A stretch of 64,000 nucleotides of DNA from a virus (Duplodnaviria > Heunggongvirae > Uroviricota > Caudoviricetes), in IMG/VR virus record IMGVR_UViG_3300031576_000029, positions 1-64,000 of that record; one strand, given 5' to 3'. The translations under genes and the position numbers were made by a program. How positions within the stretch are numbered: position 1 is the stretch's first letter; every line of letters starts with the position of its first letter. A model generated the notes under the pieces. That model saw only the letters and a list, made by a program, of their open reading frames with translations. It did no database searches and was not told the origin of the DNA. Shown here one piece after another: positions 1 to 64,000 of the stretch.

Positions 1-403
1 AAGTATGGAATCAAGTAATGAATCAAGTATGGAATCAAGTAAGGGATCAAGTATGGAATCAAGTAAGGGATCAAGTAGGGAATCAAGTAGGGGATCAAGT
101 AGGGAATCAAATAGTGGATCAAGTAAGGCATCAAGTAGTGTATCAAGTAGGGGATCAAGTAGGGGATCAAGTAGGGGATCAAGTAGGGGATCAAGTAGGG
201 GATCAAGTAGGGGATCAAGTAGGGAATCAAGTATGGGATCAAGTATGGGATCAAGTATGGGATCAAATAGGGGATCAAGTATGGGATCAAGTAGGGAATC
301 AAGTATGGGATCAAGTATGGGATCAAGTATGGGATCAAATAGGGGATCAAGTATGGGATCAAGTAAGGAATCAAGTATGGGATCAAGTAGTGGAGAATAT
401 TAA
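1..403. repeat. Tandem array of about 33 copies of a 12-bp unit, consensus aagtaNNgNatc; truncated by the window start
   Basis: Head-to-tail 12-mers can be read directly. Only three positions in the unit vary. Every frame stays open across the array. Confidence 0.95.
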
Positions 404-446
404 TAGGGAGTCAAATGTCAAAAAGAAAAATAAATGCAAGTCCTAA
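3..446 (+). CDS. Tetrapeptide-repeat protein with (D/N)QV(W/R/G) repeats; C-terminal part, N-terminus lies upstream of the window
   Basis: The open frame runs from the window edge (18..446 in the ORF track). It uses the same repeat register as the complete paralogue at 791..1207. A 12-bp period equals four codons. The alternative frame 5..403, with SS(K/M/R)G repeats, cannot be excluded. Confidence 0.3.
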   Translation, partial: VWNQVMNQVWNQVRDQVWNQVRDQVGNQVGDQVGNQIVDQVRHQVVYQVGDQVGDQVGDQVGDQVGDQVGDQVGNQVWDQVWDQVWDQIGDQVWDQVGNQVWDQVWDQVWDQIGDQVWDQVRNQVWDQVVENINRESNVKKKNKCKS

Positions 447-621
447 AATAGTTAAACCTTGGAAACATAATATTATGAAAATACGAAGAGAAGAAGCAGA
501 AAAACGTAATTCTGCTTATAACAAATTAACTATTCAACAGAAACTCGCTAAACTGGATATGAATGGGTATGCGGCAACTAAACAAAGATTTAAACTAAAT
601 AGTCAAATAAAAAAACCTTAA
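415..621 (+). CDS. Small basic hypothetical protein
   Basis: 68-aa ORF with a GGGAG ribosome-binding site 6 nt upstream. It starts right after the array ends. Confidence 0.5.
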   Translation: MSKRKINASPKIVKPWKHNIMKIRREEAEKRNSAYNKLTIQQKLAKLDMNGYAATKQRFKLNSQIKKP

Positions 622-790
622 GACGGAGAATATATGAATCATGAAGAAATTAGAAAAGAATGAAGACAAACTCTATATCAAATTCTAGGAATGCTAGGAT
701 ATTTAACACATGAAGATCCTTCTTATGATGAATTATTTAGACATTTAAATACAGAACTTGACTCTTTAGAAGATATAATGCTTAATAAAG

Positions 791-1207
791 ATGAAATATC
801 TTATGAATAAAAAAATCAAGATTCTCAAACCAGAATTATCAATAGAGGATCAGGATCAAGTAAGGTATCAAGTATGGAATCAAGTAAGGGATCAAGTAAG
901 TGATAAAGTAAATGATCAAGTAGGGAATCAAGTAAGGAATCAAGTGTGGAATCAAGTAAGGAATCAAGTAGGGAATCAAGTAAGGAATCAAGTGTGGAAT
1001 CAAGTAGAGGATCAAATATGGAATCAAGTAGGGAATCAAGTAAGGAATCAAGTGTGGAATCAAGTAAGTGATCAAGTAGGGAATCAAGTAAGGAATCAAG
1101 TAGGGAATCAAGTAGAGGATCAAGTAGGGGATCAAGTAAGGAATCAAATAGTGGATCAAATATGGAATCAAGTGAGGGATCAAGTAAAACAACAATTAGG
1201 AGAATAA
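791..1207 (+). CDS. Tetrapeptide-repeat protein: non-repeat N-terminal leader followed by about 28 xQVx repeats
   Basis: The ORF has a 25-aa unique leader. It ends one nt before the AGGAG ribosome-binding site and start of the next gene. The repeat period is 4 codons. Confidence 0.35.
   Translation: MKYLMNKKIKILKPELSIEDQDQVRYQVWNQVRDQVSDKVNDQVGNQVRNQVWNQVRNQVGNQVRNQVWNQVEDQIWNQVGNQVRNQVWNQVSDQVGNQVRNQVGNQVEDQVGDQVRNQIVDQIWNQVRDQVKQQLGE
846..1190. repeat. Second tandem array of about 29 copies of the same 12-bp unit
   Basis: Direct reading shows the same consensus as array 1. Confidence 0.95.
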
Positions 1208-1208
1208 A

Positions 1209-1457
1209 ATGAAAAAAACAGAGAATGGAACAATAGTAGTAACTGAAAAAGTAAATGCTACTCTTACAGTTGATAGCGAACATAAATTGTATAGTATTTA
1301 TGATGTAAAATTAAGTGATTTGGAAGAACTATTAAAACAAGCTAAAAAAATGAAAAAATATTGGACTAGTGAAAATCGTACGGTGCCTAAAAAAATTAAA
1401 GCTTCTTTTGTTCATTTAAATCCTAGATTAACATTTTATGTGCATTTTGATGGGTAA
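1209..1457 (+). CDS. Hypothetical protein
   Basis: 82-aa ORF with an AGGAG ribosome-binding site. Confidence 0.5.
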   Translation: MKKTENGTIVVTEKVNATLTVDSEHKLYSIYDVKLSDLEELLKQAKKMKKYWTSENRTVPKKIKASFVHLNPRLTFYVHFDG

Positions 1458-1557
1458 AATATGATTAAAAAAATTATAACAGATGAAACACATAAGCCTA
1501 TTAAAATTTGGACAGATGATGTAGAAGTTGAAGTAGAATATTTAGAACTTATTAAAG

Positions 1558-2307
1558 ATGAATATGCTGACAAATAAACAATATTATATATTACTAGCAT
1601 TCTTAATTATAATGTATCTACTTTGTATATCAGTAAATATTGCTATCAGCGAAGAAAGAAATATAGCATTAGTAGAAAATAGAATACAGATTGCTCTTTT
1701 AGATACAGGAATATCAATACAAGATTATAAAATAAAACCATTCCTTTGCAATAAGGTTTATGATATGACAAATTCTTCAGTAGAAGATTGGCATGGTCAT
1801 GGAACACATCTTGCTCACATTTTAGCTTCTTTTATTGATTCGAAAAAACACTGTATTTTGATTATAAAAGTATTTAACAGACGTCATGAATACGGAGTTG
1901 GTGGAGTTGACAGTATTCTTAAAGGGATTAGAAACTCTATTGACAATCATGTTAGATATATTAATTTAAGTTTTGGAGGAACTGAGAAATCTATAGATGA
2001 AGAAAAATTAATAAGGGAAGCATTGGATAAAAATATTAGGGTAAGTGTAGCAGCGGGAAATGAAGGACGAGATTTTAATAAGCTTTCATGTAATTATTAT
2101 CCAGCTTGTTATAATATTAAATCTAATAATTTTTATGTAGTTGGTTCCATAGATTCAAATGGAAAAGTTACATCGTTTTCTAATTATCATGGTCCTATCG
2201 ATGCGTATGAAAAAGGAGAGATCGAAATTGATGGTATATCTGGAAGAGGAACAAGTATATCTACAATTATTTGGACTGGTAAATTACTACGAAAGGAAAA
2301 TCCTTAA
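1558..2307 (+). CDS. Subtilisin-like (S8) serine protease with N-terminal signal/membrane anchor
   Basis: Catalytic-triad motifs appear in the canonical order: LLDTGIS (Asp), HGHGTHLAHI (His) and GTSISTI (Ser). The N-terminus is hydrophobic. Confidence 0.6.
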   Translation: MNMLTNKQYYILLAFLIIMYLLCISVNIAISEERNIALVENRIQIALLDTGISIQDYKIKPFLCNKVYDMTNSSVEDWHGHGTHLAHILASFIDSKKHCILIIKVFNRRHEYGVGGVDSILKGIRNSIDNHVRYINLSFGGTEKSIDEEKLIREALDKNIRVSVAAGNEGRDFNKLSCNYYPACYNIKSNNFYVVGSIDSNGKVTSFSNYHGPIDAYEKGEIEIDGISGRGTSISTIIWTGKLLRKENP

Positions 2308-2308
2308 A

Positions 2309-2599
2309 ATGAAAATTAAATCTTTAACATTTGGATTTAGTAATCATATAACCAAAGAAGAATTAGAAAAAGCATATTCTGAAGGTATGATTAAAAAGTC
2401 TAATTTAGTTAACGAAGCACACTATTTAGGTACTTGTAGAAATTCTTATGTAGCTAAATGGATCAGCAAAGATAATTGTTTCTACTATATGAGAACTAAA
2501 TTTGGAGATACTTTTATAGAATCAATAAAACATCCAGAGGATGATGATAGATTTGATTTTTTTATTCCTATGGAAAAGATTGAAGATATATATGAATAG
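2309..2599 (+). CDS. Hypothetical protein; start trimmed from ORF 2159..2599
   Basis: The ATG at 2309 directly follows the stop codon of the previous gene. Confidence 0.4.
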   Translation: MKIKSLTFGFSNHITKEELEKAYSEGMIKKSNLVNEAHYLGTCRNSYVAKWISKDNCFYYMRTKFGDTFIESIKHPEDDDRFDFFIPMEKIEDIYE

Positions 2600-2725
2600 A
2601 TATAATATAATGGGAACTTACGATGGTTAAAAAAAGTATGAAAAGACTAAAAAGATTTAAACAATATGAATATGCTGTAGTTATTTTTACTATTGCTCTC
2701 ATATTACTTGTAATGAAAGTCGTAG

Positions 2726-2995
2726 ATGTTTTCAGAAGCGGAAATTAAAGAAGCTGTGATGTGGTATGTGATTCATAATCAACATCATTTAAAAGAAGAA
2801 TTAAAAGATTTAATACAACAGAGAAATGATCTTATTAAAAAAGAAGATGAAGTATTTCATGATGATATTACAACTCAATTCGAGAAAATGGCAAAAAGTA
2901 TTATTTGTGAAAAAATAGGAAAAGACTTGGCTTTATCTCCCGAATCTGTTATTATAATTTTAGATGATTTAAACATGGACGAACTTATTGCTTGA
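2726..2995 (+). CDS. Hypothetical protein
   Basis: 89-aa ORF. Confidence 0.4.
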   Translation: MFSEAEIKEAVMWYVIHNQHHLKEELKDLIQQRNDLIKKEDEVFHDDITTQFEKMAKSIICEKIGKDLALSPESVIIILDDLNMDELIA

Positions 2996-3020
2996 CAAAG
3001 GATTTGGAATTTGATAAACT
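2992..3020 (+). promoter_or_regulatory. Sigma70-like promoter for the Ro60 gene: TTGACA, 17-nt spacer, TGnTAAACT
   Basis: Consensus -35 box, an extended TG, and a 4/6 match at -10, about 125 nt upstream of the Ro60 ATG. Confidence 0.45.
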
Positions 3021-3078
3021 AAGAGTAGTACAATAGCCGAATGGCTGTACTCTTTCATTGTAACACTGAGGGTCGAAG

Positions 3079-3110
3079 ATAATCGATTATTGGATTATAT
3101 CATCGATTAT
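3079..3110 (+). promoter_or_regulatory. Pair of ATCGAT-centred palindromes (ATAATCGATTAT, ATCATCGATTAT) in the Ro60 5' leader; candidate operator
   Basis: One perfect 12-bp palindrome and a near-copy 20 bp downstream. Confidence 0.35.
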
Positions 3111-3146
3111 CAATTCCTTATCCTCCTTCTTTCTTAGGAGAACAGT

Positions 3147-4736
3147 ATGAATTATTCAAATTTCTTATCCAAGAAGACAACTCCTCAAACACAACCTATT
3201 TTTGGTCGCAATGATCAAAAACTTAATAATGCCGGAGGATATGTATTTGATGTTCCAGATCAAGCATTACTCGAAAGATTTCTTACGATTGGTACAGAAA
3301 ATGGTACTTATTATGTAAGTGAACAAAAGCTCACTGTTGATAATGCTAAACGCATGATTGAGATTATTAAAAAAGATGGAAAGAATGTTGTTCAAACTCT
3401 CCTTAATTTTACAGAAAACAACAGAGCACTTAAACAAGATCCATCTATTTTTGTGTTAGCTTTAGCTTGCACTTATGGAGATGCCGATACAAAGAAATTT
3501 GCTTATAATGCCATTCATAAAGTATGTAGAACATCTACTCATTTATTTACTTTCTGTCAAAATGTTCAAGATTTAAGAGGATGGAGTAGAGGATTAAGAA
3601 CCGGAGTATCTCAGTTTTATTTATCTAAAAGTCCAAAAGATGTTGCTTATCAACTTGTTAAATATCGTCAACGAAATGGATGGACACATAGAGATGTTCT
3701 AAGACTAGCTCATACTAATCCTAGACTATCTACTGGATATTTGTATTTATTTCACTATGCAGTAAATGGTTCTTTAAAAATGAGCATGGATGTTCCTGAT
3801 ATTATTCATGCATTTGAAAATGCTCAAGATACCGATGATGTTAAAGAATTGGTAGATTTAATTAAAAGATACAATTTAACTTGGGAAATGGTTCCAACAG
3901 AAAAATTAAATAATAAAGAAGTTTTAGCTGCTCTTCTTGAAAATATGCCTATGACAGCTCTACTCAGAAATTTAAACAGATTTGCTATTTCAGGTCTGAC
4001 AAATGGACGTAGAGAATATCATACAAATTTTATTGTTGAAAGACTTAATGATTTGAATCTTCTTAAGAAATCTCATGTACATCCAATTACTCTTTTAAAT
4101 ACAATGAAAATCTATAATTCAGGTCATGGAATGAAGGGTAAACAAACTTGGACTCCCAATCAAGAAATTGTTGATGCTCTTAATAGTTCATTTGAACTAT
4201 CTTTTCAAGCTGTCGAACCTACAAATAAGTCTATTCTTATTGCGGCAGATGTCAGTGGTAGCATGTCTCATTCTAATGTTGGTGGAATGGCTTTAAGTCC
4301 TATCGAAATAGCAGCTGCTTTGCTTCTAACTACTTATAAAACTGAACCAAATGCAGAAGCTGTTTTGTTTGATACTGTTGTGTACCCAACAAAATTTGGC
4401 ACAAGAACAAGTTATGATGCAGTTCTCCAAACTGTTAAAAATATTTGTGGAGGAGGAACTGATTGTTCACTTCCATTCAAACATGCATTGAGCACTAGAA
4501 CTAAATATGATGCTATTATGACTTTAACAGATAGTGAAACATGGGCTGGAAGTCAACATCCTATTCAAGCATATGCAACGTACAAACAAACTGTTAATGT
4601 AAATACTAAAGGAATTGTTGTTGGAATGGTAGCTAATGAATGTACATTATTTCCTGCTGAAGATTTAGATGCTCTCAATATTGCTGGTATGGATAGTTCA
4701 ATACCCGAATTAATTCGTAATTTTATTAAGGATTGA
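3147..4736 (+). CDS. rsr: Ro60 (Rsr) orthologue: TROVE domain plus C-terminal vWA domain
   Basis: The N-terminal GGYVFDVPDQALLERFLTIGTENGTYYVSEQKL matches the TROVE signature. The C-terminal half has a vWA MIDAS motif, IAADVSGSMS. Length is 529 aa. Confidence 0.8.
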   Translation: MNYSNFLSKKTTPQTQPIFGRNDQKLNNAGGYVFDVPDQALLERFLTIGTENGTYYVSEQKLTVDNAKRMIEIIKKDGKNVVQTLLNFTENNRALKQDPSIFVLALACTYGDADTKKFAYNAIHKVCRTSTHLFTFCQNVQDLRGWSRGLRTGVSQFYLSKSPKDVAYQLVKYRQRNGWTHRDVLRLAHTNPRLSTGYLYLFHYAVNGSLKMSMDVPDIIHAFENAQDTDDVKELVDLIKRYNLTWEMVPTEKLNNKEVLAALLENMPMTALLRNLNRFAISGLTNGRREYHTNFIVERLNDLNLLKKSHVHPITLLNTMKIYNSGHGMKGKQTWTPNQEIVDALNSSFELSFQAVEPTNKSILIAADVSGSMSHSNVGGMALSPIEIAAALLLTTYKTEPNAEAVLFDTVVYPTKFGTRTSYDAVLQTVKNICGGGTDCSLPFKHALSTRTKYDAIMTLTDSETWAGSQHPIQAYATYKQTVNVNTKGIVVGMVANECTLFPAEDLDALNIAGMDSSIPELIRNFIKD

Positions 4737-4799
4737 ACGAGTCGAATGAGAATCGGTTATTTTCAAGCTATATCCGATTTTCGATAACTTATTCGTTCA
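4734..4799 (+). ncRNA. Candidate Y-RNA-like module 1, directly 3' of rsr
   Basis: Terminal 7-bp stem TGAACGA/TCGTTCA encloses an internal aatcgg/ccgatt hairpin. It shares a GAGTCGAATGA box with module 2. Confidence 0.3.
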
Positions 4800-4845
4800 T
4801 TAATTTGGAATGTAGTGAATCATAGATATTTTTATCAATTTATTT

Positions 4846-4937
4846 TTAGCGAGTCGAATGAATTGATTAGAGTTCGAATCTCATCTTGAAGCGATAGCTT
4901 CTTGTAGGAACCCGATTTCTAAATCTTCATTCGCTAA
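4846..4937 (+). ncRNA. Candidate Y-RNA-like module 2 with a tRNA-like T-arm mimic
   Basis: The terminal stem TTAGCGA..GAATGAA / TTCATTCGCTAA carries a 5-nt bulge. Inside it are GAG-TTCGAAT-CTC (a T-loop consensus) and the GAAGC-gata-GCTTC hairpin. A U-rich tract follows. Confidence 0.35.
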
Positions 4938-4976
4938 TAACAAATTTTATTTTCTATTTGCGAATAGGAGGATTTT

Positions 4977-6245
4977 GTGAAAGTTAAGAAGATAGATGCC
5001 AAAGGGAGAAAATACTATACTTTAGTATATAATCCTAAATCGAAGAAAACTATCTTTATTCAAGAATTTCCTCAAACTCTTCATATTAGAGAATCAAATA
5101 CCGATAACGGTAAACCTAGACATCAAACACGTTTTATTATTTCTTTTAAGAGAAATCAAGTTAATCTATATCAAAAAGGTACAGGTAATAGAATAGTAAA
5201 TGTTACTACTACTCCTGAAGCCTTTGATAAGTATATTAATAATAGTTTGGCTTTTGCAAAAACAGATAAAACTAATAAATTTTTCTTGTTAGGTAAAAGA
5301 TCGGCATTAAACAAATTAATCTTACAAAAAGCTAAACAATGTAAAATACGAACATTAATTAAATTAAATGCCACTAGATTTTATTCGGGAAGTTTAGTTT
5401 ATATTTTAGCCTTTCCTTTGACCTCTGAATTTATAATAAGTAGATTCCCTAAAGAAATAGTTCATTTGGCCGGATCTAGAAAAAATCCTATTTCAAGATT
5501 CTTAAGAAAATTTTCTATTAGAGAAGCAGTAGAAAGTGGATTAAAAACTAAATCAAAAAAGCTTATAAAATTAATAACTGAAAGTAATAATCTATACAGA
5601 ACATTTTTATTTGTCTATACCCTAAGAAAATTGATACCTTTAGATTACATATTTGAAATAATTCTTAATAATACTAGTCAAAGTTTAGGTTTCATCAATG
5701 AACAACAAGTTAGAATAACAAGAAAATTACTAAAAAATTATGGTAAAGAACGCATTAAGATTTTGATGTCTAAGACTTTTAATGATTTTGAATTAATAGA
5801 TTCAGCAAAACAATGGAATGATTTTAAAAATCAAATAACTTTACCAGATAAACCAGATTCTATTAAAACATTACATGATTATATTTCAAAAGAATATAGA
5901 AAAGTAAAAACCCAGAATCATAAATTAAATATGATTAAAACGTTTAAAATTTTAGATGGTTTTCAAATTAAAAATTATAGATTCCATTTACCAAAAAACA
6001 CACATGAGTTAATTGAATGGGGTCAAAAATTGAATAATTGTATAGCAAGCTATTCAGATAGCGCAATGAGACAAGATATTCAATTAGTTGGAGTATTAAA
6101 AGATGATCAACTTACTTATGCTTTAGAATTATCTAAACAGGGTAAGATAATCCAATTTAGAGGAAAAAATAATTCTTCACCTGATCTTTCGGATTATAAA
6201 TTAATTACACATACTATCACTAACTTATTGACCATTTATCCATAA
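4977..6245 (+). CDS. PcfJ-like domain protein
   Basis: The C-terminal block ELIEWGQKLNNCIASY...IIQFRGKNNSSP resembles the PcfJ-like signature. It has a GTG start with an AGGAGG ribosome-binding site. Confidence 0.45.
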   Translation: MKVKKIDAKGRKYYTLVYNPKSKKTIFIQEFPQTLHIRESNTDNGKPRHQTRFIISFKRNQVNLYQKGTGNRIVNVTTTPEAFDKYINNSLAFAKTDKTNKFFLLGKRSALNKLILQKAKQCKIRTLIKLNATRFYSGSLVYILAFPLTSEFIISRFPKEIVHLAGSRKNPISRFLRKFSIREAVESGLKTKSKKLIKLITESNNLYRTFLFVYTLRKLIPLDYIFEIILNNTSQSLGFINEQQVRITRKLLKNYGKERIKILMSKTFNDFELIDSAKQWNDFKNQITLPDKPDSIKTLHDYISKEYRKVKTQNHKLNMIKTFKILDGFQIKNYRFHLPKNTHELIEWGQKLNNCIASYSDSAMRQDIQLVGVLKDDQLTYALELSKQGKIIQFRGKNNSSPDLSDYKLITHTITNLLTIYP

Positions 6246-6262
6246 AAGGGTATAATATTTAC

Positions 6263-6607
6263 ATGACTATTCAAGAAGCAATCGAAACTACCAAACCTTT
6301 TAGACTTCCTAAATGGAGCAATAATTGGATAACTGTAGATTTAAACGCCAACTTATTTAAGTTATCTGGTCCTGATAGTCCTGATCTATGGAAATTATTT
6401 CCAAATGATTTTTTATCTCTTGATTGGGAAGTAAAATTGTGTAACACGCACAATACAATCGCTATTAATCAACTACATCTTCTCTGTGCAACTTGTCTAG
6501 GAGAAGCTGTAACAAACATAGTTCCGCCAGAAATAAAACTTGTTCCTAAATGTTCATGTGATTTAAGATTAATTCTTTCTAAAGGATGTCAATGTGGAGG
6601 AATATAA
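6263..6607 (+). CDS. Cysteine-rich hypothetical protein
   Basis: 114-aa ORF with C..C and CSC...CQC clusters. Confidence 0.4.
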   Translation: MTIQEAIETTKPFRLPKWSNNWITVDLNANLFKLSGPDSPDLWKLFPNDFLSLDWEVKLCNTHNTIAINQLHLLCATCLGEAVTNIVPPEIKLVPKCSCDLRLILSKGCQCGGI

Positions 6608-6790
6608 TAAAAGAATTCAGGAACCTGATGCATTGCTATGGTTTAAAGTAGGCTCACAAGGAGCTGATAGAGTAATTTATTATTCGTGCCTGATTTGCTG
6701 TCACCTGCATTGTGGTGAGATTGGCTAAGCAACTATTCCAGGGCCAGCATGCTGAGTGCCTAGAAAGCTGGTAAAATTTTGGAGTTGTTA
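6608..6790 (+). other. ORF-free, GC-enriched intergenic island; candidate small structured RNA
   Basis: No ORF on either strand. Local G+C is well above the flanks. Contains TCACC/GGTGA and CCAGC/GCTGG hairpins and an AGCATGCT palindrome. Confidence 0.2.
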
Positions 6791-7095
6791 TGAAAGCCAA
6801 GAATATAAGTAGACTTGATGAGCTTTGCAATGAAATGTTTCAGCTTTATCAAAAAGGCGGTGAAGAAGATTCATTGATTCAAGGCATTCATATTGCTCTG
6901 TCGATGGCTGAGATCGGATTGAAACTAGCTAAAAGTATTAAAATTCTCGAAAAAGCCCTATATAATATTATGTACAGTGCTTTATCACAAGGAATTGATG
7001 GAGATAAAAGTACAGTTGAAGATCATAAACAATATTCACTAGATCAAGCATCTGAAGCACTTCATGAAATGGAAAAAATATTAAATGAACCTTAA
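6790..7095 (+). CDS. Hypothetical protein
   Basis: 101-aa ORF. Confidence 0.4.
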   Translation: MKAKNISRLDELCNEMFQLYQKGGEEDSLIQGIHIALSMAEIGLKLAKSIKILEKALYNIMYSALSQGIDGDKSTVEDHKQYSLDQASEALHEMEKILNEP

Positions 7096-7300
7096 AAATA
7101 GAGCAATTAATATTCAAATAATTCGTACCAAAAAGGACCCCAAAATATATATGACATTAACTCATTTAATTAGTGGACTATCTGTTTCAAGTAAAGGCAT
7201 TTCTGAATCTAAATTAAGAAAAAAGTTATTAAAAGAATTACAACGAAAAATTATATCTTATGTTAAAGACTATATTGCTAATCATCCTATTAAAAAATGA
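7085..7300 (+). CDS. Hypothetical protein
   Basis: 71-aa ORF, translationally coupled to its neighbours. Confidence 0.35.
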   Translation: MNLKNRAINIQIIRTKKDPKIYMTLTHLISGLSVSSKGISESKLRKKLLKELQRKIISYVKDYIANHPIKK

Positions 7301-9153
7301 ATCCATCTAATAGACTTCTTAGTGAAATAGTGGCATTTCGTACATATGCTAAATATCTACCACATTTAGGTAGAAGAGAATCATTTGAGGAAACAATTAA
7401 TAGATGTCTCACTATGCATCTGGATAGATTTCCTAAACTATCCAGAGACATTATTAAAGCTTTTCAAAAAGTACATGAAAAAAAAGTAATGCCTTCGATG
7501 CGTTCTTTGCAATTTGCGGGTGAAGCTATATTAAAAAATAATATAAGACAATATAATTGTGGATTTGTGCATATAAATAATCCAAGAGCTTTTGGAGAAG
7601 CTTTATTCCTATTATTATCAGGAACAGGAGTAGGTTATTCAGTACAAAAAAGACATGTTAATGAATTACCAATTATTAAACTTCCTCGGGAAGAAGGCAT
7701 TTTTATTATTCATGATTCAATTCAAGGTTGGGCACAAAGTTTAGATATTTTACTAGAAGCCTATTTTTTTAATCGTATACGGCCTATATTTGATTTTTCT
7801 AAGATTAGACCTAAAGGATCATATTTAGTAACTAGCGGAGCTAAGGCACCAGGTCCAGAGCCTTTAAAATCAATGCTATTACAAGTAGAGAATAAACTTA
7901 AGCAAGCTATAGGAAGAACTTTAAAATCAATAGAAATACACGATATTATTTGTATTTCAGCAGATTGTGTATTGAGTGGTGGTATTAGAAGAGCAGCACT
8001 CATAAGTTTATTTGATAAAGACGACAATGAAATGCTCGAAGCCAAACATGGTAATTGGCAAGAAAAATATCCACATAGGGCTAGAGCAAATAATAGTGCA
8101 GTTCTTTTAAGAGATAAAAGTTCTAAAGAAGAATTTAATTATATATTTCAAAAGTGTATAGATTCTAATTGTGGTGAGCCTGGATTTGATTTTACTTCTG
8201 ATTTAGATTGGGGAGCGAATCCATGTCATGAAATATCTTTACATTCTAATCAATTATGTAATCTTACTACAATAAATCAAAGTGGTATTAAAGATAAAAA
8301 AGATTTTTTAAGCAGAGTTTATTCTGCAACATTGATTGGTACTTTACAAGCTTCTTATACTAATTTTCCATATATTAGACCAGCATGGCAATTAATAACG
8401 GAACAAGAAGCATTACTTGGAGTATCATTTACTGGAATAGCTGATAATGGTAATAAAATTCCTAAAGCTTGGTTAAAAGAAGCAGCAAGATTAGCTAAAA
8501 AAGTAAATGAACAATACTCTAAAATAATCGGAATCAATCTCTCTGCTAGAATTACAACCGTGAAACCGGAGGGTACATCTAGTTGTGTATTTAGTTCGAG
8601 TAGTGGAATACATGCCAGACATTCTGAGTATTATTTGCGTCGAATTAGAATGAACAAAAATGATGCTTTGGCGAATTATTTATCTAAAAACATTCCTGAA
8701 TTAATGGAAGATGATTTCTTTAGTCCTAATGGAGTTGTATTCACCATTCCTCAAGAATCTCCGAGTCATGCAATTTTACGTATAAATGAAAGTTCTCTTG
8801 ACTTATTTCAAAGGGCATTATATTATCATGACAACTGGATAAAGCCTGGCCATAGAATGGGCATAAACACACATAATGTTTCTTTAACTATTTCATATAA
8901 ATCGGAAGAAATAAACGAATTAAGAGAAGCAATGTGGAATAATAGAAATAAATATAATGCAATTTCATTGCTTCCATTTGATGGTGGAATATATCAACAA
9001 GCCCCATTTGAAACATGTAATAAAGAAACCTTTGATAAATATAATCAAATGATTAAAGAAATTGATTTGCGTAAAATTAAAGAAGAAGAAGATAATACTG
9101 AACGTATTAATATGCTTGCATGTATTGGCGGAGTATGTGAGTTAGAATTATGA
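7297..9153 (+). CDS. Ribonucleotide reductase catalytic subunit, probably class II (B12-dependent) type
   Basis: RNR motifs are present: NCGFV for the first active-site Cys, NPCHEISL for the Cys/Glu, and the TTVKPEGTSS loop. A C-terminal Cys pair CIGGVC is present. No R2 subunit gene is nearby. Confidence 0.6.
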   Translation: MNPSNRLLSEIVAFRTYAKYLPHLGRRESFEETINRCLTMHLDRFPKLSRDIIKAFQKVHEKKVMPSMRSLQFAGEAILKNNIRQYNCGFVHINNPRAFGEALFLLLSGTGVGYSVQKRHVNELPIIKLPREEGIFIIHDSIQGWAQSLDILLEAYFFNRIRPIFDFSKIRPKGSYLVTSGAKAPGPEPLKSMLLQVENKLKQAIGRTLKSIEIHDIICISADCVLSGGIRRAALISLFDKDDNEMLEAKHGNWQEKYPHRARANNSAVLLRDKSSKEEFNYIFQKCIDSNCGEPGFDFTSDLDWGANPCHEISLHSNQLCNLTTINQSGIKDKKDFLSRVYSATLIGTLQASYTNFPYIRPAWQLITEQEALLGVSFTGIADNGNKIPKAWLKEAARLAKKVNEQYSKIIGINLSARITTVKPEGTSSCVFSSSSGIHARHSEYYLRRIRMNKNDALANYLSKNIPELMEDDFFSPNGVVFTIPQESPSHAILRINESSLDLFQRALYYHDNWIKPGHRMGINTHNVSLTISYKSEEINELREAMWNNRNKYNAISLLPFDGGIYQQAPFETCNKETFDKYNQMIKEIDLRKIKEEEDNTERINMLACIGGVCELEL

Positions 9154-9401
9154 ATAAAGAAGATGCAAAAAAAGTTATTAAACTATTACTAACAGTAGAT
9201 GGCGGGTGTAAGTATTGCGTTAATGATGTTTTAAAAGAATTTCAAGATACATTTCCTGAAATAGATATATCTAAAATTATGAAAACTTCATTTAAAGAAT
9301 TTCAAAGCGAATGTGAACATGAATATATTAGCAAAGATAAAATATATAGATGTTCTTTATGTGGGTTTGAAGCATGCATTCTTTATAATGGTTTAAAATG
9401 A
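9150..9401 (+). CDS. Small Cys-rich (zinc-ribbon-like) protein
   Basis: CKYC...CSLCGFEAC. Confidence 0.35.
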   Translation: MNKEDAKKVIKLLLTVDGGCKYCVNDVLKEFQDTFPEIDISKIMKTSFKEFQSECEHEYISKDKIYRCSLCGFEACILYNGLK

Positions 9402-9432
9402 ATCAAATAAGGGATAAAGTAGAGAATCAAGT

Positions 9433-10530
9433 ATGGAATCAAATAGCAACATAAAAAATAAGCTTTCTCATAGTCAATGTAGTAAATATCAAGATTGTCC
9501 GCAAGCTTGGTATTATCATTACAAAGAAAAGTTACGTCATAAGTATCATTCGGCTGCATTGCTATTTGGTTCCGCTTTGGATCATGCTTTAACCTCTATA
9601 TTAAAAGATAAAGATAAGAATCCAAATGATATATTTGCTTTTTTTTGGAGATTTCAACAATTAAACGATCAAGATGTATATCTTACTAATTGTATAGATA
9701 TAGTCTATGCTAACTCGGATTTTGATTTTGAGTTGTTACAAGATGTAGATTTACAAAATATTAAAGAAAAATATAAAATAGAAGATATAGGAACAACAAT
9801 AAAACAACTTTATGAAGAAAAGGATCTTAAAGGATTTAATGGATTAAGTAAAGATAAAAAAGAGCTTTTAAATGTTTTTAATTGGTATAGTCTATATAGA
9901 AAAGGCTTACTAATGATTAAACAATTTCAGAAAGATATTCTTCCTAATATTGAGAAAGTTCTAGCAGTTCAAGTTTATGTTACACTAAAGAATGAAGATG
10001 ATGATGTAATTATAGGTTATGCAGATTTAGTATGTAAATATAAAAATCATGGAACTGTTATCTTAGATTTTAAAACCGCCAGTAAAGAATATGATGAAGA
10101 AAATAGTGTACTTACATCTCCACAGTTAACTCTTTATGTTCATTCTTTAGAAGAAGAATTTAAGACTAGAAAAGCTGGATATATAGTATTTAATAAACAT
10201 GTACGAAAAAATAAAACTAAGGCTTGTTCCCGTTGTAATAAAGACGGAACGGGACAAGGACATAGAACTTGTGATAATACCATTGAGGGAAAAAGATGTC
10301 ATGGTGCATGGATTGTAAAAATTAATCCTGAAGTAACAATTCAAACAATTATAAATGAAATACCTACTCAAACAGAAGATATTGTATTACAAAACTATGA
10401 TTATATTAATCAATCAATTAAGAATGGGATAGTTTATAGAAATTTTCAAAGTTGTATAAAGCCTTGGGGTCATTGTCCATTCTTTAAAAAATGTTATAAC
10501 AATTCAGATGAAGACTTAATAAAATGTTAA
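9433..10530 (+). CDS. PD-(D/E)XK nuclease, Cas4/RecB-like, with C-terminal Cys cluster
   Basis: N-terminal QCSKYQDCPQAWYYHY, core GYADLV...ILDFKT, and C-terminal CxxC...C...C. Confidence 0.55.
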   Translation: MESNSNIKNKLSHSQCSKYQDCPQAWYYHYKEKLRHKYHSAALLFGSALDHALTSILKDKDKNPNDIFAFFWRFQQLNDQDVYLTNCIDIVYANSDFDFELLQDVDLQNIKEKYKIEDIGTTIKQLYEEKDLKGFNGLSKDKKELLNVFNWYSLYRKGLLMIKQFQKDILPNIEKVLAVQVYVTLKNEDDDVIIGYADLVCKYKNHGTVILDFKTASKEYDEENSVLTSPQLTLYVHSLEEEFKTRKAGYIVFNKHVRKNKTKACSRCNKDGTGQGHRTCDNTIEGKRCHGAWIVKINPEVTIQTIINEIPTQTEDIVLQNYDYINQSIKNGIVYRNFQSCIKPWGHCPFFKKCYNNSDEDLIKC

Positions 10531-10688
10531 ATAGATTAGAAAAAAATCAATATCATAGAGAATATTATTCTAGAAATAAATAAAATACTTCATGAAATGA
10601 TGACTAATTCTTCTTATAATAAAGAAATTGTTACTATAAATTCATTTTTAGATACAAAATTTGTTCTTACTATTGAGAAAGGAAAAGT

Positions 10689-10922
10689 ATGAGGAATAAT
10701 AAAATGAAATTATTAACAATAATTCCTAATACTCGTGATGCAATATTATACAGTGATACTTTATTTAAAGCCTTCGAAGATTCTAATATAGGATATGAAG
10801 GTGATATCGAAATATTCTATAATGATCAAGAATCTGTGATTAATGTTTCTGTACCAGAAGAGGAATTTGAGGAAGCTTTTAATATTATGCAAGAAGTTAT
10901 CAGAGAAGGTCCACCAAAATGA
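10689..10922 (+). CDS. Hypothetical protein
   Basis: 77-aa ORF. Confidence 0.35.
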   Translation: MRNNKMKLLTIIPNTRDAILYSDTLFKAFEDSNIGYEGDIEIFYNDQESVINVSVPEEEFEEAFNIMQEVIREGPPK

Positions 10923-11545
10923 ATGTTAGATTAATTCACATAACACCTAATTCTGAACGTTTAATTGCTTATTGTGCCAGAGTATCTAGTCCTAATCAAG
11001 ATAATTCTGAATATGAGAAACTTATTAATTATTGTATTAAACATAAACATTGGTCTATTTTTGAAATGGCTAATCTTTGTATTGAAATTAAAACATCGAG
11101 AGCAATAGCTCAACAAATTCTCAGACATAAGTCATTTTCTTTTCAAGAATTTAGTCAACGATTTTCCGATAATCTTGATTTTGAATTTTATGAAGCACGT
11201 AAACAAGATACAAAAAATAGACAAGGAGGAACAAAATCAGTTAATGATGAAACTGATAAATGGTTTTTAGAAGCACAAGAAAGAGTTGTACATCAATCGA
11301 TAAATTTGTATCATCAAGCTATAGAAAAAGGTATAGCTCGTGAATGTGCACGATTTCTTCTTCCTCTTTCCACAATAACAAAGATTTATATGAACGGAAG
11401 CGTACGAAGTTGGGTGCATTATATTTTGTTAAGAACTGAAGAAAATACTCAAAAAGAACATCGAAATATAGCAAATGATTGTAAAAGAATATTTGTGGAA
11501 CAACTTCCGACGATTTCAAAAGCTTTAGGCTGGATTAATCCTTGA
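10919..11545 (+). CDS. thyX: Flavin-dependent thymidylate synthase ThyX
   Basis: ThyX motif RHKSFSFQEFSQRF (RHR-X7-S), and an N-terminal block consistent with the ThyX fold. Confidence 0.8.
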   Translation: MNVRLIHITPNSERLIAYCARVSSPNQDNSEYEKLINYCIKHKHWSIFEMANLCIEIKTSRAIAQQILRHKSFSFQEFSQRFSDNLDFEFYEARKQDTKNRQGGTKSVNDETDKWFLEAQERVVHQSINLYHQAIEKGIARECARFLLPLSTITKIYMNGSVRSWVHYILLRTEENTQKEHRNIANDCKRIFVEQLPTISKALGWINP

Positions 11546-11560
11546 CTTTGGATTTGGAAA

Positions 11561-11860
11561 ATGATATTATTGAAACAATTGAAAGGAATATTTATGAATC
11601 GTAAAGAAACCCAAACAGTATTAAAATCTGTGCCTGATGTAGGAACAGATGAAATTCCCGAAATAAAACGTGTTTCTAATTTTACAAATAAAGCATATAG
11701 TATTTGTAGAGATGCTGAAGGTTGGTCTTTTGTGGAAATAGATTACAATCCTTTAACTGGTGAGACTGGTAATCTTAAAATGAGAAATGTTGGACCATAT
11801 AAAGATTTCGCAATTGAAGAATTTAGAATTCAAGTTAGTAAACATTTATTCATGAGTTAA
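11561..11860 (+). CDS. Hypothetical protein
   Basis: 99-aa ORF. Confidence 0.4.
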   Translation: MILLKQLKGIFMNRKETQTVLKSVPDVGTDEIPEIKRVSNFTNKAYSICRDAEGWSFVEIDYNPLTGETGNLKMRNVGPYKDFAIEEFRIQVSKHLFMS

Positions 11861-11862
11861 AT

Positions 11863-12048
11863 ATGCTTAAGAAGTTTACAGAATATTTCTTTGGAGTTGT
11901 TGGTTTAGTTATCTTACTAGGATTTATAGTTCCACCATTAGTAAGTGCTAAACAAACTGAACTAGTAGTTGTGGGAATTAGTTTACTATTGGGCACACTA
12001 TATGGTATAGTGGTCTTTTTTATTAAACAAAAGGAGAAAAAAAAATGA
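11863..12048 (+). CDS. Small two-TM membrane protein, possibly an NfeD-like partner of the SPFH protein
   Basis: Two hydrophobic helices. Overlaps the start of the SPFH gene. Confidence 0.35.
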   Translation: MLKKFTEYFFGVVGLVILLGFIVPPLVSAKQTELVVVGISLLLGTLYGIVVFFIKQKEKKK

Positions 12049-12902
12049 AGAACCTGATTCTAGGAATCGTAAGTCTACTGTTGCTTAATGCATGTTCACG
12101 AGTACCTGCTGGATTTGTTGGTATTAAAGTATATCTATTAGGAACATCAAAGGGCGTGGATACTGAAGTTCTAAATGTGGGAAGATATTATATTGGTATT
12201 AATGAAGAACTATATCTATTTCCAACTTTCCAACAAAATTATGTTTGGACTAAAGATGTTACTGAAGGAAGCCCAAGAGATGAAAGTTTAACATTCCAAA
12301 CTAAAGAAGGAATGGGAGTTAATGTTGATGTTGGTATTTCTTATCATCTAAATGCAGATAAAATTCCTTCTATCTTTCAAAAATATCGTAGAGGTATCGA
12401 AGAGATTACTGATGTGTTTCTACGTAATAGTGTTCGTGATGCTATTAATGATGTTGGTTCTTCAATGTCAGTTGAAGAAGTTTATGGTTCTAAAAAGAAT
12501 CATCTCTTTGAATTGATTCAAGAGAAAGTAATAGCAGAAGTGGGACCCCAAGGCATTCTCATTGATAAGCTTTATCTTGTTGGAAGTATGAGACTTCCAA
12601 ACAATGTAGTTGCGGCTTTAAATTCTAAAATTGAAGCTACTCAGCGTGCTCAACAAAGAGAGAATGAAGTACAAGAAGCTAAGGCACAGGCAGCAAAAGA
12701 AGTTGCTACAGCTGAAGGATCTGCTAAAGCTGCTCTCATGAAGGCCAAGGCAGAAGCAGAAGCTAACCAATTAAAACTAAGAACATTAACTCCAGAACTT
12801 ATAAGATATGAAGCTATTCAAAGATGGAATGGCGTTCTTCCTCAAGTATCTGGTGGAGTTGTTCCATTTCTTAATCTAGATAATATGAAAGGAACCAAAT
12901 AA
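12045..12902 (+). CDS. SPFH/band-7 (HflK/C-like) lipoprotein
   Basis: Lipobox LLLNAC. C-terminal Ala/Glu-rich coiled segment, AKAQAAKEVATAEGSAKAALMKAKAEAEA, typical of the SPFH family. Confidence 0.45.
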   Translation: MKNLILGIVSLLLLNACSRVPAGFVGIKVYLLGTSKGVDTEVLNVGRYYIGINEELYLFPTFQQNYVWTKDVTEGSPRDESLTFQTKEGMGVNVDVGISYHLNADKIPSIFQKYRRGIEEITDVFLRNSVRDAINDVGSSMSVEEVYGSKKNHLFELIQEKVIAEVGPQGILIDKLYLVGSMRLPNNVVAALNSKIEATQRAQQRENEVQEAKAQAAKEVATAEGSAKAALMKAKAEAEANQLKLRTLTPELIRYEAIQRWNGVLPQVSGGVVPFLNLDNMKGTK

Positions 12903-13468
12903 TGAATACAGTAAAAACAGAAAAAGGAACAGTACTTCCATTGACAAATCTAAAAGGCAAAGATTATCTAATGGTTGCATATAGACTTCAATGGTTTAAT
13001 GAAAAAGTTGATAACTTTGAAATCGAAACCCAGTTTCTTCATCTTGATGATACACAAACTGTTGCCAGAGCTACAGTAACTGTAATGGATAAAGATGGAA
13101 AAGTTGTTAAGAAAGCTACAGCTACTAAAAGAGAAACTAAATCAGATTTTACTGATCATACCGAAAAGGCCGAAACTTCAGCAATAGGTAGAGCTGTTGC
13201 GTTGCTTGGATATGGTACTCAGTTCGCACTCGCTGATCTGGATGAGGGAGAACGTCTAGCAGACAGTCCATTAACAAATACCAAAGCAGCAACATCAAAG
13301 CCAGCTCCTACTCCATCAACTACAACAGTAGCTAATTCGACATCAACCACAGTTCCAGAGAGGAAATCCTCTTTTAGAAAAACCAAAATCTCTGATAATG
13401 GTAATAATCATGATGTTCCTAAAACTGAAACAGAAAAGACAAAATCTTCTTCAGATGGTTGGGAATAA
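12902..13468 (+). CDS. Rad52-like single-strand annealing protein (Sak/Erf-like)
   Basis: Block EKAETSAIGRAVALLGYG resembles the Rad52 signature helix. Lies close to the nuclease gene. Confidence 0.4.
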   Translation: MNTVKTEKGTVLPLTNLKGKDYLMVAYRLQWFNEKVDNFEIETQFLHLDDTQTVARATVTVMDKDGKVVKKATATKRETKSDFTDHTEKAETSAIGRAVALLGYGTQFALADLDEGERLADSPLTNTKAATSKPAPTPSTTTVANSTSTTVPERKSSFRKTKISDNGNNHDVPKTETEKTKSSSDGWE

Positions 13469-13626
13469 TGGATTTAATACAAATCTATGCTGTAGGAATG
13501 TTATCACTTCATTTAGCAATGACAGGTATAACTCTATCTATAGTTGATTCAAAAGCTTTCTTACAAGTTTTAACTAATTTAAGTTTAGCTATACCGATGT
13601 ATGGACGTATTTTTGGTTGGTGGTAA
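13468..13626 (+). CDS. Small membrane protein of 52 aa (hand-translated; below the ORF-track cutoff)
   Basis: TAATG coupling upstream, and its stop abuts the ATG of the next gene. Hydrophobic. Confidence 0.4.
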   Translation: MDLIQIYAVGMLSLHLAMTGITLSIVDSKAFLQVLTNLSLAIPMYGRIFGWW

Positions 13627-14034
13627 ATGAGTGTAATAGAAGAAAAATTAAATAATTTACATGAAGAAACTAAAAAAGAATCATTACCACCACCTCAACC
13701 AACAGATCCAGTTGAAGCTGCATCTTTAATATTCGGAATGTATTATCCTAAGTTTCTTCAACTTATACTTGGACTTTCTAATAAGTCATTGAAGAGATTA
13801 ATAAGAGCATTAATAGGAATTCCCTTAGAAGAAGCAATGCCTAATTTTAAAAATGAAAAAGAACGTGCTGCATTTGCTATAGGTGAAAGATTACTTGAAG
13901 CAAAAACATTGATTATTATTCATACAATGTATCAAAAACAAAAAGATTTAGAAAAATTTCAATTGGATTCTCAAACAGAGAATAAAGAAACTGAAACAAA
14001 TGATAACGATAATAAGGAGATAAAAAATGGCTAA
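13627..14034 (+). CDS. Hypothetical protein
   Basis: 135-aa ORF. Confidence 0.45.
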   Translation: MSVIEEKLNNLHEETKKESLPPPQPTDPVEAASLIFGMYYPKFLQLILGLSNKSLKRLIRALIGIPLEEAMPNFKNEKERAAFAIGERLLEAKTLIIIHTMYQKQKDLEKFQLDSQTENKETETNDNDNKEIKNG

Positions 14035-14326
14035 ATTACAAAGAACAGTTGTTGGTTCTATTTATAGAGCTAAAGATAAAACAAAATCAGATTATATTCA
14101 TTTTCGCGGAGACACCAAAATCAAAAATACATTTCTAGAAGCTCTTAATAAAATGGATGAAAAAAAGGGTCTTAGTTTGATTTTAGAAAGTAAGACCGCC
14201 CAACTTACAAGTCTTGATAGTGCATTAGCTGAAGGGAAGCTTTCTGAAGATATAGCTGGAAAGATTCGTGAACGAATCAACAAGATCCCTGACTATGTTC
14301 GTTTTGAGATTATTTTGCTCAGCTAG
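14027..14326 (+). CDS. Hypothetical protein
   Basis: 99-aa ORF. Confidence 0.4.
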   Translation: MAKLQRTVVGSIYRAKDKTKSDYIHFRGDTKIKNTFLEALNKMDEKKGLSLILESKTAQLTSLDSALAEGKLSEDIAGKIRERINKIPDYVRFEIILLS

Positions 14327-14345
14327 TAACACACTGTAAGTCGTA

Positions 14346-14415
14346 AAAGGGACTGAGTACCCACAACAGTGGGCATCATCTTTCCTCCTAACTCGGTCCC
14401 TTTGATTTCTGTTTT
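14346..14415 (+). terminator. Long bulged hairpin followed by a U-tract: intrinsic terminator or RNase III-type processing site
   Basis: 13-bp stem AAAGGGACTGAGT / ACTCGGTCCCTTT with one G-U pair. It has a nested CCCAC-aaca-GTGGG hairpin, then TTTGATTTCTGTTTT. Confidence 0.5.
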
Positions 14416-14418
14416 AAG

Positions 14419-16431
14419 ATGGATATGTTATATCAAAATTTCAGGAAGGGTCTACGTAGCTTTCCAAAATTAATTCTCTATAAACCAGAAACAAATGGTA
14501 TATATCTCAAAGATAAAGAAGCAGATTACTATGTCAGTCTTTATCAATATACAGAAGAACATAAAAAAATTATTGAAGAAAAGAAAACTGTTTCTGGAAT
14601 CACTGATACAAGCACAGATAAGTTATATTTTGATTTTGATAGTAAAGATAATTTAGAATTAGCAAAACAAGACGCAATAACTTTAGCCCATCGACTAATA
14701 GATGATATGAGAATCGAGCAAGAATCTATTAGATTTTATTTTAGTGGAAATAAAGGATTTACTGTAGAATTATGGATTGATAAACGATTATCTCCTAAAG
14801 AATTTAAAGATATAATTTATCGTTTAGGAAGTGATTTACAAACTTGCGACCTAACAGTTTCTGATCCTAATAGAATTGTTAGAGTTTCTAATACTAAGCA
14901 TCAAACTAGTGGTCTATATAAAATTCCTTTAAAGGTAGAAGAGCTAGATGAATGGAGTATTGAACAGATAAAAGAAATCGCTAAAAAACCACGTGATTTA
15001 AAACTTAATAGAATAAAAGCTAAGTTAAATGTAGATTTACTTCCTGAAGCTAAGGTTAAAGAACGTAAAATAACACATACGAATAATCTGGAATTAAACT
15101 GGGATGAAAAACCAAAGAATTGGAGAAATTGTAAATGGGCTTTATCACAAGGACTTTTTGATGAAGGTGAAAGAGATACGGCTCTTATGATATTGGCAGC
15201 TACATATAGAGCATTAGGATTAGATAAAGATGCTACATATAATGCTTGTGATGCAGCTGTTGAGAAACAAGCAGAAAGAACAGGTGGAGAAAAATATTCT
15301 AAAGAAGAATTATGGCGTCATGTTATTGAAGGTTCTGTTTTTAAAGATACATGGCAAGGTGGACAATATAGTTGTAAAAAAGATATTTGGTTGAAGAAAT
15401 ATTGTGCTTCTCTTAGTGAACATCAATGTTCTCAAGATGAACAAGAAGAAGATCACTTGGATTGTATTTCATTAAATCAAATGACAAATGAATTTATTCA
15501 ATATGCTAAAGAATTTCAATTCAATATAATTAAAACTGGTTTAAAAGAATTAGATGATAATGTACATTTAATGGTAAGTAGTTTAGTGGGTTTACTTGGT
15601 CAACCAGGTTGTGGTAAGACTTCATTATCGTTGAATTATTTGATACATACTTCATTAAATAATATTCCTTCTCTCATGTTAAGTCTCGATATGAGTTTGC
15701 CATTAATCTATGGAAAATTAATTCAAAAATTATCTAGATATACATTTGCCAACGCAATGGAATTATTCAAAAATCCTATAAAAGAAAAAGAGCGCGATAA
15801 ATTAATACAATTGATTCATGAAAATTATTCCAATATTGGATTTAATTTTAAACCAGGACTTACAATACCAGAGATTAAAAAAGTAGTAATGAAAAGAGAA
15901 CAGAATACGGGTAAAAAAGTTAAACTTTTAGTAGTAGATTATTTAGAATGCGTGGCTGGTTTACATCATGATCCAATGCTTAACGCTGGAATGATTTCAA
16001 CACAACTAATGAATTTAGCCAAAGAAATGTCATTGTGTGTTTTATTACTTCTTCAAACTCAAAAACATGCTACTCCAGATATTTCAGATCCATTACTTTC
16101 TTTGCGTCAAATTAAAGGTAGCTCCTTAATAGAACAAAATTGTTCTGTAATTCTTACTCTATGGAGAGAAGGTTATAATCCTTCAACAATAGAAGATGAT
16201 AATTATGCTTCAATTGCTGTTGTAAAAAATAGGTTCGGCCCATTATGGCGCGGGGATTTTAAATGGACCGGCATTACTGGAAATATTGATAGTTTAAATG
16301 ACCAAGAAAAATTAGAATTTGAAGAATTAAAAGAAAAAAAACGAGAAGAACGTTTAAGAAAGTTACAATTATTAGAAGTCGATAGTAAAATTAAAAAAGC
16401 TTCCATAAATAAAGCAGAATGGGAAACTTGA
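14419..16431 (+). CDS. Primase-helicase: AEP-type prim-pol N-domain fused to a DnaB/gp4-like helicase
   Basis: N-terminal YFDFD and SGNKGFTVELWI primase-like motifs. C-terminal Walker A GQPGCGKTS, Walker B LLVVDY, and RecA-fold helicase blocks. Confidence 0.7.
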   Translation: MDMLYQNFRKGLRSFPKLILYKPETNGIYLKDKEADYYVSLYQYTEEHKKIIEEKKTVSGITDTSTDKLYFDFDSKDNLELAKQDAITLAHRLIDDMRIEQESIRFYFSGNKGFTVELWIDKRLSPKEFKDIIYRLGSDLQTCDLTVSDPNRIVRVSNTKHQTSGLYKIPLKVEELDEWSIEQIKEIAKKPRDLKLNRIKAKLNVDLLPEAKVKERKITHTNNLELNWDEKPKNWRNCKWALSQGLFDEGERDTALMILAATYRALGLDKDATYNACDAAVEKQAERTGGEKYSKEELWRHVIEGSVFKDTWQGGQYSCKKDIWLKKYCASLSEHQCSQDEQEEDHLDCISLNQMTNEFIQYAKEFQFNIIKTGLKELDDNVHLMVSSLVGLLGQPGCGKTSLSLNYLIHTSLNNIPSLMLSLDMSLPLIYGKLIQKLSRYTFANAMELFKNPIKEKERDKLIQLIHENYSNIGFNFKPGLTIPEIKKVVMKREQNTGKKVKLLVVDYLECVAGLHHDPMLNAGMISTQLMNLAKEMSLCVLLLLQTQKHATPDISDPLLSLRQIKGSSLIEQNCSVILTLWREGYNPSTIEDDNYASIAVVKNRFGPLWRGDFKWTGITGNIDSLNDQEKLEFEELKEKKREERLRKLQLLEVDSKIKKASINKAEWET

Positions 16432-18566
16432 AATACAATCCATTAATTTATGGTAAAAATCAAATTGAGAATATTGTATCCATTGAACTTCAAGATGGAT
16501 GTGCTGAGATATTTTTAGAAGATTCTAAGGGTATAAAAACAGAAGTTATACCTACTAAATATAATTGGATACTTTCTTATAAACCACTTGATTCGTCATG
16601 GATAAAACTTAAAGGAGATCTCCATTATTGTTGGGGCAAACAATATGAATCCAAAAGAGAATTTTTAACAGACAGAAGTCGATATAAGAATCAAGATATT
16701 TTTTCGATTTATAACGAAAAAGAAGCCTTTATGATTAATAAAGGTGTAACGTATTTTAAGGGAATGAAATATACTGATGTATCTGTACTCGCTTTTGATA
16801 TTGAAGCAACAACACTTGAACATGACGACAAAGCCAAAGTTCTTCTTATTGCAAATACATTCTGTAAAAATGGAAAAATAGAAAGAAAATTATTTGCTTA
16901 TGATCAATATAAAAACGATGCGAAATTTTTTGATGCTTGGTGTTCATGGGTTAGAGAAATTAATCCCTCGGTTATAACTGGGCATAACATTGTTATATAT
17001 GATTTGCCCTATTTATATTTTTGTGCTAGTAAAGCAGGTACAACATTGGATTTAGGTAGAGATGGTTCATCTATTCGTTTTAATATCTATGATTCGAAAT
17101 TAAGAAAAGACGGAAGTCAATTTTATACATATAGAAAATGTCATATTTATGGAAGAGAAATAATTGATACATTTTTTTTAGCTTTGAAATATGATGTAGC
17201 CAGAAATTATGAGAGTTATAGTTTAAAACAAATTATTAAACAAGAAAATATGGAAGTAAAAGATCGACAATTTTATGATGCATTCCAAATAAGGAATAAT
17301 TATAAAATATTCTCAGAATGGAATAAAATCAAAAAATACGCAGAACATGATGGAGATGATGCTCTTGCTTTATATAATCTAATGATTCCGAGTTTTTTTT
17401 ATTTAACACAGCATATTCCTAAACCTTTTCAATTAATGATCGAAAGTGCAGCCGGTAGTCAAATTAATGCTTTTTTAATAAGAAGTTATTTACAAGACAG
17501 TCATTCTATTCCCAAATCTACTCCTACATATAAATTTGAAGGAGCAATTAGTTTGGGTAATCCTGGAATATATCATCATGCAATGAAAGTGGATATCAGT
17601 TCTCTCTATCCAAATATTATTCTTACATATGATTTATATGATGTAAAAAAAGATCCTAATCAAAATTTTTTAAAAGCAGCTCAATATTTCACTGAAGAGC
17701 GATTAAAAAATAAAAAGCTAGCCAATGAAACAAATGAAAGATATTATAGAGATATAGAACAATCCCAAAAAATTGTTATTAATTCATTTTATGGATTTAT
17801 GGCAGCAGATGGATTAAATTTTAATAGTCCATCAAATGCTGAATTTATTACAAAGAAGGGTAGAGAAATTTTACAAAAAACCATAGATTGGGTGAATAAT
17901 AATAAATATACATTGATTAATGCTGATACTGATTCTGTTACTATATGTAATGGTGGGGGGTTAGATGAATTACAACAACAAGAAATTCTTAATAATATTA
18001 ATTCTTTATTTCCTAAGTCTATTCGATTCACACATGATGGTTATTTTCAACATGTTCTTGTTGTAAAGGCGAAAAATTATGTTCTTGATACTGGAGATAA
18101 ATTAAAAATAAAAGGTAGCGCTCTTAAAGCTACACATAAAGAAAAAGCTATACAAGATTTTATTAAAGAATTTATACAAGCTTTATTGAGCAATAAAACA
18201 GAAGAACTCATTTCTATATATCATAACTATATAAAAGAATGCACAAATATTACTGATATAAAAAGATGGACATCTAAAAAAACAATTACTTCAAAAGTAT
18301 TAAATCCACATAGGACCAATGAAGCAAAAATTCTTGCTGCTATTGAAGAAGATGGAGATACACATCAAGAAGGAGATAAAATCAAAGTATATTTTGATGT
18401 TAATGGTAATTTACGACAAGAAGAATTTTGGAATAACAATCATGATCCATATAGATTAATGGAAAAATTATTTAAAACTGTCAAAATATTTGAAAATGTT
18501 TTAGATAAAAGTTTGTTTATAAATTATTCTCTCAAAACAAAGAGAACGTTGTTAACACAAATATGA
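16419..18566 (+). CDS. Family B DNA polymerase
   Basis: Exo I FDIEAT, motif A DISSLYPNII, motif C NADTDSV. Confidence 0.9.
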   Translation: MGNLKYNPLIYGKNQIENIVSIELQDGCAEIFLEDSKGIKTEVIPTKYNWILSYKPLDSSWIKLKGDLHYCWGKQYESKREFLTDRSRYKNQDIFSIYNEKEAFMINKGVTYFKGMKYTDVSVLAFDIEATTLEHDDKAKVLLIANTFCKNGKIERKLFAYDQYKNDAKFFDAWCSWVREINPSVITGHNIVIYDLPYLYFCASKAGTTLDLGRDGSSIRFNIYDSKLRKDGSQFYTYRKCHIYGREIIDTFFLALKYDVARNYESYSLKQIIKQENMEVKDRQFYDAFQIRNNYKIFSEWNKIKKYAEHDGDDALALYNLMIPSFFYLTQHIPKPFQLMIESAAGSQINAFLIRSYLQDSHSIPKSTPTYKFEGAISLGNPGIYHHAMKVDISSLYPNIILTYDLYDVKKDPNQNFLKAAQYFTEERLKNKKLANETNERYYRDIEQSQKIVINSFYGFMAADGLNFNSPSNAEFITKKGREILQKTIDWVNNNKYTLINADTDSVTICNGGGLDELQQQEILNNINSLFPKSIRFTHDGYFQHVLVVKAKNYVLDTGDKLKIKGSALKATHKEKAIQDFIKEFIQALLSNKTEELISIYHNYIKECTNITDIKRWTSKKTITSKVLNPHRTNEAKILAAIEEDGDTHQEGDKIKVYFDVNGNLRQEEFWNNNHDPYRLMEKLFKTVKIFENVLDKSLFINYSLKTKRTLLTQI

Positions 18567-19177
18567 ATTTCAGAAGAGGACATGAGATTTTAAATATAGC
18601 TAAGAAGATATCATATAATATACTTCCGAATGAAAATGATGTATTTGAAGCACTAGATTTTTTTCCTCCAAAAGACACAAAAATTATCATTATAGGACAA
18701 GATCCTTATCCTAATAAAGATGATGCAATGGGATTAGCATTTTCTATTCGCCATAATAAAATTCCTCCATCGTTAAAAAATATATTTAAAGAATTACAAA
18801 ATGACTTGGGTTATGGCTATCCAAATACAGGCGATTTAACTTCATGGGCTGCACAAGGAATACTTCTTTTAAATAGTATCCTCACAGTAGAAGAAGGACA
18901 ATCTCTTTCTCATGTTAATATTGGATGGGAAGGATATACTAATGAATTAATTCAGAAAGTTATTGATTATAATAAGCCTTTAGTGATTATCTGTTGGGGT
19001 AATTACGCAAAAGAAAAGTTGAAAAATCTCCGAATTCATGATAATATATTAGTATTAACTGGTGGTCATCCGAGTCCGTTGAATCGAACAGGAAGTTTTT
19101 TTGGGAAAAAATATTTCTCTAAAGCAAACAAATGGTTAATAGAACATAACATTAAACCTATAGATTGGAAATTATGA
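18563..19177 (+). CDS. ung: Uracil-DNA glycosylase (family 1)
   Basis: IIIIGQDPYP water-activating loop and the HPSPLN motif. Confidence 0.85.
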   Translation: MNFRRGHEILNIAKKISYNILPNENDVFEALDFFPPKDTKIIIIGQDPYPNKDDAMGLAFSIRHNKIPPSLKNIFKELQNDLGYGYPNTGDLTSWAAQGILLLNSILTVEEGQSLSHVNIGWEGYTNELIQKVIDYNKPLVIICWGNYAKEKLKNLRIHDNILVLTGGHPSPLNRTGSFFGKKYFSKANKWLIEHNIKPIDWKL

Positions 19178-19455
19178 AAGATTTGTTTAAATCCGAAGAT
19201 TTTAAAGATTTAATTATTACCGCTTGTTATCAAAATAAAGAAGAATATCTTGAAACAATGAGAGTTGCTGCGGTATTAGCAAATCAGGTTTTTAACAAAT
19301 GGTTAGAAAAAGCTAAAACTGTATATAATACAGATCCAGATGAAGGGTGTTGGCAAGAAGGATGGGCATCTACTTCTACTGATGGATTACCTTCTGCTAA
19401 GTTAGTTTGTATTGAAGATAATGAGCAAGGTCCTAACACGAACTTGCAAGATTAA
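19165..19455 (+). CDS. Hypothetical protein
   Basis: 96-aa ORF. Confidence 0.4.
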   Translation: MEIMKDLFKSEDFKDLIITACYQNKEEYLETMRVAAVLANQVFNKWLEKAKTVYNTDPDEGCWQEGWASTSTDGLPSAKLVCIEDNEQGPNTNLQD

Positions 19456-19456
19456 T

Positions 19457-19813
19457 ATGAATAGAATTATACAATTAGCTAAAAAACTCAGTTATAAATC
19501 AGATCATAGAGCACACAAGCTTGGTTGTGTAATTGTTAACAAAAATAAAATTATATCATTGGGATGGAATAGAATTAAAACACATCCCAAATCTCCTCAT
19601 AAATTTAAATCAATTCATGCCGAATTTCATGCTATCTTAGGTGTAGATGAACGAGAATTAAATGGAGCGACTGTTTATATTTATAGAGAACAAAAGAATG
19701 GTAAACTAGGTAAAGCTCGTCCTTGTTCTAGTTGTTGGAAAATGTTAGAAAATGTAGGAATTTCTGAAATAATATATTCAGATTATGATGGAATGAAAAG
19801 AGAAAGGATATGA
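19457..19813 (+). CDS. dCMP deaminase, zinc-dependent
   Basis: HAEFHAI and PCSSCWKML zinc motifs. Start moved to the ATG at 19457, just after the stop of the previous gene. Confidence 0.8.
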   Translation: MNRIIQLAKKLSYKSDHRAHKLGCVIVNKNKIISLGWNRIKTHPKSPHKFKSIHAEFHAILGVDERELNGATVYIYREQKNGKLGKARPCSSCWKMLENVGISEIIYSDYDGMKRERI

Positions 19814-20595
19814 GCATTCCTAAAGATATTACTTCTAAACATTTAACAATTGATGCCTGGGCGATATTAAGTGGTTACAGAGGAAGTATAGCTCACGGAA
19901 TGTATGTTCCAAAAGATAATCCAAATAGTATTGATGATAAAGATGTTATGACAGTATTTCTAGCTCCATTTGATTATTATACTACATTAGAAACTCATGG
20001 GTTATCTCGCGGAACGAAAGAAATTTTGGAAGGTGAATGGGATGTTGTTTGTTACGAATTTAAAAAATTTATTAGTTTATTAATTAAAGGTAATCCAAAT
20101 GTTATTTCTTTATTATGGCTAGAACCTAATTATTATATTAAGGTAACTGATATAGGACAATCTTTATTGATTAATAGAGATGTATTTTCATCAAAGCAAA
20201 TTTATCATTCCTTTTCTGGATATGCTTATTCGCAATTAAAAAAAATGACAAGCTTTTCTTTTGAAGGATATATGGGAGAAAAACGAAAAAAATTAGTAGA
20301 AAAATTTGGATATGACTGTAAAAATGCAGCTCATTTAATTCGTCTTTTACGTATGGCTATAGAATTTTTGCATGAAGGGGTATTTTTTGTTCAAAGACCA
20401 GATGCTACTCAATTGCTAGATATTAAATTAGGAATGTGGTCACTAGATCAAGTTAAAAAAGAAGCTGAAAATTTATTTAAAAGGACAGAAGAAGCTTATG
20501 ATAAATCTAAGCTACCTAATCAAGTTGATTTGAAAAAAATAAATGAATTAATGGTTGATTGTTTTAAAGAACATTTTTATGGAGAATTCATATGA
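19810..20595 (+). CDS. Pol-beta-superfamily nucleotidyltransferase
   Basis: GS...(15 aa)...DDKDV pattern near the N-terminus, 261 aa. Immediately upstream of the RNA ligase. Confidence 0.45.
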   Translation: MSIPKDITSKHLTIDAWAILSGYRGSIAHGMYVPKDNPNSIDDKDVMTVFLAPFDYYTTLETHGLSRGTKEILEGEWDVVCYEFKKFISLLIKGNPNVISLLWLEPNYYIKVTDIGQSLLINRDVFSSKQIYHSFSGYAYSQLKKMTSFSFEGYMGEKRKKLVEKFGYDCKNAAHLIRLLRMAIEFLHEGVFFVQRPDATQLLDIKLGMWSLDQVKKEAENLFKRTEEAYDKSKLPNQVDLKKINELMVDCFKEHFYGEFI

Positions 20596-21683
20596 GCGAC
20601 TTTCGGGTAGAAATTACTGATATCAAAGCAGTAAGACATCATCCCAATGCTGATAGATTAGATATTGTAAATATATTTGGTTGGGAAGTTGTAACATCTA
20701 AAGATACTTATAAAGTTGGTGATAAAGTATGTTATTTTCCTGTTGATTGTATTATAAGTGAAGATTTGGAAAAAATATTGTTTCCTCCTGATTCTAAAAT
20801 TAAATTAACTAATAGACGTATTAAAAGTATAAAATTGCGCGGACAAATAAGTCAAGGAATGATTGCTAATCCTAAACTTATAGGAGTGGATCATTTTAAT
20901 ATCGATAAAAATGTAGCTGAGTATTTAAAATGTATTAAATATGAACCACCAGAAATATCTAAACCAAGAGGAATGCAGGTTAGATCCAAAAAACAAGTCA
21001 ATCCTAATTTTCGTAAATATACTGATATTCAAAATTATAAATATTATAATGAAGTATTTCAACAAGGGGAACTTGTTGTTATTACTGAAAAATGTCACGG
21101 CACCTCGTGGCGTGGAGGTTGGGTGAAAAACGATGCTAATACTTTGTGGAAGAAAATAAGAAAATTATTTGGTCGGCTTCCTGAATGGGAATTTGTTTGG
21201 GGAAGTCATAATGTTCAAATTCAAAATAAATTATTTCATAAGGGCTTTTATGATGTAGATGTATATTCGAAAATGGTTAAACAATATGATTTAAAAAATC
21301 TTATTCCAAAAGGTTATGTTCTTTATGGAGAAATAGTTGGTTATAATATTCAAAAGAATTTCCATTATGATTGTGTTCCAGGGGAACATAAACTCTTTTT
21401 ATTTGATGTAAAATTTAATGACAAATGGTTAGATTATGAAGATTTTAAAATTACAGTAGATGCTTTAAAATTATCTAGAGTTCCTGAATTATTTACTGGT
21501 CCATATGATCCGGCTATTGTTGATAAACTTAGAAGCGGAACTAGTATATTAGATGAAAATACCATTAAAGAAGGTATTGTAATTAAAACAATTAAAGAAA
21601 CAGAATGTTCACTTGGAAGAAAAATATTAAAATTTATAAATGATGAATATTATTTATTAAAAGACGGAACGGATTATCATTAG
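20592..21683 (+). CDS. Rnl2-family RNA ligase fused to an N-terminal Myf/EMAP-type tRNA-binding domain
   Basis: N-terminal HPNADRLDIVNI matches the tRNA-binding-domain signature. Ligase motif I EKCHGTS (KxHG as in Rnl2), motif IV LFLFDV, motif V KEGIVIK. Confidence 0.6.
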   Translation: MSDFRVEITDIKAVRHHPNADRLDIVNIFGWEVVTSKDTYKVGDKVCYFPVDCIISEDLEKILFPPDSKIKLTNRRIKSIKLRGQISQGMIANPKLIGVDHFNIDKNVAEYLKCIKYEPPEISKPRGMQVRSKKQVNPNFRKYTDIQNYKYYNEVFQQGELVVITEKCHGTSWRGGWVKNDANTLWKKIRKLFGRLPEWEFVWGSHNVQIQNKLFHKGFYDVDVYSKMVKQYDLKNLIPKGYVLYGEIVGYNIQKNFHYDCVPGEHKLFLFDVKFNDKWLDYEDFKITVDALKLSRVPELFTGPYDPAIVDKLRSGTSILDENTIKEGIVIKTIKETECSLGRKILKFINDEYYLLKDGTDYH

Positions 21684-21874
21684 TGGAAAAAACAGAACAA
21701 AAATTTCATAAAATATATGGTGTATGGCCGCATTTAGGTTGGGGAGTTATGATCGTATTATATACTCCAACCGAATGTGAATATGTTCATTTTACATTCG
21801 AAGATACAAATGAAAAACAAATAATCAATCAAAAACTTTGGGATGAATATAATTCAAATGAACGAATAAAATAA
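21683..21874 (+). CDS. Hypothetical protein
   Basis: 63-aa ORF. Confidence 0.35.
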   Translation: MEKTEQKFHKIYGVWPHLGWGVMIVLYTPTECEYVHFTFEDTNEKQIINQKLWDEYNSNERIK

Positions 21875-22866
21875 TGGGATTTTTCAAAGTTAAAAGTAAA
21901 AAGAAATTAATTGATCTTAAAGAAGGCGAACAAATTCCTGAAAGTGATTTTGCCTCAATTTGTCCAGATGGAACGTTTATTCAATTTGAATATACCGAAG
22001 AAGAATATAAATCTCAACCTTACGAAGTTAAACCTGGAATTTGGACTATACAAAAGACAAATCGTGGCTTAAAACTAGAACCAACATCTTTTGTCACTGA
22101 AAATATTTTAGAAAGTTTTATAAATACTAAAGAACTCATGAATAAGATTGGTTGTTTCTTTAGAAATTTTGATAAGTATAAGAAATACGGAATTGAAATA
22201 CCTAAAAGAGCAGCTTTATTATATGGTCCCGCAGGTGCAGGAAAATCTACTTCACTTATTAAAGTCTGTCAACACTATGCAAAAGATGGAACAACTACTA
22301 TTGTTATATGGCCTACAGATAAATTAGATCCTTATGAAGTCAAAGATTTTTTTAAAACATTCACTTATACTGATGTTCATAAAGTAATTATGATAGCTGA
22401 AGATATAGGTGGAGCTGAAGCAGAACATGTTAAAATAAAAAGTGTGAGCAGTTTATTATCTTTGTTAGATAATAAAGAAAAAATTTTTACTAAGCCTACA
22501 TTTATTATAGCTACAACAAATTTTCCGGAAAATTTCTTAGGTAATATAACTAATCGGCCCGGAAGATTTGATGATAAATTAGAAATGACATATCCTAATT
22601 CTGAAGCAAGATATGAACTTCTCAAATTTTTTGGACAAGGTGAGATTCCAGAAAATGTTTTACTTCAAATTAAACAAAAGAAATATTCTGAATTATCTGC
22701 AGCTCATATACACGAAGTGATTATTCGCTCTGCAATTCATGAAATTTCTATAGAAGATGCATTAGATGGCGTACAAAAAGAGATTGAAATATATAAAAAG
22801 AGTTTCGATAAGAAAAAATTAAGTAAGATTGGAATTACCAATTCTGTATATGAGGACGATGATTAA
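21874..22866 (+). CDS. Classic AAA-family ATPase
   Basis: Walker A LYGPAGAGKST, Walker B MIAEDIGG, and ATTNFPE...TNRPGRFDDKL in the sensor/second region of homology. Confidence 0.65.
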   Translation: MGFFKVKSKKKLIDLKEGEQIPESDFASICPDGTFIQFEYTEEEYKSQPYEVKPGIWTIQKTNRGLKLEPTSFVTENILESFINTKELMNKIGCFFRNFDKYKKYGIEIPKRAALLYGPAGAGKSTSLIKVCQHYAKDGTTTIVIWPTDKLDPYEVKDFFKTFTYTDVHKVIMIAEDIGGAEAEHVKIKSVSSLLSLLDNKEKIFTKPTFIIATTNFPENFLGNITNRPGRFDDKLEMTYPNSEARYELLKFFGQGEIPENVLLQIKQKKYSELSAAHIHEVIIRSAIHEISIEDALDGVQKEIEIYKKSFDKKKLSKIGITNSVYEDDD

Positions 22867-23120
22867 TGGTATTTAATTTACAAACTTATAAAAAAACAAA
22901 AATTGTTTCAAAAGATTTAGAAGAGATTTTAAAACACATTTTGATAATCAAAAAACTTCTAGCTAAATATACAAAATATACACCTGTAAAAGATCTATAT
23001 ACAAATATTCTACATAATGAAGCATTGTTGTATGGTTATCTTAAAAAATGTAGAGAAATAGTCAAAAACAAAGGATCTATGGATGAAATAAAAAACCCCA
23101 AAACGCAAAATATTATATAA
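22866..23120 (+). CDS. Hypothetical protein
   Basis: 84-aa ORF. Confidence 0.35.
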   Translation: MVFNLQTYKKTKIVSKDLEEILKHILIIKKLLAKYTKYTPVKDLYTNILHNEALLYGYLKKCREIVKNKGSMDEIKNPKTQNII

Positions 23121-23167
23121 ATATATTAACTTTTAATAAAATATGATATAGTGTAACTGGAGACAAA

Positions 23168-23887
23168 ATGAAACCGAAAATTTTATTATATGATATAGAG
23201 ACAGCTCCTAATCTGGCCTACGTGTGGGGTAAATATGAACAAGATGTTATTGCTTATAAACAAGAATGGAACATGCTTTCATTTGCCTATAAATGGCTTG
23301 GTGAATCAGAAATAAAATGTGTTACTTTACAGGATTTTTCAGATAAAACCGATAAACATTTAGTAACAAAACTTCATAAACTTTTTAATGAAGCTGATGT
23401 AATTGTTGCACATAACGGTGATGAATTTGATCAAAAGAAAGCTAAGGCTCGATTTATTTATCATGGACTAAAGCCTACTAGAATTGTGCCCAGTATTGAT
23501 ACAAAGAAAGTCGCAAAAAAATATTTTAACTTCAATAGTAATAGTCTAAATGATCTTGGAGAACACCTTGGCCTAGGAACCAAAGTAAAACATTCTGGTT
23601 TTGATTTATGGCTTGGGTGTATGAACGGAGATCAGAAAAGTTGGAAGTTAATGGCGCGTTATAATAAGCAAGATGTTGTTCTTCTAGAAAAGATTTACAA
23701 TAAATTTCTTCCTTGGATGTATACTCATCCTAATATGTCATTGATTCGAAAACAAATTAAAGGATGTCCTAAATGTGGTTCACAGAATACTAAAAAAGAT
23801 GGAGTTAGAGCTAACTCACAAACATTACAACAACAACATCAATGTAAAGAGTGTGGAGGATATTTTCTTACTAGGTTATCAAAATGA
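23168..23887 (+). CDS. DEDD-type 3'-5' exonuclease with C-terminal zinc ribbon
   Basis: ILLYDIETAPN (Exo I), HNGDEFD (Exo II-like), and CPKCG...CKECGG. Confidence 0.5.
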   Translation: MKPKILLYDIETAPNLAYVWGKYEQDVIAYKQEWNMLSFAYKWLGESEIKCVTLQDFSDKTDKHLVTKLHKLFNEADVIVAHNGDEFDQKKAKARFIYHGLKPTRIVPSIDTKKVAKKYFNFNSNSLNDLGEHLGLGTKVKHSGFDLWLGCMNGDQKSWKLMARYNKQDVVLLEKIYNKFLPWMYTHPNMSLIRKQIKGCPKCGSQNTKKDGVRANSQTLQQQHQCKECGGYFLTRLSK

Positions 23888-24081
23888 TTAGTAAAGAACA
23901 TCAAATAGTAATAATAGCGTATTTAGAAGCAAAACTTGGTCTTGAAGAAGAATGGTATATTACACCACAAGATGTATTCTTTAATAGAACACCAAATGAA
24001 ATTGTTATGGTAGGTGAGGGAGATCAAGTAATAATGTTTTTAGAAGTAAGACTAGGATTAAGACCAGGAATTGCTTTTTGA
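23884..24081 (+). CDS. Hypothetical protein
   Basis: 65-aa ORF. Confidence 0.35.
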   Translation: MISKEHQIVIIAYLEAKLGLEEEWYITPQDVFFNRTPNEIVMVGEGDQVIMFLEVRLGLRPGIAF

Positions 24082-24238
24082 CATTTCTAATAAATATGCT
24101 AGTTGTTTGTGCTCTTTATTTTGATGGGCCAATTATTAAAGGCAAAATTGTTGCGCAAAATAAAGAATTCTTATTTGTTAAAACAGGTGCGGGAGACATT
24201 TATATGGTAAGTCCAATGCTTTGTGGTATATTGAAATA

Positions 24239-24450
24239 AACTGAGGCGGTGTAGGGCTGTGGTTGACAAGCCTATGTCAAGTAATTCCGAAGTCTGCGAA
24301 GGGACGGTGAGCCATTAGGACACACAGTAGGATGTTTCGTCTGGCCCAGGAAGCGATTCGCTACGAAAAAGTAAGTACTGCGAACATTAGATCTATATTC
24401 GTAGCTACAGATCTTAAAAAAGCCAGATGCCGGGGTCGCGTCCGGCCCTC
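24239..24450 (+). other. About 210-nt GC-rich, ORF-free island; candidate structured ncRNA containing the palindromic box TTGACAAGCCTATGTCAA
   Basis: It sits in the largest intergenic gap of the window. G+C is far above the genome background. The 5' end TGAGGCGG can pair with the 3' end CCGGCCCTCA. Internal hairpins include GCCGG-ggtcgcgt-CCGGC and GCTACG..CGTAGC. Confidence 0.3.
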
Positions 24451-24464
24451 AGTTAATTAAATAT

Positions 24465-24492
24465 ATTGACAAATGTTGTAATTAATGTATAA
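24465..24492 (+). promoter_or_regulatory. Near-consensus sigma70 promoter: TTGACA, 16-nt spacer, TATAAT
   Basis: Perfect -35 and -10 hexamers. An AAGGAG ribosome-binding site and an ATG at 24513 follow. Confidence 0.6.
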
Positions 24493-24512
24493 TAAAACAA
24501 TAAGGAGATCAA

Positions 24513-24713
24513 ATGAAACTATATGAATATGTTGTATTCTTCAATCCGAAAAATACTGATAAGAAAAAGCATGAAGAAGCTAAAATTCTAGTTGGTCCTA
24601 AAACAGTACTAACTAATGATGAAAAGACTGCTATGTTAATAGCTGGTAGAGAAATTCCTGAGAGTTTCTTAAATAGGCTAGATCAAGTAGAGGTAGCTGT
24701 ACGTTCTTTTTAA
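24513..24713 (+). CDS. Hypothetical protein
   Basis: 66-aa ORF with a strong promoter and ribosome-binding site. Confidence 0.5.
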   Translation: MKLYEYVVFFNPKNTDKKKHEEAKILVGPKTVLTNDEKTAMLIAGREIPESFLNRLDQVEVAVRSF

Positions 24714-24878
24714 GAGGGAGAAAAGTCGAGGAACAGCCTTCTTCTCCATCGTATCAATTTAGAAATGATTTGTTCCAACCAACATATACAATATCAACAA
24801 GTGCTACAGAATATTCACTACCAACAACTGTATATGCTTCCGCTAATAGTTTAAATCTTAACCAAAAGGAGCTAATCA

Positions 24879-25130
24879 ATGTCAAATGAACAAGTAAAAA
24901 AAGATAATTTTAAATTTGTTGTAGGAGATAATTTTTTGAATCCTCTCATGGATTATCTTGTGAAAAGACCTTATTCTGAAGTATATCAACTTATGGATTA
25001 CATCAGAAGTCTACAACCAGTTAACAAAACACCAGTAAAAGAGAATACTGCAGAATCTAATAATGGTTCTGCAGAAGAAAAAACTCCTGTGACTGTAACC
25101 GAAGAAGAAACACCTATTGTTAATGCGTAA
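24879..25130 (+). CDS. Hypothetical protein
   Basis: 83-aa ORF with an AGGAG ribosome-binding site. Confidence 0.45.
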   Translation: MSNEQVKKDNFKFVVGDNFLNPLMDYLVKRPYSEVYQLMDYIRSLQPVNKTPVKENTAESNNGSAEEKTPVTVTEEETPIVNA

Positions 25131-25135
25131 TTTCA

Positions 25136-25510
25136 ATGTCTGGAGTAAAACATGACCAAGGTAAACCACGTTGCTCGCTTTTACCTTCCATTGCTTTATT
25201 AAAGATAGCTGAAATTCTTACATTTGGTGAAAAGAAATATAAAACTCATAACTGGAGAAAAGGCATGGCATGGAGTAGAATACTCGATGCTACTTATAGA
25301 CATTTACTTAAATACAACAATAATATAGCAACTCGTAAAGATAAAGAAACCAGAATTAGCCATCTTGCTCATGCTGCTACTAATTTATTATTTCTTATTG
25401 AATATGAGGAGTATAATATAGGTGAAGATGATTTATGGAAAGGACATGGAAATCATGAATTACCGAGAAGAAGTCCTCAAAACGGTAAACGTAAAACTAA
25501 ACCAACTTGA
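25136..25510 (+). CDS. dATP/dGTP diphosphohydrolase N-terminal-type domain protein; MazG-associated module
   Basis: HDQGKPR...YG..KY...NWRKG...RH pattern typical of the domain usually fused to MazG. Confidence 0.45.
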   Translation: MSGVKHDQGKPRCSLLPSIALLKIAEILTFGEKKYKTHNWRKGMAWSRILDATYRHLLKYNNNIATRKDKETRISHLAHAATNLLFLIEYEEYNIGEDDLWKGHGNHELPRRSPQNGKRKTKPT

Positions 25511-25772
25511 ACTTCTTATTAATGCCACATTAGGTTTAGCCGGTGAAGCTGGTGAAGTTTCAGATGTTGTTAAAAAGTATATATTTCATAAACATGTTCT
25601 TAATAAAGATGAATTAATTAAAGAATTAGGAGATTGTTTATGGTATATAGAAGTAATTTCCCATATTTTAGAAATCTCTACAGAAGAGGTGAAAAAACGT
25701 AATATAGAAAAACTTCGTAAGCGTTATCCAAATGGATTTACCGAAGAGGCTTCTATAAATCGAAATGAGTAA
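25422..25772 (+). CDS. mazG: MazG-like nucleotide pyrophosphohydrolase
   Basis: LGLAGEAGEV...KELGDCLWY EEXX(E/D) motifs. Overlaps the preceding ORF in the +1 frame. Confidence 0.6.
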   Translation: MKMIYGKDMEIMNYREEVLKTVNVKLNQLELLINATLGLAGEAGEVSDVVKKYIFHKHVLNKDELIKELGDCLWYIEVISHILEISTEEVKKRNIEKLRKRYPNGFTEEASINRNE

Positions 25773-26088
25773 AAAATATAATAGAGAAATTGATGAGAAG
25801 TATAGATTAGAAAATCTTGTTAGAGAACAAAAATCTATTATAAGACAATTAAATAAGAAACTTAGAAGAATTTCTAGAGGTTATAGAAGTTATTTAGATA
25901 AAGATATATTTGAAGAAGTAGAGTCAATAACTACTTCTAAAGAAATAGAAAAAGTTTGTTTTGAATGTGAAAAGGGAATTTTGGAATTAAAAATTCTCCT
26001 CAATAGAAGATGGCGTGAATGTAATATATGTTCCTATAGAACTAAAGTTAAAATCCAACAATCTGATGGATCATGGAAAAAAATGTAA
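25765..26088 (+). CDS. Hypothetical protein with CxxC pairs
   Basis: 107-aa ORF with CFECEKG...CNICSY. Confidence 0.4.
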   Translation: MSKKYNREIDEKYRLENLVREQKSIIRQLNKKLRRISRGYRSYLDKDIFEEVESITTSKEIEKVCFECEKGILELKILLNRRWRECNICSYRTKVKIQQSDGSWKKM

Positions 26089-26480
26089 AGAAATTTAAGT
26101 TACCTAAGTTAGAATCATGGCTTCGTACTAAATTACGTAGAATTTCAATTCAATGGCCTGCTAAAAATGAAGCTCTAAAACGTGCTCGTGCAGAACGAGG
26201 TAAATATCAATGTGCCGAATGTAATAAATTATTTCCTCATAAAAAAGTTCACGTGGATCATCTAAAATCTGTTATTAATATTAAAACCGGTTTTACTGAT
26301 TGGAATGAATTTATTTCTAGATTATTTGTAGATATCGATGGCCTGCAAATTTTATGTTTAAGATGTCATGACAACAAAACTTTTCTAGAAGATGGAATGA
26401 GAATGTATTATAAAAACAAGAAGAAAAAGAGTAAACATGAAAGGCTTTCGCCAATACCTACAGTCCCTCTTAAAATCTGA
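26073..26480 (+). CDS. HNH endonuclease
   Basis: CAECN...HVDH...N...CLRCHDNK. Confidence 0.65.
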   Translation: MEKNVKKFKLPKLESWLRTKLRRISIQWPAKNEALKRARAERGKYQCAECNKLFPHKKVHVDHLKSVINIKTGFTDWNEFISRLFVDIDGLQILCLRCHDNKTFLEDGMRMYYKNKKKKSKHERLSPIPTVPLKI

Positions 26481-26646
26481 AGATGAAGAAAAGGTAAAAC
26501 TAGTTACTGTAATTCTGGAATTAGAAGATGCTATTCAAGATTCGTTGGATTGGATGCCAAATGAGGGAGAAAATCTAACTGTGAAAGAATTTCTTGCAGA
26601 TAAATTAAAAGAATGTTATAATATATTAGAAATAGACAATGAATAA
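26437..26646 (+). CDS. Hypothetical protein
   Basis: 69-aa ORF. Confidence 0.35.
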   Translation: MKGFRQYLQSLLKSEDEEKVKLVTVILELEDAIQDSLDWMPNEGENLTVKEFLADKLKECYNILEIDNE

Positions 26647-26971
26647 ATATCGTAAAAAACCCATAATAATTGAAGCGACTCAATGGTTTAAGAATGGAGA
26701 CCATCCAGAAGATGGAGATAACAGGTATAGGGGAGATGATGGAATGCTTCACCAGGGGGAGGGCAAAATAGTTAGATACTTTCGAAATCCAGGAATTGAT
26801 GGCACTAATGTCTGTGCGAAATGTCACACAATTGTACATTTACATGGTTGGATTGATACTTTAGAAGGAGGACATACAGTTTGTCCTGGAGATTTTATCA
26901 TTACTGGAATTAAGGGTGAATATTATCCTTGTAAGCCTGATATTTTTGTATCACTTTATGACAAAGTATAG
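26639..26971 (+). CDS. Hypothetical protein
   Basis: 110-aa ORF. Confidence 0.4.
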   Translation: MNKYRKKPIIIEATQWFKNGDHPEDGDNRYRGDDGMLHQGEGKIVRYFRNPGIDGTNVCAKCHTIVHLHGWIDTLEGGHTVCPGDFIITGIKGEYYPCKPDIFVSLYDKV

Positions 26972-26979
26972 GCATTTAT

Positions 26980-27249
26980 TTGCAAATTATTATGAAGGAG
27001 AATAAAATGAAATTAGACTTATTATGGGTGAAAGATCCAAGTACTGATAAGGCATCAGTATCTTTAACTAATTTTGTTATTTCAGTAACATTTTTATTAA
27101 TTGCCGGAATCTTACATATGACAGGTAAAGTGGAAAGCACAAGTCTTGCAGTAGAGTACTTTGGTATATCAGCAGCTTTATATTTTTCGCGTCGTTTGAA
27201 CATTGCTGGGAAATCATTTTCTTCTGATGATTCTAAGGAAGAAAAGTAG
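26980..27249 (+). CDS. Hypothetical membrane protein
   Basis: Chosen over the antisense ORF 26976..27203 because the flanking genes are co-directional. Confidence 0.35.
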   Translation: MQIIMKENKMKLDLLWVKDPSTDKASVSLTNFVISVTFLLIAGILHMTGKVESTSLAVEYFGISAALYFSRRLNIAGKSFSSDDSKEEK

Positions 27250-27450
27250 ATGAAACAATATAATCCTCATAAACATGGTGCTTATGATGTCAGGGTTGAT
27301 GATTGTGAAATTTGTGGTTGGGGTCAATTATACCAGCGATGTAGAGGTAAAAATTGTAAAAACTTTGCGTGCGATGGCTATTGTATGTTAGACGGTCCAC
27401 GTTGTTGTCAATGTTGGAAGCCAGAGGATAATAGAAAAGATATTACATGA
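27250..27450 (+). CDS. Cys-rich small protein
   Basis: 66 aa with 10 Cys. Confidence 0.4.
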   Translation: MKQYNPHKHGAYDVRVDDCEICGWGQLYQRCRGKNCKNFACDGYCMLDGPRCCQCWKPEDNRKDIT

Positions 27451-27749
27451 AATTTAAAGCAGAAGATTTTACTGGTCCTTTTAAAGACGGATCAACTGGA
27501 CTTTGTGGCTGGGTAAATGAAAGACATGCTTTTGGACATGCTTTTGAACCTCTATTTACGGCGGAAATGTGCGCACATAATGCTAATTTACTATTACAAA
27601 AATGGTTGGATTCTGCTCAAGAAGTCTATGGAAGAGAAGAAGGACCATTTTTTACATTCGAAGGGTTACCTGCTCCCTTTCATAAAGGAGTTGACAAACT
27701 TGTCACTCATAAAGCTAAACTAGTTTGTGTAGAAAAATTAAAGGGTTAA
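27447..27749 (+). CDS. Hypothetical protein
   Basis: ATGA overlap with the upstream gene. Confidence 0.4.
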   Translation: MKFKAEDFTGPFKDGSTGLCGWVNERHAFGHAFEPLFTAEMCAHNANLLLQKWLDSAQEVYGREEGPFFTFEGLPAPFHKGVDKLVTHKAKLVCVEKLKG

Positions 27750-28010
27750 ATGGAATATCTAGTTGGAATTATTATCGCATTACTAGGCGCTTTCTTTTAT
27801 GTGAACACTAAGCGTAAAAGTTCTGAAGCTCTTTTAGAAAACAATGAAGTAAATAAAAAGCTAAATGAACAAGATAAAGAAATCGCAAAAGATAGTGGAC
27901 TTCTTGAAGCTGAAGCTATTAAACGTAAACAACTTGAAGAAGAAATGAAGAAAAAGGGAACAAATGTTACTGCGGATGAATTAAATAGATTATTAAAAAA
28001 TGACCAATAA
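27750..28010 (+). CDS. Small protein with one N-terminal TM segment (holin-like)
   Basis: N-terminal hydrophobic helix followed by a charged tail. Confidence 0.35.
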   Translation: MEYLVGIIIALLGAFFYVNTKRKSSEALLENNEVNKKLNEQDKEIAKDSGLLEAEAIKRKQLEEEMKKKGTNVTADELNRLLKNDQ

Positions 28011-28173
28011 AAATTTATGAGGATCTTATGGCAACGAAATAGTTCCTATAAAACAAGATGAACCTGCTAAATTTGATGGGTTTCTTATTGATCAAGACCA
28101 TGCCAATCGAATTAAACAAATTGGTCAAGAACGTGATGGCTATAAACTCATTAATGAATCTTTAGGTAACAGT

Positions 28174-28365
28174 TTGAAATTACAAGAAAATATCATTAAA
28201 TCACATGAAAATAAAGTAAATCTGTTAGTAGAACAAAATGACAAACTTGCCAAGTCACTTTATTCGGAACGTACTATGACAACATGGGAACGAGTAGGAT
28301 GGTTCGTCTTAGGAATAACAGCAACTGGTATCGGAGCTTATGCCCTTAAAAATCTTGCCAAATAG
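28174..28365 (+). CDS. Small protein with C-terminal TM
   Basis: 63-aa ORF. Confidence 0.3.
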   Translation: MKLQENIIKSHENKVNLLVEQNDKLAKSLYSERTMTTWERVGWFVLGITATGIGAYALKNLAK

Positions 28366-29059
28366 CCTCACAGATCAACAGTTATTAAATGAGCTAGAGA
28401 AAGCCCCAGAAAAGCTACAAGAACTCTACATAAGCCAATTTAACGATGATGTGGTGGGTTTCTGTACCCATTTTGATATCCAATCAGGCACTTTTACTGT
28501 TCGACAGACCTTATTATATAAACTGTACAAACTTTGGTCATTTGAGCCTGTTTCTAGAGAAACATTTGGACGCAGAATAAATCAATATATTTTACCTCAC
28601 CAGAAAGGTAGATATTGGTATTATTTGTTAGATATCAATGCTTTAAAGATATCAATAGAAGCATACAAAATACTACAAAAGCAGATAAGAGATAAAACTA
28701 AGTCTCCACATTATAAAAGACATTTTGAGAATTTCATTAAACATTATGATATAAAATCAGGTACTTATTGGATTGAATCATTTATGCTTTACTATTTATA
28801 TGATAAATGGATATATAAAATACATAAACATAATCCAATGGGAGAATTTCAATTTTTTAATTTTTGTAAGATATATTTCGATTACAAAAGAAAAACTTCA
28901 AATAGAGTAATGTGGTTTAAAGTAAATAAAGCTATAAGCAATTACTTTACAAAGGAGGAATATGAAGAAATAAGAAAAGGTAGAGAAAAATATAATCATG
29001 ATTATCAAAGAGAAAAAGTTAAGAAAGAAACAACAAAAAATAATAAAAAAGAAGATTAA
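28340..29059 (+). CDS. Hypothetical protein
   Basis: 239-aa ORF. Confidence 0.45.
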   Translation: MPLKILPNSLTDQQLLNELEKAPEKLQELYISQFNDDVVGFCTHFDIQSGTFTVRQTLLYKLYKLWSFEPVSRETFGRRINQYILPHQKGRYWYYLLDINALKISIEAYKILQKQIRDKTKSPHYKRHFENFIKHYDIKSGTYWIESFMLYYLYDKWIYKIHKHNPMGEFQFFNFCKIYFDYKRKTSNRVMWFKVNKAISNYFTKEEYEEIRKGREKYNHDYQREKVKKETTKNNKKED

Positions 29060-29456
29060 TAGAAGAAACCAAGAGAAATATTCGGCCTTGAAACCCAGAT
29101 TTAATTTACGCACCAGATTTCATGAATTAGATTATGATTATGTAGATGAACTTTCTAAGAAAGATAAAGCATGGCTTAATACATTTACAGAAGCTTATAT
29201 ACATGCTAGTATTACAAAGAAGGGTAAGAAATTATTTAGGACAAAAGAATCTAGAAAAGAAATTTATGATAGGAATAATGCAAGAAATAGATGTATATTG
29301 TCTAGAGCAAAGGCTTGTGGCAAAGCTATTCCATTAGAAGAAATTGGATATGATATTATTGATAAAAATAATGAAGATGAAATGATTGAAAAGTTGGATA
29401 AGAAACTAGAAAAGATTAAAGAACTTAGCAAGTCCTCCAGCAACACTAAGAAATAG
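28998..29456 (+). CDS. Lys-rich hypothetical protein
   Basis: 152 aa. Overlaps the neighbouring ORFs. Confidence 0.3.
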   Translation: MIIKEKKLRKKQQKIIKKKINRRNQEKYSALKPRFNLRTRFHELDYDYVDELSKKDKAWLNTFTEAYIHASITKKGKKLFRTKESRKEIYDRNNARNRCILSRAKACGKAIPLEEIGYDIIDKNNEDEMIEKLDKKLEKIKELSKSSSNTKK

Positions 29457-29681
29457 AGCTATGATACCAAAGAATTTTATAATTCCTTCTACCATTGCTG
29501 TATGTTTTTTCATTGGTTCGATTTCTGTTTCTATTTTTTCTGTTTGTTTCTGTAGTAAATCTGTGCGTTGAATGTGATATTTTATAGATTCTTCTTGCCT
29601 AACTAGAGTTTTATCAATATTGTCGATTTTATTATCAAGTTTATCGAACTTGTCTAATATTAAATTTTTAAACTCTTCCAT
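29406..29681 (-). CDS. Small protein with C-terminal TM; last gene of the late block
   Basis: 91 aa with a hydrophobic C-terminus. Confidence 0.4.
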   Translation of the reverse strand: MEEFKNLILDKFDKLDNKIDNIDKTLVRQEESIKYHIQRTDLLQKQTEKIETEIEPMKKHTAMVEGIIKFFGIIALFLSVAGGLAKFFNLF

Positions 29682-31663
29682 TATCGTTCTTCTATTTTAC
29701 GTGCTTCTATTTCTTCTTCACCACGTAGTTCAGGGAGATCTTCTGCTGAAATTAAAAGTCTTGCTTTAGGATTTTGCATTATAGTAAATAAAGCAGCATT
29801 TTTAGCTGCAGCATTCTTTTCACTTAATCCTTTCATTAAAGAAGCTCCTAGTTTTTGTGTTCCTGGCATTTTCATTAATACATTCGCAATTGTTCCCAAG
29901 GTATTTTCAGATGCTTGGTATAGTTTCTTAGCCATAGGAGCTAATTTTTTTTCTACAACACCTATAGTTTGCGCTGCTCCATAAGCTCTACCTAATGCAA
30001 ATGGAGAAAATCCGGTAACTGTACGTTCTAATATTTCAGATGGACTAAGCGATCTCAGTCCAATTGTCCTAGGTTGATAACCAAGAATATGTCTTTGTAT
30101 AGAAAATTTATCAGAAATATCTTCAATATCCTTTTTTAATGTTTCAGGATCTAATTTAAACTTTTTAAGAATTGTTTCAGGAGCATTTTCTTTAAAACCC
30201 AGTTCTTTTAATTTTCCAATAATTTCAGGATCTTTTTTGAATGCTTCTAGATTTTTTAAAAGATTTGCAAATGTAGCAGCTTCATCTCTTTTTTCTGCAC
30301 CAGGACTACGTAATCTATCTAAAATACCTTCTATATTATCATATAGATTCTTTTCTGCTTTTCTTAAATCACCATACCAAACATCAACAAGCTCAGGATC
30401 TCTTCCTCGTGCTATAATTGTTTCACTGCCAGATCTACGTAGTTTATTAAATACTTTAGAAAGAACTCCTAATGGAGGTAAATCTTTTTCTAGATTGTCT
30501 TTTATTCCACGTTGAAACTTATTAGCTATATTAATTATTTGAGAACTTTTACCATCTTGAGCAATAGTTAAAACTATTTGTCTTAGATCAAATAATGCTC
30601 TTGGAGATAATTTGGCTGTAGGTAATTTATATAATTCTTGAATTAAATTAGTTGCATCTTGTCTGCCTCTAAGAATAGGATTATCTTGTATAGCTTTTCC
30701 TAATTCTTTAGCTGTGTTTATAACCTCATTACTTATATCAATTTTCACACCTTTCGCGGTTGAATTATCGAGTACGTCACCAATCATTTTTCCAAATGTG
30801 TCTTCTGCATCAGTAAAACGTTTAGTCATATTAGTGACAGTTTCTGTACGTTTAAGTCCCATTTCTCTTATTGCTTCAGGAGCTTCAGAAATAACTTCTC
30901 CACCTCTAGCCATTTGTTTAGCTGTTAAAAATTGTTTTAATTTAGGAGATTCTTCTATATAATTCTTTAACTTTTGTTTAATTCCTGGAGTAACTTTCAT
31001 AGCAGTACCAGCTATTACTCCACCAAATACTCCACCAGTTGCAGCTCCACCTATAACATCAGCAGCAAATCTTTCTCTTTGTGCCTCTTCTGCACCTAAT
31101 AATTCAGCTTTTGACACACCAGCAGCTTGAACGGCTCCTAATTGTGCACCTGTGAGAGCAGCTTTTCCTGCTTCTCTTAGTAATGCTCTTCGTCCTAATG
31201 CAGCTGCTCCTCTAGCGCCTGTTACAGTTAATCCTGCGCCAGCTGTTGTTAAGGCAGGAAGAACAGTACCTGCAATTTCTCCAGCCCCAAAAGCATAAGG
31301 ACTTCTTTCTCTCGCTTCTTCTAAAGCTTTTTCTGCAGCTCTTTGTTTTTCTCTGTAAGTTTCTAACCAAGCTCTACCTTTTTCACCTCTTAAGAAACTT
31401 TCTATCTTTTCACCAGTCGCACCAGCTGCACCAGCAATTTCTCCTGCAAATCCTAAAGTGGCACCTTCTGCTAATCCTTTAGCTATATCTTCAGTAGTTT
31501 CTAAAGTAGAAGTACCTATTTCTTCTACAGGAACACCTAGTTTTTCTTTTAGAACTTCAGGAACTGTTATAGGTACAGGAGGAATTTGTTCTGCTGCACC
31601 AAATTGATCACGTCTTTTACGAAGGTCTTCGAGACGTCTTTTTTGTTCAGGAGTCAAAGGCAT
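29681..31663 (-). CDS. Ala/Gly-rich virion protein (internal/ejection or tape-measure-like)
   Basis: 660 aa of low-complexity A/G/E/K-rich sequence. Confidence 0.35.
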   Translation of the reverse strand: MPLTPEQKRRLEDLRKRRDQFGAAEQIPPVPITVPEVLKEKLGVPVEEIGTSTLETTEDIAKGLAEGATLGFAGEIAGAAGATGEKIESFLRGEKGRAWLETYREKQRAAEKALEEARERSPYAFGAGEIAGTVLPALTTAGAGLTVTGARGAAALGRRALLREAGKAALTGAQLGAVQAAGVSKAELLGAEEAQRERFAADVIGGAATGGVFGGVIAGTAMKVTPGIKQKLKNYIEESPKLKQFLTAKQMARGGEVISEAPEAIREMGLKRTETVTNMTKRFTDAEDTFGKMIGDVLDNSTAKGVKIDISNEVINTAKELGKAIQDNPILRGRQDATNLIQELYKLPTAKLSPRALFDLRQIVLTIAQDGKSSQIINIANKFQRGIKDNLEKDLPPLGVLSKVFNKLRRSGSETIIARGRDPELVDVWYGDLRKAEKNLYDNIEGILDRLRSPGAEKRDEAATFANLLKNLEAFKKDPEIIGKLKELGFKENAPETILKKFKLDPETLKKDIEDISDKFSIQRHILGYQPRTIGLRSLSPSEILERTVTGFSPFALGRAYGAAQTIGVVEKKLAPMAKKLYQASENTLGTIANVLMKMPGTQKLGASLMKGLSEKNAAAKNAALFTIMQNPKARLLISAEDLPELRGEEEIEARKIEER

Positions 31664-31664
31664 A

Positions 31665-32945
31665 TTATTTAGTTTTTTCTAAAGCTTCAAGAGCTTCTAA
31701 TTCTTTTTGTTCTTGTCTACTTAAAGGACCTGAAGTCAAAGCACCAACTTCAGTCCATCTTTCTTCCCAGTTATCTTTAAATCTACGTTTAGCTTGATTT
31801 TGAAAAGGTTGAGCAAGTAAATTGTATTCTGATTCTCCAACTTCAGTTAATTGTTTAATAGTATTTTTAATATCTCTTACTGTTTTATCATCTAATAAAC
31901 GAGGATTAGAACTTACCTTTGATAATTTAAGCATAATTGTATCCCAGAATCCTATTGCTCTTTGTGCCAATGCTATTTCACCTTCTCTTACTACGGAACC
32001 AGGATCTAAGGCACGGATTAAATTATATAAATGTGTAATATCATTAACAGCAGTTGGTGATTTAGGATAAATTTTTTCTGCAAAATTTCTTGCTCCGCGA
32101 ACCTTAGATAATTCAGTTGCTTGTTTAGATTTTGCTAAAAGTGCTGAAGTTTTCGCAATCCATTTATCATCATCTTTTTCTTTATCTAATTCAGCTTCCC
32201 TTTTATTTGCCGCTTGTTTTGCTAAAGCAGCTTCAACTTTTAATTCTTTTGTTGCACGCAATCTTTCTTTTTGTAATTCTTGTCTAGCTTTACGTTCTTC
32301 TTCAGCCTCAAAATGTCTTACAGCAAATGGCATTAATTTTTCTGCATCAGAGGCACTTATACTTTTATCGAATTGTACACCAAATTTATTTAAGAAAATT
32401 CTAAAATTTTTAGATGTTTGACTTGTTGGGTCAAATTTTTCCATTTGAATTCGTTCTTTTAAATTTTGTACAATTTGATCTGCTTCTTGAGCTTGTTTTT
32501 CAAATAACTCTTGTGCAACAGGTTTAGTTCCAGCTATAGCAGTACCAATTAATTCACTAGCTTGGCCTAATCTGGCAGTTAATCTAGCTAATGAACTAGC
32601 TTTTTGTGCTTCTCTTAATTGATCTAATATACTAGGTCCTTCTTCAATGGGAATTTCTTCTGAAGAAGGAGGTATTTCAGTAGGTAATTTTGGAGAAGGC
32701 GGAACAGCCGAAGGTTGTCTCGTAAGAGTAGATGCTGCTTTTTCATCCTCTTCAGTCTTTAATATATCCATCATTTCCTGAAACTTTTGGAAATCACTTT
32801 CTCTCTTAGGTTGAGTCATTCTTGGTAAACCTTCGACTATACCTCTTTCCATAATATCTCTAAGACCTTGACGACTAGGAATAATTTGTTCTTCTGGAGA
32901 ATATTGTCTTTTTTCTAAAAATTTATCAAGAAAACTTCTTGGCAT
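31665..32945 (-). CDS. Glu/Ala/Lys-rich virion protein
   Basis: 426 aa, with coiled-coil-like composition. Confidence 0.35.
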   Translation of the reverse strand: MPRSFLDKFLEKRQYSPEEQIIPSRQGLRDIMERGIVEGLPRMTQPKRESDFQKFQEMMDILKTEEDEKAASTLTRQPSAVPPSPKLPTEIPPSSEEIPIEEGPSILDQLREAQKASSLARLTARLGQASELIGTAIAGTKPVAQELFEKQAQEADQIVQNLKERIQMEKFDPTSQTSKNFRIFLNKFGVQFDKSISASDAEKLMPFAVRHFEAEEERKARQELQKERLRATKELKVEAALAKQAANKREAELDKEKDDDKWIAKTSALLAKSKQATELSKVRGARNFAEKIYPKSPTAVNDITHLYNLIRALDPGSVVREGEIALAQRAIGFWDTIMLKLSKVSSNPRLLDDKTVRDIKNTIKQLTEVGESEYNLLAQPFQNQAKRRFKDNWEERWTEVGALTSGPLSRQEQKELEALEALEKTK

Positions 32946-32948
32946 GTT

Positions 32949-33977
32949 TTATTCCAATTCAGGTTCTTGTGGATATGCGGTAGATAAATATTTCTTAAAC
33001 CTTTGTTGTTTGCCTAACTCGCTAGCTAAAGCACCAGCTCCTGCGCCCACACCACCACCTATTCCAGACCACATTTGAGCAGTTTGACCAGCTTTTCCTC
33101 CGTAAAATTCAGCTTGTTTACCTCGTGTGCCAGCTCTTAATTGTGCTTTTCCTAATTGTAATCCATATACTTCAGCTTCTGCGGCTCTTTGTCTTTCTTT
33201 TTCAGCTCTTCGCGCCGCAATATTGGCTTCTTGGATTCTCTGAGCTTCTCTTAAATTAGCAAGTTGTGCTTCATTTAAACGTCCGACATTTCTTAGTTGT
33301 CTACCGATAGCTTGTTCAACATTAAAGCGTTCAATAGCTTCTTCAGCTCCTTTTCGTACACGTTCTCTTTCAAATTCTTCTCCAGCTATTCTACCAGCCA
33401 TTGCACCACCACGTGTCATTGATTCTAAAGCACGTTCAGATGCAAGACCAGCTTCTCTTTCTAATGCTTGTGATTCTGCTTCTGTTCCTGCTTGTGCTGC
33501 TTGTAATTGTAAAGCTAATTCTTGTCCACCACCAGCTATACCTCTAGCTTGCATGGATTGGACAATTTGCTGTCTTTTAGCTTCTAAATCTTTTTGTGCT
33601 TCATTTCTTACTTGACGAATTTGAGCACGTTCCATTGGAGTAAGACCAACACGTCCTCTTTCTCTAAGGAGTTCTAATGATTCTCTCTGTGCTCGGCGTA
33701 ATTCTGGATCTTCAGGAATTTGTGCTATTTTTGAAATTCCTAAATTGATTTCTTTTTCAACTTCAGGAGTATATAATCCTGCTTGTGTAATATTTTCAAC
33801 TAATATTTCTCTAGCTAAATCAGGAGGAGCACCAATGGCTTCAATCTCAGCCAGGGCTTTTTTCATTGCTTCTTCAGCAAGTTCTCGATCACCAGCAGAA
33901 GCCATTGAACCAATCACACCACCAGCTATTGGAGCAATTACAGCCGCACCTAATGCTATACTAGTTAACGCTGCCAT
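32949..33977 (-). CDS. Ala/Gly/Arg-rich virion protein
   Basis: 342 aa. Confidence 0.35.
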   Translation of the reverse strand: MAALTSIALGAAVIAPIAGGVIGSMASAGDRELAEEAMKKALAEIEAIGAPPDLAREILVENITQAGLYTPEVEKEINLGISKIAQIPEDPELRRAQRESLELLRERGRVGLTPMERAQIRQVRNEAQKDLEAKRQQIVQSMQARGIAGGGQELALQLQAAQAGTEAESQALEREAGLASERALESMTRGGAMAGRIAGEEFERERVRKGAEEAIERFNVEQAIGRQLRNVGRLNEAQLANLREAQRIQEANIAARRAEKERQRAAEAEVYGLQLGKAQLRAGTRGKQAEFYGGKAGQTAQMWSGIGGGVGAGAGALASELGKQQRFKKYLSTAYPQEPELE

Positions 33978-33978
33978 A

Positions 33979-34353
33979 TTATAATACCTTTATAAAGTTA
34001 GTCATATTTGTATCAGTTTGTAAAAACCCATGTTTATTATAACGTTCAATAAGTTTTGGATGCTGTATTGAAGAAAATACTCTAGTATAACCCATTTCTT
34101 GTGCTGTAGATAATAAAACATTAATTAATTCATCTAAACAACCGGAACGTTTTTCTTTATCACTATTTGGATTTGCTATAATAAATTCAAGTAATGCAAC
34201 TTTACTATCAGTTTGATATAAAAATCCGGCACAATATCCATCTATAATAAAACCTATTTTTGGTAACATATCATAGGCAGGAGGTGTCCAATTATGCATT
34301 TTCCACCATTCAATTAATTTAGGATAATCATCTTTTGTAAATAATGTAATCAT
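33979..34353 (-). CDS. Hypothetical protein, possibly GNAT-like
   Basis: 124 aa. Weak resemblance only. Confidence 0.25.
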   Translation of the reverse strand: MITLFTKDDYPKLIEWWKMHNWTPPAYDMLPKIGFIIDGYCAGFLYQTDSKVALLEFIIANPNSDKEKRSGCLDELINVLLSTAQEMGYTRVFSSIQHPKLIERYNKHGFLQTDTNMTNFIKVL

Positions 34354-35399
34354 TATATTGTTCTAATACCAGAATATTCTTCTTTAATTTTAGGTGTTAA
34401 ATATGTTGGTTTCTCTTTCATTACAATTGGAGTAACATTTCGAATAATATCTTCTATTCTTTGTTGTTCAATTTCTTCCGGTCTATATGTTCCAAATTCT
34501 TCCGGTTTAAAACCGGTCAATTCTTGTCCAGACAATCTTGCAAGAGCTAACATTTGTGCATATTCCGGGGCTGTTGCTACAGAACTAAAAGTTGGAGCAG
34601 TTAAATATTTCTCAGCATATTTCTCAGGTGAAACACCAACTTCTTGAAATCTTTTTTTAAGATATTCTAAAGCATTTCTATAATTTGTTGCTGCTATGTC
34701 ATATCTTTTTTCTAGCGGAGTTCTAATTTCTCCAATTCTTCTAGTTAATTCTTTTGCTTTTTCAGCTCCAAAAGTTTCAGCTTGTCTCCTTAATTCTGCC
34801 GCTTGACTTCTTGCAAGTTCTTCCTGTGGTCTTATTAATTCTCTTCCTAATCCTGTTGCTTTCCTCCTAAGTTCCCCAGTACCAGCACCTCCACCAAATA
34901 ATAAAACATCTAATTCTTGTTTACCTCTTGCATATCTCGGACCACCGACTGCCCTTCTTAATAAACCAAATTTACCTAATCGACCAGCTTCAACTCCTAA
35001 TTCTTCTAGTTCGCCAACTCTTCCTTTTATAGCTTCTAATCCAGGAAGTTCTTGCAATCCTCTATAAGTATATTCTGGCGCTTTTTCAAATTTTCCCGCT
35101 TCTTCTGCTGTTAAACCACTTTCAATCTGTTTTAACCTTTCCCCAAATGTTTTTCTTTTTGCTTCAAGTTCCGTTTGCTCGGGTTTTAATTTTTCTTGGA
35201 ATTGTCTTTGAGATTCTTGAACTCCAGAACGTACTACAGCTGCTTCTCTAGCTATATCTCCTCCAACAGCTTCACCTAATCGACCACCAGCGCCAATATT
35301 AGCTTGTATAATTCGTTGTAAAGGTGTAAAAGCAGTAGCACGTCTTCGTGGTAAAGGGACAGTAGGAGTAACAATTTTTTGTGGTAGTCCATTAGGCAT
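34353..35399 (-). CDS. Arg/Glu-rich virion protein
   Basis: 348 aa. Confidence 0.35.
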   Translation of the reverse strand: MPNGLPQKIVTPTVPLPRRRATAFTPLQRIIQANIGAGGRLGEAVGGDIAREAAVVRSGVQESQRQFQEKLKPEQTELEAKRKTFGERLKQIESGLTAEEAGKFEKAPEYTYRGLQELPGLEAIKGRVGELEELGVEAGRLGKFGLLRRAVGGPRYARGKQELDVLLFGGGAGTGELRRKATGLGRELIRPQEELARSQAAELRRQAETFGAEKAKELTRRIGEIRTPLEKRYDIAATNYRNALEYLKKRFQEVGVSPEKYAEKYLTAPTFSSVATAPEYAQMLALARLSGQELTGFKPEEFGTYRPEEIEQQRIEDIIRNVTPIVMKEKPTYLTPKIKEEYSGIRTI

Positions 35400-35418
35400 A
35401 TAAATACTCTATTCTATT

Positions 35419-35429
35419 ATAGTTGTTAA
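35419..35429 (-). promoter_or_regulatory. Late motif TTAACAACTAT (given in minus-strand orientation), copy 1
   Basis: Lies 20 nt upstream of the ATG of gene 34353..35399. Confidence 0.35.
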
Positions 35430-35431
35430 TC

Positions 35432-35839
35432 TTATCCAAAAACAATAATCCTCAAAGTATATGAGTTATCTGTTTGTAACCCTGTAATATGATTAATTTT
35501 TATAGCACTTCCTGTTTTTGTAAAACTTATAAAAATGCCAGAAGAAGGAAAAGTTGATGCCAGTGTATTATTTGTAGCAGAAATAACCACTAAGCCTTCC
35601 ACTGTAGAAACAGTTACGTTAAAACTTATATCTGAAATTGGAACTCCAGATGAATTAACTGTGATTGTAACATCTTTCACATCACATTGAATATTATCTC
35701 GAAGAGATATTTGCTTATTAAGTGAAGTGTATAATAACTCTATGCCAATATTTATACTGGAAGCTAAAGTATCAACTAATTGTTGAAATTCTTCTGAATA
35801 ATCAGTTTTTAAAATTCTTCTAAAAGATGGGAGTTTCAT
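35432..35839 (-). CDS. Hypothetical virion protein
   Basis: 135 aa. Confidence 0.4.
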   Translation of the reverse strand: MKLPSFRRILKTDYSEEFQQLVDTLASSINIGIELLYTSLNKQISLRDNIQCDVKDVTITVNSSGVPISDISFNVTVSTVEGLVVISATNNTLASTFPSSGIFISFTKTGSAIKINHITGLQTDNSYTLRIIVFG

Positions 35840-35841
35840 AT

Positions 35842-38800
35842 TTATTTATAAGCACGCGTGCTTAATCCAATTTCACCAGTAATCGTATGACCTAATACAG
35901 CATATTGTTCTCTAGCTATGCAATGTTCGAATTTAACAAATAAATATCGGCATCTTTGATAATTTCTAGGAATATAAGTTCTAAATGGTATTGAATTGCC
36001 TAGTCCACCAAAAAAACCACTTCCAAATGAAACATGACCAAATATTCCTTTTCCAGAACCATTAATAGTTACTGATTTAAAACTAGGAACCAGATCAGAT
36101 GCGAAACTTAATATGGCTTTTGTAAATGTTACATCTTCAAATAATATAGTAGCTTCTCTCAAATGTTTATAGCCCAACGGATCACCCATTGTATTTGCTG
36201 TATAAACAAAATTTGTTGGTATGCATCGATACATAGTGAGGCTGCCTAATACAAATGGTAATTGAAGGTCTAAAGTGATCTTTTTTGTTGCTGTATTTAT
36301 AGCTGTAATAACAGCTTCTTGAATACTAACAGTGTCATTTTCACTATAATTTGAAAAGGCAACTCCTGAATCTGCGTTTAATTTAGAAATAATTTTATTA
36401 TAACATGCTTGTATATCCCTAAAATCTCCATTAACACTAGCATATGTTCCCAAAGTTCCAGGAATAGTGACTGTCACTGGAATGGAAAATGTTGCATCAT
36501 CTATAACTGTTACTATATGTGTTCCATTAATAGATGGAGTTGAATTACTTCCTGTAATTGTTATTACTCTTCCAGTTAACAATTCATGTGATAATTTTAT
36601 TGTATGGGTGCCAGCGCCTGTAGATGTAATATCCACAGCAGATCCACCTAAAGTTAATGACACCTGAAAAGTATTAGCTGTAGCATTGATAATAAAATAT
36701 GTTGTAGCTGCAACAAGTCCACTTGGTAAAGTTCCAGTAGAAGTAAATGTAACCTTTTGTCCATTTGTATATCCGTGACCTACTATTGTGATAGTATCTG
36801 TTCCTGTATTTACATCTGCTGTACCAAAAGTATTACTTTTAATACTAATAACAGTTATTGCTACGGATGTATTACTAACTATTGTACCTGTTTTGTCCTC
36901 TATATGTCTTAAATAATCAGTATCACTAACTCCCGTATCAGCATCTAATTTTGCTGCTAATCCTAAAGAAGGACTAGAATCCGCCAACTTAAGCCGTAAA
37001 TCAGATCCACCAATGGCTTGTAAGAGAGAAAAATAATTAGTATCAATTACTCCCCCAGCACCACCATCAGTATCTAATTTTTTTAATAAGGTATTAAATT
37101 CAAAAATTGTTAATCGTTGTTCTTGTACAACTGCATCACCAATTTCCACATCAGGAAGAGTAGCAAATTGTAAAACAGATCCACTTTCTAAATAATTGCC
37201 GCTAGTTAATGTTGTTGTTATTTCTCGATCAGTATGATCCGTTCTAGCAAAATCTTTTCTTTCCTGTTCAATGACATTTAAATCACCAGCACCTAAATAT
37301 AATTTATCATCCTTTGGATTTACAACTCCACATGTTGGTGATTTTATTACTCTAGTCCATGAATTTGTAAGATTTCCATATCTATAACCTATTGTTGCAA
37401 TTGTGTCACTTACTTTTTGTACTGTATAAACAGTATAAGAATTATCAGAATCATAACCAACACCCCACGTTGCTGTTTTAAAATTTGTAAACTGCGCAGT
37501 GGCTAATTTTAATATTTCAACATCTATAGAACGACTTATAATATTTGCTCCAGCTTCACTAACCGTCATAATACCTTGAGTGGTCCATAAATAAATATTA
37601 TTATTCGCAACATCAACAGAATCTCCAGCAACTATTTTTGTGGAAGTATCAAATAATGCTAAAGAAAAAGGAGATGTTTCTCCCGATATTCGAAATAAGC
37701 CTTCTGATTTAAAAACAAATAAACTATCTCTTAATGGAAAAATTCTTACTATTGAATCTGTTTCAGAACCAACATCAAAAAAATTCAAAAGCGGAACAGC
37801 TTCTGGTTGTTGTAATTTTGAAAAGAATATTCTGTTTGGCTTTGCATCATTTGAAGAAAACTCTGTTGTATTAATATTCCTAAGAGAACCAGTAGTTCCA
37901 GCTATAGTTACATTAACAGGAATAGAAAATTTATTAGCAGGATCAGTTTGATCTAAAGTAACTGTATATATTCCATCTGCACTAGGTGTAGAATTACTTC
38001 CAGCTATAACAACTGTATCTCCATTTACTAAACCATGTGCTGCTGCTGTAATTACAGTTGGATTTGCTAATGATATAGCTGTAATAGTTTTATCTGGTGA
38101 AATATCCGGATTAAAAGAGGCGCCAGTAGTTGTATTATTTGCCATCATTACAAATGGAAATGGATTTAATGTTCTTGCTTCTAAACTAAATTTACCCGGA
38201 GTGTCTGTTGCTCCCGATAAATAAAATCCGAATGTTGCTTCTGAAGAATTTTTATTAATAATTCTTACTAAACTTCTTGCTGTTTCATCAATTGCTTCTG
38301 CTACTGAAGCATTTGTTGATAAAAGAATTTCTTTGGTAGAAGCTCTTTCGCCTTTTCCTTGTGTAATAGATAAAGAAGTATGACCGGATGTTTCTGCCGT
38401 GGCATCTGTAGTATATCCAACTTGAGTATTTGTAATAGTAAAAGTCGTTCCAGAACTTGATGTATCAAAATCTACATTTATTCTAGCTACTACATCTCTT
38501 GTTTTACTTTCTGTGATTGTAGTAGTATCTGCTGTTAAAAGATCAACACGAATTCCTGTAAATCCAGAAAATTCATCCGCTCCAGTTCCATCAAATGTTT
38601 TAAGCCATCTTCCTTGTATAGTCCCTGTTCCAGCTCCTGTAACAGCTGGTGAAACACTAATAGTGAATGTTGTTGATAGCGGTACTGTTAAAATGGTGTA
38701 TGTCAGATTAGAAGAAGTATTATCTATACTAGGAGTAGATGTACTTGCAAAAATTTTTATTTTATCACCAACTGCTAAATTGTGATCATGATGTGTTGTT

Positions 38801-40773
38801 ATTGTAATTGTTGATCCTGTTCCAATAGCAGAAAATCCTGTATTATAATAAACATAATATTTTCTTTTATCTTCAGCTGAAAAAAATTTGAAATGATCAC
38901 CATTAAGAACAGAAGAAGCATTTGCAACAGTAAATGAAAATGATTCTTTAACTCCTCTTGTAAAATCATAAGTATTATGTATAGTTGCATTACTGGTCAT
39001 TAATTTAGAAGTTCCTGATACTAAATTGGTAACTCCTAATAAAGCTAAAGATTTTCGATGTCGTGTTCTAGTATTAGCATAAAATGTAACATTTTTAAAT
39101 TTGTTAATATCAATAGCAAAAGGAGGAGGTTCATTTGAATTTAAAATTCCTTCCCCACTAATTTCATTTGTATATAAATTAGCATTTCCTGCTCTAAAAT
39201 CATCCGGAACAATATCAGTTACAATGATTTGTTTCGCAGCTAATTCTGCTGTTGTTGGAAAAGCTTCATATACTAGACGCATTTCATCACTAGGAACTAA
39301 ATCATCTATAGAAGTTGTTCCTGTTGCTATTGATTGAGACGATCTATAAATCTGTAAAAAATAATTACTATTAATATCTGGAGGAATAGTAATTTCTAAT
39401 GTAACAGTCGAAGTCTTTGTAAGATCTAATGAAGAAATAAAAGCTGAAGCTAAATATTTTGGAATAACTTTTATAGGTTCATTTTGTAGTCTATCAATAA
39501 TTCCATTTAATTGTGTAGATATATCTCTTTGTAAAGTTCTTTGAAGACGACGCAATTGATCATTAGTTGGTGGAGAACTTATAGTAGGCAAATCTGTTAC
39601 TAAAGATGCTCCTATAGTTCTATATTCACCACTTTCAATTATTCCTACAGCTGAAGATAATTCCGCTGCAATAGATACAGTTGTTGGATTTATAAAACTA
39701 ATTGATGTTGGGTCTACTGCAGTTAAAGTTTGTGGTCCATTTATTTCTTCTCCAGCAGTTGATAAAATAAAGTTTATGAGAACAATTTTATTCCCAGTTA
39801 AAGCAAAATCCTGGGGATTGCCAGAAGAAAAATGAATAGTAACTTTGTTCCCCGCTGTTACTGTAATAGCATCTCCTATTGGACTTGTATCAACTACTAA
39901 CGGTCCGTTGGCTGGCGTAGTTAAATCTGCATATACTATATCTTTATCTATTTTCATTGTTAAAGAAGTAGATGCAGTAGATGTTCCTGAAATAAATTTT
40001 AATTTATTAAATAAATCCGAAGCTGTTGCAGTTATAGCTAGTTTGTGAGTAGATACGTAATTTGCATCATCAATAAGAGAAAACCCATCAGTAGGAGCAG
40101 TCGTACCTTTCGCATGTGCTAAATCATCTAAAGCTCCAAGAATTCTCATATAATCTTGAAGCATTAATGTTAAAAGCGGATTGGCTATTTCTAATCTTTG
40201 ACTTGGAGTTCCTAGAATAAGATTATTATTAACATCTGTTATTCCCCAAATATGTCTATAAGCCACAACACTATCTTGATCAAAAAAAGAAGATTGATCT
40301 CCTAGAGTAGTAGTTAATCGACCCGTCATATCTAGAGCCTTAACACCACCTGCACTTGTAATAAAGCCTGAGTTTGTTGTTAATTGAGAAGCAGCAGAAG
40401 CTGATATTTTTTTAATACCATCATCTGAAGTGAAATAAAAATTCCCATTAGATTGAACACTTTTAATACGTGTTCCTGTTGTTACTTCAGAAAATGTTCC
40501 ACTAAAATCAGAAAAATTCCCATTACCATCATCAAATTGTAATTTATTTGAATAATGTCTTAAAATTCTATCGCGATAGACAAATAATTGTTTTGCTCTA
40601 TCGGAAGAGGACGGAAAACTTGTACCGTAGACTTTAAATCCGCGTCTAGGCTCAATAACATTATCTCTATCAATAATAACATCATTGGCTTCAAGCAGGC
40701 TTCCTTCTGGTACATCTAGAGGATTGGCAGAAAGATTCAATCCTAAAGCTTTTATAAGAACAGAAGATGGCAT
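35842..40773 (-). CDS. Very large (1643 aa) beta-rich tail/baseplate structural protein
   Basis: Single uninterrupted ORF with Thr/Ser/Asn-rich repetitive beta-type sequence. Confidence 0.5.
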   Translation of the reverse strand: MPSSVLIKALGLNLSANPLDVPEGSLLEANDVIIDRDNVIEPRRGFKVYGTSFPSSSDRAKQLFVYRDRILRHYSNKLQFDDGNGNFSDFSGTFSEVTTGTRIKSVQSNGNFYFTSDDGIKKISASAASQLTTNSGFITSAGGVKALDMTGRLTTTLGDQSSFFDQDSVVAYRHIWGITDVNNNLILGTPSQRLEIANPLLTLMLQDYMRILGALDDLAHAKGTTAPTDGFSLIDDANYVSTHKLAITATASDLFNKLKFISGTSTASTSLTMKIDKDIVYADLTTPANGPLVVDTSPIGDAITVTAGNKVTIHFSSGNPQDFALTGNKIVLINFILSTAGEEINGPQTLTAVDPTSISFINPTTVSIAAELSSAVGIIESGEYRTIGASLVTDLPTISSPPTNDQLRRLQRTLQRDISTQLNGIIDRLQNEPIKVIPKYLASAFISSLDLTKTSTVTLEITIPPDINSNYFLQIYRSSQSIATGTTSIDDLVPSDEMRLVYEAFPTTAELAAKQIIVTDIVPDDFRAGNANLYTNEISGEGILNSNEPPPFAIDINKFKNVTFYANTRTRHRKSLALLGVTNLVSGTSKLMTSNATIHNTYDFTRGVKESFSFTVANASSVLNGDHFKFFSAEDKRKYYVYYNTGFSAIGTGSTITITTHHDHNLAVGDKIKIFASTSTPSIDNTSSNLTYTILTVPLSTTFTISVSPAVTGAGTGTIQGRWLKTFDGTGADEFSGFTGIRVDLLTADTTTITESKTRDVVARINVDFDTSSSGTTFTITNTQVGYTTDATAETSGHTSLSITQGKGERASTKEILLSTNASVAEAIDETARSLVRIINKNSSEATFGFYLSGATDTPGKFSLEARTLNPFPFVMMANNTTTGASFNPDISPDKTITAISLANPTVITAAAHGLVNGDTVVIAGSNSTPSADGIYTVTLDQTDPANKFSIPVNVTIAGTTGSLRNINTTEFSSNDAKPNRIFFSKLQQPEAVPLLNFFDVGSETDSIVRIFPLRDSLFVFKSEGLFRISGETSPFSLALFDTSTKIVAGDSVDVANNNIYLWTTQGIMTVSEAGANIISRSIDVEILKLATAQFTNFKTATWGVGYDSDNSYTVYTVQKVSDTIATIGYRYGNLTNSWTRVIKSPTCGVVNPKDDKLYLGAGDLNVIEQERKDFARTDHTDREITTTLTSGNYLESGSVLQFATLPDVEIGDAVVQEQRLTIFEFNTLLKKLDTDGGAGGVIDTNYFSLLQAIGGSDLRLKLADSSPSLGLAAKLDADTGVSDTDYLRHIEDKTGTIVSNTSVAITVISIKSNTFGTADVNTGTDTITIVGHGYTNGQKVTFTSTGTLPSGLVAATTYFIINATANTFQVSLTLGGSAVDITSTGAGTHTIKLSHELLTGRVITITGSNSTPSINGTHIVTVIDDATFSIPVTVTIPGTLGTYASVNGDFRDIQACYNKIISKLNADSGVAFSNYSENDTVSIQEAVITAINTATKKITLDLQLPFVLGSLTMYRCIPTNFVYTANTMGDPLGYKHLREATILFEDVTFTKAILSFASDLVPSFKSVTINGSGKGIFGHVSFGSGFFGGLGNSIPFRTYIPRNYQRCRYLFVKFEHCIAREQYAVLGHTITGEIGLSTRAYK

Positions 40774-40776
40774 TAA

Positions 40777-41991
40777 TTAGAGTCTCCTTCTAAATCCCAT
40801 TCTTACATATTTCAATAATGAATGTCTTCCAGTAACTTTTATAGGACTTCCTTCCACTCTACTATCTAATAATTGGCCCTGTGCTTGATTTAATTCTTGT
40901 AATTTTGCAGAAATAGTTTGTAATCCTGATTGATCACCCAAAGCGGCTAAGATTCTCCATGCTGTTCTTTCGGCTAAGCCATTATGTAAATCTGGAGGTA
41001 AATAAGGAATTATTGATTCATGTTCTAAACAAATATAATCACCAACAATCAATTCGGTTGGAATATCTGCCTCAGTAAAAGTAATTGTTGTACTTGATAT
41101 ACCTGTTGAAGGTATAGTTTTTGATAAACCAAGAGTACGATGACCTGGCTTGGTTTGGAGAAAATCTATAATAGAACCATTTACGATATTAGAAGGAATA
41201 CTAGAAAAATTAATTTTTAAAGAAGAAATAGTTAAATTAGTTGAATCACTACTGGAAATACTCAAATTGCGATTTGAAAATACTAAAGTAACCACTGCCG
41301 CTGAAGAACTTGCAGATGAAATTATTCCACTTGCATTTATTGTTGTTGCTAAATTAGAAGCAGTTGCAGTGGGAGTTCCGCCAATTAGAAATTGATTTCC
41401 TGTTGGACCAACACTTACCGCAGTAAATACAGTACTATTAATGATGACAGTACTTCCAGCGGTTACTGTTCCTACTGTTATTGTTTTGCCAAATGATGCT
41501 ATAATAGCAGCCCTATCATTTTTGACAAGGAGATTTGGGCGTAAGAAAAAACTAAATACTAAACTACCAGTTGGAGTGGAAGTTAGAGACGGAGTAAGAA
41601 CAACTTCATTTCCTTCTACAAAATATTTATGAATAGATTGATTAGAACCAATATTTCTTTGATAAAAAGCTTTATCATCAGCACTTACTTTTGTCATGTC
41701 AGAAAGATTACCTTCTTGATCTGACCAAAATAAATCTCTCAAACGCATACCAATAGCTCGATCGGGAATTGGATATCGTGTTTTATTAATTTCTAAGGTT
41801 ACTGAAGATGAGGTAACAAAGTATTCTTCATGATACTGTAGAACAGAAGGAACTTGCGTGCTGAATAATTCTTCATTTGCTAAAGCAAGAATTTCTTCAT
41901 CAGTAAATGTACTTTGACTGACCGGAAAAGATATTCTACGTTTAACTGATTCTAATAGATCATTGGAAGTGAGCCAGGGCGTTGAAGCCAT
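40777..41991 (-). CDS. Tail structural protein
   Basis: 404 aa. Lies adjacent to the giant tail gene. Confidence 0.4.
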   Translation of the reverse strand: MASTPWLTSNDLLESVKRRISFPVSQSTFTDEEILALANEELFSTQVPSVLQYHEEYFVTSSSVTLEINKTRYPIPDRAIGMRLRDLFWSDQEGNLSDMTKVSADDKAFYQRNIGSNQSIHKYFVEGNEVVLTPSLTSTPTGSLVFSFFLRPNLLVKNDRAAIIASFGKTITVGTVTAGSTVIINSTVFTAVSVGPTGNQFLIGGTPTATASNLATTINASGIISSASSSAAVVTLVFSNRNLSISSSDSTNLTISSLKINFSSIPSNIVNGSIIDFLQTKPGHRTLGLSKTIPSTGISSTTITFTEADIPTELIVGDYICLEHESIIPYLPPDLHNGLAERTAWRILAALGDQSGLQTISAKLQELNQAQGQLLDSRVEGSPIKVTGRHSLLKYVRMGFRRRL

Positions 41992-42027
41992 ATTCTACTC
42001 TATTTTCTTTAAGATTCTATTAAAATC

Positions 42028-42444
42028 TTAATATTCAGATTCTTTTGACTCTGAGTTTTCTTCGTTTTTTTCTCTTCCAGCTAAAATATTTTTTATATAT
42101 TCAATTGTTTCTTTTAGATCATCAGAAGACATTTTTTGATAACCTTCCCATTCTACTTCTCTGGAGCCTTCCTCTTCGCCTTCAGCCATTGGTTCTGCCA
42201 TAGCTTCAGGTGATTCCACTATTTCTTCTGCTTTCTCTAATCCAGCTTTTAGACCTTCAGAACTAGGAGAAGCAACAGTAACTTTTTTAAGGCCCTTTAT
42301 TCCTCTTCCTAATTCATCTGAAGCATCTTTTTTAAGATGCTTAAGAACACTCATTTTGGCTTCTTTTTCAAGATCAGACATCTCAGAGGATGCGCCCTTC
42401 TTTTTAGCCATCATTCTAGCCATTTTCTCCAACATGTCTTTCAT
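42028..42444 (-). CDS. Acidic hypothetical protein
   Basis: 138 aa. Confidence 0.35.
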   Translation of the reverse strand: MKDMLEKMARMMAKKKGASSEMSDLEKEAKMSVLKHLKKDASDELGRGIKGLKKVTVASPSSEGLKAGLEKAEEIVESPEAMAEPMAEGEEEGSREVEWEGYQKMSSDDLKETIEYIKNILAGREKNEENSESKESEY

Positions 42445-42465
42445 GTTATATTTCTCCTTTAAAAT

Positions 42466-42687
42466 TTATACTATACCTTCAGAAGATTTAATTGTAGTCG
42501 CCACATTTTGTAATGCGGTTTTTAAAGCAGCCGTATCTCCTGCAGAAAATGTGTGACTATAAGATTTTTCTTTACATAAATCAGTATCAGTACTTTCTTT
42601 AGATACTGCACTTATAGACTGTGAAAAAGTAAGCCCACCATCATCGCTATATAATGCCACAATCATACGACCTAAATTTTTTGCCAT
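42466..42687 (-). CDS. Hypothetical protein
   Basis: 73 aa. Confidence 0.3.
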   Translation of the reverse strand: MAKNLGRMIVALYSDDGGLTFSQSISAVSKESTDTDLCKEKSYSHTFSAGDTAALKTALQNVATTIKSSEGIV

Positions 42688-42751
42688 TGCTTATCTCCTT
42701 TGTTATAATAAAAATATTTAATGCGCGTCATATTATCAATCACAAATCATA

Positions 42752-44338
42752 TTATATCGAAGTAATTGCTTCCCAAGCAGTTCCACTATAAACATTTAAT
42801 TTACTCGTTGTCGTGTTAAAAATAAGAAGTCCCGCAGCAGGCGTTCCAATTGCATCGCGCTGAGCGATAGTCATTCTTGGTGGTAAAAATCCTTGTGTAG
42901 TTGAATCTGCTTGAATGATAGCGCTGGCATTATTTGCTGCTCCAACAGCAACTCCTAATGAACTTTTAATATAAACATTATTTGGTCTACTATTTGTTGG
43001 CTTTCCAATATTTCCAGTTTCATCGATCCAATGTAAATCTTTAGCTCCAAAAATTCTAAGATCAGACTGTTCAATATCAATAGTTCCACCAGAAGATGCA
43101 TTTATAGTAAATCTTCTAGTGCCACTTGTATGAAACTTCCAGTTATGTGTATTCTTCTCCACTTGTAGAAAATCACTAAATGTACCTGGTGCACTAAATT
43201 CTATCTCACCTACACTGTTGCCATTAATTGCAAGTGTATTTCTAAAAAGTGTATTATTTCCTATAACTAATACTTTTACATTTGAAAGATCTTGATTTCC
43301 CCAGTTTATGGCAGCAGTAGGACTATTTCCACCATCTGTCCTTAATCGAAGAGCAATTTGAGCATCTTGAGCTGAATTTTGAAAATCTACATAAGTTTTA
43401 TCTGCTTTTAATGAAATAGTAGCATCTTGACTTGCGTTTTGTGAATCAACATAAGTTTTATCTGCTTTTAATGCATCTTGAGAATCTACATAGGTTTTAT
43501 ATGCTTTTAAAGCTATTTCTGCATCTTGTAAAGAATTTTGTGAATCTACATAAGTTTTATCGGCTTTTAGAGCTATTGTTGAATCTTGTGCTGAATTTTG
43601 TGAATCTACGTAAGTTTTATCGGCTTTTGATGCAATAGTAATATCTTGACTGGCATTTTGTGAATCTACGTAAGTTTTATCAGCTTTTAAATCTAATTGT
43701 GATTTATTAACAGCATCACCAGCAACAAGACCATTACCCAAATTAAGTAAACGAAATCCTGCCCATGAAATATCAGTTATTGGAGGATTTGTATTATTTT
43801 TGCGAATAGCATTTGGATCTGCTGCCATAGAAACACTAGCAATGGCAGTATCTAATTGTCCCTTATTAACAGCATCTGAAGCGAGAGTAGCATTTGCTAA
43901 ATCTATTAATTTAAAATTATTCCAACTAATATTAGTACTAGGAGGTTGAGAATTATCTCTATGAATAGCTACAATATCAGAAGCGCCTTGAAGAATATTA
44001 TCCCATGTATTGGATTCAGATCTAAATGCAAAAATTTTATCTCTATGAATTGTTCCTTCACGAATGTATAAAATTTCCCCATCTGATGGATCACCGTGAG
44101 CTTCTTGTTTAACAGCATCATATCCATCTCGTTCTAATACCCAATTAACACTAACTCCGATATTATTAGGTTTATATATTCTATTATTCTTTAGAGGATC
44201 TGATAGACTTGTAAAAAGAATTCTGTCAAGATTTTGTACAACTACACTATCAACAACAACTGAACTTGCCCCAGAAGGAAGAACTGTTGATGCTGAATCC
44301 ATCATTCTAGCTGGATTACGCCATGCTAATTGCGACAT
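42752..44338 (-). CDS. Tail fibre protein with 20-aa tandem repeats
   Basis: 5.5 copies of KADKTYVDSQNxxQDxxIxL. The C-terminal NRPNNVYVKSS module is shared with the next fibre gene. Confidence 0.55.
   Translation of the reverse strand: MSQLAWRNPARMMDSASTVLPSGASSVVVDSVVVQNLDRILFTSLSDPLKNNRIYKPNNIGVSVNWVLERDGYDAVKQEAHGDPSDGEILYIREGTIHRDKIFAFRSESNTWDNILQGASDIVAIHRDNSQPPSTNISWNNFKLIDLANATLASDAVNKGQLDTAIASVSMAADPNAIRKNNTNPPITDISWAGFRLLNLGNGLVAGDAVNKSQLDLKADKTYVDSQNASQDITIASKADKTYVDSQNSAQDSTIALKADKTYVDSQNSLQDAEIALKAYKTYVDSQDALKADKTYVDSQNASQDATISLKADKTYVDFQNSAQDAQIALRLRTDGGNSPTAAINWGNQDLSNVKVLVIGNNTLFRNTLAINGNSVGEIEFSAPGTFSDFLQVEKNTHNWKFHTSGTRRFTINASSGGTIDIEQSDLRIFGAKDLHWIDETGNIGKPTNSRPNNVYIKSSLGVAVGAANNASAIIQADSTTQGFLPPRMTIAQRDAIGTPAAGLLIFNTTTSKLNVYSGTAWEAITSI
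43375..43705. repeat. About 5.5 tandem copies of a 60-bp unit inside the fibre gene
   Basis: Repeated ...taagttttatcNgcttttaaNgc... blocks are visible in the nucleotide sequence and in the translation. Confidence 0.7.
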
Positions 44339-44377
44339 TAATTATCTCCTTAATTATATAAAAAATTCAATCTATAC

Positions 44378-44388
44378 ATAGTTGTTAA
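44378..44388 (-). promoter_or_regulatory. Late motif copy 2
   Basis: Upstream of fibre gene 42752..44338. Extended match TTAACAACTATGTA. Confidence 0.35.
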
Positions 44389-44465
44389 ATTGTATATTAT
44401 AGAATATTTTTGAACTTTTGTGTTGATTTCCCAAAGAATTCTAATAAGTTACTAAAATACCCTTT

Positions 44466-47351
44466 TTATGCAGGTTCAACTAACATCCAGGTAATAATAC
44501 CATCATCTGTGGCAGCAGAAGAAGTAATAGTAAAAGATACTCCAGCACTAAGTGTATATGATAAATGCCCTGCTAATGTTCCTAAAGTTCTTCGTGATAA
44601 GAAAATTCTAGTAGTCGCAGTCACAGAAGTATTAGCTACTGTTACTGTTCCTGCTACTAGAGTTGCTTCTCCCATTCGAGCATTAACACCTTCTTTAATT
44701 CTAAGCCCTTTGCCCGCAACTTCAGTTCTAAGATCTCCGCTTGCTTTAACATCATTTCCAGTTGAAAGATTTGTTTTTACGAAAACATTATTTGGACGAT
44801 TTGTAGCAGTATTACCAATATCACCATCTTCACCGGGCCATTTTAAATTAAATGCTTCTCGTATTCTTAAATCTCCGTTTCGAATATCAACAGCATTTGC
44901 TCCAGAATCTAATGCTAATCTTTTTGTACCATTTACGTACATACTGATAACATGAGAACCGCTATCACCTTCAAGAAAATCTGTATCTAATGCAGATCCA
45001 AAATCTAATTTTGCAGTAGCAGATGCATGTATTTGAATACGTGATGCAGAAGTTCCATCACCAACTCTGAGCTTAGTTTTAATATAAGCATTGGCAGGAC
45101 GAAGGAAAGTAGATCCTCCATCAGCACTACCAAGGTCAAAACTACCATCAGTACCAGCAAGAAAATGACCAGCAGAATTGATTTTCCAACGAAGATTTGC
45201 TCCATCAGTATTAAAGAAAAGTCCATTTGCGGTTGCTGCCTGAAGAGTTACAGCACCTGATCCAGATAGTGTATCAGTAGTAAGAGTTGTCGAACTACCA
45301 ACTATAACTGATGTACCAAAATATCCTGTACGCGGTCTTGTTGCACCAGATGCTCCAATATCTTTTACATTATCTGTTGAAAATAATAAATGACTACTAT
45401 CAATAAATACATCACCATCTGAAGCATTAGATGTACCTCTAAGAATTAAATCATCACCAGCTCCCGATCCGCCGCGTAAATTTTGACCTCCGGAACGACC
45501 TGCTAAAAACGCATATTGAGTATGTACATCTCCTGTAGAAAGATTGGCAAGAGTATTATGATCAACATTTGGTTCATCTACTCCAATACCAGCAGCTGTT
45601 CTTACAATACCAGTGTCAACTTTTACTTGAAGTGAACCTGTACTGAATTCCAATCCAGGAGTGGCTGAAAGAGAAACAGCAACACTATCAGCAAGAACCG
45701 AGATACCATCACCAGCTCCAACATCAAGAGTATTGCCTGTTTTAGTTAAACCAGCACCAGCAGTAATTTGACCAGCGCCTGAGAATTGTACAAATGAAAG
45801 TCCAGTTGTATCTACTGTAATTGGATCATTTGTAGTTAATACCCAACCACTATCAGAATTTACTGTACCTCTTTCAACAAAAGTGAACATTCCTGCTGTA
45901 ACTTCGGCATTTTGATCAACATCAGTAGAACGAGTTAATACATAAGGTGCAATTCCAGAACCTGTAGCAGTAACATCATAAATACCATTATTAGCACTAG
46001 ATACTTCATCTTTTACTAAAATTCTATCATTGACAACAACAGCAATACTATCTACCGATAATGCACCATTAGCATTGGCCGTTAAAGTTTTACCTACACC
46101 TGAACCAGCTGCGGTATTTGCAGAAAGAGCAGCAGCAGTTGCCATATCTACTGACTTTTTAATATCTAATCCACTTGCAGTAGCATCTACATATGCTTTA
46201 GTAGCCGCATCTTGAGCACTTACTGGATCAGCAAGACCAGTAATGCTTCCAGAACCCATAGTAATAGTTGATCCTGTAATAGTAATTGTACTACCAACTA
46301 CAACAGAAGTTTTTACATAAACATTATTAGGACGATTTGCAGCAACATCCCCAATATCTCCATTTTCACTAGGCCAGTGTAAATCAAATCCCTCAACTAT
46401 TCGTAAGGGAGAATTTCTAATATCAACAGAACCATTTCCATTATCTAATGCTAATCGTCTGGTGCCATTAATATAAATATTCATATTATGAGCACCATGA
46501 TCAACTTCAATAAAATCAGTATCTACTGCACTTCCAAATTCTACTTTACCAGTAACCGCCCCATGAACTCGAATACGTGAACCTGAAGTTCCATCTCCAA
46601 CTTTTAAAAGTGTTTTAATAAAGGCATTAAGAGGACGTAATAAAGTTGTACCCCCATCTGAACTACCAATATCAAAGCTACCATCCGTCCCTGCTAAAAA
46701 ATGGCCAGAAGAATCGATTTTCCAACGAAGATTTGCTCCAGCTGTGTTAAATCGAAGCTCACTAGCTGCAGCTGACTGAAATATAAGATGCCCAGAACTA
46801 GATAATGTATCTGTAGTAAGAGTAGTAGAGCTACCAACTATAACTGAAGTACCAAAGTAACCTGTTTTAAATCTATTTGTTGCTGTAATACCAAGATCAT
46901 ATGTATTATCAGCAAAAGGAACTATATGACCAGAAGCATTTATACGAAAACGTTCAACACCTCCAGTAGTAAATCCAAGTGCATCTGTTGTGGCTCTAAA
47001 TATTCCTGTATTAGAGTCAATAAAAAAAGTAAGTGAGGGGGCTGCTGCTGTACCAACACTGGCTCTAAGTACACCAGTCATAAAGTTGGTGCCATCTGTT
47101 CTTAAATATGTAGAATCACCTGAACTGGTATTTAAAAGTTTAAGCCAATTTGTGGTTGCCCCACTGTCTTGTTTAATATAAGCTTCACCAGAAACTGTGG
47201 CATCTAGTAACAATAATGAACTTATAGGTGCATCAGTTGGTGTTACAGTAGGATCTACTGTTTCAGGAAGTATATACGCTTTATCTGATAAATTAAGTCT
47301 TTGTTTTAACGATTTGGCAAAATTTCCAGCCCATAAAAACGGTCCAGCCAT
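44466..47351 (-). CDS. Tail fibre protein with an internal duplication of about 300 aa
   Basis: Two copies of a module TGYFGTSVIVGSSTTLTTDTLS...NLRWKI...FLAGTDGSFD...NRPNNV(Y/F)VKT. Confidence 0.55.
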   Translation of the reverse strand: MAGPFLWAGNFAKSLKQRLNLSDKAYILPETVDPTVTPTDAPISSLLLLDATVSGEAYIKQDSGATTNWLKLLNTSSGDSTYLRTDGTNFMTGVLRASVGTAAAPSLTFFIDSNTGIFRATTDALGFTTGGVERFRINASGHIVPFADNTYDLGITATNRFKTGYFGTSVIVGSSTTLTTDTLSSSGHLIFQSAAASELRFNTAGANLRWKIDSSGHFLAGTDGSFDIGSSDGGTTLLRPLNAFIKTLLKVGDGTSGSRIRVHGAVTGKVEFGSAVDTDFIEVDHGAHNMNIYINGTRRLALDNGNGSVDIRNSPLRIVEGFDLHWPSENGDIGDVAANRPNNVYVKTSVVVGSTITITGSTITMGSGSITGLADPVSAQDAATKAYVDATASGLDIKKSVDMATAAALSANTAAGSGVGKTLTANANGALSVDSIAVVVNDRILVKDEVSSANNGIYDVTATGSGIAPYVLTRSTDVDQNAEVTAGMFTFVERGTVNSDSGWVLTTNDPITVDTTGLSFVQFSGAGQITAGAGLTKTGNTLDVGAGDGISVLADSVAVSLSATPGLEFSTGSLQVKVDTGIVRTAAGIGVDEPNVDHNTLANLSTGDVHTQYAFLAGRSGGQNLRGGSGAGDDLILRGTSNASDGDVFIDSSHLLFSTDNVKDIGASGATRPRTGYFGTSVIVGSSTTLTTDTLSGSGAVTLQAATANGLFFNTDGANLRWKINSAGHFLAGTDGSFDLGSADGGSTFLRPANAYIKTKLRVGDGTSASRIQIHASATAKLDFGSALDTDFLEGDSGSHVISMYVNGTKRLALDSGANAVDIRNGDLRIREAFNLKWPGEDGDIGNTATNRPNNVFVKTNLSTGNDVKASGDLRTEVAGKGLRIKEGVNARMGEATLVAGTVTVANTSVTATTRIFLSRRTLGTLAGHLSYTLSAGVSFTITSSAATDDGIITWMLVEPA

Positions 47352-47410
47352 TGTTTACTCCAATTAAGTATTCATTCTAAAATGAATAGTGTATAGTAAT
47401 ATACAGTTAA

Positions 47411-48076
47411 TTAAACTCCATAATAGTTTATACTTGACTCGCCTACAGTTGCATTTGCAGAAACTGCTCTAATACTTATTCGTATTCCAGAGGCAATGAA
47501 GACCGGAACTCTTCCATTTCCTCCTGGAAATACCAAAATTTTTCTAACTTCGGAAGCAGCTGCGCCAGTTCCTAATTCTAATGTTTGACCTGAACTATCA
47601 AATATTTCAATTTCATGAATATCAGCAGATGTAGATGCTACTAATTGAGTCCAAGCAGCAGTAGTAACATTAACAGATGAATAATCGTTTCTTGTTGTAG
47701 TAACAACACTTCTGCCACTTTGAGTCACAGAAATATTCGATTGATCTGAAGCAATTACAACGGGTACAGATGTAGACATTGGTTTTTGTCCCAATGAATT
47801 TAATTTTCCATCTATTGATGATAAAGAAGTATTGCCTGTAGTTTGTAATACTGATGTAGATGCACCAGTTGGTAAAGGTTGAGAGTTTTGAGTAACAACT
47901 ACTGCATTATCAATTCCATCCGATTTAACTTTTGCTCTAGTATCAGAACCTCCATCCTTGATTTCAACGGCACCAATTTCAACATCACTAGTTAAAGCAA
48001 CATTAAGAGAATTACTAGCTTCATCAAAAGCCCTTTGTAATATTTGATTCTGATCTAAATTTGTGCCACTAGGCAT
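47411..48076 (-). CDS. Hypothetical virion protein
   Basis: 221 aa. Confidence 0.4.
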   Translation of the reverse strand: MPSGTNLDQNQILQRAFDEASNSLNVALTSDVEIGAVEIKDGGSDTRAKVKSDGIDNAVVVTQNSQPLPTGASTSVLQTTGNTSLSSIDGKLNSLGQKPMSTSVPVVIASDQSNISVTQSGRSVVTTTRNDYSSVNVTTAAWTQLVASTSADIHEIEIFDSSGQTLELGTGAAASEVRKILVFPGGNGRVPVFIASGIRISIRAVSANATVGESSINYYGV

Positions 48077-48085
48077 AATACACCT

Positions 48086-48550
48086 CTATATAAATAATTT
48101 CACCAATAAGCTAATAAGTAAAACGCTTTCACATAATACAGTTGTTATTAACCATGTGGAAATAGGATTGTAAATTCGATCTGTTCTTTCTATTGAAATA
48201 GGTAAATCTTTGTAAATGATTTTTTCTACTATTTTTTCTACTTCTTTTATTTCAATTTCTTTAATAATTTTAGGTACTTCTATAACTGTTATTTTTTCTT
48301 GTATAATTATGACAGGTTTTTCTATTTCTTTTATTTCTAACTCTTTAATAATAACGGATTTTTCTATTTCTTTGATTTCAACTTTAGGAAATAAATCAAA
48401 TAGATTAGGCTGTTTTTCTCCTACACTATTTAATAAAGAACTAGAATTATTGTTTACAATAACAACACGTTGTGCATCAACAGATTCATCAAATACACGT
48501 TTGTGGATTTGATCAGTATCTAATAATGTTAAGTGTTGATTTTTATTCAC
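48086..48550 (-). CDS. Membrane-anchored protein with KEIEIKE(V/I)EK repeats
   Basis: C-terminal TM. Direct KEIE repeats. GTG start. Confidence 0.35.
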
Positions 48551-48722
48551 TTTTCATTGCTTTTTTAATACGATTAAAGCGAGGTTTAGGAATATCTGCT
48601 CCAGATTTACGTGCTCGTGATAAAGCTGCAGCTACGGCTTGCTTTTGTGGATATCCTTCTTCCATCATTTTGCGAATATTGGAACTGATTGTTTCTTTTG
48701 AAGTTCCCTTTTTAAGCGGCAT
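48543..48722 (-). CDS. Small basic protein of 59 aa (hand-translated; below the ORF-track cutoff)
   Basis: ATG start and 59 codons. Overlaps the next gene by 8 nt. Confidence 0.3.
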
Positions 48723-48741
48723 TTATTTTTTCCTCTTTATA

Positions 48742-51330
48742 TTAATTTCCAATTCTTTCAATTGAAACATAATTATATATAACCGATGTCTCAATAGTAA
48801 CATCTACTCCACTTACATCTAAACGAATATCTATATAATCTCCAGCAACTAAATTAATTAAATCGGTTCCATTAACTCCTGGATCTAAATCTGCACTCGG
48901 ACTAGCAAACGCAACATAATGATTAAGAATACTTACTACAAATCCGTTTTTATAAAGCTTAAGTTCTGCAATATCTCCAGTATCCCAGTTAGCCGGAGCA
49001 AGTAATCTTAATGTGGAAGAAACTCTATACTTTCCAGAAATAGGAGCTGTGAATTTCCATGCCGCACCCGTAGTAACAGAACCATGTGAATCAAATGATT
49101 TGTCATCAAAATCAATGATTACATCACCAGCAGCAGCTGTTATGGATTGACCAGAATTTGTTTCATATCTTGCAGATACAGTTTCAGAAGGAACAATAAA
49201 TGAATTACCAGATACTTTTTCAAATCCAAATATACTATCACTTGAACTAACTGATGCTCCAGAGTTTCCATATAATTCTACATAATCACTAGCATTTAAT
49301 TGGTATACACGATCAAAAGAGCCAATTGTAATATTTGAGGAATTCAAAGTTGATGCAAATAAGACTATATCAACTACTCCGTTTTTCTTAAAATATCCTT
49401 GAACATTAGTAGTTCCTATTGGATATTTTATAGTTCCAAATACTCTATAAAATCCAGAAATTGGTGCAACAAGTCTCTCATTTGTATCATCAAATACTAA
49501 ATGAGTATCTACTACTTTATCACTTGAAGTAAACGTAATTTTAGTTTCACCATTAACTGTTTGTGAAGAAGTTTTTTGATATTCAGCAACAATAACTCTA
49601 TTATCTTGATCTGCTGATAATTGTACGGGAGTAGACCAACCTAATATTGGAACACATGCACGAAATGCATATACAATATTAGAATTAGATAAAGCAAAAC
49701 TAACAGAAGAAACATTACTTAACAAAGGAGAATCATCACTTACTAATTTTAGTCTTGTTGAATCAAAAGGAATTACATGGGCAAGTCTACTTGTCGTTAA
49801 TTGTCCATCACTAGTATCAGAAACATTACCAAATCCGACTTCTGATTCTGCTGAAGTACCAGATAGATGAATTTTTGATGTATCAATAGAATATCCAGAT
49901 GGTAAAGGAAATAAATAAGTACCAGTGCCAGCAGTTCCTGCTGTAGATTGTTCAAATTCAAAAGAAATTTCCATTGAGTCGCCAACTCTACGCCATCTAG
50001 CATTATTTCTAATAATAGTTCCTGTTGTCGGATTTGCACTAACAGCTTGGATAGCTAAAGTATAACTTATCCAATCAGTTACAGGTACACCTTCAATTAT
50101 TTCTTGAGGACCAACACTAACATTATCAAATTTTAACGTCCATGGATCAACTTCTGTTCTAGCACTATGAAATATTAATCTATATGATTGACTATTAGCA
50201 TTAGTTTGAAAAGTAGAAGCAAATTTACCTTGAAAATCAGCACCAGTTAATAATTTAAACGGAGTGGGTTCAATTGTGATTCCATTAATAACATCATAAA
50301 TATATGCGATTACCGAAGAATCTTGTGTATCACTACCAGCCACCCAACCACTTCCACTTGGTTCATAATCAAATTCTATTGCCAATACTTTAGATTTATC
50401 AGCGCGATCAATAGTAAAAGGAAAACTAATTCCTTGGCCTTGAGCATTACCCACGGGCTTACTCATTAAGAAAGATTGAGTTCCTCTTAATGGACTTGAA
50501 GAAGTTGCTGTTATAGAAATTGTACCAGGTGTGCTAGGATCACCATCGGTTGGTCTAGAACTTACTGGATCTCCATAATCATCCCAACCACCAGTAATTC
50601 CACTTTCTGCATCAGCATTAGCACTTATATAATTAATTCCACCTATACCTGCATTAACTTGTGTTTCGGCTCCTGAGTCATTTTTAAAATATAATTTACC
50701 ATCAGATTTAAAATAGAGTCGTCCAAATCCACTATCCGGAGTTGCTGGAGTTGCTGGAATAACAACTTCAGCCGTTTGAATAAAATCAGTAAATGTTTTA
50801 TTTGAAAGAGATTGAGTATCAGTTTCTCCAACAACGGCTCCGGTTGGAACACTTTTTGTTTGAATAGGAACTCCAGCTCCATCTCTAGTAAAAAATTTAT
50901 TAGGAAATCCAGCGTCTGTTTTTATTGATGTTAGAGCTAAATCTTGAACAGTATTATTATCACCGTCTATTGTTTTATTTGTAAGTATTTGAGTATCAGT
51001 AGTTCCTACTACATCTCCAGTAGGAACTGCTTTATTGACGACAACAATACCTGATCCGTCTCTTTGAATAAATTTATTAGCATTAGGTGCATCAGTTTTT
51101 AAAGTTGTTAGAGCTAAATCTTGAACAGTATTATTATCACCGTCTATTGTTTTATTAGTTAAAATAGCCGATTGAGCTTCTGTTACTAGACTTTGGATAC
51201 TACCATCTGCACGTATTTTAAGTTTCTTATCTGTTGATATAAATTCTAAATCTCCGTCTGTATCACCAGTAGCAGAAGATTTAGGAACTAATTGAAGACC
51301 TTCAAAAATTCTTTTAAAAAAAGAAGCCAT
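48742..51330 (-). CDS. Large fibre/appendage protein (862 aa) with a duplicated N-terminal module
   Basis: QILTNKTIDGDNNTVQDLALT(T/S) appears twice near the N-terminus. The rest is beta-rich. Confidence 0.45.
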   Translation of the reverse strand: MASFFKRIFEGLQLVPKSSATGDTDGDLEFISTDKKLKIRADGSIQSLVTEAQSAILTNKTIDGDNNTVQDLALTTLKTDAPNANKFIQRDGSGIVVVNKAVPTGDVVGTTDTQILTNKTIDGDNNTVQDLALTSIKTDAGFPNKFFTRDGAGVPIQTKSVPTGAVVGETDTQSLSNKTFTDFIQTAEVVIPATPATPDSGFGRLYFKSDGKLYFKNDSGAETQVNAGIGGINYISANADAESGITGGWDDYGDPVSSRPTDGDPSTPGTISITATSSSPLRGTQSFLMSKPVGNAQGQGISFPFTIDRADKSKVLAIEFDYEPSGSGWVAGSDTQDSSVIAYIYDVINGITIEPTPFKLLTGADFQGKFASTFQTNANSQSYRLIFHSARTEVDPWTLKFDNVSVGPQEIIEGVPVTDWISYTLAIQAVSANPTTGTIIRNNARWRRVGDSMEISFEFEQSTAGTAGTGTYLFPLPSGYSIDTSKIHLSGTSAESEVGFGNVSDTSDGQLTTSRLAHVIPFDSTRLKLVSDDSPLLSNVSSVSFALSNSNIVYAFRACVPILGWSTPVQLSADQDNRVIVAEYQKTSSQTVNGETKITFTSSDKVVDTHLVFDDTNERLVAPISGFYRVFGTIKYPIGTTNVQGYFKKNGVVDIVLFASTLNSSNITIGSFDRVYQLNASDYVELYGNSGASVSSSDSIFGFEKVSGNSFIVPSETVSARYETNSGQSITAAAGDVIIDFDDKSFDSHGSVTTGAAWKFTAPISGKYRVSSTLRLLAPANWDTGDIAELKLYKNGFVVSILNHYVAFASPSADLDPGVNGTDLINLVAGDYIDIRLDVSGVDVTIETSVIYNYVSIERIGN

Positions 51331-51801
51331 TTAAACCTGTTGTAAAGCCGTTGCGGCAAATGTTATTTTGCCTGTATGTCCTGTTCCAGCTAATGTTGTT
51401 GTAGTAAATTTAACTTGACCATTGCTATCTATTGTAAAGGTTATTTTACCATCCCCAACTGCTTCCCTGTCAAATTCCCAAGATGTTCCATTAAAAATGG
51501 TTTTAATTAATCCTGCCTCAAAAGCTGAAGTTGAATTAGTAGTTCTTGCTACTGTATATCGTATAAAAGCTCCGCGTACTAAACTATTAGGAAATTGAAG
51601 ATTTGATATTGTTACATTAGTACCGGGATTAAAGCTATCTATTGTAAATGATTGGGGAGCTATATCATTAGGACCAGCGGCAGTTGTTAAAGCAGTTTCA
51701 ACAGCTTGAGCAAACTCAACTATTGCAGCAGCCCAATTTGGAGATTCTCCAGATGTTGGAAACTCCAAGGAAGTCCCCTGTATGGTAATGGTTACAGACA
51801 T
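51331..51801 (-). CDS. Hypothetical virion protein
   Basis: 156 aa. Confidence 0.4.
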   Translation of the reverse strand: MSVTITIQGTSLEFPTSGESPNWAAAIVEFAQAVETALTTAAGPNDIAPQSFTIDSFNPGTNVTISNLQFPNSLVRGAFIRYTVARTTNSTSAFEAGLIKTIFNGTSWEFDREAVGDGKITFTIDSNGQVKFTTTTLAGTGHTGKITFAATALQQV

Positions 51802-52502
51802 TCGATTTTACATCCCTTTTTCCAATTATCTTTATCCCATAAGGGTTGTAAATTGGTATAATGACAGAGTTTGTAAATTTCTTCATCTGTTTTTGCTGAA
51901 GATAAAGGAATTATATGGTCAATATGCCATTTTCCTATATTATCCCAAGACATACCATTATGAAATTTTTGTTCTAAGTATTGTTTTAAAAATTGGGGTG
52001 TACAATATGTATATTCATCAAATTTATATATTTTTTTATTGTGCAAAAAACAACGTATTCTATTACGTAATTTTTTCTTCAAATTAAATAATATATCTTC
52101 ATGATATTTTTTATTTTCGTAATATCGAATTTTAGATCTGTATTTTTTTCGATATTCCTTTTTTCTAAGTCGAATTATATCATGATGACGATAATAAAAA
52201 GATCTACTAATAAGTTTTCTCTTTGTCCTATTATTCTCAGTCCATTTTTTATTATTTAATTTAATTTTCTCTATATAGAAAGGATTATGCTTATTTTTCA
52301 AGTACCATAAGTGTTTTTGTAATTTAATCTTCGTTAGATTTTTAAAGGTATACTGTTTTGTGCTTTTTTTACAACACTCCCGACAATAACCGCTTAATCC
52401 ATCTGCCTTGGACTTATCTATATAGTAATAAGACGCATTTAAGGCGTATTTGCATTTAGAACACGTTTTTATATAAGTAAAGTCTTGAATAGAAACAGAC
52501 AT
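51792..52502 (-). CDS. Free-standing HNH homing endonuclease with N-terminal Cys cluster
   Basis: GKWHIDHIIPLS...N.QPL...N. Inserted between structural genes. Confidence 0.6.
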   Translation of the reverse strand: MSVSIQDFTYIKTCSKCKYALNASYYYIDKSKADGLSGYCRECCKKSTKQYTFKNLTKIKLQKHLWYLKNKHNPFYIEKIKLNNKKWTENNRTKRKLISRSFYYRHHDIIRLRKKEYRKKYRSKIRYYENKKYHEDILFNLKKKLRNRIRCFLHNKKIYKFDEYTYCTPQFLKQYLEQKFHNGMSWDNIGKWHIDHIIPLSSAKTDEEIYKLCHYTNLQPLWDKDNWKKGCKIECL

Positions 52503-52516
52503 AGGTATACCTGTTA

Positions 52517-52527
52517 ATAGTTGTTAA
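52517..52527 (-). promoter_or_regulatory. Late motif copy 3
   Basis: 15 nt upstream of the ATG of the HNH gene. Confidence 0.35.
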
Positions 52528-52608
52528 ATGTCTGATATTAAGAAAATAAGGAAAAAAAGATAAAAAAATAGAGGAGCCAGAAACCTAACTCCTCTATTTA
52601 ATTAGCAA

Positions 52609-53832
52609 TTATGCTGAATTTACGATATCTTTAATTAACGTATTTTTTCCAGGTGCCATGCAGAATAGAGCTTGATCGCTATAAAGTCTCAATTCATATG
52701 CAGCGGAATTCTCCACATCTCGGAAGAATTCTTCACCTTGGCCAGGACGCTTAAAGGTCATATCAGATGAACCGACACGATACCAGTCTTCTAGTGATAG
52801 AAGATATGCATACCCTTCTTTTACGTAAATACTTGGGATGATTTCAATAGGTCCATTTTGTGAATGGAAAAGAAGTGATTCAGACCCAGTTTCTGCTACA
52901 GACGATTTATAACTAGAATCATATTGTCGAAGAGCAGCTTGATCTGATAACATATTAGCCCATGCTCTAGGATTACAGAAAGCAAGAACTCTGCCATCTA
53001 AACCCTTTTCAACGGCTCTTGAAGAAGCTAGATTAAGTTTAGTAAAACTCAGTGCAGCTGAACTCGCAGAGAACTCATTGCCTTTGAATAGGTTATATGT
53101 AGCAGTATCAATATTAAATAGCGTACCAGTTGAAGTGAGGATTTTATGAACTCCAGGGAATTCATTTCCAAACGCACCAGAATGCCAAATAACATCAGTT
53201 GCTATTGTTCCAGGAACTGCCGTTTGTAATTTGACAACTCGTGTATCCATATTAACAGACTTAACTACCGAAGTACCACGAGAAGTAGTACCAGCAGTAT
53301 CACGAATTTCAACAGGCATTCCTTCGGCTCCTGCCCAAATTCCAGGTCCCCATTCCGCAGTAGTAATGGTAAGATCTGCACCAGAAACAGAAGCAACTAC
53401 GCCATAACCCATTTGACCATAGAACATCTCAATCTCAAGCTTTTTAGCCATTGATCGGAGCATATTAGCTACTAAAAATTTAGTAGCATCCATAAAGGCT
53501 TTTGAACCACCAAGAGCAGCTCGACTGGCTGATGTATAGCCTAGAAGGGATCTCATAACCACTGGATTACCTTTTACTTGTGCATCCTTAATGACACCAG
53601 CTACTGGCGGATTAAGATTAAATGCGTCTTCATCTGAAGAAGCAAAAGTAACACCATGTTCCATACCAAGAATAACAGGCTGATGATAAAGATTACCAGG
53701 CTGTCTTTCTTTAGACATAAATTTAATTCTATTTAATAGTTTAACTCCATCGGGAATCAATTCAGCAAGCTTTTCAGCATAAGCTTCCTTGAAAAACCCA
53801 TTAAGAGTTTGTATTGAATTTGCAGTACTCAT
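52609..53832 (-). CDS. Putative major capsid protein
   Basis: 407 aa, downstream of a scaffold-like acidic protein. Assigned by position and size only. Confidence 0.4.
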   Translation of the reverse strand: MSTANSIQTLNGFFKEAYAEKLAELIPDGVKLLNRIKFMSKERQPGNLYHQPVILGMEHGVTFASSDEDAFNLNPPVAGVIKDAQVKGNPVVMRSLLGYTSASRAALGGSKAFMDATKFLVANMLRSMAKKLEIEMFYGQMGYGVVASVSGADLTITTAEWGPGIWAGAEGMPVEIRDTAGTTSRGTSVVKSVNMDTRVVKLQTAVPGTIATDVIWHSGAFGNEFPGVHKILTSTGTLFNIDTATYNLFKGNEFSASSAALSFTKLNLASSRAVEKGLDGRVLAFCNPRAWANMLSDQAALRQYDSSYKSSVAETGSESLLFHSQNGPIEIIPSIYVKEGYAYLLSLEDWYRVGSSDMTFKRPGQGEEFFRDVENSAAYELRLYSDQALFCMAPGKNTLIKDIVNSA

Positions 53833-53844
53833 ATTTATCTCCTA

Positions 53845-54309
53845 TTAACTCTGCTCATCCACTACATAGTGAACTTCAAGAGCTGCTCGATAATCGCCAG
53901 CAGAAAGATCTACTGCACTATCAATATCAAGAACAATCTTGTCACTATTAGCAGAAAGCCCTGTAGTATTAGCTAATGTACAGCCAATAACTTCAGGTGA
54001 ATCTTGTCGCACTGCTTTTGCAGACACAATTCGTTTAACTTTTTCACCAACTTTGATTAAAGCAGAATACTTGCCAGCCGCATTACTTGGGGCGACAGTC
54101 GTTGGAGATGCTTCACCTGAATCAAGCGCACCAGTTGAAGATGAAATATCATTAACTCCTTCTGTTTTTAGAAAGAGAACTGAAGGATCATCTGGTCTAT
54201 GTAGGACGTTTGCAGGAGTTGCATTGCCATCAATAAAGAAATGACAATAAAGGGATTGTACTTTAAGTTGTACGCCCTTTGGTTGTTCATTTTTTGCTTC
54301 GTAAGGCAT
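53845..54309 (-). CDS. Hypothetical head protein
   Basis: 154 aa. Confidence 0.35.
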   Translation of the reverse strand: MPYEAKNEQPKGVQLKVQSLYCHFFIDGNATPANVLHRPDDPSVLFLKTEGVNDISSSTGALDSGEASPTTVAPSNAAGKYSALIKVGEKVKRIVSAKAVRQDSPEVIGCTLANTTGLSANSDKIVLDIDSAVDLSAGDYRAALEVHYVVDEQS

Positions 54310-54457
54310 TGTGAATATCCTTTTAAATAATGTTATGTAAAAGCACTATGCTTCTACTTTGTGTTTGCATTATTTATTTCTATTACGATATCCACGCCCT
54401 TTAGGAGGTAACGCAGAGTCTATTGGTAGAACGTTAAATGCTAAAACTTTTCTATAA

Positions 54458-54468
54458 ATAGTTGTTAA
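54458..54468 (-). promoter_or_regulatory. Late motif copy 4
   Basis: Lies in the 212-nt gap upstream of 53845..54309. Confidence 0.35.
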
Positions 54469-54521
54469 TTTTACAGTATTTCATTTTCAACTATTTGTAA
54501 ACTATTGAAATTTATAATAAA

Positions 54522-55523
54522 TTACACTCCGAAAAAATCTTTAAATGTCTGTTTTGATTTACCATCAACTTTTTGCTCTGTCTTTTTTCCAGTATCCACC
54601 AAAGCTTTATTTACTGGAGTTGGTGGAGTACCTTTTTCTTTAGCCTTTGCTACATTCTTTTTTCTCATTCTTGTAAGAATATCTTTCCCGATAATTTGTT
54701 CAATAACTTCATCTGGCATAAGACCAAACATTTCTTTTAAATCTTTATGCATTTCTTCTTTAACTAGAGGAATGATATCTTGCGGTTCAACATTTAATCC
54801 TTGTTGTAAGCCAAGAAGCATATAATCAGCAATCTTTTTTACAGTATAAGGAGTTTTAGGAAGATCTGATTTAGAAAGAGCATCACTAATCAGAACATCG
54901 TAACGTTCATATTCTTGATCTTGTAAACGAGCAAATTCTCTTTTCTCATATTCTGATTTCTCACGTTCTCGTTCTTCTTTTTCAGCCTTTAATTCTGCTT
55001 GTAATTTTTCTTTTTCTAATTGTTCCGGACTTTTTTGACTATCAACAATATCCTTTTCAATTACTTTTGCTGCTAGTTTTTTTAAGTCAATTCCTAGAGA
55101 AGGATCTGATAATATAGATTCAGGATCAGCTTTAAGTTGTTTTATAAAATCAGAAACTTCTTTTTCTAAATCTTTATATTGCTGCGCTCTTGTTTGACCC
55201 ATCTTCGAAAGTTGTAAATGACGAGTTAGGTAATCTACAACTTGTGGGTCATCTGGAATATCAAAAGGAAGTTCTTCTTCATATTCTTTTTGATCAATTT
55301 TTAATTTTAATTTATTGAGAAATTTAATTTCTTCAACATCTTCTTTAGTAAGATCTTCTGGATCTTTACTAGTAAGTTCTTCTAACTTTTCATCTACAGC
55401 TTCAGCTGAAGAAGTTTCTGCAGATGTATCTATAGAAGCATCTACTGCTTCAGTAGTTTCAACTGTTTCAGTTGGAGAGGTTGAAGTTGGTTGTGATTGA
55501 GATGAGACGGGATTCGTTGACAT
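54522..55523 (-). CDS. Acidic coiled-coil protein, scaffold-like
   Basis: 333 aa, rich in E/D/K. Confidence 0.4.
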   Translation of the reverse strand: MSTNPVSSQSQPTSTSPTETVETTEAVDASIDTSAETSSAEAVDEKLEELTSKDPEDLTKEDVEEIKFLNKLKLKIDQKEYEEELPFDIPDDPQVVDYLTRHLQLSKMGQTRAQQYKDLEKEVSDFIKQLKADPESILSDPSLGIDLKKLAAKVIEKDIVDSQKSPEQLEKEKLQAELKAEKEEREREKSEYEKREFARLQDQEYERYDVLISDALSKSDLPKTPYTVKKIADYMLLGLQQGLNVEPQDIIPLVKEEMHKDLKEMFGLMPDEVIEQIIGKDILTRMRKKNVAKAKEKGTPPTPVNKALVDTGKKTEQKVDGKSKQTFKDFFGV

Positions 55524-55596
55524 ATTTACTCCTTTAAATTAGTCCTTTCGGATATAATTAAAGCGATCCGTCACAATGATAGGATCGTTTGAATTA

Positions 55597-55773
55597 TTAT
55601 TTACTTTCTTTTTTTCCCTTAACTGATAATTGAGTCATCTTTTTTGTACCATATTTTTTGCGCCCAATCCAAGCAGCTAAAGCAGCAGGAGATCTAGCAC
55701 CACGTTTTGCAAGCTTTTCTTGTAATGCTTTGAAACGTTCACCAGATCCAAGTTTTGGTTTGTTGTCTGCCAT
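55597..55773 (-). CDS. Small basic protein of 58 aa (hand-translated): MADNKPKLGSGERFKALQEKLAKRGARSPAALAAWIGRKKYGTKKMTQLSVKGKKESK
   Basis: Clean ATG-to-TAA ORF, with the late motif 80 nt upstream. Confidence 0.35.
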   Translation of the reverse strand: MADNKPKLGSGERFKALQEKLAKRGARSPAALAAWIGRKKYGTKKMTQLSVKGKKESK

Positions 55774-55852
55774 ATATTAGTTCCTAATGGAATGTAATTT
55801 ATTTAAACCGTCCACAATGGATAGGTTTATTTTACTAGCTATTTCACCAATA

Positions 55853-55863
55853 ATAGTTGTTAA
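55853..55863 (-). promoter_or_regulatory. Late motif copy 5
   Basis: 80 nt upstream of the 58-aa ORF. Confidence 0.35.
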
Positions 55864-56016
55864 ATAAGAATTAAACTATTTTTCCTTTAGTACTTTATGT
55901 CTAAATAACTTTTTTATCCGTTTCCAATATTTAGAATCAGTAGGAGATATTAAATTTTTAGCATAAGTTTCTTTAAATAATGGTTTTAAAGAAGCATATA
56001 TATTAGCTACAGCCAA

Positions 56017-56310
56017 TTATATACCCCTTGGACGCTTTCTAAATCTTTCTAAAAGTTCTAATTCTTCTGGAGTAGGTTCATAACTTTTTGATATTCCTTC
56101 ACTTATTGGTTCTTCATAAACTCTAGGAATTGGAGCTACATATGTTTCACCTAAGCGACCACCAGGAACTGGAGTCACAAATGGAGCATATCCTTCAGGT
56201 GCAGGAATGTCTAAAGTTTCTTCTGGCCCAATTGTATATCCTTCCGGAACATCTGGAACTGGTTTTGCTGGCATTCCCACTAACTCTTTTAATTTACGAA
56301 ATTTTGGCAT
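56017..56310 (-). CDS. Pro-rich hypothetical protein
   Basis: 97 aa. Confidence 0.35.
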   Translation of the reverse strand: MPKFRKLKELVGMPAKPVPDVPEGYTIGPEETLDIPAPEGYAPFVTPVPGGRLGETYVAPIPRVYEEPISEGISKSYEPTPEELELLERFRKRPRGI

Positions 56311-56312
56311 AA

Positions 56313-56678
56313 TTATTGTTTCCTATATCTTTGAAAATATTGTGGAATAAACTCACCAATAGGTATCTCAGCTTCTTGAGCTTGTTTTGCTATTTCTGAA
56401 GCCAATCCTTCTGCTCCTGGCTGTTGTAAAGCTAATTCATATTTACCTATTTCTATTAAATCACGAATTAATTTTCGTTGATCCATTATCATTAATGGAT
56501 CTTTCGCATCAACTTGACTTCCGAAACGAATAGAAGGAATTGTTTCAGCAGGCAAAGGTCCTTGGCCTAAACCTGGATTTAAACGTTTTATTTTATTCTC
56601 AGTGCTTATTTTGGCTATTTTTCTTTTTGACACGATGTTAGATTCTTCTAAGGCTTTTTTTGCATCCCATTTCGACAT
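56313..56678 (-). CDS. Hypothetical protein
   Basis: 121 aa. Confidence 0.4.
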   Translation of the reverse strand: MSKWDAKKALEESNIVSKRKIAKISTENKIKRLNPGLGQGPLPAETIPSIRFGSQVDAKDPLMIMDQRKLIRDLIEIGKYELALQQPGAEGLASEIAKQAQEAEIPIGEFIPQYFQRYRKQ

Positions 56679-56688
56679 ATTTTTCTCC

Positions 56689-57333
56689 TTAATAAATACT
56701 TAAAAATTCTTTAATATCTTTTAATGGAACAAAAAATCCATAATTAGTTCGTGTATCAACAGCACGACTTAATCCTACTATATCACCAAAATCATTTACC
56801 GCAGGACTTCCAGAACTTCCTGGAAATACAAAAATATTTGATATATATTCATCTATCTCATCTTCTTTTATAAGAGAAAGAAATTCACCCACTGTAGTAT
56901 TTTGTGGACCAAGATAGGGATATCCAATTACTGTATAAACTTTATTTAAATTAACACTATTTGCAAGATTTAATCCTGATCTATCATTAAGAGCTTCTAC
57001 TAAACATAAATCAGTAACTTCGGAAAGTTCAATAATATGTCTTTTTATATATCTTTTTGATGCATATTCTATCAAAACTGAATTATCATCCTGTGCTACA
57101 TATTCACAAACATGAGAATTTGTTAAAATATATGTATTTCCGGAAGGAGAATTAATATAAACTCCAGTTCCGCCGCCGCTTTTTGCTGGATTAAAAATTC
57201 GTACGGTTTTGGAACCTACTTTATTATGAAGATAAATATATTGCCAATCAGGAACTTTGTAAGATAAAAATAGCATTATTGTTATTAAAGTTAAGATTCG
57301 TAGAATTTTTTTCAAAACAGTTTTAAACCACAT
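56689..57333 (-). CDS. Membrane-anchored trypsin-like (S1) serine protease
   Basis: N-terminal TM; TNSHVC (His), DLCLVEA (Asp), PGSSGSPAVN (Ser). Confidence 0.6.
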   Translation of the reverse strand: MWFKTVLKKILRILTLITIMLFLSYKVPDWQYIYLHNKVGSKTVRIFNPAKSGGGTGVYINSPSGNTYILTNSHVCEYVAQDDNSVLIEYASKRYIKRHIIELSEVTDLCLVEALNDRSGLNLANSVNLNKVYTVIGYPYLGPQNTTVGEFLSLIKEDEIDEYISNIFVFPGSSGSPAVNDFGDIVGLSRAVDTRTNYGFFVPLKDIKEFLSIY

Positions 57334-57334
57334 A

Positions 57335-57520
57335 CTAGTATTTTTTCTCTTGTTGTTGAGATTGCAATAAAGTAATTCTCTCTAAAGCAGCTTCTTTTGC
57401 TTTTCTTCTCATTTCTTCTTCTGCAGCTAAACGAGCTTGTTCCTGTTCCGTACCAAAAAATTGCATTTGTTGAATCTCTTCCTCGGATTTTTTAGAACCA
57501 TTTTGTCGGATTAAGGGCAT
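57335..57520 (-). CDS. Small hypothetical protein
   Basis: 61 aa. Confidence 0.3.
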   Translation of the reverse strand: MPLIRQNGSKKSEEEIQQMQFFGTEQEQARLAAEEEMRRKAKEAALERITLLQSQQQEKKY

Positions 57521-57634
57521 ATAACATCCTCATAATGGTTAAAAGTAAACATATATTCAAGATCATACTCATTCTAAATAGCCAAATTTGATTACGTAAT
57601 GGCTTATATCTTTCTTGATTTTTGAACGTTACTT

Positions 57635-57877
57635 TCATTCTTCTTTTGCTTTTCTTGGCTTTTTAGCTACCATAGATATCGGATTACCAATTGGTTTTAT
57701 TACAAAAGAATCCGGTTTTTTTTCTACTTCAGCTTTAATTTCTTCTACAATTCCATTAAACCAAGCACAAGCTTGAGAAAAAGCTAAAGCTTCCATCCCA
57801 TCTAATTCGTATTTACCACGTTTGATTATTTTAATTAAATTTTCTGCTCTAAGAAGATCACTTTTTGTGTATTTCAT
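57635..57877 (-). CDS. Hypothetical protein
   Basis: 80 aa. Confidence 0.35.
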   Translation of the reverse strand: MKYTKSDLLRAENLIKIIKRGKYELDGMEALAFSQACAWFNGIVEEIKAEVEKKPDSFVIKPIGNPISMVAKKPRKAKEE

Positions 57878-57879
57878 AG

Positions 57880-58736
57880 TTATTTTGTTCCTAAACTAGT
57901 TGTTATTATTGGGCCTTTGATGGCTGTTTCATATCCTAATTGAATTCCATTAGCTATTTTTTCAGAATCAAAATCTAATGTATCATGCATAATATATGAT
58001 GGAGCATATACAGCTAATTCTATGAATTTTTTATCTTTTTCTTTGTTACATTCCAAACAAGTTTGAATATCATTAATGAATATTTCATGAGTTAAAATAT
58101 CAATCGTGCGTAATGCATTAGATATCCAATTACCAACTTTTCTTTCAGATTGCTCATATTCTAAAGGATTACATAAAATCACTATCATTTTATCAGTTCC
58201 ATCTAAAATAGCCTGTTTTAAAGGAGTTTGTTCTCTTACACCACCATCTACCCATTCATCATCGATAGGAGCCATAATACCAGGAATAGTAGCAGAAGCC
58301 TCGACAGAACTAATGAAGTCAATTTCACTATCATGCCCATATTTAATTTTCCCCGTAATAAGACTAACTTTACAAACATATATATCACATGTAGGAGATC
58401 CTACTATATTTTTTTCTAATATTTTTCTCAAAGGTTTTGTATTATAAAGACCCTTAGATTTAAGAATAAGACTTAACCAATTAAATGAAATAATATTTGT
58501 TTTTCCTTTAATATTTCTCCATACTTTTTCTAAACCAGATATTCCTTGATAAGCATATCCAACAGCATTTAATGCTCCAACGGAAGTTCCATAAATAGCA
58601 TCAGGATGAAAGCCAAATTCAGACAGATATTTCATAACACCAAATTGAAAAGAACCTTTAGCACCTAACCGCCCCCGGAAAGAACCAGAGCGGTCTTATC
58701 CAGGGGCAACTCCTTTAGTCTTTTTTTATTTTCCAT
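57880..58736 (-). pseudogene. Patatin-like phospholipase split by a 1-nt frameshift at the C5/G5 run near 58672
   Basis: The downstream frame carries GTSVGALNA (GxSxG) and WVDGGV (the Asp dyad). The true N-terminus MENKKRLKELPLDKTALVLSGGG (oxyanion GGG) sits in another frame, starts at 58736, and stops after GGG. Confidence 0.6.
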
Positions 58737-59392
58737 ATAAAACCTCTGCACTTATTAGTATTTGTAAAACAAATACAATTTCTTATAGATGTATAGGTAA
58801 CACCAACGGATTTAGCTGCTTCTTTATAACTTGGATAATCTTTAATAAATTTTTCATCTAAAGTGTATTTAGATATAGCAACTCGATTAAACGGAATTTG
58901 ACCACATTTAAATTCTGTTTTAGGACTTAATCTTTGATTATTTTTAATTTCAGTTGCCGAACTTCTATGTTCACCTTTAACAAAAGAACCTTTATTTCTT
59001 TTTGAAACACCTTTTAATCCCTTATTCCAAGGGATAGTTCCTTTTGGAACTCCTTCTCCTCCAGGAGTTAGATTTAATAAAGTTATTTTATTATTATAAA
59101 ATTTTATTAAAGATTTCTCAACAAATTCCCAATTATTTTTTGAAGTTACTTCTAATATTTTAATATTAGGTTTTAATCCTTTATCTAAAAGACTTTTTAA
59201 CCATGCTCTTTTATGTGTTTTAGTATTATTTTTAACTTGACATAAATGTTGAGTAAGTCTTTTTAATGGGTTCATACTCTTTCCAATATAACGAATCTCA
59301 TTAGATATAGGATCAATCAATGCATAAATAAAAATTGGATGAGTTTCCATTTTTATAGTATCTTCACCTGATAATATTAAAGCTATTTTCAT
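58715..59392 (-). CDS. GIY-YIG homing endonuclease
   Basis: IYALIDPISNEIRYIGKS. Confidence 0.6.
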   Translation of the reverse strand: MKIALILSGEDTIKMETHPIFIYALIDPISNEIRYIGKSMNPLKRLTQHLCQVKNNTKTHKRAWLKSLLDKGLKPNIKILEVTSKNNWEFVEKSLIKFYNNKITLLNLTPGGEGVPKGTIPWNKGLKGVSKRNKGSFVKGEHRSSATEIKNNQRLSPKTEFKCGQIPFNRVAISKYTLDEKFIKDYPSYKEAAKSVGVTYTSIRNCICFTNTNKCRGFIWKIKKD

Positions 59393-59393
59393 A

Positions 59394-59822
59394 TTATCTG
59401 TTTATTAAAAATGTATAAAGATTTATACATACATCCGCATCAAGTATCGCTGAACTAGATGATGTATAATGTATTCGCAAATACAATTTTGAAGGAATAT
59501 CTACAATAAAATCATTTTCTATATTATTAAGTTGAGTTTTCATTATATAAAATTTTGAAATATATTCTGATACAATAGTATTAATAGGATAATAAATTCC
59601 ATCTTTATCGACAATTTCAATCTTAATATAATCACCAAAAGTACTAGTTTCACTAAATAAATTTCCTGTTCTTAATCCCACAGTTTTATCAGAATTCAGC
59701 ATAAAATCATGTATAGTAGTTATTTGCTTTGTTGCTATAAATTTATATCCTTGTATATTTAAAGTATAAGCATCTATAGATGTTTTAGATCTATACATAT
59801 TAACTATCCTTTGTATGCACAA
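59394..59822 (-). CDS. Hypothetical virion protein
   Basis: 142 aa. Confidence 0.35.
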   Translation of the reverse strand: MCIQRIVNMYRSKTSIDAYTLNIQGYKFIATKQITTIHDFMLNSDKTVGLRTGNLFSETSTFGDYIKIEIVDKDGIYYPINTIVSEYISKFYIMKTQLNNIENDFIVDIPSKLYLRIHYTSSSSAILDADVCINLYTFLINR

Positions 59823-60381
59823 TTAAACCGGCATTAAAGAGTTTATTACCAGTTCCTACTTCTCTTCTAACAAAAAGTTGTATCTTTGAAGTAAATCTAG
59901 TAGGATGATAAGTTGGAGAACTTGCAAAGAAAAAAGATGCGTTAGTGCCAATATTTAAGCCAGTAGTAATAACATTTTGTGTTCCAACTGCTAAACCATA
60001 GAAATTATCAACATCATCCGTTAATAATCCATTAGAACCAAAAATTTCTTCAGTTGAATCTAATACTAAACGTATATTCCATTTTGAATTAGCAGTAGCA
60101 ATTCCTAATGATATTCCAGTGAATAATCCAGAACCAATATATTCATATAATTTAATCCAATTATTATCAGCTATTATAGTAGTTCCTCTAGCAACTCCTC
60201 CTGTAGAAGCATTCATGTCATTATATCTTAATTTAGCAGAAAATGCAGCTACTCCTGAAGCAGATGTAGAAGTTATTTGAGCATCAACTTTTAATCTATC
60301 TACAACATTTCCAATTAAAGTATCATCCGTATTGCCTCTAATTTTGATTAAAGAAACAAACTTTTGTATAATGTATGACAT
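59800..60381 (-). CDS. Hypothetical virion protein
   Basis: 193 aa. Confidence 0.4.
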   Translation of the reverse strand: MSYIIQKFVSLIKIRGNTDDTLIGNVVDRLKVDAQITSTSASGVAAFSAKLRYNDMNASTGGVARGTTIIADNNWIKLYEYIGSGLFTGISLGIATANSKWNIRLVLDSTEEIFGSNGLLTDDVDNFYGLAVGTQNVITTGLNIGTNASFFFASSPTYHPTRFTSKIQLFVRREVGTGNKLFNAGLIVHTKDS

Positions 60382-60692
60382 TAACCAGCTTCTTGAACTA
60401 CAACAGTAGAACTACCACTATCGGTTATTAAAAAAACTCCAATATTTTCACCAAAAGAAAAAGTAGCAACTTCTTCCACCTCTATAACTACTCCAGTTAA
60501 AGATGTTACTCCTGATGGTCCTGCGAATATTTTTTTAGTACCTTTATTATAAACCATCAATGATTCTCTTCCTATAAGTCTATTAGCTCCTACTTTTGCC
60601 TCAATAGCTGTAGTAGTAACAGTTATAGAACTAGTAATGTAACTATCATTAAGTACATCACTATATTCAGGGCTTTCTGATAAAGTACTCAT
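60381..60692 (-). CDS. Hypothetical virion protein
   Basis: 103 aa. Confidence 0.4.
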   Translation of the reverse strand: MSTLSESPEYSDVLNDSYITSSITVTTTAIEAKVGANRLIGRESLMVYNKGTKKIFAGPSGVTSLTGVVIEVEEVATFSFGENIGVFLITDSGSSTVVVQEAG

Positions 60693-60718
60693 AAAAAAGG
60701 GAGAAATTGCCTTCTCCC
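60693..60718 (-). terminator. Hairpin GGGAGAA-ggcaat-TTCTCCC followed by T6, immediately upstream of the next ATG
   Basis: Perfect 7-bp stem plus a U-tract on the minus strand. Confidence 0.4.
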
Positions 60719-60730
60719 TGATGTGATTAA

Positions 60731-61657
60731 TTATCCAAGTTCTAATACACGAACATCTTGACCAGCCGAAGATGAAATTGCAAAGATGTTAACATCAGGA
60801 CCGGCTTCAATTGTTAGAGTGGCACCAGCTGCAATTCGAAAACCATTAGCTGTAGTTAATTCATCTGTGGTAACTACATGATTACCGATGAAGATAGCTT
60901 TACTTCCTAAGTTTTGAATATGCATAAGAATTCTGCTATCAATTGAAACAGCTGCTAAATTAGCAGCGGTTGTACCAATTGTCACTGCTGATCTTTTAAT
61001 ACCAACGTTTGCGCTATTATTAACTCTCGTACGTCTATATTTATCTGAAATTAGATTTGCTCGATCTCCTGATGTTGAAATTGCAGGTATAGCAGCACCA
61101 AATTGTGTTTTAGAACCAACTTTTACTGGAAATTCAGTATCTGCAGCATCATCATCAACTGTACCAACAGGAGAAGTCCATAATGCACCTCTATCGCTTA
61201 CTTTGAAAGAGATATAATCTCCATCAGCAGCGTCAGCAGTTAAAGTATCATCTCTAACAGCTAATACATATGAACCAATATCTCCTGATACATGAACACT
61301 ATCTTCTGCTTTTTCAAATGAACTAGTCAGATCTAAATCCGCTTGTACTTTCAATCGACCAACACTATCAACTTGCAATGGAGCATAATCTCCATCCGCA
61401 CTTACTAGACTTGTATTAGCGTCATTTCTAACTCCCAATACAAATTGTCCCCTATCGCCAGAGAGATGAGCAGAATCTTCTACGAAAACTCCACTATCTC
61501 CATCAGCAGTAGGATGAACATCCAATGCCTCATTACCTAATAAAGTGGTATGTGTTATTAATGTTCCAGATGAAGAACGCACATACGCACCTACGTTATC
61601 ACTTTCAGTTAAATTGGCCGTATCAAGAATCAATTTATCTTTAGTTAATGCACCCAT
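60731..61657 (-). CDS. Hypothetical virion protein
   Basis: 308 aa. Confidence 0.45.
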   Translation of the reverse strand: MGALTKDKLILDTANLTESDNVGAYVRSSSGTLITHTTLLGNEALDVHPTADGDSGVFVEDSAHLSGDRGQFVLGVRNDANTSLVSADGDYAPLQVDSVGRLKVQADLDLTSSFEKAEDSVHVSGDIGSYVLAVRDDTLTADAADGDYISFKVSDRGALWTSPVGTVDDDAADTEFPVKVGSKTQFGAAIPAISTSGDRANLISDKYRRTRVNNSANVGIKRSAVTIGTTAANLAAVSIDSRILMHIQNLGSKAIFIGNHVVTTDELTTANGFRIAAGATLTIEAGPDVNIFAISSSAGQDVRVLELG

Positions 61658-61702
61658 AGGTTATTGTTTCCTTTCATTGTATAATATGTAATGATTCATT
61701 CA

Positions 61703-62212
61703 TTACACCTTTTTCCAGACAAGAATTTCGGCAGTCGTAGCTGCTTGTGTTGATTGAAAAAATATATTTAAAGTTCCACTTGGTAAAATTTGTGTTGTCG
61801 CATAACTAGCACCTCTATTAATTTCTACATAGTTCGTACTAGATTCTCCTGATGTAAATGCTAATTTTAAAAGTCCTTTAGTATCTCTTGCTCTTATTAA
61901 AAATTGTTTCGTTCCAGTTGGAAGAGCTTGAGAATATTCAGTATTTGCCAATGCCATTACCACATTAATAATTTGTGGTGTATTTGGAAGTAACGGATTA
62001 ACATCTAATGCAACATCACTTCCATCAACTGTTGCGGTTGTTAAATTTGTACCGTCCCCAAGTCTTACAGAATCTTCTGTATGGGTGATATCAACTTCCA
62101 TATCACCACCCACAACAGTTGTTGTAGATGTAGTCCTTATTCTACCAGTAGATTCTTCAAACGCGTGCTGCAGTACTTGGCTACCATCTAATAAAGTTGC
62201 TGGAGGAGGCAT
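61703..62212 (-). CDS. Hypothetical virion protein
   Basis: 169 aa. Confidence 0.4.
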   Translation of the reverse strand: MPPPATLLDGSQVLQHAFEESTGRIRTTSTTTVVGGDMEVDITHTEDSVRLGDGTNLTTATVDGSDVALDVNPLLPNTPQIINVVMALANTEYSQALPTGTKQFLIRARDTKGLLKLAFTSGESSTNYVEINRGASYATTQILPSGTLNIFFQSTQAATTAEILVWKKV

Positions 62213-62224
62213 ACACTACCATAC

Positions 62225-62235
62225 ATAGTTGTTAA
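62225..62235 (-). promoter_or_regulatory. Late motif copy 6
   Basis: Lies between the intein-containing gene and 61703..62212. Extended match TTAACAACTATGTA. Confidence 0.35.
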
Positions 62236-64000
62236 GTTGGACCTAATTGTTGAGCTAATACGGGCAAATTCTCGAAAGGTTCCGGTGGAGTAGGAACTTG
62301 TGGAACCGCAACATTTTGAACAGCTTCTCCACCAGTCATTTCTTCTCCAGGAGGTATTAAACCAGCTTCAGCTTCCATTAATCCCTCCATAGGACTGCCT
62401 TCTAAAGCGCCTTGAGAAGGTTGTCCTTGTGGAGGCTGTTGAATGGGTTGTTGACCAATTATTTGCAATAAAGAAGGATCTGTATTCTTAAGTAGGTCTA
62501 TGTGTTCTTGAATATGTGCTAAAGTATTTTCTACCAAAGTTGTATCTTTTCTTAGATCAGGATCAGCAAGTACAGTTTTGTGTTCATTAATATGTAAAGT
62601 GTGATTATCTAATGCAATTGCTTGAACTTGTTCACCTTCTAATAGTCTTTCATTTTCTGACTTAATTAGAAGCAATTCACTCATTTCGCCTTCAAATGTC
62701 ATATCAAGTCTACCTGTATTAATAACCTGAAAATATTGTTGAGGAGATTTTAATAATTTCATTTGTAATAATTGTTCAGCCATTTGAACCCTACCTGCAA
62801 CTGTATTATGTGTTACGGTAAAATCGCCTAAAAGAAAATGAGGTTCTTCTTGCAAGGTGAAACCGTAATATGTGCCAAAACCTTTACATTCAACATTAAT
62901 TCCATAATTCAATGGATTTCTTGCCTTAATTTTTTCATGACATTGTTTTCTTGGTATTTTTACGGGAATGTTTGATGTATTACCACCAATAGATATTTTA
63001 AAACAATCAGAATCTAAATCACCAACCAACTTACTTGAGTTAGATTTAAATTTTTTAACCGTCACACGAAATCCTAAAGACTTAGTTAAATAAACAACAT
63101 CTTTTACTAATCTTTCATTTTTTTGTGTAAATATAAATGTTTCGTCAATTCTATGTCCATCAGTATCAAGTAATCCTGCTAATAAATTTAATCTATCTTC
63201 ACGACTAGAAGTTAAATAGAAAAACGGAATGTGTTTATTATTAATTAACTCCATAGACCGTAATGCGTTTATAAATGGATTACGATCGGGAGCACCATAA
63301 GCCTCACCAGATGTAATATGATAATTTTTAGACTTATTAGGCTGACGATTATCTTCAATTCTAACTTTCATTCCAATATCATTAGCAAAATTAATCCAAA
63401 TATCTGACAATTCTTTATCCATGGTAGTTAAACATGTATTTTTACTAGTTCCATCACCGAGCCATGCGCCTAAAATATAGGGAGGAATTTCTAGAGATTT
63501 CTTCTCAAATTCTACCCCTGTTGTAAATCCCTGTAATAGTCTTCGATGTCTCATGGATAAATTGAGATAATCTTTAACAGTTATATCTATAATATCACCT
63601 TGTTTTATATCATATCGAAAATCATCTGAACAATATCGAAGTGTTAAAATATGACTTTCATTACATCCATATTTAATATTTCTGTGTGGATCTTTTGATG
63701 TAATTTCATACATCATTTCTTGTCCACTATTCACATTTTTAACAGTTCTTGGTCCCGAATCTGGTCCCATAACTAAATCATTAATTTTAATCTCTTGGAC
63801 CATTTTAATGGTTCCATCATACATTAAAACAGGTGTATCTTTAGCCAAACAACGTGATAATGGATTCCCGACATCTACAACTACACGATTTATTGCATTA
63901 ATATCCTCACCAACAAATTCTTTTAATAATGGTCTATTATTTCTTCCCACCAATGCTATAACTTTTGGAGTAGTAGCAAAATCCTTAAGTATTTGAATTA
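62232..64000 (-). CDS. Packaging or portal-like protein interrupted by an intein; N-terminus beyond the window edge
   Basis: The reading frame stays open to position 64000. Extein sequence lies on both sides of a Hint/LAGLIDADG element. Confidence 0.5.
   Translation of the reverse strand, partial: IQILKDFATTPKVIALVGRNNRPLLKEFVGEDINAINRVVVDVGNPLSRCLAKDTPVLMYDGTIKMVQEIKINDLVMGPDSGPRTVKNVNSGQEMMYEITSKDPHRNIKYGCNESHILTLRYCSDDFRYDIKQGDIIDITVKDYLNLSMRHRRLLQGFTTGVEFEKKSLEIPPYILGAWLGDGTSKNTCLTTMDKELSDIWINFANDIGMKVRIEDNRQPNKSKNYHITSGEAYGAPDRNPFINALRSMELINNKHIPFFYLTSSREDRLNLLAGLLDTDGHRIDETFIFTQKNERLVKDVVYLTKSLGFRVTVKKFKSNSSKLVGDLDSDCFKISIGGNTSNIPVKIPRKQCHEKIKARNPLNYGINVECKGFGTYYGFTLQEEPHFLLGDFTVTHNTVAGRVQMAEQLLQMKLLKSPQQYFQVINTGRLDMTFEGEMSELLLIKSENERLLEGEQVQAIALDNHTLHINEHKTVLADPDLRKDTTLVENTLAHIQEHIDLLKNTDPSLLQIIGQQPIQQPPQGQPSQGALEGSPMEGLMEAEAGLIPPGEEMTGGEAVQNVAVPQVPTPPEPFENLPVLAQQLGPT
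62805..63851 (-). mobile_element. Intein of 349 aa with a LAGLIDADG homing-endonuclease core
   Basis: N-terminal CLAKDTPV; LAGLIDADG boxes ILGAWLGDGTS and LLAGLLDTDG; C-terminal FTVTHN followed by Thr. Confidence 0.7.

Follow-up and report, generated by a model that had tools for sequence, protein, structure and literature searches.

Two 12-bp tandem arrays of an AT-rich tailed phage are genes for x-Q-V-x tetrapeptide repeats shared with the DUF6745 family

Near the start of the window, the whole 64,000-nt stretch of tailed-phage DNA analysed here, a 12-nt unit, AAGTA[N]GG[R]ATC, is the building block of two head-to-tail arrays. Such a locus raises the question of whether the arrays are genes, and in which frame they are read, or whether they act as DNA. 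If they are genes, it must also be asked where their repeats come from and what the encoded proteins might do. The features on which the answer depends are as follows.

1-394, + strand: array 1 as delimited by TRF, 32.8 copies with 87% matches
1-396, + strand: array 1 in unit register, 33 units with the consensus GAT CAA GTA GGG (D-Q-V-G), truncated at the window start
1-446, + strand: array-1 gene, 3' part, read in the QV frame (codons begin at 3, 6, 9 and so on); listed as ORF 18-446
791-1207, + strand: array-2 gene, taken from the ORF list, the sole + frame without stops; its TAA stop lies 1 nt before the next ATG (1209)
855-1187, + strand: array 2 as delimited by TRF, 27.8 copies with 80% matches
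858-1193, + strand: array 2 in unit register, 28 units with the consensus AAT CAA GTA AGG (N-Q-V-R)
9399-9455, + strand: mini-array of 4 degenerate units in an 18-codon ORF, translated as MNQIRDKVENQVWNQIAT and then a stop, located by tblastn and pattern matches

Organisation of the arrays and their surroundings

TRF, the unit register and a shuffle test all bore out the original prediction of two arrays of head-to-tail 12-nt units. When up to 2 mismatches were allowed, ATCAAGTANGGNATC had 62 matches in the window, compared with a mean of 2.06 in dinucleotide shuffles, and none of the 100 shuffles reached 62. The predicted 33 units were found for array 1 within the window, while array 2 has about 28 rather than 29. 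Unit positions 6 and 9 carry most of the variation between units. Translated in a single register, the two arrays give (D/N)-Q-(V/I)-x, in line with the (D/N)-Q-V-x first proposed, with Q and V as the constant residues of each unit and with variation at position 1 (D/N) and position 4 (W/R/G, less often E/S/V). Blocks of G-R-W-R form a higher-order structure within array 2. As for a diversity-generating retroelement, the variable site of the unit accepts T, A and G, a pattern that is not adenine-specific, and the approximately 25 ORFs scanned included no reverse transcriptase. Direct repeats of at least 9 bp, which would be an insertion signature, do not flank either window array.

Neither the exact DNA, searched in viral_contigs, nor the exact array-2 protein gave a match. 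The missing part of array 1 was recovered from a near-identical contig, L070, which we reached through the ORF neighbouring the arrays and which shows 0 mismatches to the window over 461 + 9,476 nt outside the arrays. L070 carries 13 more units upstream of the window start, which confirms that array 1 is cut by the window edge, and the complete array has about 42 units. The start of the gene is also seen in L070, where a Shine-Dalgarno sequence (AAGGTGGAG), an ATG and the leader MVNIR are found, 126 nt before the window start. The complete array-1 protein thus consists of MVNIR, 42 units and an 18-aa non-repeat tail (VENINRESNVKKKNKCKS), 190 aa in all, and its counterpart in L070 was predicted at 30-602 (190 aa) by that source's gene caller. 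The TAA stop lies at 444-446, and the gene overlaps the downstream ORF (415-621) by 32 nt, so that array 1 does not end just before a ribosome-binding site in the manner supposed for array 2.

The array-2 protein has 138 aa if it starts at ATG 791, or 134 aa if it starts at ATG 803, a codon shared in part with the stop of the ORF upstream. The protein is composed of a leader, (MKYL)MNKKIKILKPELSIEDQ, about 28 xQ(V/I)x units and the tail KQQLGE; depending on the ATG, the leader measures 17-21 aa instead of the predicted 25. The L070 counterpart of this gene was called at 947-1315. The first description placed the stop 1 nt before the next ribosome-binding site; in fact it is the next ATG that follows the stop at 1207 after 1 nt, so the AGGAG of the next gene is inside the array-2 ORF.

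Every gene in positions 1-29,456 of the window is on the + strand, and the arrays belong to the early-gene arm of this AT-rich tailed-phage genome. The ATG of the mini-array overlaps the TGA stop of the gene upstream, and a PD-(D/E)XK nuclease gene (9433-10530; Pfam PDDEXK_1) starts inside the mini-array in another frame. This mini-array is probably the remnant or the seed of a third array. A megablast search of window positions 1-8000 against GenBank phages gave no match, no tRNA was found in the window, and the ORF at 1209-1457 had no relatives in viral_contigs. An in-frame TGA in the ORF at 634-810 raised the question of an alternative genetic code, which was rejected, as TGA is the terminator of 12 of the 62 long ORFs and reading with code 4 yields just short extensions.

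Coding frame and the possibility of a DNA-level role

Both arrays are protein-coding genes that are read on the + strand in the x-Q-V-x frame. Of the + frames, QV alone stays open through array 1 and array 2 alike; in array 2 no other frame of this strand is open, the other frame having 4 stops. The original prediction had all six frames open across the arrays; in fact, array 1 is open in four of the six and array 2 in three. Two further frames had to be taken seriously because of a 29:5 synonymous excess in one and a tidy stop at 403 in the other, namely the codon-aligned antisense frame, (P-Y-L-I)n, and, for array 1, the + frame reading S-S-(K/R/M)-(E/G). Within the window, synonymous and non-synonymous differences numbered 0 to 34 (array 1) and 4 to 36 (array 2) in the QV frame, versus 29 to 5 and 28 to 12 in the antisense frame. 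The synonymous appearance of the antisense frame comes from variation at the first codon positions of NGG and RAT codons. On the window alone, the P-Y-L-I frame resembles one under purifying selection, and only the comparison among lineages rejects it. The SS frame of array 1, for its part, stops just before a ribosome-binding site and 11 nt before the next ATG, and the nuclease gene at 9433 begins in the SS frame of the mini-array.

The comparison among lineages gave the following picture. First, in L064, whose subtilase is only 45% identical and whose synteny is the same as that of the window, an array lies at the same place with GTG for Val in nearly all units, where the window has GTA; its QV frame is open, whereas its SS frame contains 3 stops. 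Second, Q is encoded by CAA or CAG, V by GTA, GTC, GTT or GTG, and L by CTC or TTA, according to the GC content of the lineage, and hundreds of proteins have the repeat in one reading frame with an N-domain and a DUF6745 domain. Third, the antisense peptide differs between lineages, being PYLI in the window and PDLS in the locus L021, and the aligned antisense frame of another locus, L057, contains TAA stops. The antisense ORFs also have no credible start, one of them overlaps the start of the next gene, and they oppose the direction of all genes in the surrounding arm. The SD and ATG upstream of array 1 are in the QV frame, not in the SS frame, which is also interrupted in array 2. The cross-lineage evidence rules out both the antisense and the SS frames, to which we would assign next to no probability.

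Translation of the arrays as (D/N)-Q-V-x tetrapeptide-repeat proteins is thus supported, the frame being fixed by the start seen in L070 and by the comparison among lineages. Selection at the protein level on residues 1 and 4, which had been proposed from the pattern of variation, is likewise supported. Peptides such as DQVWDQVGNQVW and NQVEDQIWNQVGNQVR would report on translation of the arrays. Arrays of this kind mislead frame calling, because their antisense frame looks as if it were under purifying selection.

It might also be supposed that the arrays act as DNA, as an origin with iterons, a partition site, a Dam/SeqA GATC cluster or a packaging repeat, with the open frames being incidental or the DNA role being an additional one. 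Iterons and clusters of GATC sites occur at replication origins, where the latter are Dam-methylated and bound by SeqA, and the window arrays resemble them in being short, near-perfect direct DNA repeats whose 12-bp period approximates one turn of the helix. GATC had been predicted in most units, which held for array 1 (21 of 33 units) but not for array 2 (8 of 28), and it does not occur in units that have A, S or N as the first residue. Its frequency in array 1 follows from the junction of the Asp (GAT) and Gln (CAA) codons, and in the rest of the window GATC occurs at expectation (167 sites versus about 185 expected). Arrays at or near contig ends, as in the window, L064, L001, L005 and 15 of 52 DUF6745 loci, together with the start of L070 only 42 nt upstream of array 1, would fit a DNA function; however, short-read assemblers produce contig ends at repeats. 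In addition, the lineages share the peptide and no common DNA motif: in L064, the closest relative, the unit is changed to GATCAAGTG, and elsewhere the peptide is written with CAG/GTC or with still other codons. Unlike iteron and GATC clusters, the arrays are contained in ORFs that have starts of their own and share the strand of all neighbouring genes, and Rfam found no matches in the whole window. The predicted Dam/SeqA, origin or partition role was therefore not upheld, GATC being a by-product of Asp-Gln, and we consider a function of the arrays as DNA very improbable.

Relationship to the DUF6745 family and evolution of the arrays

The repeat of these short genes also forms the central part of the proteins of a very large uncharacterised phage and prophage family, in which an N-domain is followed by a tetrapeptide array and a DUF6745 domain. 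A phmmer search with the array-2 protein matched 1546 representative clusters at E <= 1e-3, 35 of them at E <= 1e-30, and most of the matched proteins have 350-600 aa; xQVx-type clusters, defined at 50% identity, number more than 1,500. The array-2 protein matched the arrays of the 350-600-aa family members with E values of 1.6e-64 to 1e-17, and three of the loci (L002, L007 and L008) match PF20530 with E values of 4e-47 to 1e-12. Among 52 viral loci that were retrieved by the DUF6745 domain alone, most have an in-frame tetrapeptide array upstream and some do not, and the array types found there were xQVx, xQLx, SSLx, ANLx, AATx, SATx, xAVx and NEVx. Bearers of DUF6745 arrays include gp38 of the M. 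abscessus prophage prophiGD102-1, a prophage protein of Chryseobacterium sp. HR92 and more than 1000 metagenomic proteins, and a related DUF6745 protein of Microcystis phage LMM01 was found in BFVD; all of these are annotated as hypothetical. Matches of the array proteins in BFVD were only to other DUF6745 or uncharacterised proteins. Literature searches on DUF6745, on the repeat peptide strings and on 12-bp phage repeats found nothing.

The DUF6745 (PF20530) proteins share with the window an x-Q-(V/L/I)-x repeat, often with identical codons, the W/R/G/E set at position 4, homogeneity within each array and a phage early-region context. They differ in possessing an N-domain of ~70 aa and a C-terminal DUF6745 domain of ~200 aa, whereas the window genes have neither. 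Pfam gave no PF20530 match in the window array proteins, and the leaders MVNIR and MNKKIKILKPELSIEDQ are dissimilar to the ~70-aa N-domain (KLT.EQ...R..W..IGL.T...SP...). Sequence searches of the array proteins against Pfam, PHROGs and the PDB returned only sub-threshold compositional matches (YpjP, DUF4816, an ARID protein and Pfs230). No DUF6745 gene was found in the window, where tblastn with four DUF6745 proteins matched only the arrays, and none was called in L070 up to position 72,361 of 78,706, 8 kb beyond the window. Stand-alone arrays were also found in L004, L005, L006 and L064, and in L074 and L076 they adjoin DUF6745 genes. One genetic architecture therefore spans many unrelated phages and prophages of about 28% to 68% GC: a 12-bp unit, homogenised synonymous sites and variation limited to 1-2 residues per unit, mostly within the uncharacterised DUF6745 family and sometimes as a stand-alone gene, as in the window.

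Recombination between units had been suggested as a source of length variation, with indels expected in multiples of 12. A 48-nt in-frame indel (4 units) in array 2 between the window, which is the longer, and the otherwise identical L070 assembly supports this suggestion, although the difference could be an artefact of short-read assembly. Array 1 shows one substitution between the two, at a variable site. Across 31 arrays, the differences from the unit consensus at codon positions 1:2:3 were 418:346:34; for array 1 they were 31:3:0 in the window and 41:3:0 over its full length. Each constant residue is encoded by one codon within an array. The evolution of the arrays is thus shown in part: they change mainly as entire units, or blocks of them, are gained and lost, probably via slippage or unequal recombination. 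Every synonymous site thereby stays identical within an array, and diversity is maintained at codon positions 1 and 2 of the variable residues alone.

Slippage could, on the other hand, have expanded sequences that have no function of their own, in which case the arrays, translated or not, would be what is left of a DUF6745-type gene's central array, as a minisatellite in decay or a selfish one. The window has two copies plus the 4-unit remnant at 9399-9455, its array proteins have no flanking domains, and no DUF6745 gene was found in it. In L076, moreover, a 21-bp direct repeat surrounds a stand-alone array that adjoins a DUF6745 gene without repeats, suggesting that arrays are movable or excisable. 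However, neither ORF is interrupted over its length of 190 or 134-138 codons, and each has a start codon. A Shine-Dalgarno sequence precedes the array-1 gene, and the array-2 gene has its start coupled to the stop codon of the ORF before it. The stand-alone form is found at the same place, with its frame maintained, in the diverged relative L064, the W/R/G set of position 4 is found again, in other codons, in independent lineages, and the indel observed is in frame. We consider a leftover origin without function improbable.

Predicted structure, proposed function and comparison with known systems

The AF2 model of the array-2 protein is a single helix over residues 14-131 with a pLDDT of 90.6, a high value that constitutes weak structural evidence when it is obtained on a single long helix of a perfect repeat. 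The window arrays are thus predicted to fold as a long alpha-helix. For a DUF6745 protein (P0139), the AF2 model has a pLDDT of 89.5 and a pTM of 0.80 and shows the repeat as a hairpin of helices 61-87 and 101-115; in proteins of this family, the repeat is predicted to be a helical hairpin that protrudes from a globule formed by both end domains. Very short periods with few constant positions are also found in pentapeptide-repeat (PF00805) and hexapeptide-repeat proteins, which form beta-helices, in contrast to the continuous alpha-helix predicted for the array-2 protein. Among the best 25 of 32 weak Pfam matches of the array-2 protein, none reaches its curated cut-off and none is to a pentapeptide or hexapeptide family.

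Taken as a whole, the explanation that we consider best, and quite probable, is that the arrays are xQVx-coding genes for helical repeats, which evolve by gain and loss of units and have, by analogy, a role in conflict. The window proteins may be rapidly tunable interaction surfaces or rods in conflict between phage and host or between phages, for example in counter-defence or host takeover; this putative conflict function is inferred from the likeness to studied phage proteins discussed below. Because the window proteins have no end domains, the helix itself would be the active part, or it would work together with another protein. If the analogy holds, the arrays point to a large class of rapidly evolving genes of phage-host conflict that is easy to recognise, and they offer a natural system for how length change by slippage and residue diversity tune a protein. 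They also break short-read assemblies, the 15 loci noted above ending inside one.

A broader reading, which we regard as possible but on balance unlikely, is that tetrapeptide arrays are a general, modular and hyper-evolvable helical rod or hairpin, and that gp54 of phage Tweety is one case of a widespread counter-defence principle. The xQVx clusters, together with the lineage-specific SSLx, AATx, ANLx, xAVx and NEVx types, would then share a design in which length is tuned by gain and loss of units and the surface by 1-2 variable residues per unit (W/Y, R, G/S/D/E). If this were true, the stand-alone window genes would make the repeat helix the active module and not a spacer between domains. 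Phage tetrapeptide-repeat proteins have so far been regarded as a curiosity of mycobacteriophages, represented by Tweety gp54 and its relatives in cluster F, and the one demonstrated role of Tweety-type proteins is a counter-defence that can be retuned by repeat number.

Repeat numbers also vary in other phage genes. Bordetella phage BMP-1 bbp36 variable region 2 (VR2) was called reminiscent of the mycobacteriophage repeats by Pham et al. 2007 (PMC2884959), and according to that description it is likewise an in-frame tandem repeat in a phage gene, with 9-20 copies depending on the isolate. Compared by description, it differs from the window arrays in having a 24-bp unit (a 19-bp repeat and a 5-bp spacer) instead of 12 bp and another pattern of variation. 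Closer to the window are Tweety gp54, Che8 gp57 and PMC gp51, the mycobacteriophage tetrapeptide-repeat proteins of the same study, which have an in-frame 12-bp minimal unit in tens of copies (48, 26 and 15, respectively).

Tweety gp54 is the closest studied analogue of the window genes. Hatfull 2022 (PMC9262239), summarising Dedrick et al. 2017, presents gp54 as a counter-defence that mutations can tune and that is directed at the (p)ppGpp-synthetase system of Phrann gp29/gp30, and genetics in M. smegmatis are cited there for changes in repeat number that let Tweety escape this prophage defence. Some features set it apart from the window genes. Its unit is A-A-(G/W/Q)-(S/Y) rather than x-Q-V-x; it has an N-domain of ~135 aa and a C-region of ~40 aa, compared with leaders of 5-21 aa and tails of 6-18 aa in the window; and its proposed mechanism needs juxtaposition of N- and C-domains, which the window proteins do not possess. 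No sequence relationship between gp54 and the window proteins was detected. The flanks of gp54 are not homologous to the DUF6745 family either (hhalign probability 0.1), and gp54 has no Pfam match. The architecture of the repeat is nevertheless alike. Each unit combines two constant and two variable residues with invariant third codon positions, and the variation falls at codon positions 1 and 2, a pattern described by Pham et al. 2007 (PMC2884959), with differences of 10:5:0 in gp54 compared with the 31:3:0 of window array 1. In both cases the gene lies among small early genes of no assigned function, and close relatives differ by whole repeat units, by 4 units between the window and L070 unless the assembly is at fault.

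The arrays, their reading frame and other features of the window

The window, part of the AT-rich (about 30% GC) genome of a tailed phage, carries genes for ThyX, a family-B DNA polymerase, a ribonucleotide reductase and a DnaB-type helicase, and for tail proteins and a major head protein. Every gene between 1 and about 29.4 kb lies on the plus strand, and the standard genetic code is used, with TGA as the stop of 12 of the 62 long ORFs. The two period-12 tandem arrays described in the original prediction are real: both were recovered by Tandem Repeats Finder, and the degenerate unit pattern gave 62 matches in the window vs 2.06 expected from shuffles.

Tandem arrays near the start of the window (Tandem Repeats Finder)
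1-394: array 1, period 12, 32.8 copies, 87% matches
855-1187: array 2, period 12, 27.8 copies, 80% matches

In register, the unit AAGTA[N]GG[R]ATC occurs 33 times in array 1 and 28 times in array 2, and it varies mostly at positions 6 (T/A/G) and 9 (A/G). Some details of the prediction had to be revised. Open frames number four of six in array 1 and three of six in array 2, not six; the array-1 ORF read as (D/N)-Q-V-x (the QV frame) does not stop just before a ribosome-binding site but extends to 446, overlapping the next ORF by 32 nt; and the leader of array 2 has 17-21 aa rather than 25.

On the plus strand, the QV frame alone is open in both arrays; the SS frame, S-S-(K/R/M)-(E/G), is open across array 1 and has four stops in array 2. 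Differences from the unit consensus in the QV frame were 0 synonymous and 34 non-synonymous in array 1 (4 and 36 in array 2), and in the codon-aligned antisense frame, P-Y-L-I, 29 and 5 (28 and 12 in array 2). A naive selection test within the window thus points to the antisense frame in preference to the QV frame. This synonymous excess arises because the bases that vary open NGG and RAT codons, and these first positions become wobble positions when the opposite strand is read. As the frame is not decidable from the window alone, outside evidence was brought in.

A metagenome contig from ENA (L070; ERZ27247320 k141_1618901), 78,706 bp long, matches the window without a single difference over the 461-nt stretch that separates the arrays and over 9,476 nt past array 2, and it reaches 156 nt farther upstream. 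There, a Shine-Dalgarno sequence, AAGGTGGAG, and an ATG lie immediately 5' of array 1 in the QV frame, and the full array-1 protein has 190 aa: MVNIR, then 42 units, then a tail of 18 aa. The source's gene caller predicts this gene as well. An 80-kb IMG/VR contig (L064), whose subtilase is 45% identical to that of the window, has an array at the equivalent place, upstream of protease genes. In this array the Val codon is GTG in nearly all units, vs GTA in the window; the QV frame is open and ends in a short tail, and the SS frame contains three stops. The antisense peptide differs by lineage and has stops within it in another viral locus (L057). Because the repeat peptide, as judged from these contigs and from the homologues described below, is conserved across lineages while the DNA is not, we take the QV frame to be the translated one, as predicted, and consider it very probable that the arrays code in it. 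That the translated frame is a different one, such as the antisense frame favoured by the naive test, is extremely improbable.

The original prediction had also considered a Dam/SeqA, origin or partition role on the grounds that most units contain GATC. This holds for array 1 (21 of 33 units) and fails for array 2 (8 of 28). The GATC sites are a by-product of Asp-Gln codons, there is no conserved DNA motif, and both arrays lie inside ORFs, all of which makes a DNA-level element very unlikely.

Other features of the window
634-810: small ORF with a strong GGAG ribosome-binding site and an in-frame TGA at codon 10
3147-4736, 19810-20595 and 20592-21683: RNA-repair-type set (Ro60/TROVE + vWA protein, RlaP-family nucleotidyltransferase, RNA ligase)
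43361-43700: tandem repeats, period 60 (and 99) nt, in large minus-strand ORFs of the structural-gene arm
48233-48383: tandem repeat, period 42 nt, in large minus-strand ORFs of the structural-gene arm
62232-63953, minus strand: part of a 1042-aa intein-bearing gene (Hint + LAGLIDADG homing endonuclease) that continues past the window end

The independent contig L070 has the same sequence for the ORF at 634-810, so a one-off sequencing error is excluded as the source of its TGA, a codon that the genome otherwise uses as a stop. The ORF could be a pseudogene, be expressed by read-through or truly start at ATG 691. The window gave no match to any Rfam family, Y-RNA-like or other. The PHROG 'terminase' matches of the gene at 62232-63953 are probably due to its intein, because in another contig (L071) the protein that hosts the intein faintly matches a portal, and a Terminase_6N gene of its own lies alongside. 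The repeats at 43361-43700 and 48233-48383 are probably repeated protein modules of tail or fibre proteins.

The repeat in the DUF6745 family

A pattern scan and protein searches revealed many phage contigs and proteins that carry the repeat. In three contigs (L002, L007 and L008), it forms the central part of 409-512-aa proteins, preceded by a roughly 70-aa N-domain and followed at the C-terminus by DUF6745 (PF20530, E 4e-47 to 1e-12). We then collected 52 viral loci by the DUF6745 domain alone, which avoids ascertainment via the DNA pattern. Most have an in-frame tetrapeptide array just upstream of the domain, a few have none, and the repeat types are lineage-specific (xQVx, xQLx, SSLx, ANLx, AATx/DATx, SATx, xAVx and NEVx/DKVx). 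By genome GC (28-68%), the codons of xQ(V/L)x arrays are CAA or CAG for Gln, GTA, GTC, GTT or GTG for Val, and CTC or TTA for Leu. Searched exhaustively with phmmer, the array-2 protein matched 1546 representative clusters (E <= 1e-3); the top matches are proteins of 350-600 aa with the N-domain/array/DUF6745 architecture, plus a few giant proteins. Cultured hosts provide examples, all annotated as hypothetical, among them gp38 of the M. abscessus prophage prophiGD102-1 (about 50 xQLx units) and a protein of a Chryseobacterium sp. HR92 prophage (about 47 NQVx units). Searches for literature on DUF6745 or on the peptide strings found none.

In several unrelated phages, the DUF6745 repeat gene is adjoined by a small conserved protein with the motifs GDLL...GE.TGH.H.

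Copies of the small GDLL...GE.TGH.H protein
L002, 3575-3868
L007, 4469-4783
L008, 2314-2565
L005 (a contig with a stand-alone array), 925-1305

The two of these four copies scanned against PHROGs both match phrog_27831, of unknown function, and in one DUF6745 locus (L010) the protein is apparently fused upstream of the repeat gene. It may be a functional partner of the repeat protein; no copy was noticed in the window.

AlphaFold2 predicted the array-2 protein (64-sequence alignment) as a single continuous alpha-helix over residues 14-131, with a mean pLDDT of 90.6. For P0139, a complete family member of 328 aa, the model (93 sequences; pLDDT 89.5, pTM 0.80) folds the repeat into two antiparallel helices, H61-87 and H101-115, which form a hairpin whose tip is modelled with low confidence; from the single high pTM, the N-domain and DUF6745 would make up the globular part. 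A BFVD search matched solely DUF6745 or uncharacterised proteins, one of them from Microcystis phage LMM01.

Array evolution and stand-alone arrays

Inside any single array, each constant residue is encoded by one codon. Between-unit differences at codon positions 1, 2 and 3 numbered 418, 346 and 34 in 31 DUF6745-linked arrays, 31:3:0 in array 1 of the window and 41:3:0 in full array 1, a pattern opposite to that of ordinary purifying selection. From this we infer that units are continually homogenised through duplication, deletion and conversion, and that diversity at the variable residues is actively maintained. The position-4 residue set, W/R/G (sometimes with E) or Y/S/R/D, recurs across independent lineages with different codons.

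Between the window and L070, an in-frame 48-nt block, RNQVGNQVRNQVWNQV, differs in array 2, and a single substitution in array 1 falls at a variable site (M or V); this comparison, which the original prediction had asked for, comes out as coding predicts, and the 48-nt difference is possibly an assembly artefact, because both sequences are short-read assemblies. In 19 of the 52 loci the open frame upstream of DUF6745 continues to the end of the contig, and in 15 of these that end lies inside an array, so DUF6745 repeat genes are systematically truncated in short-read assemblies. Arrays likewise break assembly in L064 and two further contigs (L001 and L005). This breakage also accounts for the start of the window inside array 1.

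Neither an N-domain nor DUF6745 was found in the window array proteins, and gene calls over the 8 kb of the contig that follow the window include no DUF6745 gene. The arrays might then be functionless minisatellite remnants of a DUF6745 gene. We regard this as unlikely: the ORFs are intact and have start codons (preceded in the array-1 gene by a Shine-Dalgarno sequence), the indel is in frame, and the stand-alone form is conserved in a distant relative, L064 keeping it at the equivalent position. Stand-alone arrays also occur in L004, L005, L006 and several short database proteins on long contigs, and one contig (L074) has such an array at a distance of 3 kb from a DUF6745 gene.

Further small arrays
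L076 (JGI 3300075144 contig, 39.6 kb), 4086-4270: stand-alone xQVx array gene directly after a repeat-less DUF6745 gene
Window, 9399-9455: mini-array of four degenerate units, 18-codon ORF MNQIRDKVENQVWNQIAT with stop

On both sides of the L076 array lies a perfect 21-bp direct repeat, AATGCTGAAATCAGTTAGAAA, a hint that an array can insert, excise or move as one piece; no such flanking repeat was found around the window arrays. The ATG of the mini-array overlaps the TGA stop of the preceding gene, and a PD-(D/E)XK nuclease gene (9433-10530) begins within the mini-array, at an ATG of the other (M-E-S) frame.

Possible function and comparison with Tweety gp54

On the reading with most support, the array genes are translated into tetrapeptide-repeat proteins, predicted to be helical, that evolve through gain and loss of units while residue diversity is kept, and that would act in phage-host or phage-phage conflict. 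The precedent is gp54 of mycobacteriophage Tweety, in which unique N- and C-termini surround 48 A-A-x-x repeats with a minimal DNA unit of 12 bp, codon position 3 is invariant and positions 1 and 2 vary, 'consistent with selection for variation'; relatives have 26 copies in Che8 and 15 in PMC (Pham et al. 2007, PMC2884959). According to the summary of Dedrick et al. 2017 in Hatfull (2022, PMC9262239), Tweety escapers of the Phrann gp29/gp30 (p)ppGpp-synthetase defence had more or fewer gene 54 repeats, making gp54 a mutationally tunable counter-defence. A counter-defence-type role for the window proteins is conceivable but doubtful, since the argument is one of analogy and these proteins lack the flanking domains on which the Tweety model depends.

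The codon-position signature of Tweety gp54 is 10:5:0, the same pattern as in array 1 of the window. We found no Pfam domain in gp54, and hhalign detected no relationship between it and the DUF6745 family (probability 0.1). A very large phage family whose tetrapeptide arrays differ by lineage and share one inverted codon-position signature appears to be undescribed in the searchable literature, and this wider picture lifts the interest of the arrays beyond that of an ordinary hypothetical repeat protein. Tweety gp54 is the one studied example of this kind of tetrapeptide repeat, which is otherwise known from DUF6745, an unstudied Pfam family; the stand-alone xQVx genes add a new form of it.

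What the first reader, a model, noticed from the sequence alone, without database searches (positions are those of the whole stretch)
3147..4976. Phage-borne Ro60 (Rsr) orthologue with two tandem Y-RNA-like modules immediately downstream
The 529-aa protein has a clear TROVE N-terminal block and a vWA MIDAS motif (DVSGSMS), which is the Ro60 architecture. In bacteria, rsr is almost always adjacent to its Y-RNA partners, some of which mimic tRNA.

The 240-nt ORF-free stretch after the stop codon folds into two modules. Each is closed by a long terminal helix, and the second helix carries a 5-nt bulge, as Ro-binding stems do. The second module contains a near-perfect T-arm mimic, GAG-TTCGAAT-CTC.

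Both modules share the box GAGTCGAATGA. The unit is followed by a U-rich tract and then by the RBS of a PcfJ-like gene.

A virus carrying its own Ro-RNP, with a sigma70-like promoter, a bulged leader hairpin and paired ATCGAT palindromes upstream, suggests it either reprogrammes host RNA decay and quality control or protects its own RNAs.
Basis: partly seen in the sequence, partly recalled or inferred. Interest (0 to 1): 0.75.

Follow-up and report, generated by a model that had tools for sequence, protein, structure and literature searches.

The report
Phage Ro60 gene with three Y RNAs
A tailed phage carries a clear Ro60 (Rsr) gene flanked by three small Y-RNA genes, one upstream and two downstream; this is a new example of an RNA-protein system already described in bacteria and other phages, not a new kind of system.

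Summary
Window 3147-4736 encodes a full-length Ro60: TROVE 2.7e-44, Ro60-type vWA 1.5e-45, and 1.3e-105 to human Ro60 over its whole length. The box GAGTCGAATGA shared by both downstream modules contains GUCGAAUG. That is the published Ro60-recognition motif of bacterial Y RNAs, GNCGAAN0-1G.

I built covariance models only from Y-RNA modules next to Ro60 genes in other contigs, then searched the window with them.
- 4735-4798 scores 38 bits (E 7e-7, whole window).
- 4846-4937 scores 17.5 bits (E 0.003 over 3 kb with model R1). A T-arm subclass model, R3, gives 14.8 bits (E 0.002, whole window).

The tRNA mimicry of module 2 is only vestigial. It has a canonical UUCGAAU loop on a 3-bp stem and an acceptor-like hairpin, but no D-loop. 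It scores 8 bits on a full YrlA model, against 66 bits for a mycobacteriophage YrlA.

Phage Ro60 with Y RNAs is already known from mycobacteriophages and Thermus phage phiLo. I rate this a new member of a known kind, of modest interest.

The parts
2992..3020 (+). Sigma-70-like promoter candidate: TTGACA, 17-nt spacer with TG, TAAACT. It overlaps the stop codon of the upstream ORF.
   Evidence: 10 of 12 matches plus TG, the best site in 2600-5300. The number of such sites in the region is not above shuffles, so this is suggestive only.
3022..3055 (+). Bulged hairpin between the promoter candidate and the first Y module. Function unknown; it could be a 5' stabiliser, an attenuator, or the terminator of the upstream gene.
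   Evidence: -11.6 kcal/mol, z = -2.8. One search lists it as terminator-like. R1 does not hit it. No counterpart was seen upstream of rsr in L154.
3066..3127 (+). Y0, a short (YrlB-like) Y-RNA module in the rsr 5' leader. Closing stem GAGGGU/AUCCUC (3068-3073 with 3120-3125). Motif GUCGAAG at 3072-3078. UUAU after the inner stem and UUAUCC on the 3' strand. It ends 8 nt before the SD AGGAG (3136-3140).
   Evidence: R1 was built without window sequences. It scores 21.5 bits here, E 0.0074 over the whole window and 0.00035 over 3 kb. Fold z = -2.2. Modules at the same position abut the Ro60 SD in L001, L002, L003, L005, L008, L081 and L154.
3147..4736 (+). rsr/Ro60 gene, 529 aa. TROVE domain is encoded by DNA 3225-4103 and the Ro60-type vWA by 4233-4727. 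MIDAS motif DVSGSMS is at 4248-4268.
   Evidence: Pfam; human Ro60 9nen 1.3e-105, Xenopus 1yvp 8.1e-100, D. radiodurans Rsr 2nvo 3.1e-87, all full length; 4960 homologues with E <= 1e-20; invariant residues.
4734..4799 (+). Y1, a short Y-RNA module. Closing stem UGAACGAGU/AUUCGUUCA begins with the rsr stop codon TGA (4734-4736). Motif GUCGAAUG at 4741-4748. Inner stem 4747-4756 with 4774-4783. GGUUAU follows. It has no tRNA-like domain.
   Evidence: R1 scores 38.1 bits, E 6.7e-7 over the whole window. Fold z = -3.7. It aligns with L154 downstream module 1, minus that module's whole tRNA-like domain.
4846..4937 (+). Y2, a Y-RNA module with a vestigial tRNA-like domain. Closing stem 4846-4852 with 4931-4937. 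Motif GUCGAAUG at 4853-4860. AUGAA/UUCAU pair 4858-4862 with 4926-4930. T-arm remnant GAG-UUCGAAU-CUC at 4870-4882. Acceptor-like hairpin at 4885-4904. A third hairpin at 4906-4920 takes the place of the D arm.
   Evidence: R1 with filters off: 17.5 bits, E 0.0033 over 3 kb. R3 (subclass with a short T arm right after UUAUCA): 14.8 bits, E 0.0018 over the whole window, matched end to end. R2 (full YrlA 5' half): only 8.1 bits; T arm, AS hairpin and GUAG align but the D loop is missing. It aligns with L154 downstream module 2, minus the V arm. ARAGORN finds no tRNA.
4943..4966 (+). T-rich tract after Y2, before the SD and GTG start (4977) of the PcfJ-like gene. It could be a 3' end or weak termination site for the Y array.
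   Evidence: Sequence read directly. The terminator scan does not call it.

Best explanation
The locus is a phage-encoded Ro60 ribonucleoprotein cassette. It consists of one rsr/Ro60 gene and three Y RNA genes on the same strand: Y0 in the leader, and Y1 and Y2 just after the stop codon.

What is shown:
- The protein is a full-length Ro60 ring protein with a MIDAS-bearing vWA domain.
- Each RNA has the family anatomy. The 5' and 3' ends pair in a closing stem. That stem is interrupted by the Ro60-recognition motif G-N-CGAA-N-G. A second stem follows, then UUAU. Y2 also has an effector module that is a decayed, circularly permuted tRNA-like domain: a T-loop and an acceptor-like hairpin.

What is inferred:
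- The four elements are made as one transcript, probably from the promoter-like site at 2992-3020. Y0 ends 8 nt before the SD, and Y1's stem contains the rsr stop codon, so there is no room for separate promoters.
- The Y RNAs are then trimmed out by host RNases.
- Ro60 binds each Y RNA at the GUCGAA bulge.
- As in D. radiodurans and Salmonella RYPER and in Thermus phage phiLo, the Y RNA gates the Ro60 cavity and tethers it to a host 3'-5' exoribonuclease, most likely PNPase. This redirects or dampens host RNA decay and quality control during infection.
- The phage also encodes an RNA ligase plus RlaP pair, so a role alongside RNA repair is plausible.
For: Protein.

Phage identity.

Motif: GUCGAAG, GUCGAAUG and GUCGAAUG in Y0, Y1 and Y2 match GNCGAAN0-1G as defined in PMC4201824.

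Family membership, using models trained on other loci only:
- R1 gives 38.1 bits (Y1), 21.5 bits (Y0) and 17.5 bits (Y2).
- R3 gives 14.8 bits for Y2.
- The only other R1 hit in 64 kb on both strands has E 0.26.

The family is real and tied to Ro60:
- R1 gives 85 hits in 97 viral and metagenomic Ro60 loci and 71 hits in 80 bacterial Ro60 loci. All 156 are on the Ro60 strand.
- On the MAFFT alignment, 76% of cells are paired against 56% in shuffles, with 0 of 500 shuffles reaching the observed value.
- All 15 pairs show compensatory changes in 80 distinct sequences.

Positive control: R1 and R2 recover the Y-RNA cluster upstream of Ro60 in mycobacteriophage ET08, with YrlA at 65.7 bits.

Orthologous layout in a related 90-kb phage contig, L154: one module upstream, two downstream.

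Mechanism by analogy: phiLo Ro60 binds its Yrl RNAs through the CGAA motif and forms a ternary complex with host PNPase that lowers PNPase activity (PMC12135203). RYPER is described.

RNA ligase and RlaP lie at 19810-21683.
Against: - There are no expression data, so stable small RNAs are not shown.
- Y0 and Y2 score modestly (E about 0.002-0.007).
- Y0's closing stem is only 4-6 bp.
- Y2's T hairpin is not thermodynamically favoured, and its D arm is missing. Any function that depends on tRNA mimicry is therefore doubtful here.
- The window's Ro60 is only distantly related to phiLo Ro60 (E 2e-4), so the PNPase-attenuation result may not transfer.
- The host is unknown. Cellular homologues reach at most 41% identity.
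- Another sample's contig is identical, so there is no population variation to test covariation within this phage.
Confidence: 0.8

Rival explanations
1. The modules are mainly cis-acting parts of the rsr mRNA, not stable trans-acting Y RNAs. They would be Ro60-binding sites in the 5' leader (Y0) and 3' UTR (Y1, Y2) through which Ro60 feeds back on its own translation or mRNA stability.
For: - Y0 ends 8 nt before the SD. Relatives keep a module 5-12 nt from the Ro60 SD.
- A pyrimidine tract (3122-3130) that overlaps or abuts Y0's 3' strand can pair with the SD.
- Y1's stem includes the rsr stop codon.
- No separate promoters stand out.
Against: - In every studied system the same kind of module accumulates as a stable RNA bound to Ro60 (PMC4201824, PMC12135203).
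- Arrays of up to five or more modules interleaved with tRNA genes in relatives look like processed RNA-gene clusters.
- The two roles are not mutually exclusive.
Confidence: 0.12
2. Module 2 is a decayed tRNA gene or tRNA pseudogene that happens to lie near rsr, not a Y RNA.
For: It has a canonical T-loop, UUCGAAU, with a G-C closing pair. Relatives carry real tRNA genes in the same arrays.
Against: - ARAGORN and the Rfam tRNA model find nothing.
- The element order is T arm, then acceptor-like hairpin, then the D position. That is the circularly permuted YrlA order, not the tRNA order.
- It is enclosed by a closing stem that carries GUCGAAUG.
- It aligns with a full YrlA-like module of L154.
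Confidence: 0.03
3. The hairpins are chance structures or ordinary terminators in AT-rich intergenic DNA.
For: The whole 251-nt intergenic fold is not exceptional (z = -1.6). A T-rich tract follows Y2.
Against: - Independent covariance models single out exactly these three sites in 128 kb.
- The published protein-binding motif is present in all three.
- Orthologous modules occupy the same positions in relatives.
Confidence: 0.02

Closest known systems
Salmonella Typhimurium rsr-yrlB-yrlA locus, and bacterial YrlA/YrlB Y RNAs in general (Chen et al. 2014, PMC4201824)
   Same: - Ro60 orthologue with Y RNAs on the same strand just downstream.
- GNCGAAN0-1G motif in a closing stem formed by the 5' and 3' ends, with UUAU after the second stem.
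- A short module (YrlB-like: Y0, Y1) plus a module with a T arm followed by an acceptor-like hairpin (YrlA-like: Y2).
   Different: - The locus is on a phage and is not next to rtcBA; an Rnl-type RNA ligase and RlaP lie 15 kb away.
- An extra module sits in the leader.
- Y2 lacks the D arm and V arm and has a 3-bp T stem.
- The modules are shorter (62-92 nt).
Mycobacteriophage (Bxz1-like, e.g. ET08) Ro60 with YrlA-like RNAs
   Same: Phage-borne Ro60 with several Y modules on the same strand. R1 and R2 detect them.
   Different: - Protein identity is 39%.
- All ET08 modules lie upstream of Ro60.
- ET08 has a full tRNA-like YrlA (65.7 bits on R2, against 8.1 bits for Y2).
- The host is an actinobacterium with a GC-rich genome, whereas this phage is about 30-35% GC and its host is unknown.
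Thermus phage phiLo Ro60 with Yrl1 and Yrl2 (PMC12135203; PDB 9KOP, 9L5Y)
   Same: Phage Ro60 with Y-like RNAs that carry a CGAA motif in a stem-bulge-stem, encoded upstream of the gene. It is the only phage system with binding, structural and PNPase data, so it is the best functional analogue.
   Different: The proteins are barely alignable by sequence (E 2e-4 over about 220 residues). phiLo has no downstream modules and no T-loop.
Deinococcus radiodurans Rsr/Yrn1 and the RYPER complex with PNPase
   Same: Full-length homology (3.1e-87 to 2NVO). A Y RNA is encoded upstream on the same strand. It is the source of the tether-and-gate model.
   Different: It is a cellular, stress-induced system. 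The Yrn1 effector module is larger.
Uncultured ~90-kb phage contig JX_farmland_Scaff20105385 (L154), and contigs L001-L005, L020 and L039
   Same: These carry the closest Ro60 proteins (50-57% identity). They share the one-upstream plus downstream-array layout, with modules that look orthologous. S8 peptidase and class II RNR genes lie nearby.
   Different: The relatives keep full YrlA-like tRNA mimics and real tRNA genes in the array. The window phage has lost or eroded them and carries no tRNA gene in 64 kb.

Membership tests
Ro60 / Rsr protein family | N-terminal TROVE (HEAT-repeat ring) domain | tested here: met
   Pfam PF05731 at 2.7e-44, residues 27-319. Full-length alignment to human, Xenopus and Deinococcus Ro60 structures.
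Ro60 / Rsr protein family | C-terminal Ro60-type vWA domain with a MIDAS motif (DxSxS...T...D) | tested here: met
   PF25045 at 1.5e-45, residues 363-527. D368-V-S370-G-S372, T438 and D462 are invariant in 30 relatives.
Ro60 / Rsr protein family | Conserved KYxQRxGWxHxDxLRLxH segment. From memory of Wolin-lab mutagenesis, and not checked in a paper here, human K170/R174 contact Y RNA and H187 lines the central cavity. | tested here: met
   Query K172, R176 and H189 align with human residues 170, 174 and 187 (counted from the alignment). All three are invariant in A1. The functional assignment of these residues rests on recall only.
Ro60 / Rsr protein family | Ring-shaped 3D structure | not tested
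   I judged structure prediction unnecessary given 1e-105 full-length homology to solved Ro60 structures.
Bacterial/phage Y RNA (Ro60-binding module) | Encoded within a few kb of Ro60 on the same strand | tested here: met
   Y0 ends 20 nt before the start codon. Y1 overlaps the stop codon. Y2 lies 110 nt downstream. All three are on the + strand.
Bacterial/phage Y RNA (Ro60-binding module) | GNCGAAN0-1G motif near the 5' end (PMC4201824) | tested here: met
   GUCGAAG at 3072, GUCGAAUG at 4741 and GUCGAAUG at 4853.
Bacterial/phage Y RNA (Ro60-binding module) | Long stem formed by pairing of the 5' and 3' ends, interrupted at the motif, followed by a second stem | tested here: met
   Folds. Full-length matches to R1, whose two helices covary in relatives. 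Y0's outer stem is short (4-6 bp).
Bacterial/phage Y RNA (Ro60-binding module) | Accumulates as a stable small RNA bound by Ro60 | not testable with these tools
   Needs RNA-seq or Northern blots, plus co-IP or EMSA.
YrlA subfamily (tRNA-mimicking Y RNA) | T stem-loop with tRNA-like loop UUCGAAU on a 5-bp stem | tested here: inconclusive
   The loop is identical to the consensus and the closing G-C pair is kept, but only 3 bp can form (4870-4882). The pair probability is about 0 in the thermodynamic ensemble. It aligns to the T arm in R2 and R3.
YrlA subfamily (tRNA-mimicking Y RNA) | Acceptor-like closed hairpin directly 3' of the T arm | tested here: met
   CUUGAAGC-GAUA-GCUUCUUG at 4885-4904, with pair probability 0.99 for the 5 core pairs. 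It aligns to the AS arm of R2.
YrlA subfamily (tRNA-mimicking Y RNA) | D stem-loop with the conserved GG that docks on the T-loop | tested here: not met
   Only the GUAG at the start of the D stem aligns. The loop is CCCGA with no GG. R2 scores 8.1 bits, against 65.7 bits for ET08 YrlA. Y0 and Y1 have no tRNA-like domain at all.
YrlA subfamily (tRNA-mimicking Y RNA) | tRNA modifications (Psi55, D) and L-shaped fold | not testable with these tools
   Needs a biochemical assay or structure probing.
tRNA gene | Cloverleaf in canonical order with an anticodon arm | tested here: not met
   ARAGORN finds 0 genes in the window. The Rfam tRNA model gives no hit even at E <= 10 in 2900-5100.

The most novel reading that the evidence does not exclude
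In this phage lineage the Y RNAs may have been freed from tRNA mimicry. The orthologues of two full YrlA-like tRNA mimics have lost the domain (Y1) or eroded it (Y2). The module kept tightest against the Ro60 ribosome-binding site (Y0) may act as an autoregulatory leader through which Ro60 senses its own Y-RNA occupancy. On this reading the system works chiefly as a Ro60 gate and titration device. It would possibly be coupled to the phage's own RNA ligase/RlaP repair pair to counter host RNA-targeting defence, rather than acting as a tRNA-like tether.
Probability: 0.12. Interest if true: 0.5.

Novelty: new member of a known kind. Interest (0 to 1): 0.3.

Why it matters
- It extends Ro60/Y-RNA cassettes to an uncultured clade of AT-rich, 80-90-kb tailed phages. 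Their Ro60 proteins (50-57% identical to one another) are closer to animal Ro60 than to Deinococcus Rsr and form a group apart from cellular homologues (at most 41% identity).
- It shows that one lineage can hold everything from full tRNA mimics to bare Ro60-binding hairpins. That helps separate what Ro60 binding needs (closing stem plus GNCGAA bulge) from what the effector module adds.
- Rfam has no model that finds these RNAs, and they sit under "hypothetical protein" calls in deposited phage genomes. The simple models built here could be used to annotate them.
- It does not open a new mechanism.

Tried and rejected
- Rfam, at gathering thresholds on the window and at E <= 10 on 2900-5100: nothing in the intergenic regions. 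This is uninformative, because ten related loci with obvious YrlA-like modules also gave only tRNA hits.
- DNA-level search of the locus against 50,697 phage records: no match.
- Single-protein scan of IMG/VR: no relatives. The alignment-based scan was needed.
- The two closest Ro60 proteins (P0002 at 57%, P0003 at 55%) have almost no intergenic space after the gene. They could not be used for downstream covariation. L152 keeps its modules about 1.2-1.8 kb further downstream.
- The second sample's contig (L150) is identical over 5.9 kb, so there is no within-population covariation.
- A full-length YrlA alignment by MAFFT was unusable at the 3' end. I therefore modelled the 5' half with the T, AS and D arms (R2) and the short-T subclass (R3) separately.
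- A cloverleaf-like fold of Y2 with a stand-alone T hairpin was rejected on thermodynamic grounds.
- The weak R1 hit at 22523-22564 (-), E 0.26, lies inside an AAA ATPase ORF and was treated as chance.
- Literature look-ups for the K170A/R174A mutants and two Wolin reviews were not available.
- The genome scan gave no host clue.
Full report
**The protein.** Window 3147-4736 (+) encodes a 529-aa protein. Pfam finds a TROVE domain (residues 27-319, 2.7e-44) and the Ro60-specific vWA domain (residues 363-527, 1.5e-45). The protein aligns over its full length to solved Ro60 structures: human 9NEN at 1.3e-105, Xenopus 1YVP at 8.1e-100 and Deinococcus Rsr 2NVO at 3.1e-87. It aligns only weakly to the Thermus phage phiLo protein 9KOP (2e-4). 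The MIDAS residues D368, S370, S372, T438 and D462 are invariant among 30 relatives, as is the segment KYRQRNGWTHRDVLRLAH.

**The genome.** The window encodes a large terminase, major head protein, tail fibre proteins, DNA polymerase and primase-helicase, as well as a class II RNR and an S8 peptidase. It belongs to a 78.7-kb contig. No record in the GenBank phage collection matches the rsr locus (2700-6300) at the DNA level. The closest Ro60 proteins (50-57% identity) come from metagenomic contigs, several of about 90 kb. Cellular genomes reach only 41%. Phage Ro60 itself is common knowledge: 359 phage records carry one, mostly actinobacteriophages.

**The RNAs, seen directly.** Contigs with related Ro60 genes carry arrays of modules next to the gene. 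The modules have the form closing stem / G-GUCGNNG / second stem / GGUUAU ... second stem / UUUAUCC / closing stem. Many contain a T arm, a closed acceptor-like hairpin and a D arm. This is the published anatomy of bacterial YrlA and YrlB Y RNAs. Their hallmark is GNCGAAN0-1G near the 5' end, followed by YUAY, then the V, T, AS and D elements (PMC4201824; bioRxiv 10.1101/312249).

It contains GUCGAAUG, an exact instance of that motif. A third instance in the same context, GGGUCGAAG ... UUAUCCUC, lies at 3066-3127 between the promoter-like site and the rsr Shine-Dalgarno.

**Statistical test with independent models.** R1 was built from 23 short modules of other contigs. On the MAFFT alignment 76% of cells pair, against 56% in shuffles, and 0 of 500 shuffles reach the observed value. 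R1 was then run on the window.
- Over the whole window and both strands it finds 4735-4798 (38.1 bits, E 6.7e-7) and 3066-3127 (21.5 bits, E 0.0074). The only other hit has E 0.26.
- With filters off on 2500-5500 it also finds 4847-4936 (17.5 bits, E 0.0033), skipping the 49-nt interior.
- Across 97 viral and metagenomic Ro60 loci it gives 85 hits, and across 80 bacterial Ro60 loci 71 hits. All 156 are on the Ro60 strand, mostly just 5' or 3' of the gene.
- All 15 modelled pairs show compensatory changes in 80 distinct sequences.
- As a positive control, R1 and R2 recover a cluster of two short modules and one YrlA (65.7 bits, E 1e-18) upstream of Ro60 in mycobacteriophage ET08. Chen et al. 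reported YrlA-related RNAs in mycobacteriophages that encode Ro60 (PMC4201824).

**How tRNA-like is module 2?** R2 covers the motif, second stem, and T, AS and D arms, with covariation shown. It gives Y2 only 8.1 bits (E 0.038 over 3 kb). The T arm (GAGUUCGAAUCUC), the acceptor-like hairpin and the GUAG that starts the D stem align, but the D loop is absent.

About a dozen modules in other contigs form a subclass in which a short (3-5 bp) T arm follows UUAUCA directly. In several of them plain hairpins follow the T arm. A model of this subclass, R3, matches Y2 end to end at 14.8 bits, E 0.0018 over the whole window.

Thermodynamically the 3-bp T hairpin is not expected to form alone. The cloverleaf-like fold is -18.1 kcal/mol, against -25.9 for a rod-like MFE, and the T-stem pair probability is about 0. 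ARAGORN and the Rfam tRNA model see nothing. Y2 is therefore a Y RNA with a vestigial tRNA-like domain, not a near-perfect mimic.

**Comparison with the nearest syntenic phage, L154.** L154 is an 89.8-kb farmland contig. Its Ro60 is 55% identical, its S8 peptidase 36% and its RNR 29%. It has one short module abutting the Ro60 SD, two full YrlA-like modules after the stop codon, and a tRNA.
- Y1 aligns with the first downstream module, minus its entire tRNA-like domain.
- Y2 aligns with the second, minus the V arm and with a degenerate D region.
- Y0 aligns with the upstream modules of seven relatives.

The window phage thus appears to have eroded its tRNA-like domains, and it has no tRNA gene in 64 kb.

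**Expression logic (inferred).**
- The best promoter-like site in the region, TTGACA-17(TG)-TAAACT at 2992-3020, sits just upstream.
- A bulged hairpin of unknown role lies at 3022-3055.
- Y0 ends 8 nt before AGGAG, and relatives keep a module 5-12 nt from the Ro60 SD.
- Y1's closing stem starts with the rsr stop codon TGA.
- The Y1-Y2 spacer is 46 nt of AT-rich sequence with no convincing promoter.

The simplest reading is a single transcript carrying Y0, rsr, Y1 and Y2 that is processed into mRNA and small RNAs, as for the Salmonella rsr-yrlBA-rtcBA operon.

**Function (inferred by analogy).** In D. radiodurans and Salmonella, the Y RNA tethers Rsr to PNPase and gates its cavity. In Thermus phage phiLo, the phage Ro60 binds its Yrl RNAs through the CGAA bulge and forms a ternary complex with host PNPase that lowers its activity by about 70-76% (PMC12135203). 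I consider a host-exoribonuclease-directed RNP the most likely function here. The phage also encodes an RNA ligase and RlaP (19810-21683). This echoes the link between rsr and RNA-repair genes in bacteria.

**Verdict.** However, the system is a new member of a known kind. The additions from this stage are:
- the third module, in the leader;
- the identification of the shared box as the published Ro60-binding motif;
- the demonstration that the tRNA mimicry is vestigial;
- the orthology with a clade of uncultured phages.

Interest is modest.

Noticed in passing
window 19810-20595 (+) and 20592-21683 (+): Two overlapping genes form a phage RNA-repair pair about 15 kb from the Ro60 cassette: RlaP (PF10127, RNA-repair-pathway Pol-beta nucleotidyltransferase, 3e-18) and an RNA ligase (PF09414 at 1.9e-17, plus the PHA02142 OB fold). 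This recalls the bacterial rsr-Y RNA-rtcB linkage.
   Followed up: partly
L002 5276-5535, L003 4411-4629, L004 4555-4819, L005 4828-5046: Four related phage contigs carry a 220-265-nt RNA enclosed by a typical Y-RNA closing stem with the GUCGAAG motif. It has a large structured insert with a conserved core, approximately GUACAAUGACCNACUAAAAUGGUCAGGAUGCGGG. In the one copy tested at E <= 1 (L003), no Rfam family matches convincingly: the best is isrO at 14.7 bits (E 0.58, gathering 42), on the opposite strand (alignment). It may be an undescribed Ro60-associated RNA class.
   Followed up: partly
L236 (Mycobacterium phage ET08, NC_013650) 2578-2923: The Y-RNA cluster upstream of Ro60 gp220 consists of R1 hits at 2578-2650 and 2854-2923 and an R2 YrlA hit at 2676-2788. 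It overlaps the annotated hypothetical CDS gp219 (2776-2949), and the record annotates no RNA feature there. gp219 may be a spurious ORF call.
   Followed up: partly
window 3122-3140: The pyrimidine tract CCUCCUUCU overlaps or abuts the 3' strand of Y0's closing stem. It can pair with the rsr SD AGGAG (3136-3140) in at least two registers (MFE; sequence read directly). This could couple Y0 folding or Ro60 binding to translation. The anti-SD is not obviously conserved in relatives.
   Followed up: partly
window 3022-3055: A bulged hairpin lies right after the promoter-like site. Its apical part contains GCCGAAUG, which also fits GNCGAAN0-1G but not in a Y-RNA context (no R1 hit). The scan calls it terminator-like. 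No counterpart was seen upstream of rsr in L154.
   Followed up: partly
window 1-1300: Overlapping low-complexity ORFs in several frames and on both strands are built from short tandem repeats. The peptides read like SS(R/K/M)GSS and NQV(W/R/G)DQV. This is probably a tandem DNA repeat region near the contig end. I did not examine it.
   Followed up: no
L020 4736-4807, L003 4655-4726, L005 5074-5145, L002 4955-5026, L007 1907-1979, L039 4728-4797: Relatives interleave bona fide tRNA genes (Rfam tRNA at 43-71 bits) with their Y-RNA arrays downstream of Ro60. Some tRNA-like sequences are nested inside Y-RNA closing stems. The window phage has no tRNA gene in 64 kb.
   Followed up: partly
window 22523-22564 (-): A weak R1 match (15.2 bits, E 0.26), UUCCGGGCCGAUUA...UUUUCCGGAA, lies on the strand opposite an AAA ATPase ORF. 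It is probably chance.
   Followed up: no

What the first reader, a model, noticed from the sequence alone, without database searches (positions are those of the whole stretch)
19810..21683. RNA-repair-like pair: a Pol-beta-type nucleotidyltransferase next to an Rnl2-family ligase with an N-terminal tRNA-binding domain
The ORF at 20592 begins with the Myf/EMAP tRNA-binding signature (HPNADRLDIVNI). This is the same fold as the PheT/MetG tRNA-binding appendages.

It continues into a covalent nucleotidyltransferase ligase with motif I EKCHGTS. The KxHG variant is diagnostic of T4 Rnl2-type RNA ligases. It also has motif IV FDV and motif V EGIVIK.

A tRNA-targeting domain fused to an RNA ligase suggests a counter-measure to host anticodon nucleases, as T4 Pnk/Rnl1 counters PrrC. 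The partner here is a small GS...DxD nucleotidyltransferase rather than a kinase-phosphatase, which could be a CCA- or end-healing activity.

Together with the Ro60/Y-RNA locus, this phage invests unusually heavily in RNA metabolism.
Basis: partly seen in the sequence, partly recalled or inferred. Interest (0 to 1): 0.6.

Follow-up and report, generated by a model that had tools for sequence, protein, structure and literature searches.

The report
Phage RlaP nucleotidyltransferase plus Rnl5 RNA ligase
Two overlapping phage genes encode an RlaP-family RNA 3'-end nucleotide-adding enzyme and an Rnl5-family (not Rnl2) nick-sealing RNA ligase; this RNA-repair pairing is already described in the literature, so this is an ordinary new example rather than a new system.

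Summary
Both ORFs are real, sit at the stated coordinates and are joined by a 4-nt ATGA stop/start overlap.

- **ORF 19810-20595** is a full-length RlaP (Pfam PF10127, 66.9 bits against a cutoff of 23). Its GS and Asp43/45/78 catalytic residues are intact.
- **ORF 20592-21683** is an ATP-dependent RNA ligase of the Rnl5 (DraRnl/NgrRnl, TIGR02306) family, not Rnl2.
  - It has the N-terminal OB domain (PF21189) and a C-terminal NTase domain (PF09414), with no C-terminal appendage.
  - Profile against PDB: NgrRnl 2e-29, T4 Rnl2 7e-11.
  - AlphaFold model against PDB: NgrRnl TM 0.68-0.72 over the full length, Rnl2 0.43.
- **The tRNA-binding signature.** It is the defining Rnl5 N domain, and the similarity was published in 2004-2007. 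In NgrRnl this domain is shown to help lysine adenylylation, not to bind tRNA.
- **The pairing.** RlaP was named in 2016 for its linkage to RNA ligases. A 2025 preprint shows it adds 1-2 NMPs to RNA 3'-OH ends.
- **Linkage strength.** It is recurrent but loose: RlaP lies within 10 kb of 14 of 80 related viral ligase loci, and PNKP within 10 kb of 13 of 80.
- **This phage** has Ro60 but no recognisable kinase-phosphatase.

Verdict: new member of a known kind; low interest.

The parts
19810..20595 (+). RlaP-family (PF10127) Pol-beta-superfamily nucleotidyltransferase, 261 aa
   Evidence: Pfam RlaP E=3e-18, 66.9 bits against a cutoff of 23, residues 25-245 on profile positions 27-244 of 249. phrog_388 nucleotidyltransferase 6.3e-48. 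3196 homologues, all those listed carrying PF10127. AF2 model pLDDT 92.3, with an N-terminal alpha/beta NTase domain, a C-terminal helical domain and a terminal helix, as described for PfRlaP (PMC12776372).
19882..20043 (+). RlaP catalytic core: G25-S26 (19882-19887), D43 and D45 (19936-19944), D78 (20041-20043)
   Evidence: These columns are invariant in a 30-sequence alignment. The sequence was read directly. The family's three strictly conserved catalytic aspartates are described in PMC12776372.
20592..20595 (+). ATGA overlap: ligase start codon overlaps the RlaP stop codon. The same arrangement occurs at 19810-19813 between dCMP deaminase and RlaP.
   Evidence: Read directly from the sequence. 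Translational coupling is an inference from the overlap.
20592..21683 (+). Rnl5-family (DraRnl/NgrRnl, TIGR02306) ATP-dependent RNA ligase, 363 aa
   Evidence: TIGR02306 RNA_lig_DRB0094 1.1e-42, residues 8-354 on profile positions 5-339 of 341. phrog_968 RNA ligase 6.5e-63. Profile against PDB: NgrRnl 2.1e-29, T4 Rnl2 6.6e-11. AF2 model pLDDT 88.2. Foldseek: the top 13 hits are NgrRnl, E about 2e-19, TM 0.68/0.72.
20592..20951 (+). Ligase N-terminal OB-fold domain (about aa 1-120; contains HPNADRLDIVNI, D52, R83, K116)
   Evidence: PF21189 PHA02142 OB-fold, 61.6 bits, residues 7-91. D52 = NgrRnl D53 and K116 = NgrRnl K121, which contact the ATP gamma-phosphate and its metal (PMC7261155). R83 and K116 are invariant and D52 is D in 45 of 46 sequences. 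Weak similarity to PheT B2/tRNA_bind.
21009..21680 (+). Ligase nucleotidyltransferase domain (about aa 140-363): motif I T165-E-K167-C-H169-G170 (K167 codon at 21090-21092), motif Ia S205-H206, motif III E247, motif IV E327-G-I-V-I-K332, motif V K347. The protein ends 16 aa after motif V, so there is no C-terminal appendage.
   Evidence: PF09414 RNA_ligase, residues 162-349. Residue correspondence to NgrRnl K170/E227/E312/K326 from the HMM alignment and to DraRnl T163/K165/H167/G168 (PMC1807946). K167, H169, G170, S205, E247, E327, G328 and K347 are invariant in 46 sequences. Motif I was read directly.
3147..4736 (+). Context only: Ro60/TROVE protein (529 aa) encoded 15 kb upstream in the same early region
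   Evidence: PF05731 TROVE 2.7e-44 and PF25045 vWA_Ro60 1.5e-45. In a 174-kb viral contig a Ro60 gene lies immediately upstream of a homologous ligase (L007, L012).

Best explanation
The two genes are a phage copy of a known RNA-repair pairing. The first product is an RlaP-family nucleotidyltransferase. The second is an Rnl5-family ATP-dependent RNA ligase.

Inferred mechanism, from characterised relatives:
1. RlaP uses NTPs and Mn2+ to add one or two nucleotides, without a template, to the 3'-OH of a broken RNA. This restores length lost at the break.
2. The ligase adenylylates its own Lys167. The N-terminal OB domain positions the ATP pyrophosphate leaving group for this step.
3. The ligase transfers AMP to the 5'-phosphate end and seals it to the RNA 3'-OH. 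It prefers breaks held in a base-paired (nick-like) context.

The genes are probably co-translated, given the ATGA overlap, as part of the early nucleotide-metabolism and replication operon. The most likely biological role is to repair host or phage RNAs (tRNA or rRNA) cut by host ribotoxin defences, including those that also excise a nucleotide.

No kinase-phosphatase was found. Acting alone, the pair can therefore only handle 3'-OH/5'-PO4 ends. Otherwise it must rely on a host enzyme or an unrecognised end-healing enzyme.

Status of each claim:
- Shown here: the family identities, the intact catalytic residues, the gene overlap and the recurrent linkage.
- Inferred: all enzymatic activities and the in vivo targets.
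For: **Identity**
- RlaP.
- Ligase as Rnl5.

**Biochemistry of relatives**
- Pf/PaRlaP add 1-2 NMPs to RNA 3'-OH. They prefer Mn2+, do not act on DNA, and prefer the 5' half of a cleaved-tRNA mimic. Treatment restores aminoacylation of a tRNA that has lost one nucleotide. The product ends are compatible with 5'-phosphate ligases (PMC12776372).
- Rnl5 enzymes seal 3'-OH/5'-PO4 nicks when the 3'-OH strand is RNA. They need the N domain for step 1 (PMC4408790, PMC7261155, PMC1807946).

**Linkage**
- RlaP was named for its operonic association with RNA ligases and is predicted to restore lost nucleotides before ligation (PMC7824862 citing Burroughs & Aravind 2016).
- In my census of 80 viral loci encoding this ligase clade:
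  - RlaP lies within 10 kb in 14 loci, all on the same strand.
  - A PNKP (HAD_PNKP plus P-loop kinase) lies within 10 kb in 13 loci, usually abutting the ligase.
  - Four loci carry RlaP, PNKP and ligase together.
  - Ro60 lies near the ligase in 2 loci.
- For comparison, RlaP matches only 594 of 50,697 sequenced phage records.
- The cultured phage CcrColossus has an RlaP (224 bits) 1.4 kb upstream of its Rnl5-type ligase.
- ATGA overlap at the gene junction.
Against: - No activity was measured for these proteins.
- Linkage is loose.
  - Only 2 of 80 ligase loci have RlaP directly adjacent.
  - From the RlaP side, only 4 of 80 loci have this ligase type within 10 kb.
  - The closest syntenic relatives carry the ligase in the same slot without RlaP.
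- No polynucleotide kinase-phosphatase was detected in the window or in contig positions 51.8-72.4 kb. This enzyme is needed for the 2',3'-cyclic-P/5'-OH ends made by most anticodon nucleases.
- No tRNA genes are present in the window.
- Rnl5 enzymes prefer duplex nicks, and their physiological substrates are called 'uncharted' (PMC5397189). The only phenotype known for an Rnl5 is in DNA repair after irradiation.
- NgrRnl Arg149, an ATP gamma-phosphate contact, aligns to Asn148 here.
- Motif Ia has His206 where most of the clade has Arg.
- TIGR02306 scores 146.1, just under its equivalog cutoff of 151.15.
Confidence: 0.6

Rival explanations
1. Replication or repair 'ribo-patch' sealing. The ligase, with or without RlaP, works on phage DNA rather than RNA. 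It would seal nicks whose 3'-OH side ends in ribonucleotides. Such ends could be left by gap filling with rNTPs, by primer remnants, or after uracil excision. This is the role proposed for DraRnl in Deinococcus.
For: - The ligase sits in a fixed slot inside the replication module: DnaB, PolB, UDG, dCMP deaminase, [RlaP], ligase, AAA, exonuclease. Syntenic relatives that lack RlaP keep the ligase in the same slot (L028 and L031).
- Pfam recognises no DNA ligase across contig positions 1-72.4 kb.
- The only in vivo phenotype of an Rnl5 is radiation sensitivity with delayed genome reassembly. DraRnl needs at least 2 ribonucleotides at the 3'-OH and accepts DNA in the 5'-PO4 and template strands (PMC5397189).
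- The closest RlaP relative lies directly after a UDG gene. dCMP deaminase is among the more frequent RlaP neighbours (5 loci) and an RNase HII-like cluster recurs in 3; both calls were made by eye from motifs, not checked against Pfam.
Against: - Characterised RlaPs do not extend DNA 3'-OH ends at all (PMC12776372). RlaP therefore could not start a ribo-patch on DNA.
- Rnl5 enzymes do not seal all-DNA nicks (PMC4408790), so this ligase cannot be the general replicative ligase.
- Phage early modules routinely mix RNA-repair and replication genes. In Aes508, for example, the ligase lies among gp32, gp59, frd and td. Position alone is weak evidence.
- In other phages the same ligase clade abuts PNKP and Ro60, which are RNA-repair partners.
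Confidence: 0.2
2. The two enzymes are neighbours but do not act in one pathway. RlaP has its own role, for example tailing or marking RNAs, or an anti-defence or signalling nucleotidyltransferase activity. The ligase acts independently.
For: - From the RlaP side, only 4 of 80 viral loci have this ligase type within 10 kb. RlaP neighbourhoods are extremely diverse, with 496 clusters among 544 neighbouring proteins.
- Close RlaP homologues sit next to UDG, next to a HAD_SAK_2 phosphatase, or among HEPN/MNT toxin-antitoxin genes, with no ligase within 6 kb.
- The best solved-structure match of the RlaP model is the Hailong HalB oligonucleotide synthase, although only weakly: E=2.6e-4, TM about 0.4.
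Against: - RlaP near the ligase is enriched at least ten-fold over its overall frequency in phages (14 of 80 loci against 594 of 50,697 whole records).
- It is always on the same strand as the ligase.
- The stop/start overlap seen in this window also occurs in L038.
- Published comparative genomics reports that RlaP distribution mirrors that of RNA ligases in jumbo phages (PMC7824862).
- My census looked only for Rnl5-type ligases. Other ligase families near RlaP were not scored.
- There are no PADLOC hits.
- The HalB match is weak. The PfRlaP structure was not returned by either PDB search, so it appears not to be in the PDB copy searched.
Confidence: 0.15
3. One reading: a T4 Rnl2-type ligase that has acquired a tRNA-binding (Myf/EMAP) domain to target broken tRNAs, acting as a PrrC-type counter-measure.
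For: - Motif I is KxHG, as in T4 Rnl2 (the T4 Rnl2 motif is recalled from memory, not tested here).
- The NTase core resembles Rnl2 as its second-best match.
- The N-domain resembles the tRNA_bind/PheT B2 fold.
- PfRlaP prefers a cleaved-tRNA mimic (PMC12776372).
Against: - The Rnl2 model scores 19.7 bits against a cutoff of 197, and there is no Rnl2 C-terminal domain.
- The N-domain is the ancestral Rnl5 module, found from Deinococcus to Naegleria. Its demonstrated role is in adenylylation (PMC7261155). tRNA binding has never been shown for it.
- Pfam tRNA_bind is below threshold, at 17.3 bits against 27.
- No Pnkp is present to heal PrrC-type ends.
Confidence: 0.05

Closest known systems
Rnl5 family of ATP-dependent nick-sealing RNA ligases (Deinococcus radiodurans DraRnl/DR_B0094; Naegleria gruberi NgrRnl, PDB 5COT; TIGR02306; Pfam PF21189 + PF09414)
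   Same: - Domain order: an N-terminal OB fold, then the NTase domain, with no C-terminal appendage.
- Full-length HMM match and full-length structural match.
- Conserved residues: the motif I lysine in a DraRnl-like T-x-K-x-H-G, E247, E327, K347, and the N-domain residues D52, R83 and K116.
- Phage homologues of DraRnl have been noted since 2007 in Aeromonas, Caulobacter, Mycobacterium and Sinorhizobium phages.
   Different: - Only about 20% identical to NgrRnl.
- About 20 extra residues between motifs I and Ia, inferred from the K-to-S spacing (38 residues here, 20 in DraRnl).
- NgrRnl R149 aligns to Asn148.
- His206 replaces the usual Arg/Lys in motif Ia.
- The score is 5 bits under the TIGR02306 equivalog cutoff.
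- Activity is untested.
[quoted passage not shown]
   Same: - Full-length Pfam match.
- GS plus three invariant aspartates.
- NTase domain followed by a helical domain in the model.
- Encoded next to an RNA ligase.
   Different: - The characterised enzymes sit in RtcB-RtcA operons, next to a 3'-phosphate ligase. Here the partner is a 5'-phosphate (classic) ligase, whose end chemistry suits the RlaP product directly.
- Sequence similarity to the Pseudomonas enzymes was not measured here.
- The phage subfamily is usually found without an adjacent Rnl5 ligase.
T4 Pnkp + Rnl1 tRNA repair (counter to PrrC), and PNKP + Rnl5-type ligase cassettes of mycobacteriophages (for example Murphy gp88/gp91)
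   Same: A phage-encoded ligase-based RNA repair module expressed with the early genes. Related viral loci carry PNKP abutting this ligase clade.
   Different: - This phage has no detectable kinase-phosphatase.
- The ligase belongs to a different family from Rnl1 and is nick-specific in characterised members.
- The accessory enzyme adds nucleotides rather than healing phosphate ends.
T4 Rnl2 / kinetoplastid REL1 (Rnl2 family)
   Same: A nick-sealing biochemistry that is similar in outline. The NTase core is the second-best structural match. Motif I is of the KxHG type.
   Different: There is no Rnl2 C-terminal helical domain, and an N-terminal OB domain is present instead. The Rnl2 HMM score is far below threshold.
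tRNA_bind / Trbp111 / EMAP / PheRS-beta B2 OB-fold domains (PF01588)
   Same: OB fold with an HPNAD-type strand. Weak sequence and structural similarity to PheT B2, YtpR and 3bu2.
   Different: - Below the Pfam threshold, and assigned instead to PF21189.
- In Rnl5 the domain contacts ATP and supports adenylylation.
- tRNA binding has not been demonstrated.

Membership tests
Rnl5 RNA ligase family | N-terminal OB-fold domain fused to a C-terminal NTase domain, with no C-terminal appendage | tested here: met
   PF21189 at residues 7-91 and PF09414 at 162-349 of 363 aa. The AF2 model aligns to NgrRnl over its full length, TM 0.68/0.72. The protein ends 16 aa after motif V.
Rnl5 RNA ligase family | Motif I lysine nucleophile and the essential NTase residues (Dra T163/K165/H167/G168, S185, E230, E305, K326; Ngr K170, E227, E312, K326) | tested here: met
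   T165, K167, H169, G170, S205, E247, E327 and K347 align to these residues (PMC1807946). All except T165 (S or T in 45 of 46 sequences) are invariant in 46 clade members. Exceptions: the Dra K186 position is His206 here (Arg in 35 of 46), and Ngr R149 aligns to Asn148.
Rnl5 RNA ligase family | N-domain residues that engage the ATP gamma-phosphate and metal (Ngr R4, D53, K121; Dra R79) | tested here: inconclusive
   D52 = Ngr D53 and K116 = Ngr K121 by the HMM alignment. R83 is probably Dra R79. R83 and K116 are invariant, D52 nearly so. The Ngr R4 equivalent could not be aligned: window R5 is K or R in 26 of 46 sequences.
Rnl5 RNA ligase family | Score at or above the curated TIGR02306 (RNA_lig_DRB0094) equivalog cutoff | tested here: not met
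   146.1 bits against a cutoff of 151.15, E=1.1e-42, over the full length of the model. This is a marginal miss. JGI labels homologues of this clade 'RNA ligase (TIGR02306 family)'.
Rnl5 RNA ligase family | Seals 3'-OH/5'-PO4 nicks only when the 3'-OH strand is RNA; prefers Mn2+; the N domain is needed for adenylylation | not testable with these tools
   Requires purified protein and nicked-duplex assays.
Rnl2 RNA ligase family (T4 Rnl2, REL1) | N-terminal NTase domain followed by the Rnl2-specific C-terminal helical domain; match to TIGR02307 | tested here: not met
   TIGR02307 scores 19.7 bits against a cutoff of 197.15. There is no sequence after motif V. Foldseek to T4 Rnl2 covers only the NTase core, TMq 0.43.
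ATP-dependent DNA ligases | NTase domain followed by a C-terminal OB domain; closest similarity to DNA ligase families | tested here: not met
   No DNA-ligase Pfam family was hit. DNA ligases appear only at Foldseek E of 1e-4 or weaker, below four RNA ligase families. The OB domain is N-terminal.
RlaP (PF10127) | Full-length match above the Pfam gathering score | tested here: met
   66.9 bits against a cutoff of 23, residues 25-245 on profile positions 27-244 of 249.
RlaP (PF10127) | Pol-beta NTase catalytic signature: GS motif plus three conserved acidic residues | tested here: met
   G25, S26, D43, D45 and D78 are invariant in 30 sequences and were read directly from the sequence.
RlaP (PF10127) | Architecture of the solved PfRlaP: N-terminal NTase domain, C-terminal helical domain, and a terminal helix packing back | tested here: inconclusive
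   The AF2 model (pLDDT 92.3) has an alpha/beta domain at residues 18-112, then helices 131-260, which is consistent with the description in PMC12776372. The PfRlaP coordinates were not returned by either PDB search, so no superposition was possible.
RlaP (PF10127) | Genomic association with an RNA ligase gene | tested here: met
   A 4-nt overlap with the ligase gene. RlaP is recurrent near this ligase clade: 14 of 80 viral loci and in CcrColossus.
RlaP (PF10127) | Adds 1-2 NMPs to RNA 3'-OH; does not act on DNA | not testable with these tools
   Biochemical assay needed.
tRNA_bind / Myf / EMAP domain (PF01588) | Match above the Pfam gathering score | tested here: not met
   17.3 bits against a cutoff of 27, and only residues 74-91 align. 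The domain is claimed by PF21189 at 61.6 bits.
tRNA_bind / Myf / EMAP domain (PF01588) | Same OB fold as PheRS-beta B2 and Trbp111 | tested here: met
   Foldseek: PheRS-beta 6oz5_D 8e-5, YtpR 9a77_B 1e-3, tRNA-binding protein 3bu2_A 9e-3. TIGR00472 positions 45-130 match at 3.3e-5. The similarity is already stated in PMC1807946.
tRNA_bind / Myf / EMAP domain (PF01588) | Binds tRNA | not testable with these tools
   Needs binding assays. This has not been shown for any Rnl5 N domain in the papers read.

The most novel reading that the evidence does not exclude
This phage uses a minimal, kinase-free 'add-two-and-seal' module. RlaP supplies the short 3' ribonucleotide run that Rnl5 ligases require (at least 2 rNMPs for DraRnl). 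The module would act in the phage's uracil-excision and replication context (UDG, dCMP deaminase, RlaP, ligase in one overlapping gene string), not on tRNA. This would give the Rnl5 family, whose physiology is called 'uncharted', its first defined partner enzyme and pathway.
Probability: 0.1. Interest if true: 0.55.

Novelty: new member of a known kind. Interest (0 to 1): 0.2.

Why it matters
This matters little as a discovery. Both families are curated in Pfam and NCBIfam. Their genomic association was published in 2016 and reviewed for jumbo phages in 2021. RlaP biochemistry appeared in a 2025 preprint. The finding does correct the annotation from Rnl2 to Rnl5.

It also provides a compact natural pairing of RlaP with a classic 5'-phosphate ligase, translationally coupled and without a Pnkp. 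The end chemistry of this pair fits directly, unlike the RtcB-linked RlaPs studied so far. It could therefore be a convenient system for testing whether RlaP really feeds a ligase, and for probing the still unknown physiological substrates of Rnl5 ligases.

Tried and rejected
- **Nucleotide search.** blastn of the 7-kb region against 50,697 phage records found no match. The phage has no sequenced close relative, so no annotation could be borrowed.
- **RlaP against solved structures.** The sequence search gave only a spurious acyltransferase hit at E=0.53. The Foldseek search gave only weak hits to Hailong HalB and other NTases. The PfRlaP structure was not returned, so no structural membership test was possible.
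- **PADLOC.** No hits for either protein, so a defence-system reading was dropped.
- **RNA genes.**
  - Rfam at gathering threshold over the whole window: nothing.
  - Rfam at E<=1 over 1-7400, around Ro60: nothing.
  - ARAGORN: no tRNAs.
- **Promoter and terminator scan.** Counts equal the shuffle expectation and are not informative.
- **Kinase-phosphatase search.** PNKP, metallophosphoesterase, HD and CYTH-like proteins that neighbour the ligase elsewhere were searched against the window and against contig positions 51.8-72.4 kb. None was found.
- **Unannotated window ORFs.** Five were scanned with Pfam. None is an end-healing enzyme.
- **HMM sensitivity.** My first RlaP HMM was too narrow: it scored CcrColossus RlaP at only 5e-4 although Pfam gives 224 bits. 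I rebuilt it with diverse seeds, and the count moved only from 13 to 14 of 80.
- **Papers not held.** Burroughs & Aravind 2016 (PMC5062991) and the NgrRnl structure paper (PMC4653202) could not be read. Their content is cited only through papers that quote them.
- **DNA-ligase reading.** Considered and rejected.

Full report
**1. The observation**

ORFs 19810..20595 (261 aa) and 20592..21683 (363 aa) are both present on the + strand. The ligase start codon overlaps the upstream stop codon as ATGA. The same overlap joins the upstream dCMP deaminase gene to the first ORF. This gives a tightly packed string of three genes, deaminase, NTase and ligase. Translational coupling is my inference from the overlaps.

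The window is an AT-rich (about 30% GC) phage-like sequence. It corresponds to positions of about 109-64108 of a 78.7-kb metagenomic contig, ENA ERZ27247320 k141_1618901. No nucleotide-level relative exists among 50,697 phage records.

**2. What the first ORF is**

It is a full-length member of Pfam PF10127, 'RlaP, RNA repair pathway DNA polymerase beta family'. The score is 66.9 bits against a gathering cutoff of 23, E=3e-18. It also matches phrog_388 nucleotidyltransferase at 6e-48.

It has 3196 homologues in the large protein collection. Those listed are 55-69% identical and all carry PF10127. In a 30-sequence alignment, G25, S26, D43, D45 and D78 are invariant. This is the Pol-beta GS motif plus three carboxylates.

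The AlphaFold model is confident, with pLDDT 92.3. It shows an alpha/beta NTase domain followed by a helical domain, as described for the PfRlaP crystal structure (PMC12776372). That structure was not returned by either PDB search. The best structural hits were weak: Hailong HalB at E=2.6e-4 and TM about 0.4. There were no hits in PADLOC.

**3. What the second ORF is**

Pfam finds an N-terminal 'PHA02142 OB-fold' domain (PF21189, residues 7-91) and an RNA_ligase NTase domain (PF09414, residues 162-349). Family-level comparisons all point to Rnl5 rather than Rnl2:

| Test | Rnl5 (DraRnl/NgrRnl) | Rnl2 (T4 Rnl2) |
|---|---|---|
| NCBIfam | TIGR02306: 1.1e-42, 146.1 bits (cutoff 151.15), full length | TIGR02307: 19.7 bits (cutoff 197) |
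| 46-sequence profile against PDB | NgrRnl 2.1e-29, both domains | 6.6e-11, part of the NTase core only |
| AF2 model (pLDDT 88.2) by Foldseek | top 13 hits, E about 2e-19, TM 0.68/0.72, full length | 4e-9, TMq 0.43 |

DNA ligases appear only at Foldseek E of 1e-4 or weaker.

Catalytic residues map as follows (PMC1807946; PMC7261155):

- T165-E-K167-C-H169-G170 corresponds to DraRnl T163/K165/H167/G168.
- E247 corresponds to NgrRnl E227.
- E327 corresponds to NgrRnl E312 (motif IV).
- K347 corresponds to NgrRnl K326 (motif V).
- In the N domain, D52 and K116 correspond to NgrRnl D53 and K121. R83 probably corresponds to DraRnl R79.

These residues are invariant or nearly so across the clade. 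There are three deviations:

- NgrRnl R149 aligns to Asn148.
- Motif Ia has His206 where 35 of 46 relatives have Arg.
- About 20 extra residues lie between motifs I and Ia. I inferred this from the K-to-S spacing compared with DraRnl.

The protein ends 16 residues after motif V, so there is no C-terminal appendage.

The enzyme is therefore an Rnl5-family ligase. KxHG is not diagnostic of Rnl2, because DraRnl has it too.

**4. The 'tRNA-binding' N-terminus**

The resemblance is real but weak:

- TIGR00472 (PheT) positions 45-130 match residues 5-101 at 3.3e-5.
- Pfam tRNA_bind scores 17.3 bits, below its cutoff of 27.
- Foldseek recovers PheRS-beta, YtpR and a Trbp111-like protein for this domain alone.

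This is the defining N domain of all Rnl5 ligases, and its similarity to the PheRS-beta B2 OB fold was already stated by Raymond & Shuman in 2007 (PMC1807946). Its demonstrated role in DraRnl and NgrRnl is to support lysine adenylylation by contacting the ATP gamma-phosphate and its metal (PMC7261155; PMC4408790). tRNA binding has not been shown.

**5. What is known about the pairing**

RlaP means 'RNA ligase-associating Pol-beta'. The name was given by Burroughs & Aravind (2016) because these genes share operons with RNA ligases. They predicted that RlaP restores nucleotides lost from RNA ends before ligation, for example after RloC (quoted in PMC7824862). That review reports RlaP as the most prevalent such NTase in jumbo phages, with a distribution that mirrors the RNA ligases.

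A December 2025 preprint (PMC12776372) reports the following for two Pseudomonas RlaPs:

- They add one or two NMPs from any NTP, and also from dATP (the only dNTP tested), to RNA 3'-OH ends.
- They prefer Mn2+ and do not act on DNA.
- They favour the 5' half of a cleaved-tRNA mimic.
- They partly rescue aminoacylation of a tRNA that has lost a nucleotide.

The preprint also notes that the 3'-OH product suits 5'-phosphate ligases directly.

Rnl5 enzymes seal 3'-OH/5'-PO4 nicks in duplexes when the 3'-OH strand is RNA. DraRnl needs at least two ribonucleotides there. Their physiological substrates are 'uncharted'. The only phenotype is radiation sensitivity of a Deinococcus knockout, interpreted as 'ribo-patch' DNA repair (PMC5397189).

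**6. How tight the linkage is (my census)**

| Sample | Partner scored | Result |
|---|---|---|
| 80 IMG/VR loci encoding this ligase clade, ±10 kb | RlaP | 14 of 80, all same strand; directly adjacent in 2 (L038 has the same 4-nt overlap) |
| same | PNKP (PF25109 HAD_PNKP plus P-loop kinase) | 13 of 80, usually abutting |
| same | RlaP plus PNKP together | 4 loci |
| same | Ro60/TROVE | 2 of 80, once immediately upstream of the ligase |
| 80 viral loci encoding close RlaP relatives, ±10 kb | Rnl5-type ligase | 4 of 80; neighbours extremely diverse |
| 73 cellular-genome loci, ±6 kb | RlaP | 5 of 73 |

For scale, RlaP matches 594 of 50,697 phage records.

Close RlaP homologues sit next to UDG, next to a HAD_SAK_2 phosphatase, or among HEPN/MNT genes.

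Two cultured phages give named examples:

- CcrColossus has an RlaP (PF10127, 224 bits) 1.4 kb upstream of its Rnl5-type ligase, with tRNA genes nearby.
- Mycobacteriophage Murphy has Pnk two genes upstream of its ligase.

The association is therefore real and enriched, but loose. This window shows the tightest form of it.

**7. Context in this phage**

The pair lies inside the early + strand block. The gene order is DnaB-like helicase, PolB, UDG, orf96, dCMP deaminase, RlaP, ligase, orf63, AAA ATPase, orf84, exonuclease, then a dGTP-diphosphohydrolase/MazG pair. Further upstream are Ro60, a PD-(D/E)XK nuclease, ThyX and Band_7.

Syntenic relatives of about 94 kb keep the ligase in the same slot between dCMP deaminase and AAA, but have a 67-aa ORF where RlaP is here. 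RlaP therefore looks like a lineage-specific insertion right in front of the ligase.

Several things were not found:

- No DNA ligase is recognised by Pfam over contig positions 1-72.4 kb.
- No polynucleotide kinase-phosphatase homologue is detected.
- No tRNA genes and no Rfam families are found in the window.

**8. Most likely mechanism and rivals**

Best explanation (confidence about 0.6): an RNA add-back-and-seal cassette. RlaP extends a trimmed RNA 3'-OH by 1-2 nucleotides and the Rnl5 ligase seals it to a 5'-phosphate end. It would probably serve against host RNA-cleaving defences. Without an end-healing enzyme it is limited to 3'-OH/5'-PO4 breaks, unless a host or unrecognised enzyme supplies healing. 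All activities and targets are inferred from relatives.

Rivals:

- **Replication or repair 'ribo-patch' role on DNA (about 0.2).** It is supported by the module position, the absence of a DNA ligase and the DraRnl phenotype. It is weakened because characterised RlaPs do not touch DNA ends.
- **Independent functions of the two neighbours (about 0.15).**
Its family claim is refuted.

**9. Novelty**

Both families, their association and the N-domain resemblance are all in the literature and in curated profile libraries. This is a new, divergent, uncultivated-phage member of a known kind.

Its modest value is as a clean natural RlaP plus 5'-phosphate-ligase pair for testing the proposed pathway and the unknown physiology of Rnl5. 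Interest 0.2.

Noticed in passing
window 3147-4736 (+): A Ro60/TROVE protein (PF05731 plus PF25045 vWA_Ro60) is encoded in the early region. No Y-RNA, tRNA-like or any other Rfam family was detected within 1-7400, even at E<=1, and ARAGORN finds no tRNA in the window. In a 174-kb viral contig (L007/L012) a Ro60 gene lies immediately upstream of a homologous Rnl5-type ligase.
   Followed up: partly
L032, L033 and L035 (ligase at about 10001-11140 in L035): A recurrent four-gene cassette: PNKP, Rnl5-type ligase, calcineurin-like metallophosphoesterase (PF00149), and a 205-aa protein with no Pfam hit that looks CYTH-like by eye. L035 also has an RlaP 2.3 kb upstream. This is a fuller heal-and-seal set than in the window.
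   Followed up: partly
same contig, outside the window (L093 1603-2445; contig about 69.9-70.8 kb): A 280-aa Metallophos (PF00149) protein lies near the terminase genes. It could be a 2',3'-cyclic phosphodiesterase or 3'-phosphatase for RNA end healing, or an ordinary protein phosphatase. phmmer finds no homology to the metallophosphoesterases that flank ligases in L032/L035.
   Followed up: partly
window 62232-64000 (-), continuing beyond the window end: The portal gene (1042 aa as called on the contig) carries an intein or homing-endonuclease insertion (Hom_end_hint, Hom_end, LAGLIDADG_3). A GIY-YIG/NUMOD1 homing endonuclease (58715-59392) and a patatin-like phospholipase (57880-58635) lie among the structural genes.
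   Followed up: no
window 7297-9153 (+): A 618-aa ORF has no precomputed Pfam family. It shows three weak, sub-threshold hits to ribonucleotide reductase domains (RNR-II insertion domain, barrel domain, alpha domain). It may be a very divergent class II RNR.
   Followed up: partly
window 21874-22866 (+): The AAA ATPase that always follows the ligase in syntenic relatives (L003-L006, L028) gives weak PADLOC hits to IetA (3.7e-12) and PtuA, and weak PHROG hits to clamp loader and helicase. Its role is unclear.
   Followed up: no
window 24466-24493 (+): A perfect sigma-70 consensus (TTGACA, 16 nt, TATAAT) lies in the intergenic gap after the replication block. A terminator-like hairpin at 14360-14373 lies just upstream of the DnaB-like gene. 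Together they may bound the transcription unit that contains the pair. Overall, promoter-like counts equal the shuffle expectation.
   Followed up: no
window 25136-25510 and the following ORF (+): A dGTP_diPhyd_N (PF18909) protein is followed by a MazG-family protein. With ThyX (10919-11545), dCMP deaminase and UDG, this shows a large investment in dNTP pool editing. The dGTP_diPhyd_N-like protein recurs near the ligase in 4 of 80 related viral loci.
   Followed up: no
L138 10719-11672 and two other RlaP loci; L168 9364-9978 and two others: In the RlaP-centred census, a 317-aa protein with DHH-type motifs (DHH/GGGH-like, judged by eye, not checked against Pfam) lies directly downstream of RlaP in 3 loci. 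An RNase HII-like protein lies upstream in 3 loci, and dCMP deaminase lies within 4 genes in 5 loci.
   Followed up: no
window about 29500: Gene orientation and GC skew switch here. Genes lie on the + strand with positive skew over 1-29.5 kb (early, replication) and on the - strand with negative skew from 29.7 kb onwards (structural, with a 1643-aa ORF at 35842-40773).
   Followed up: no
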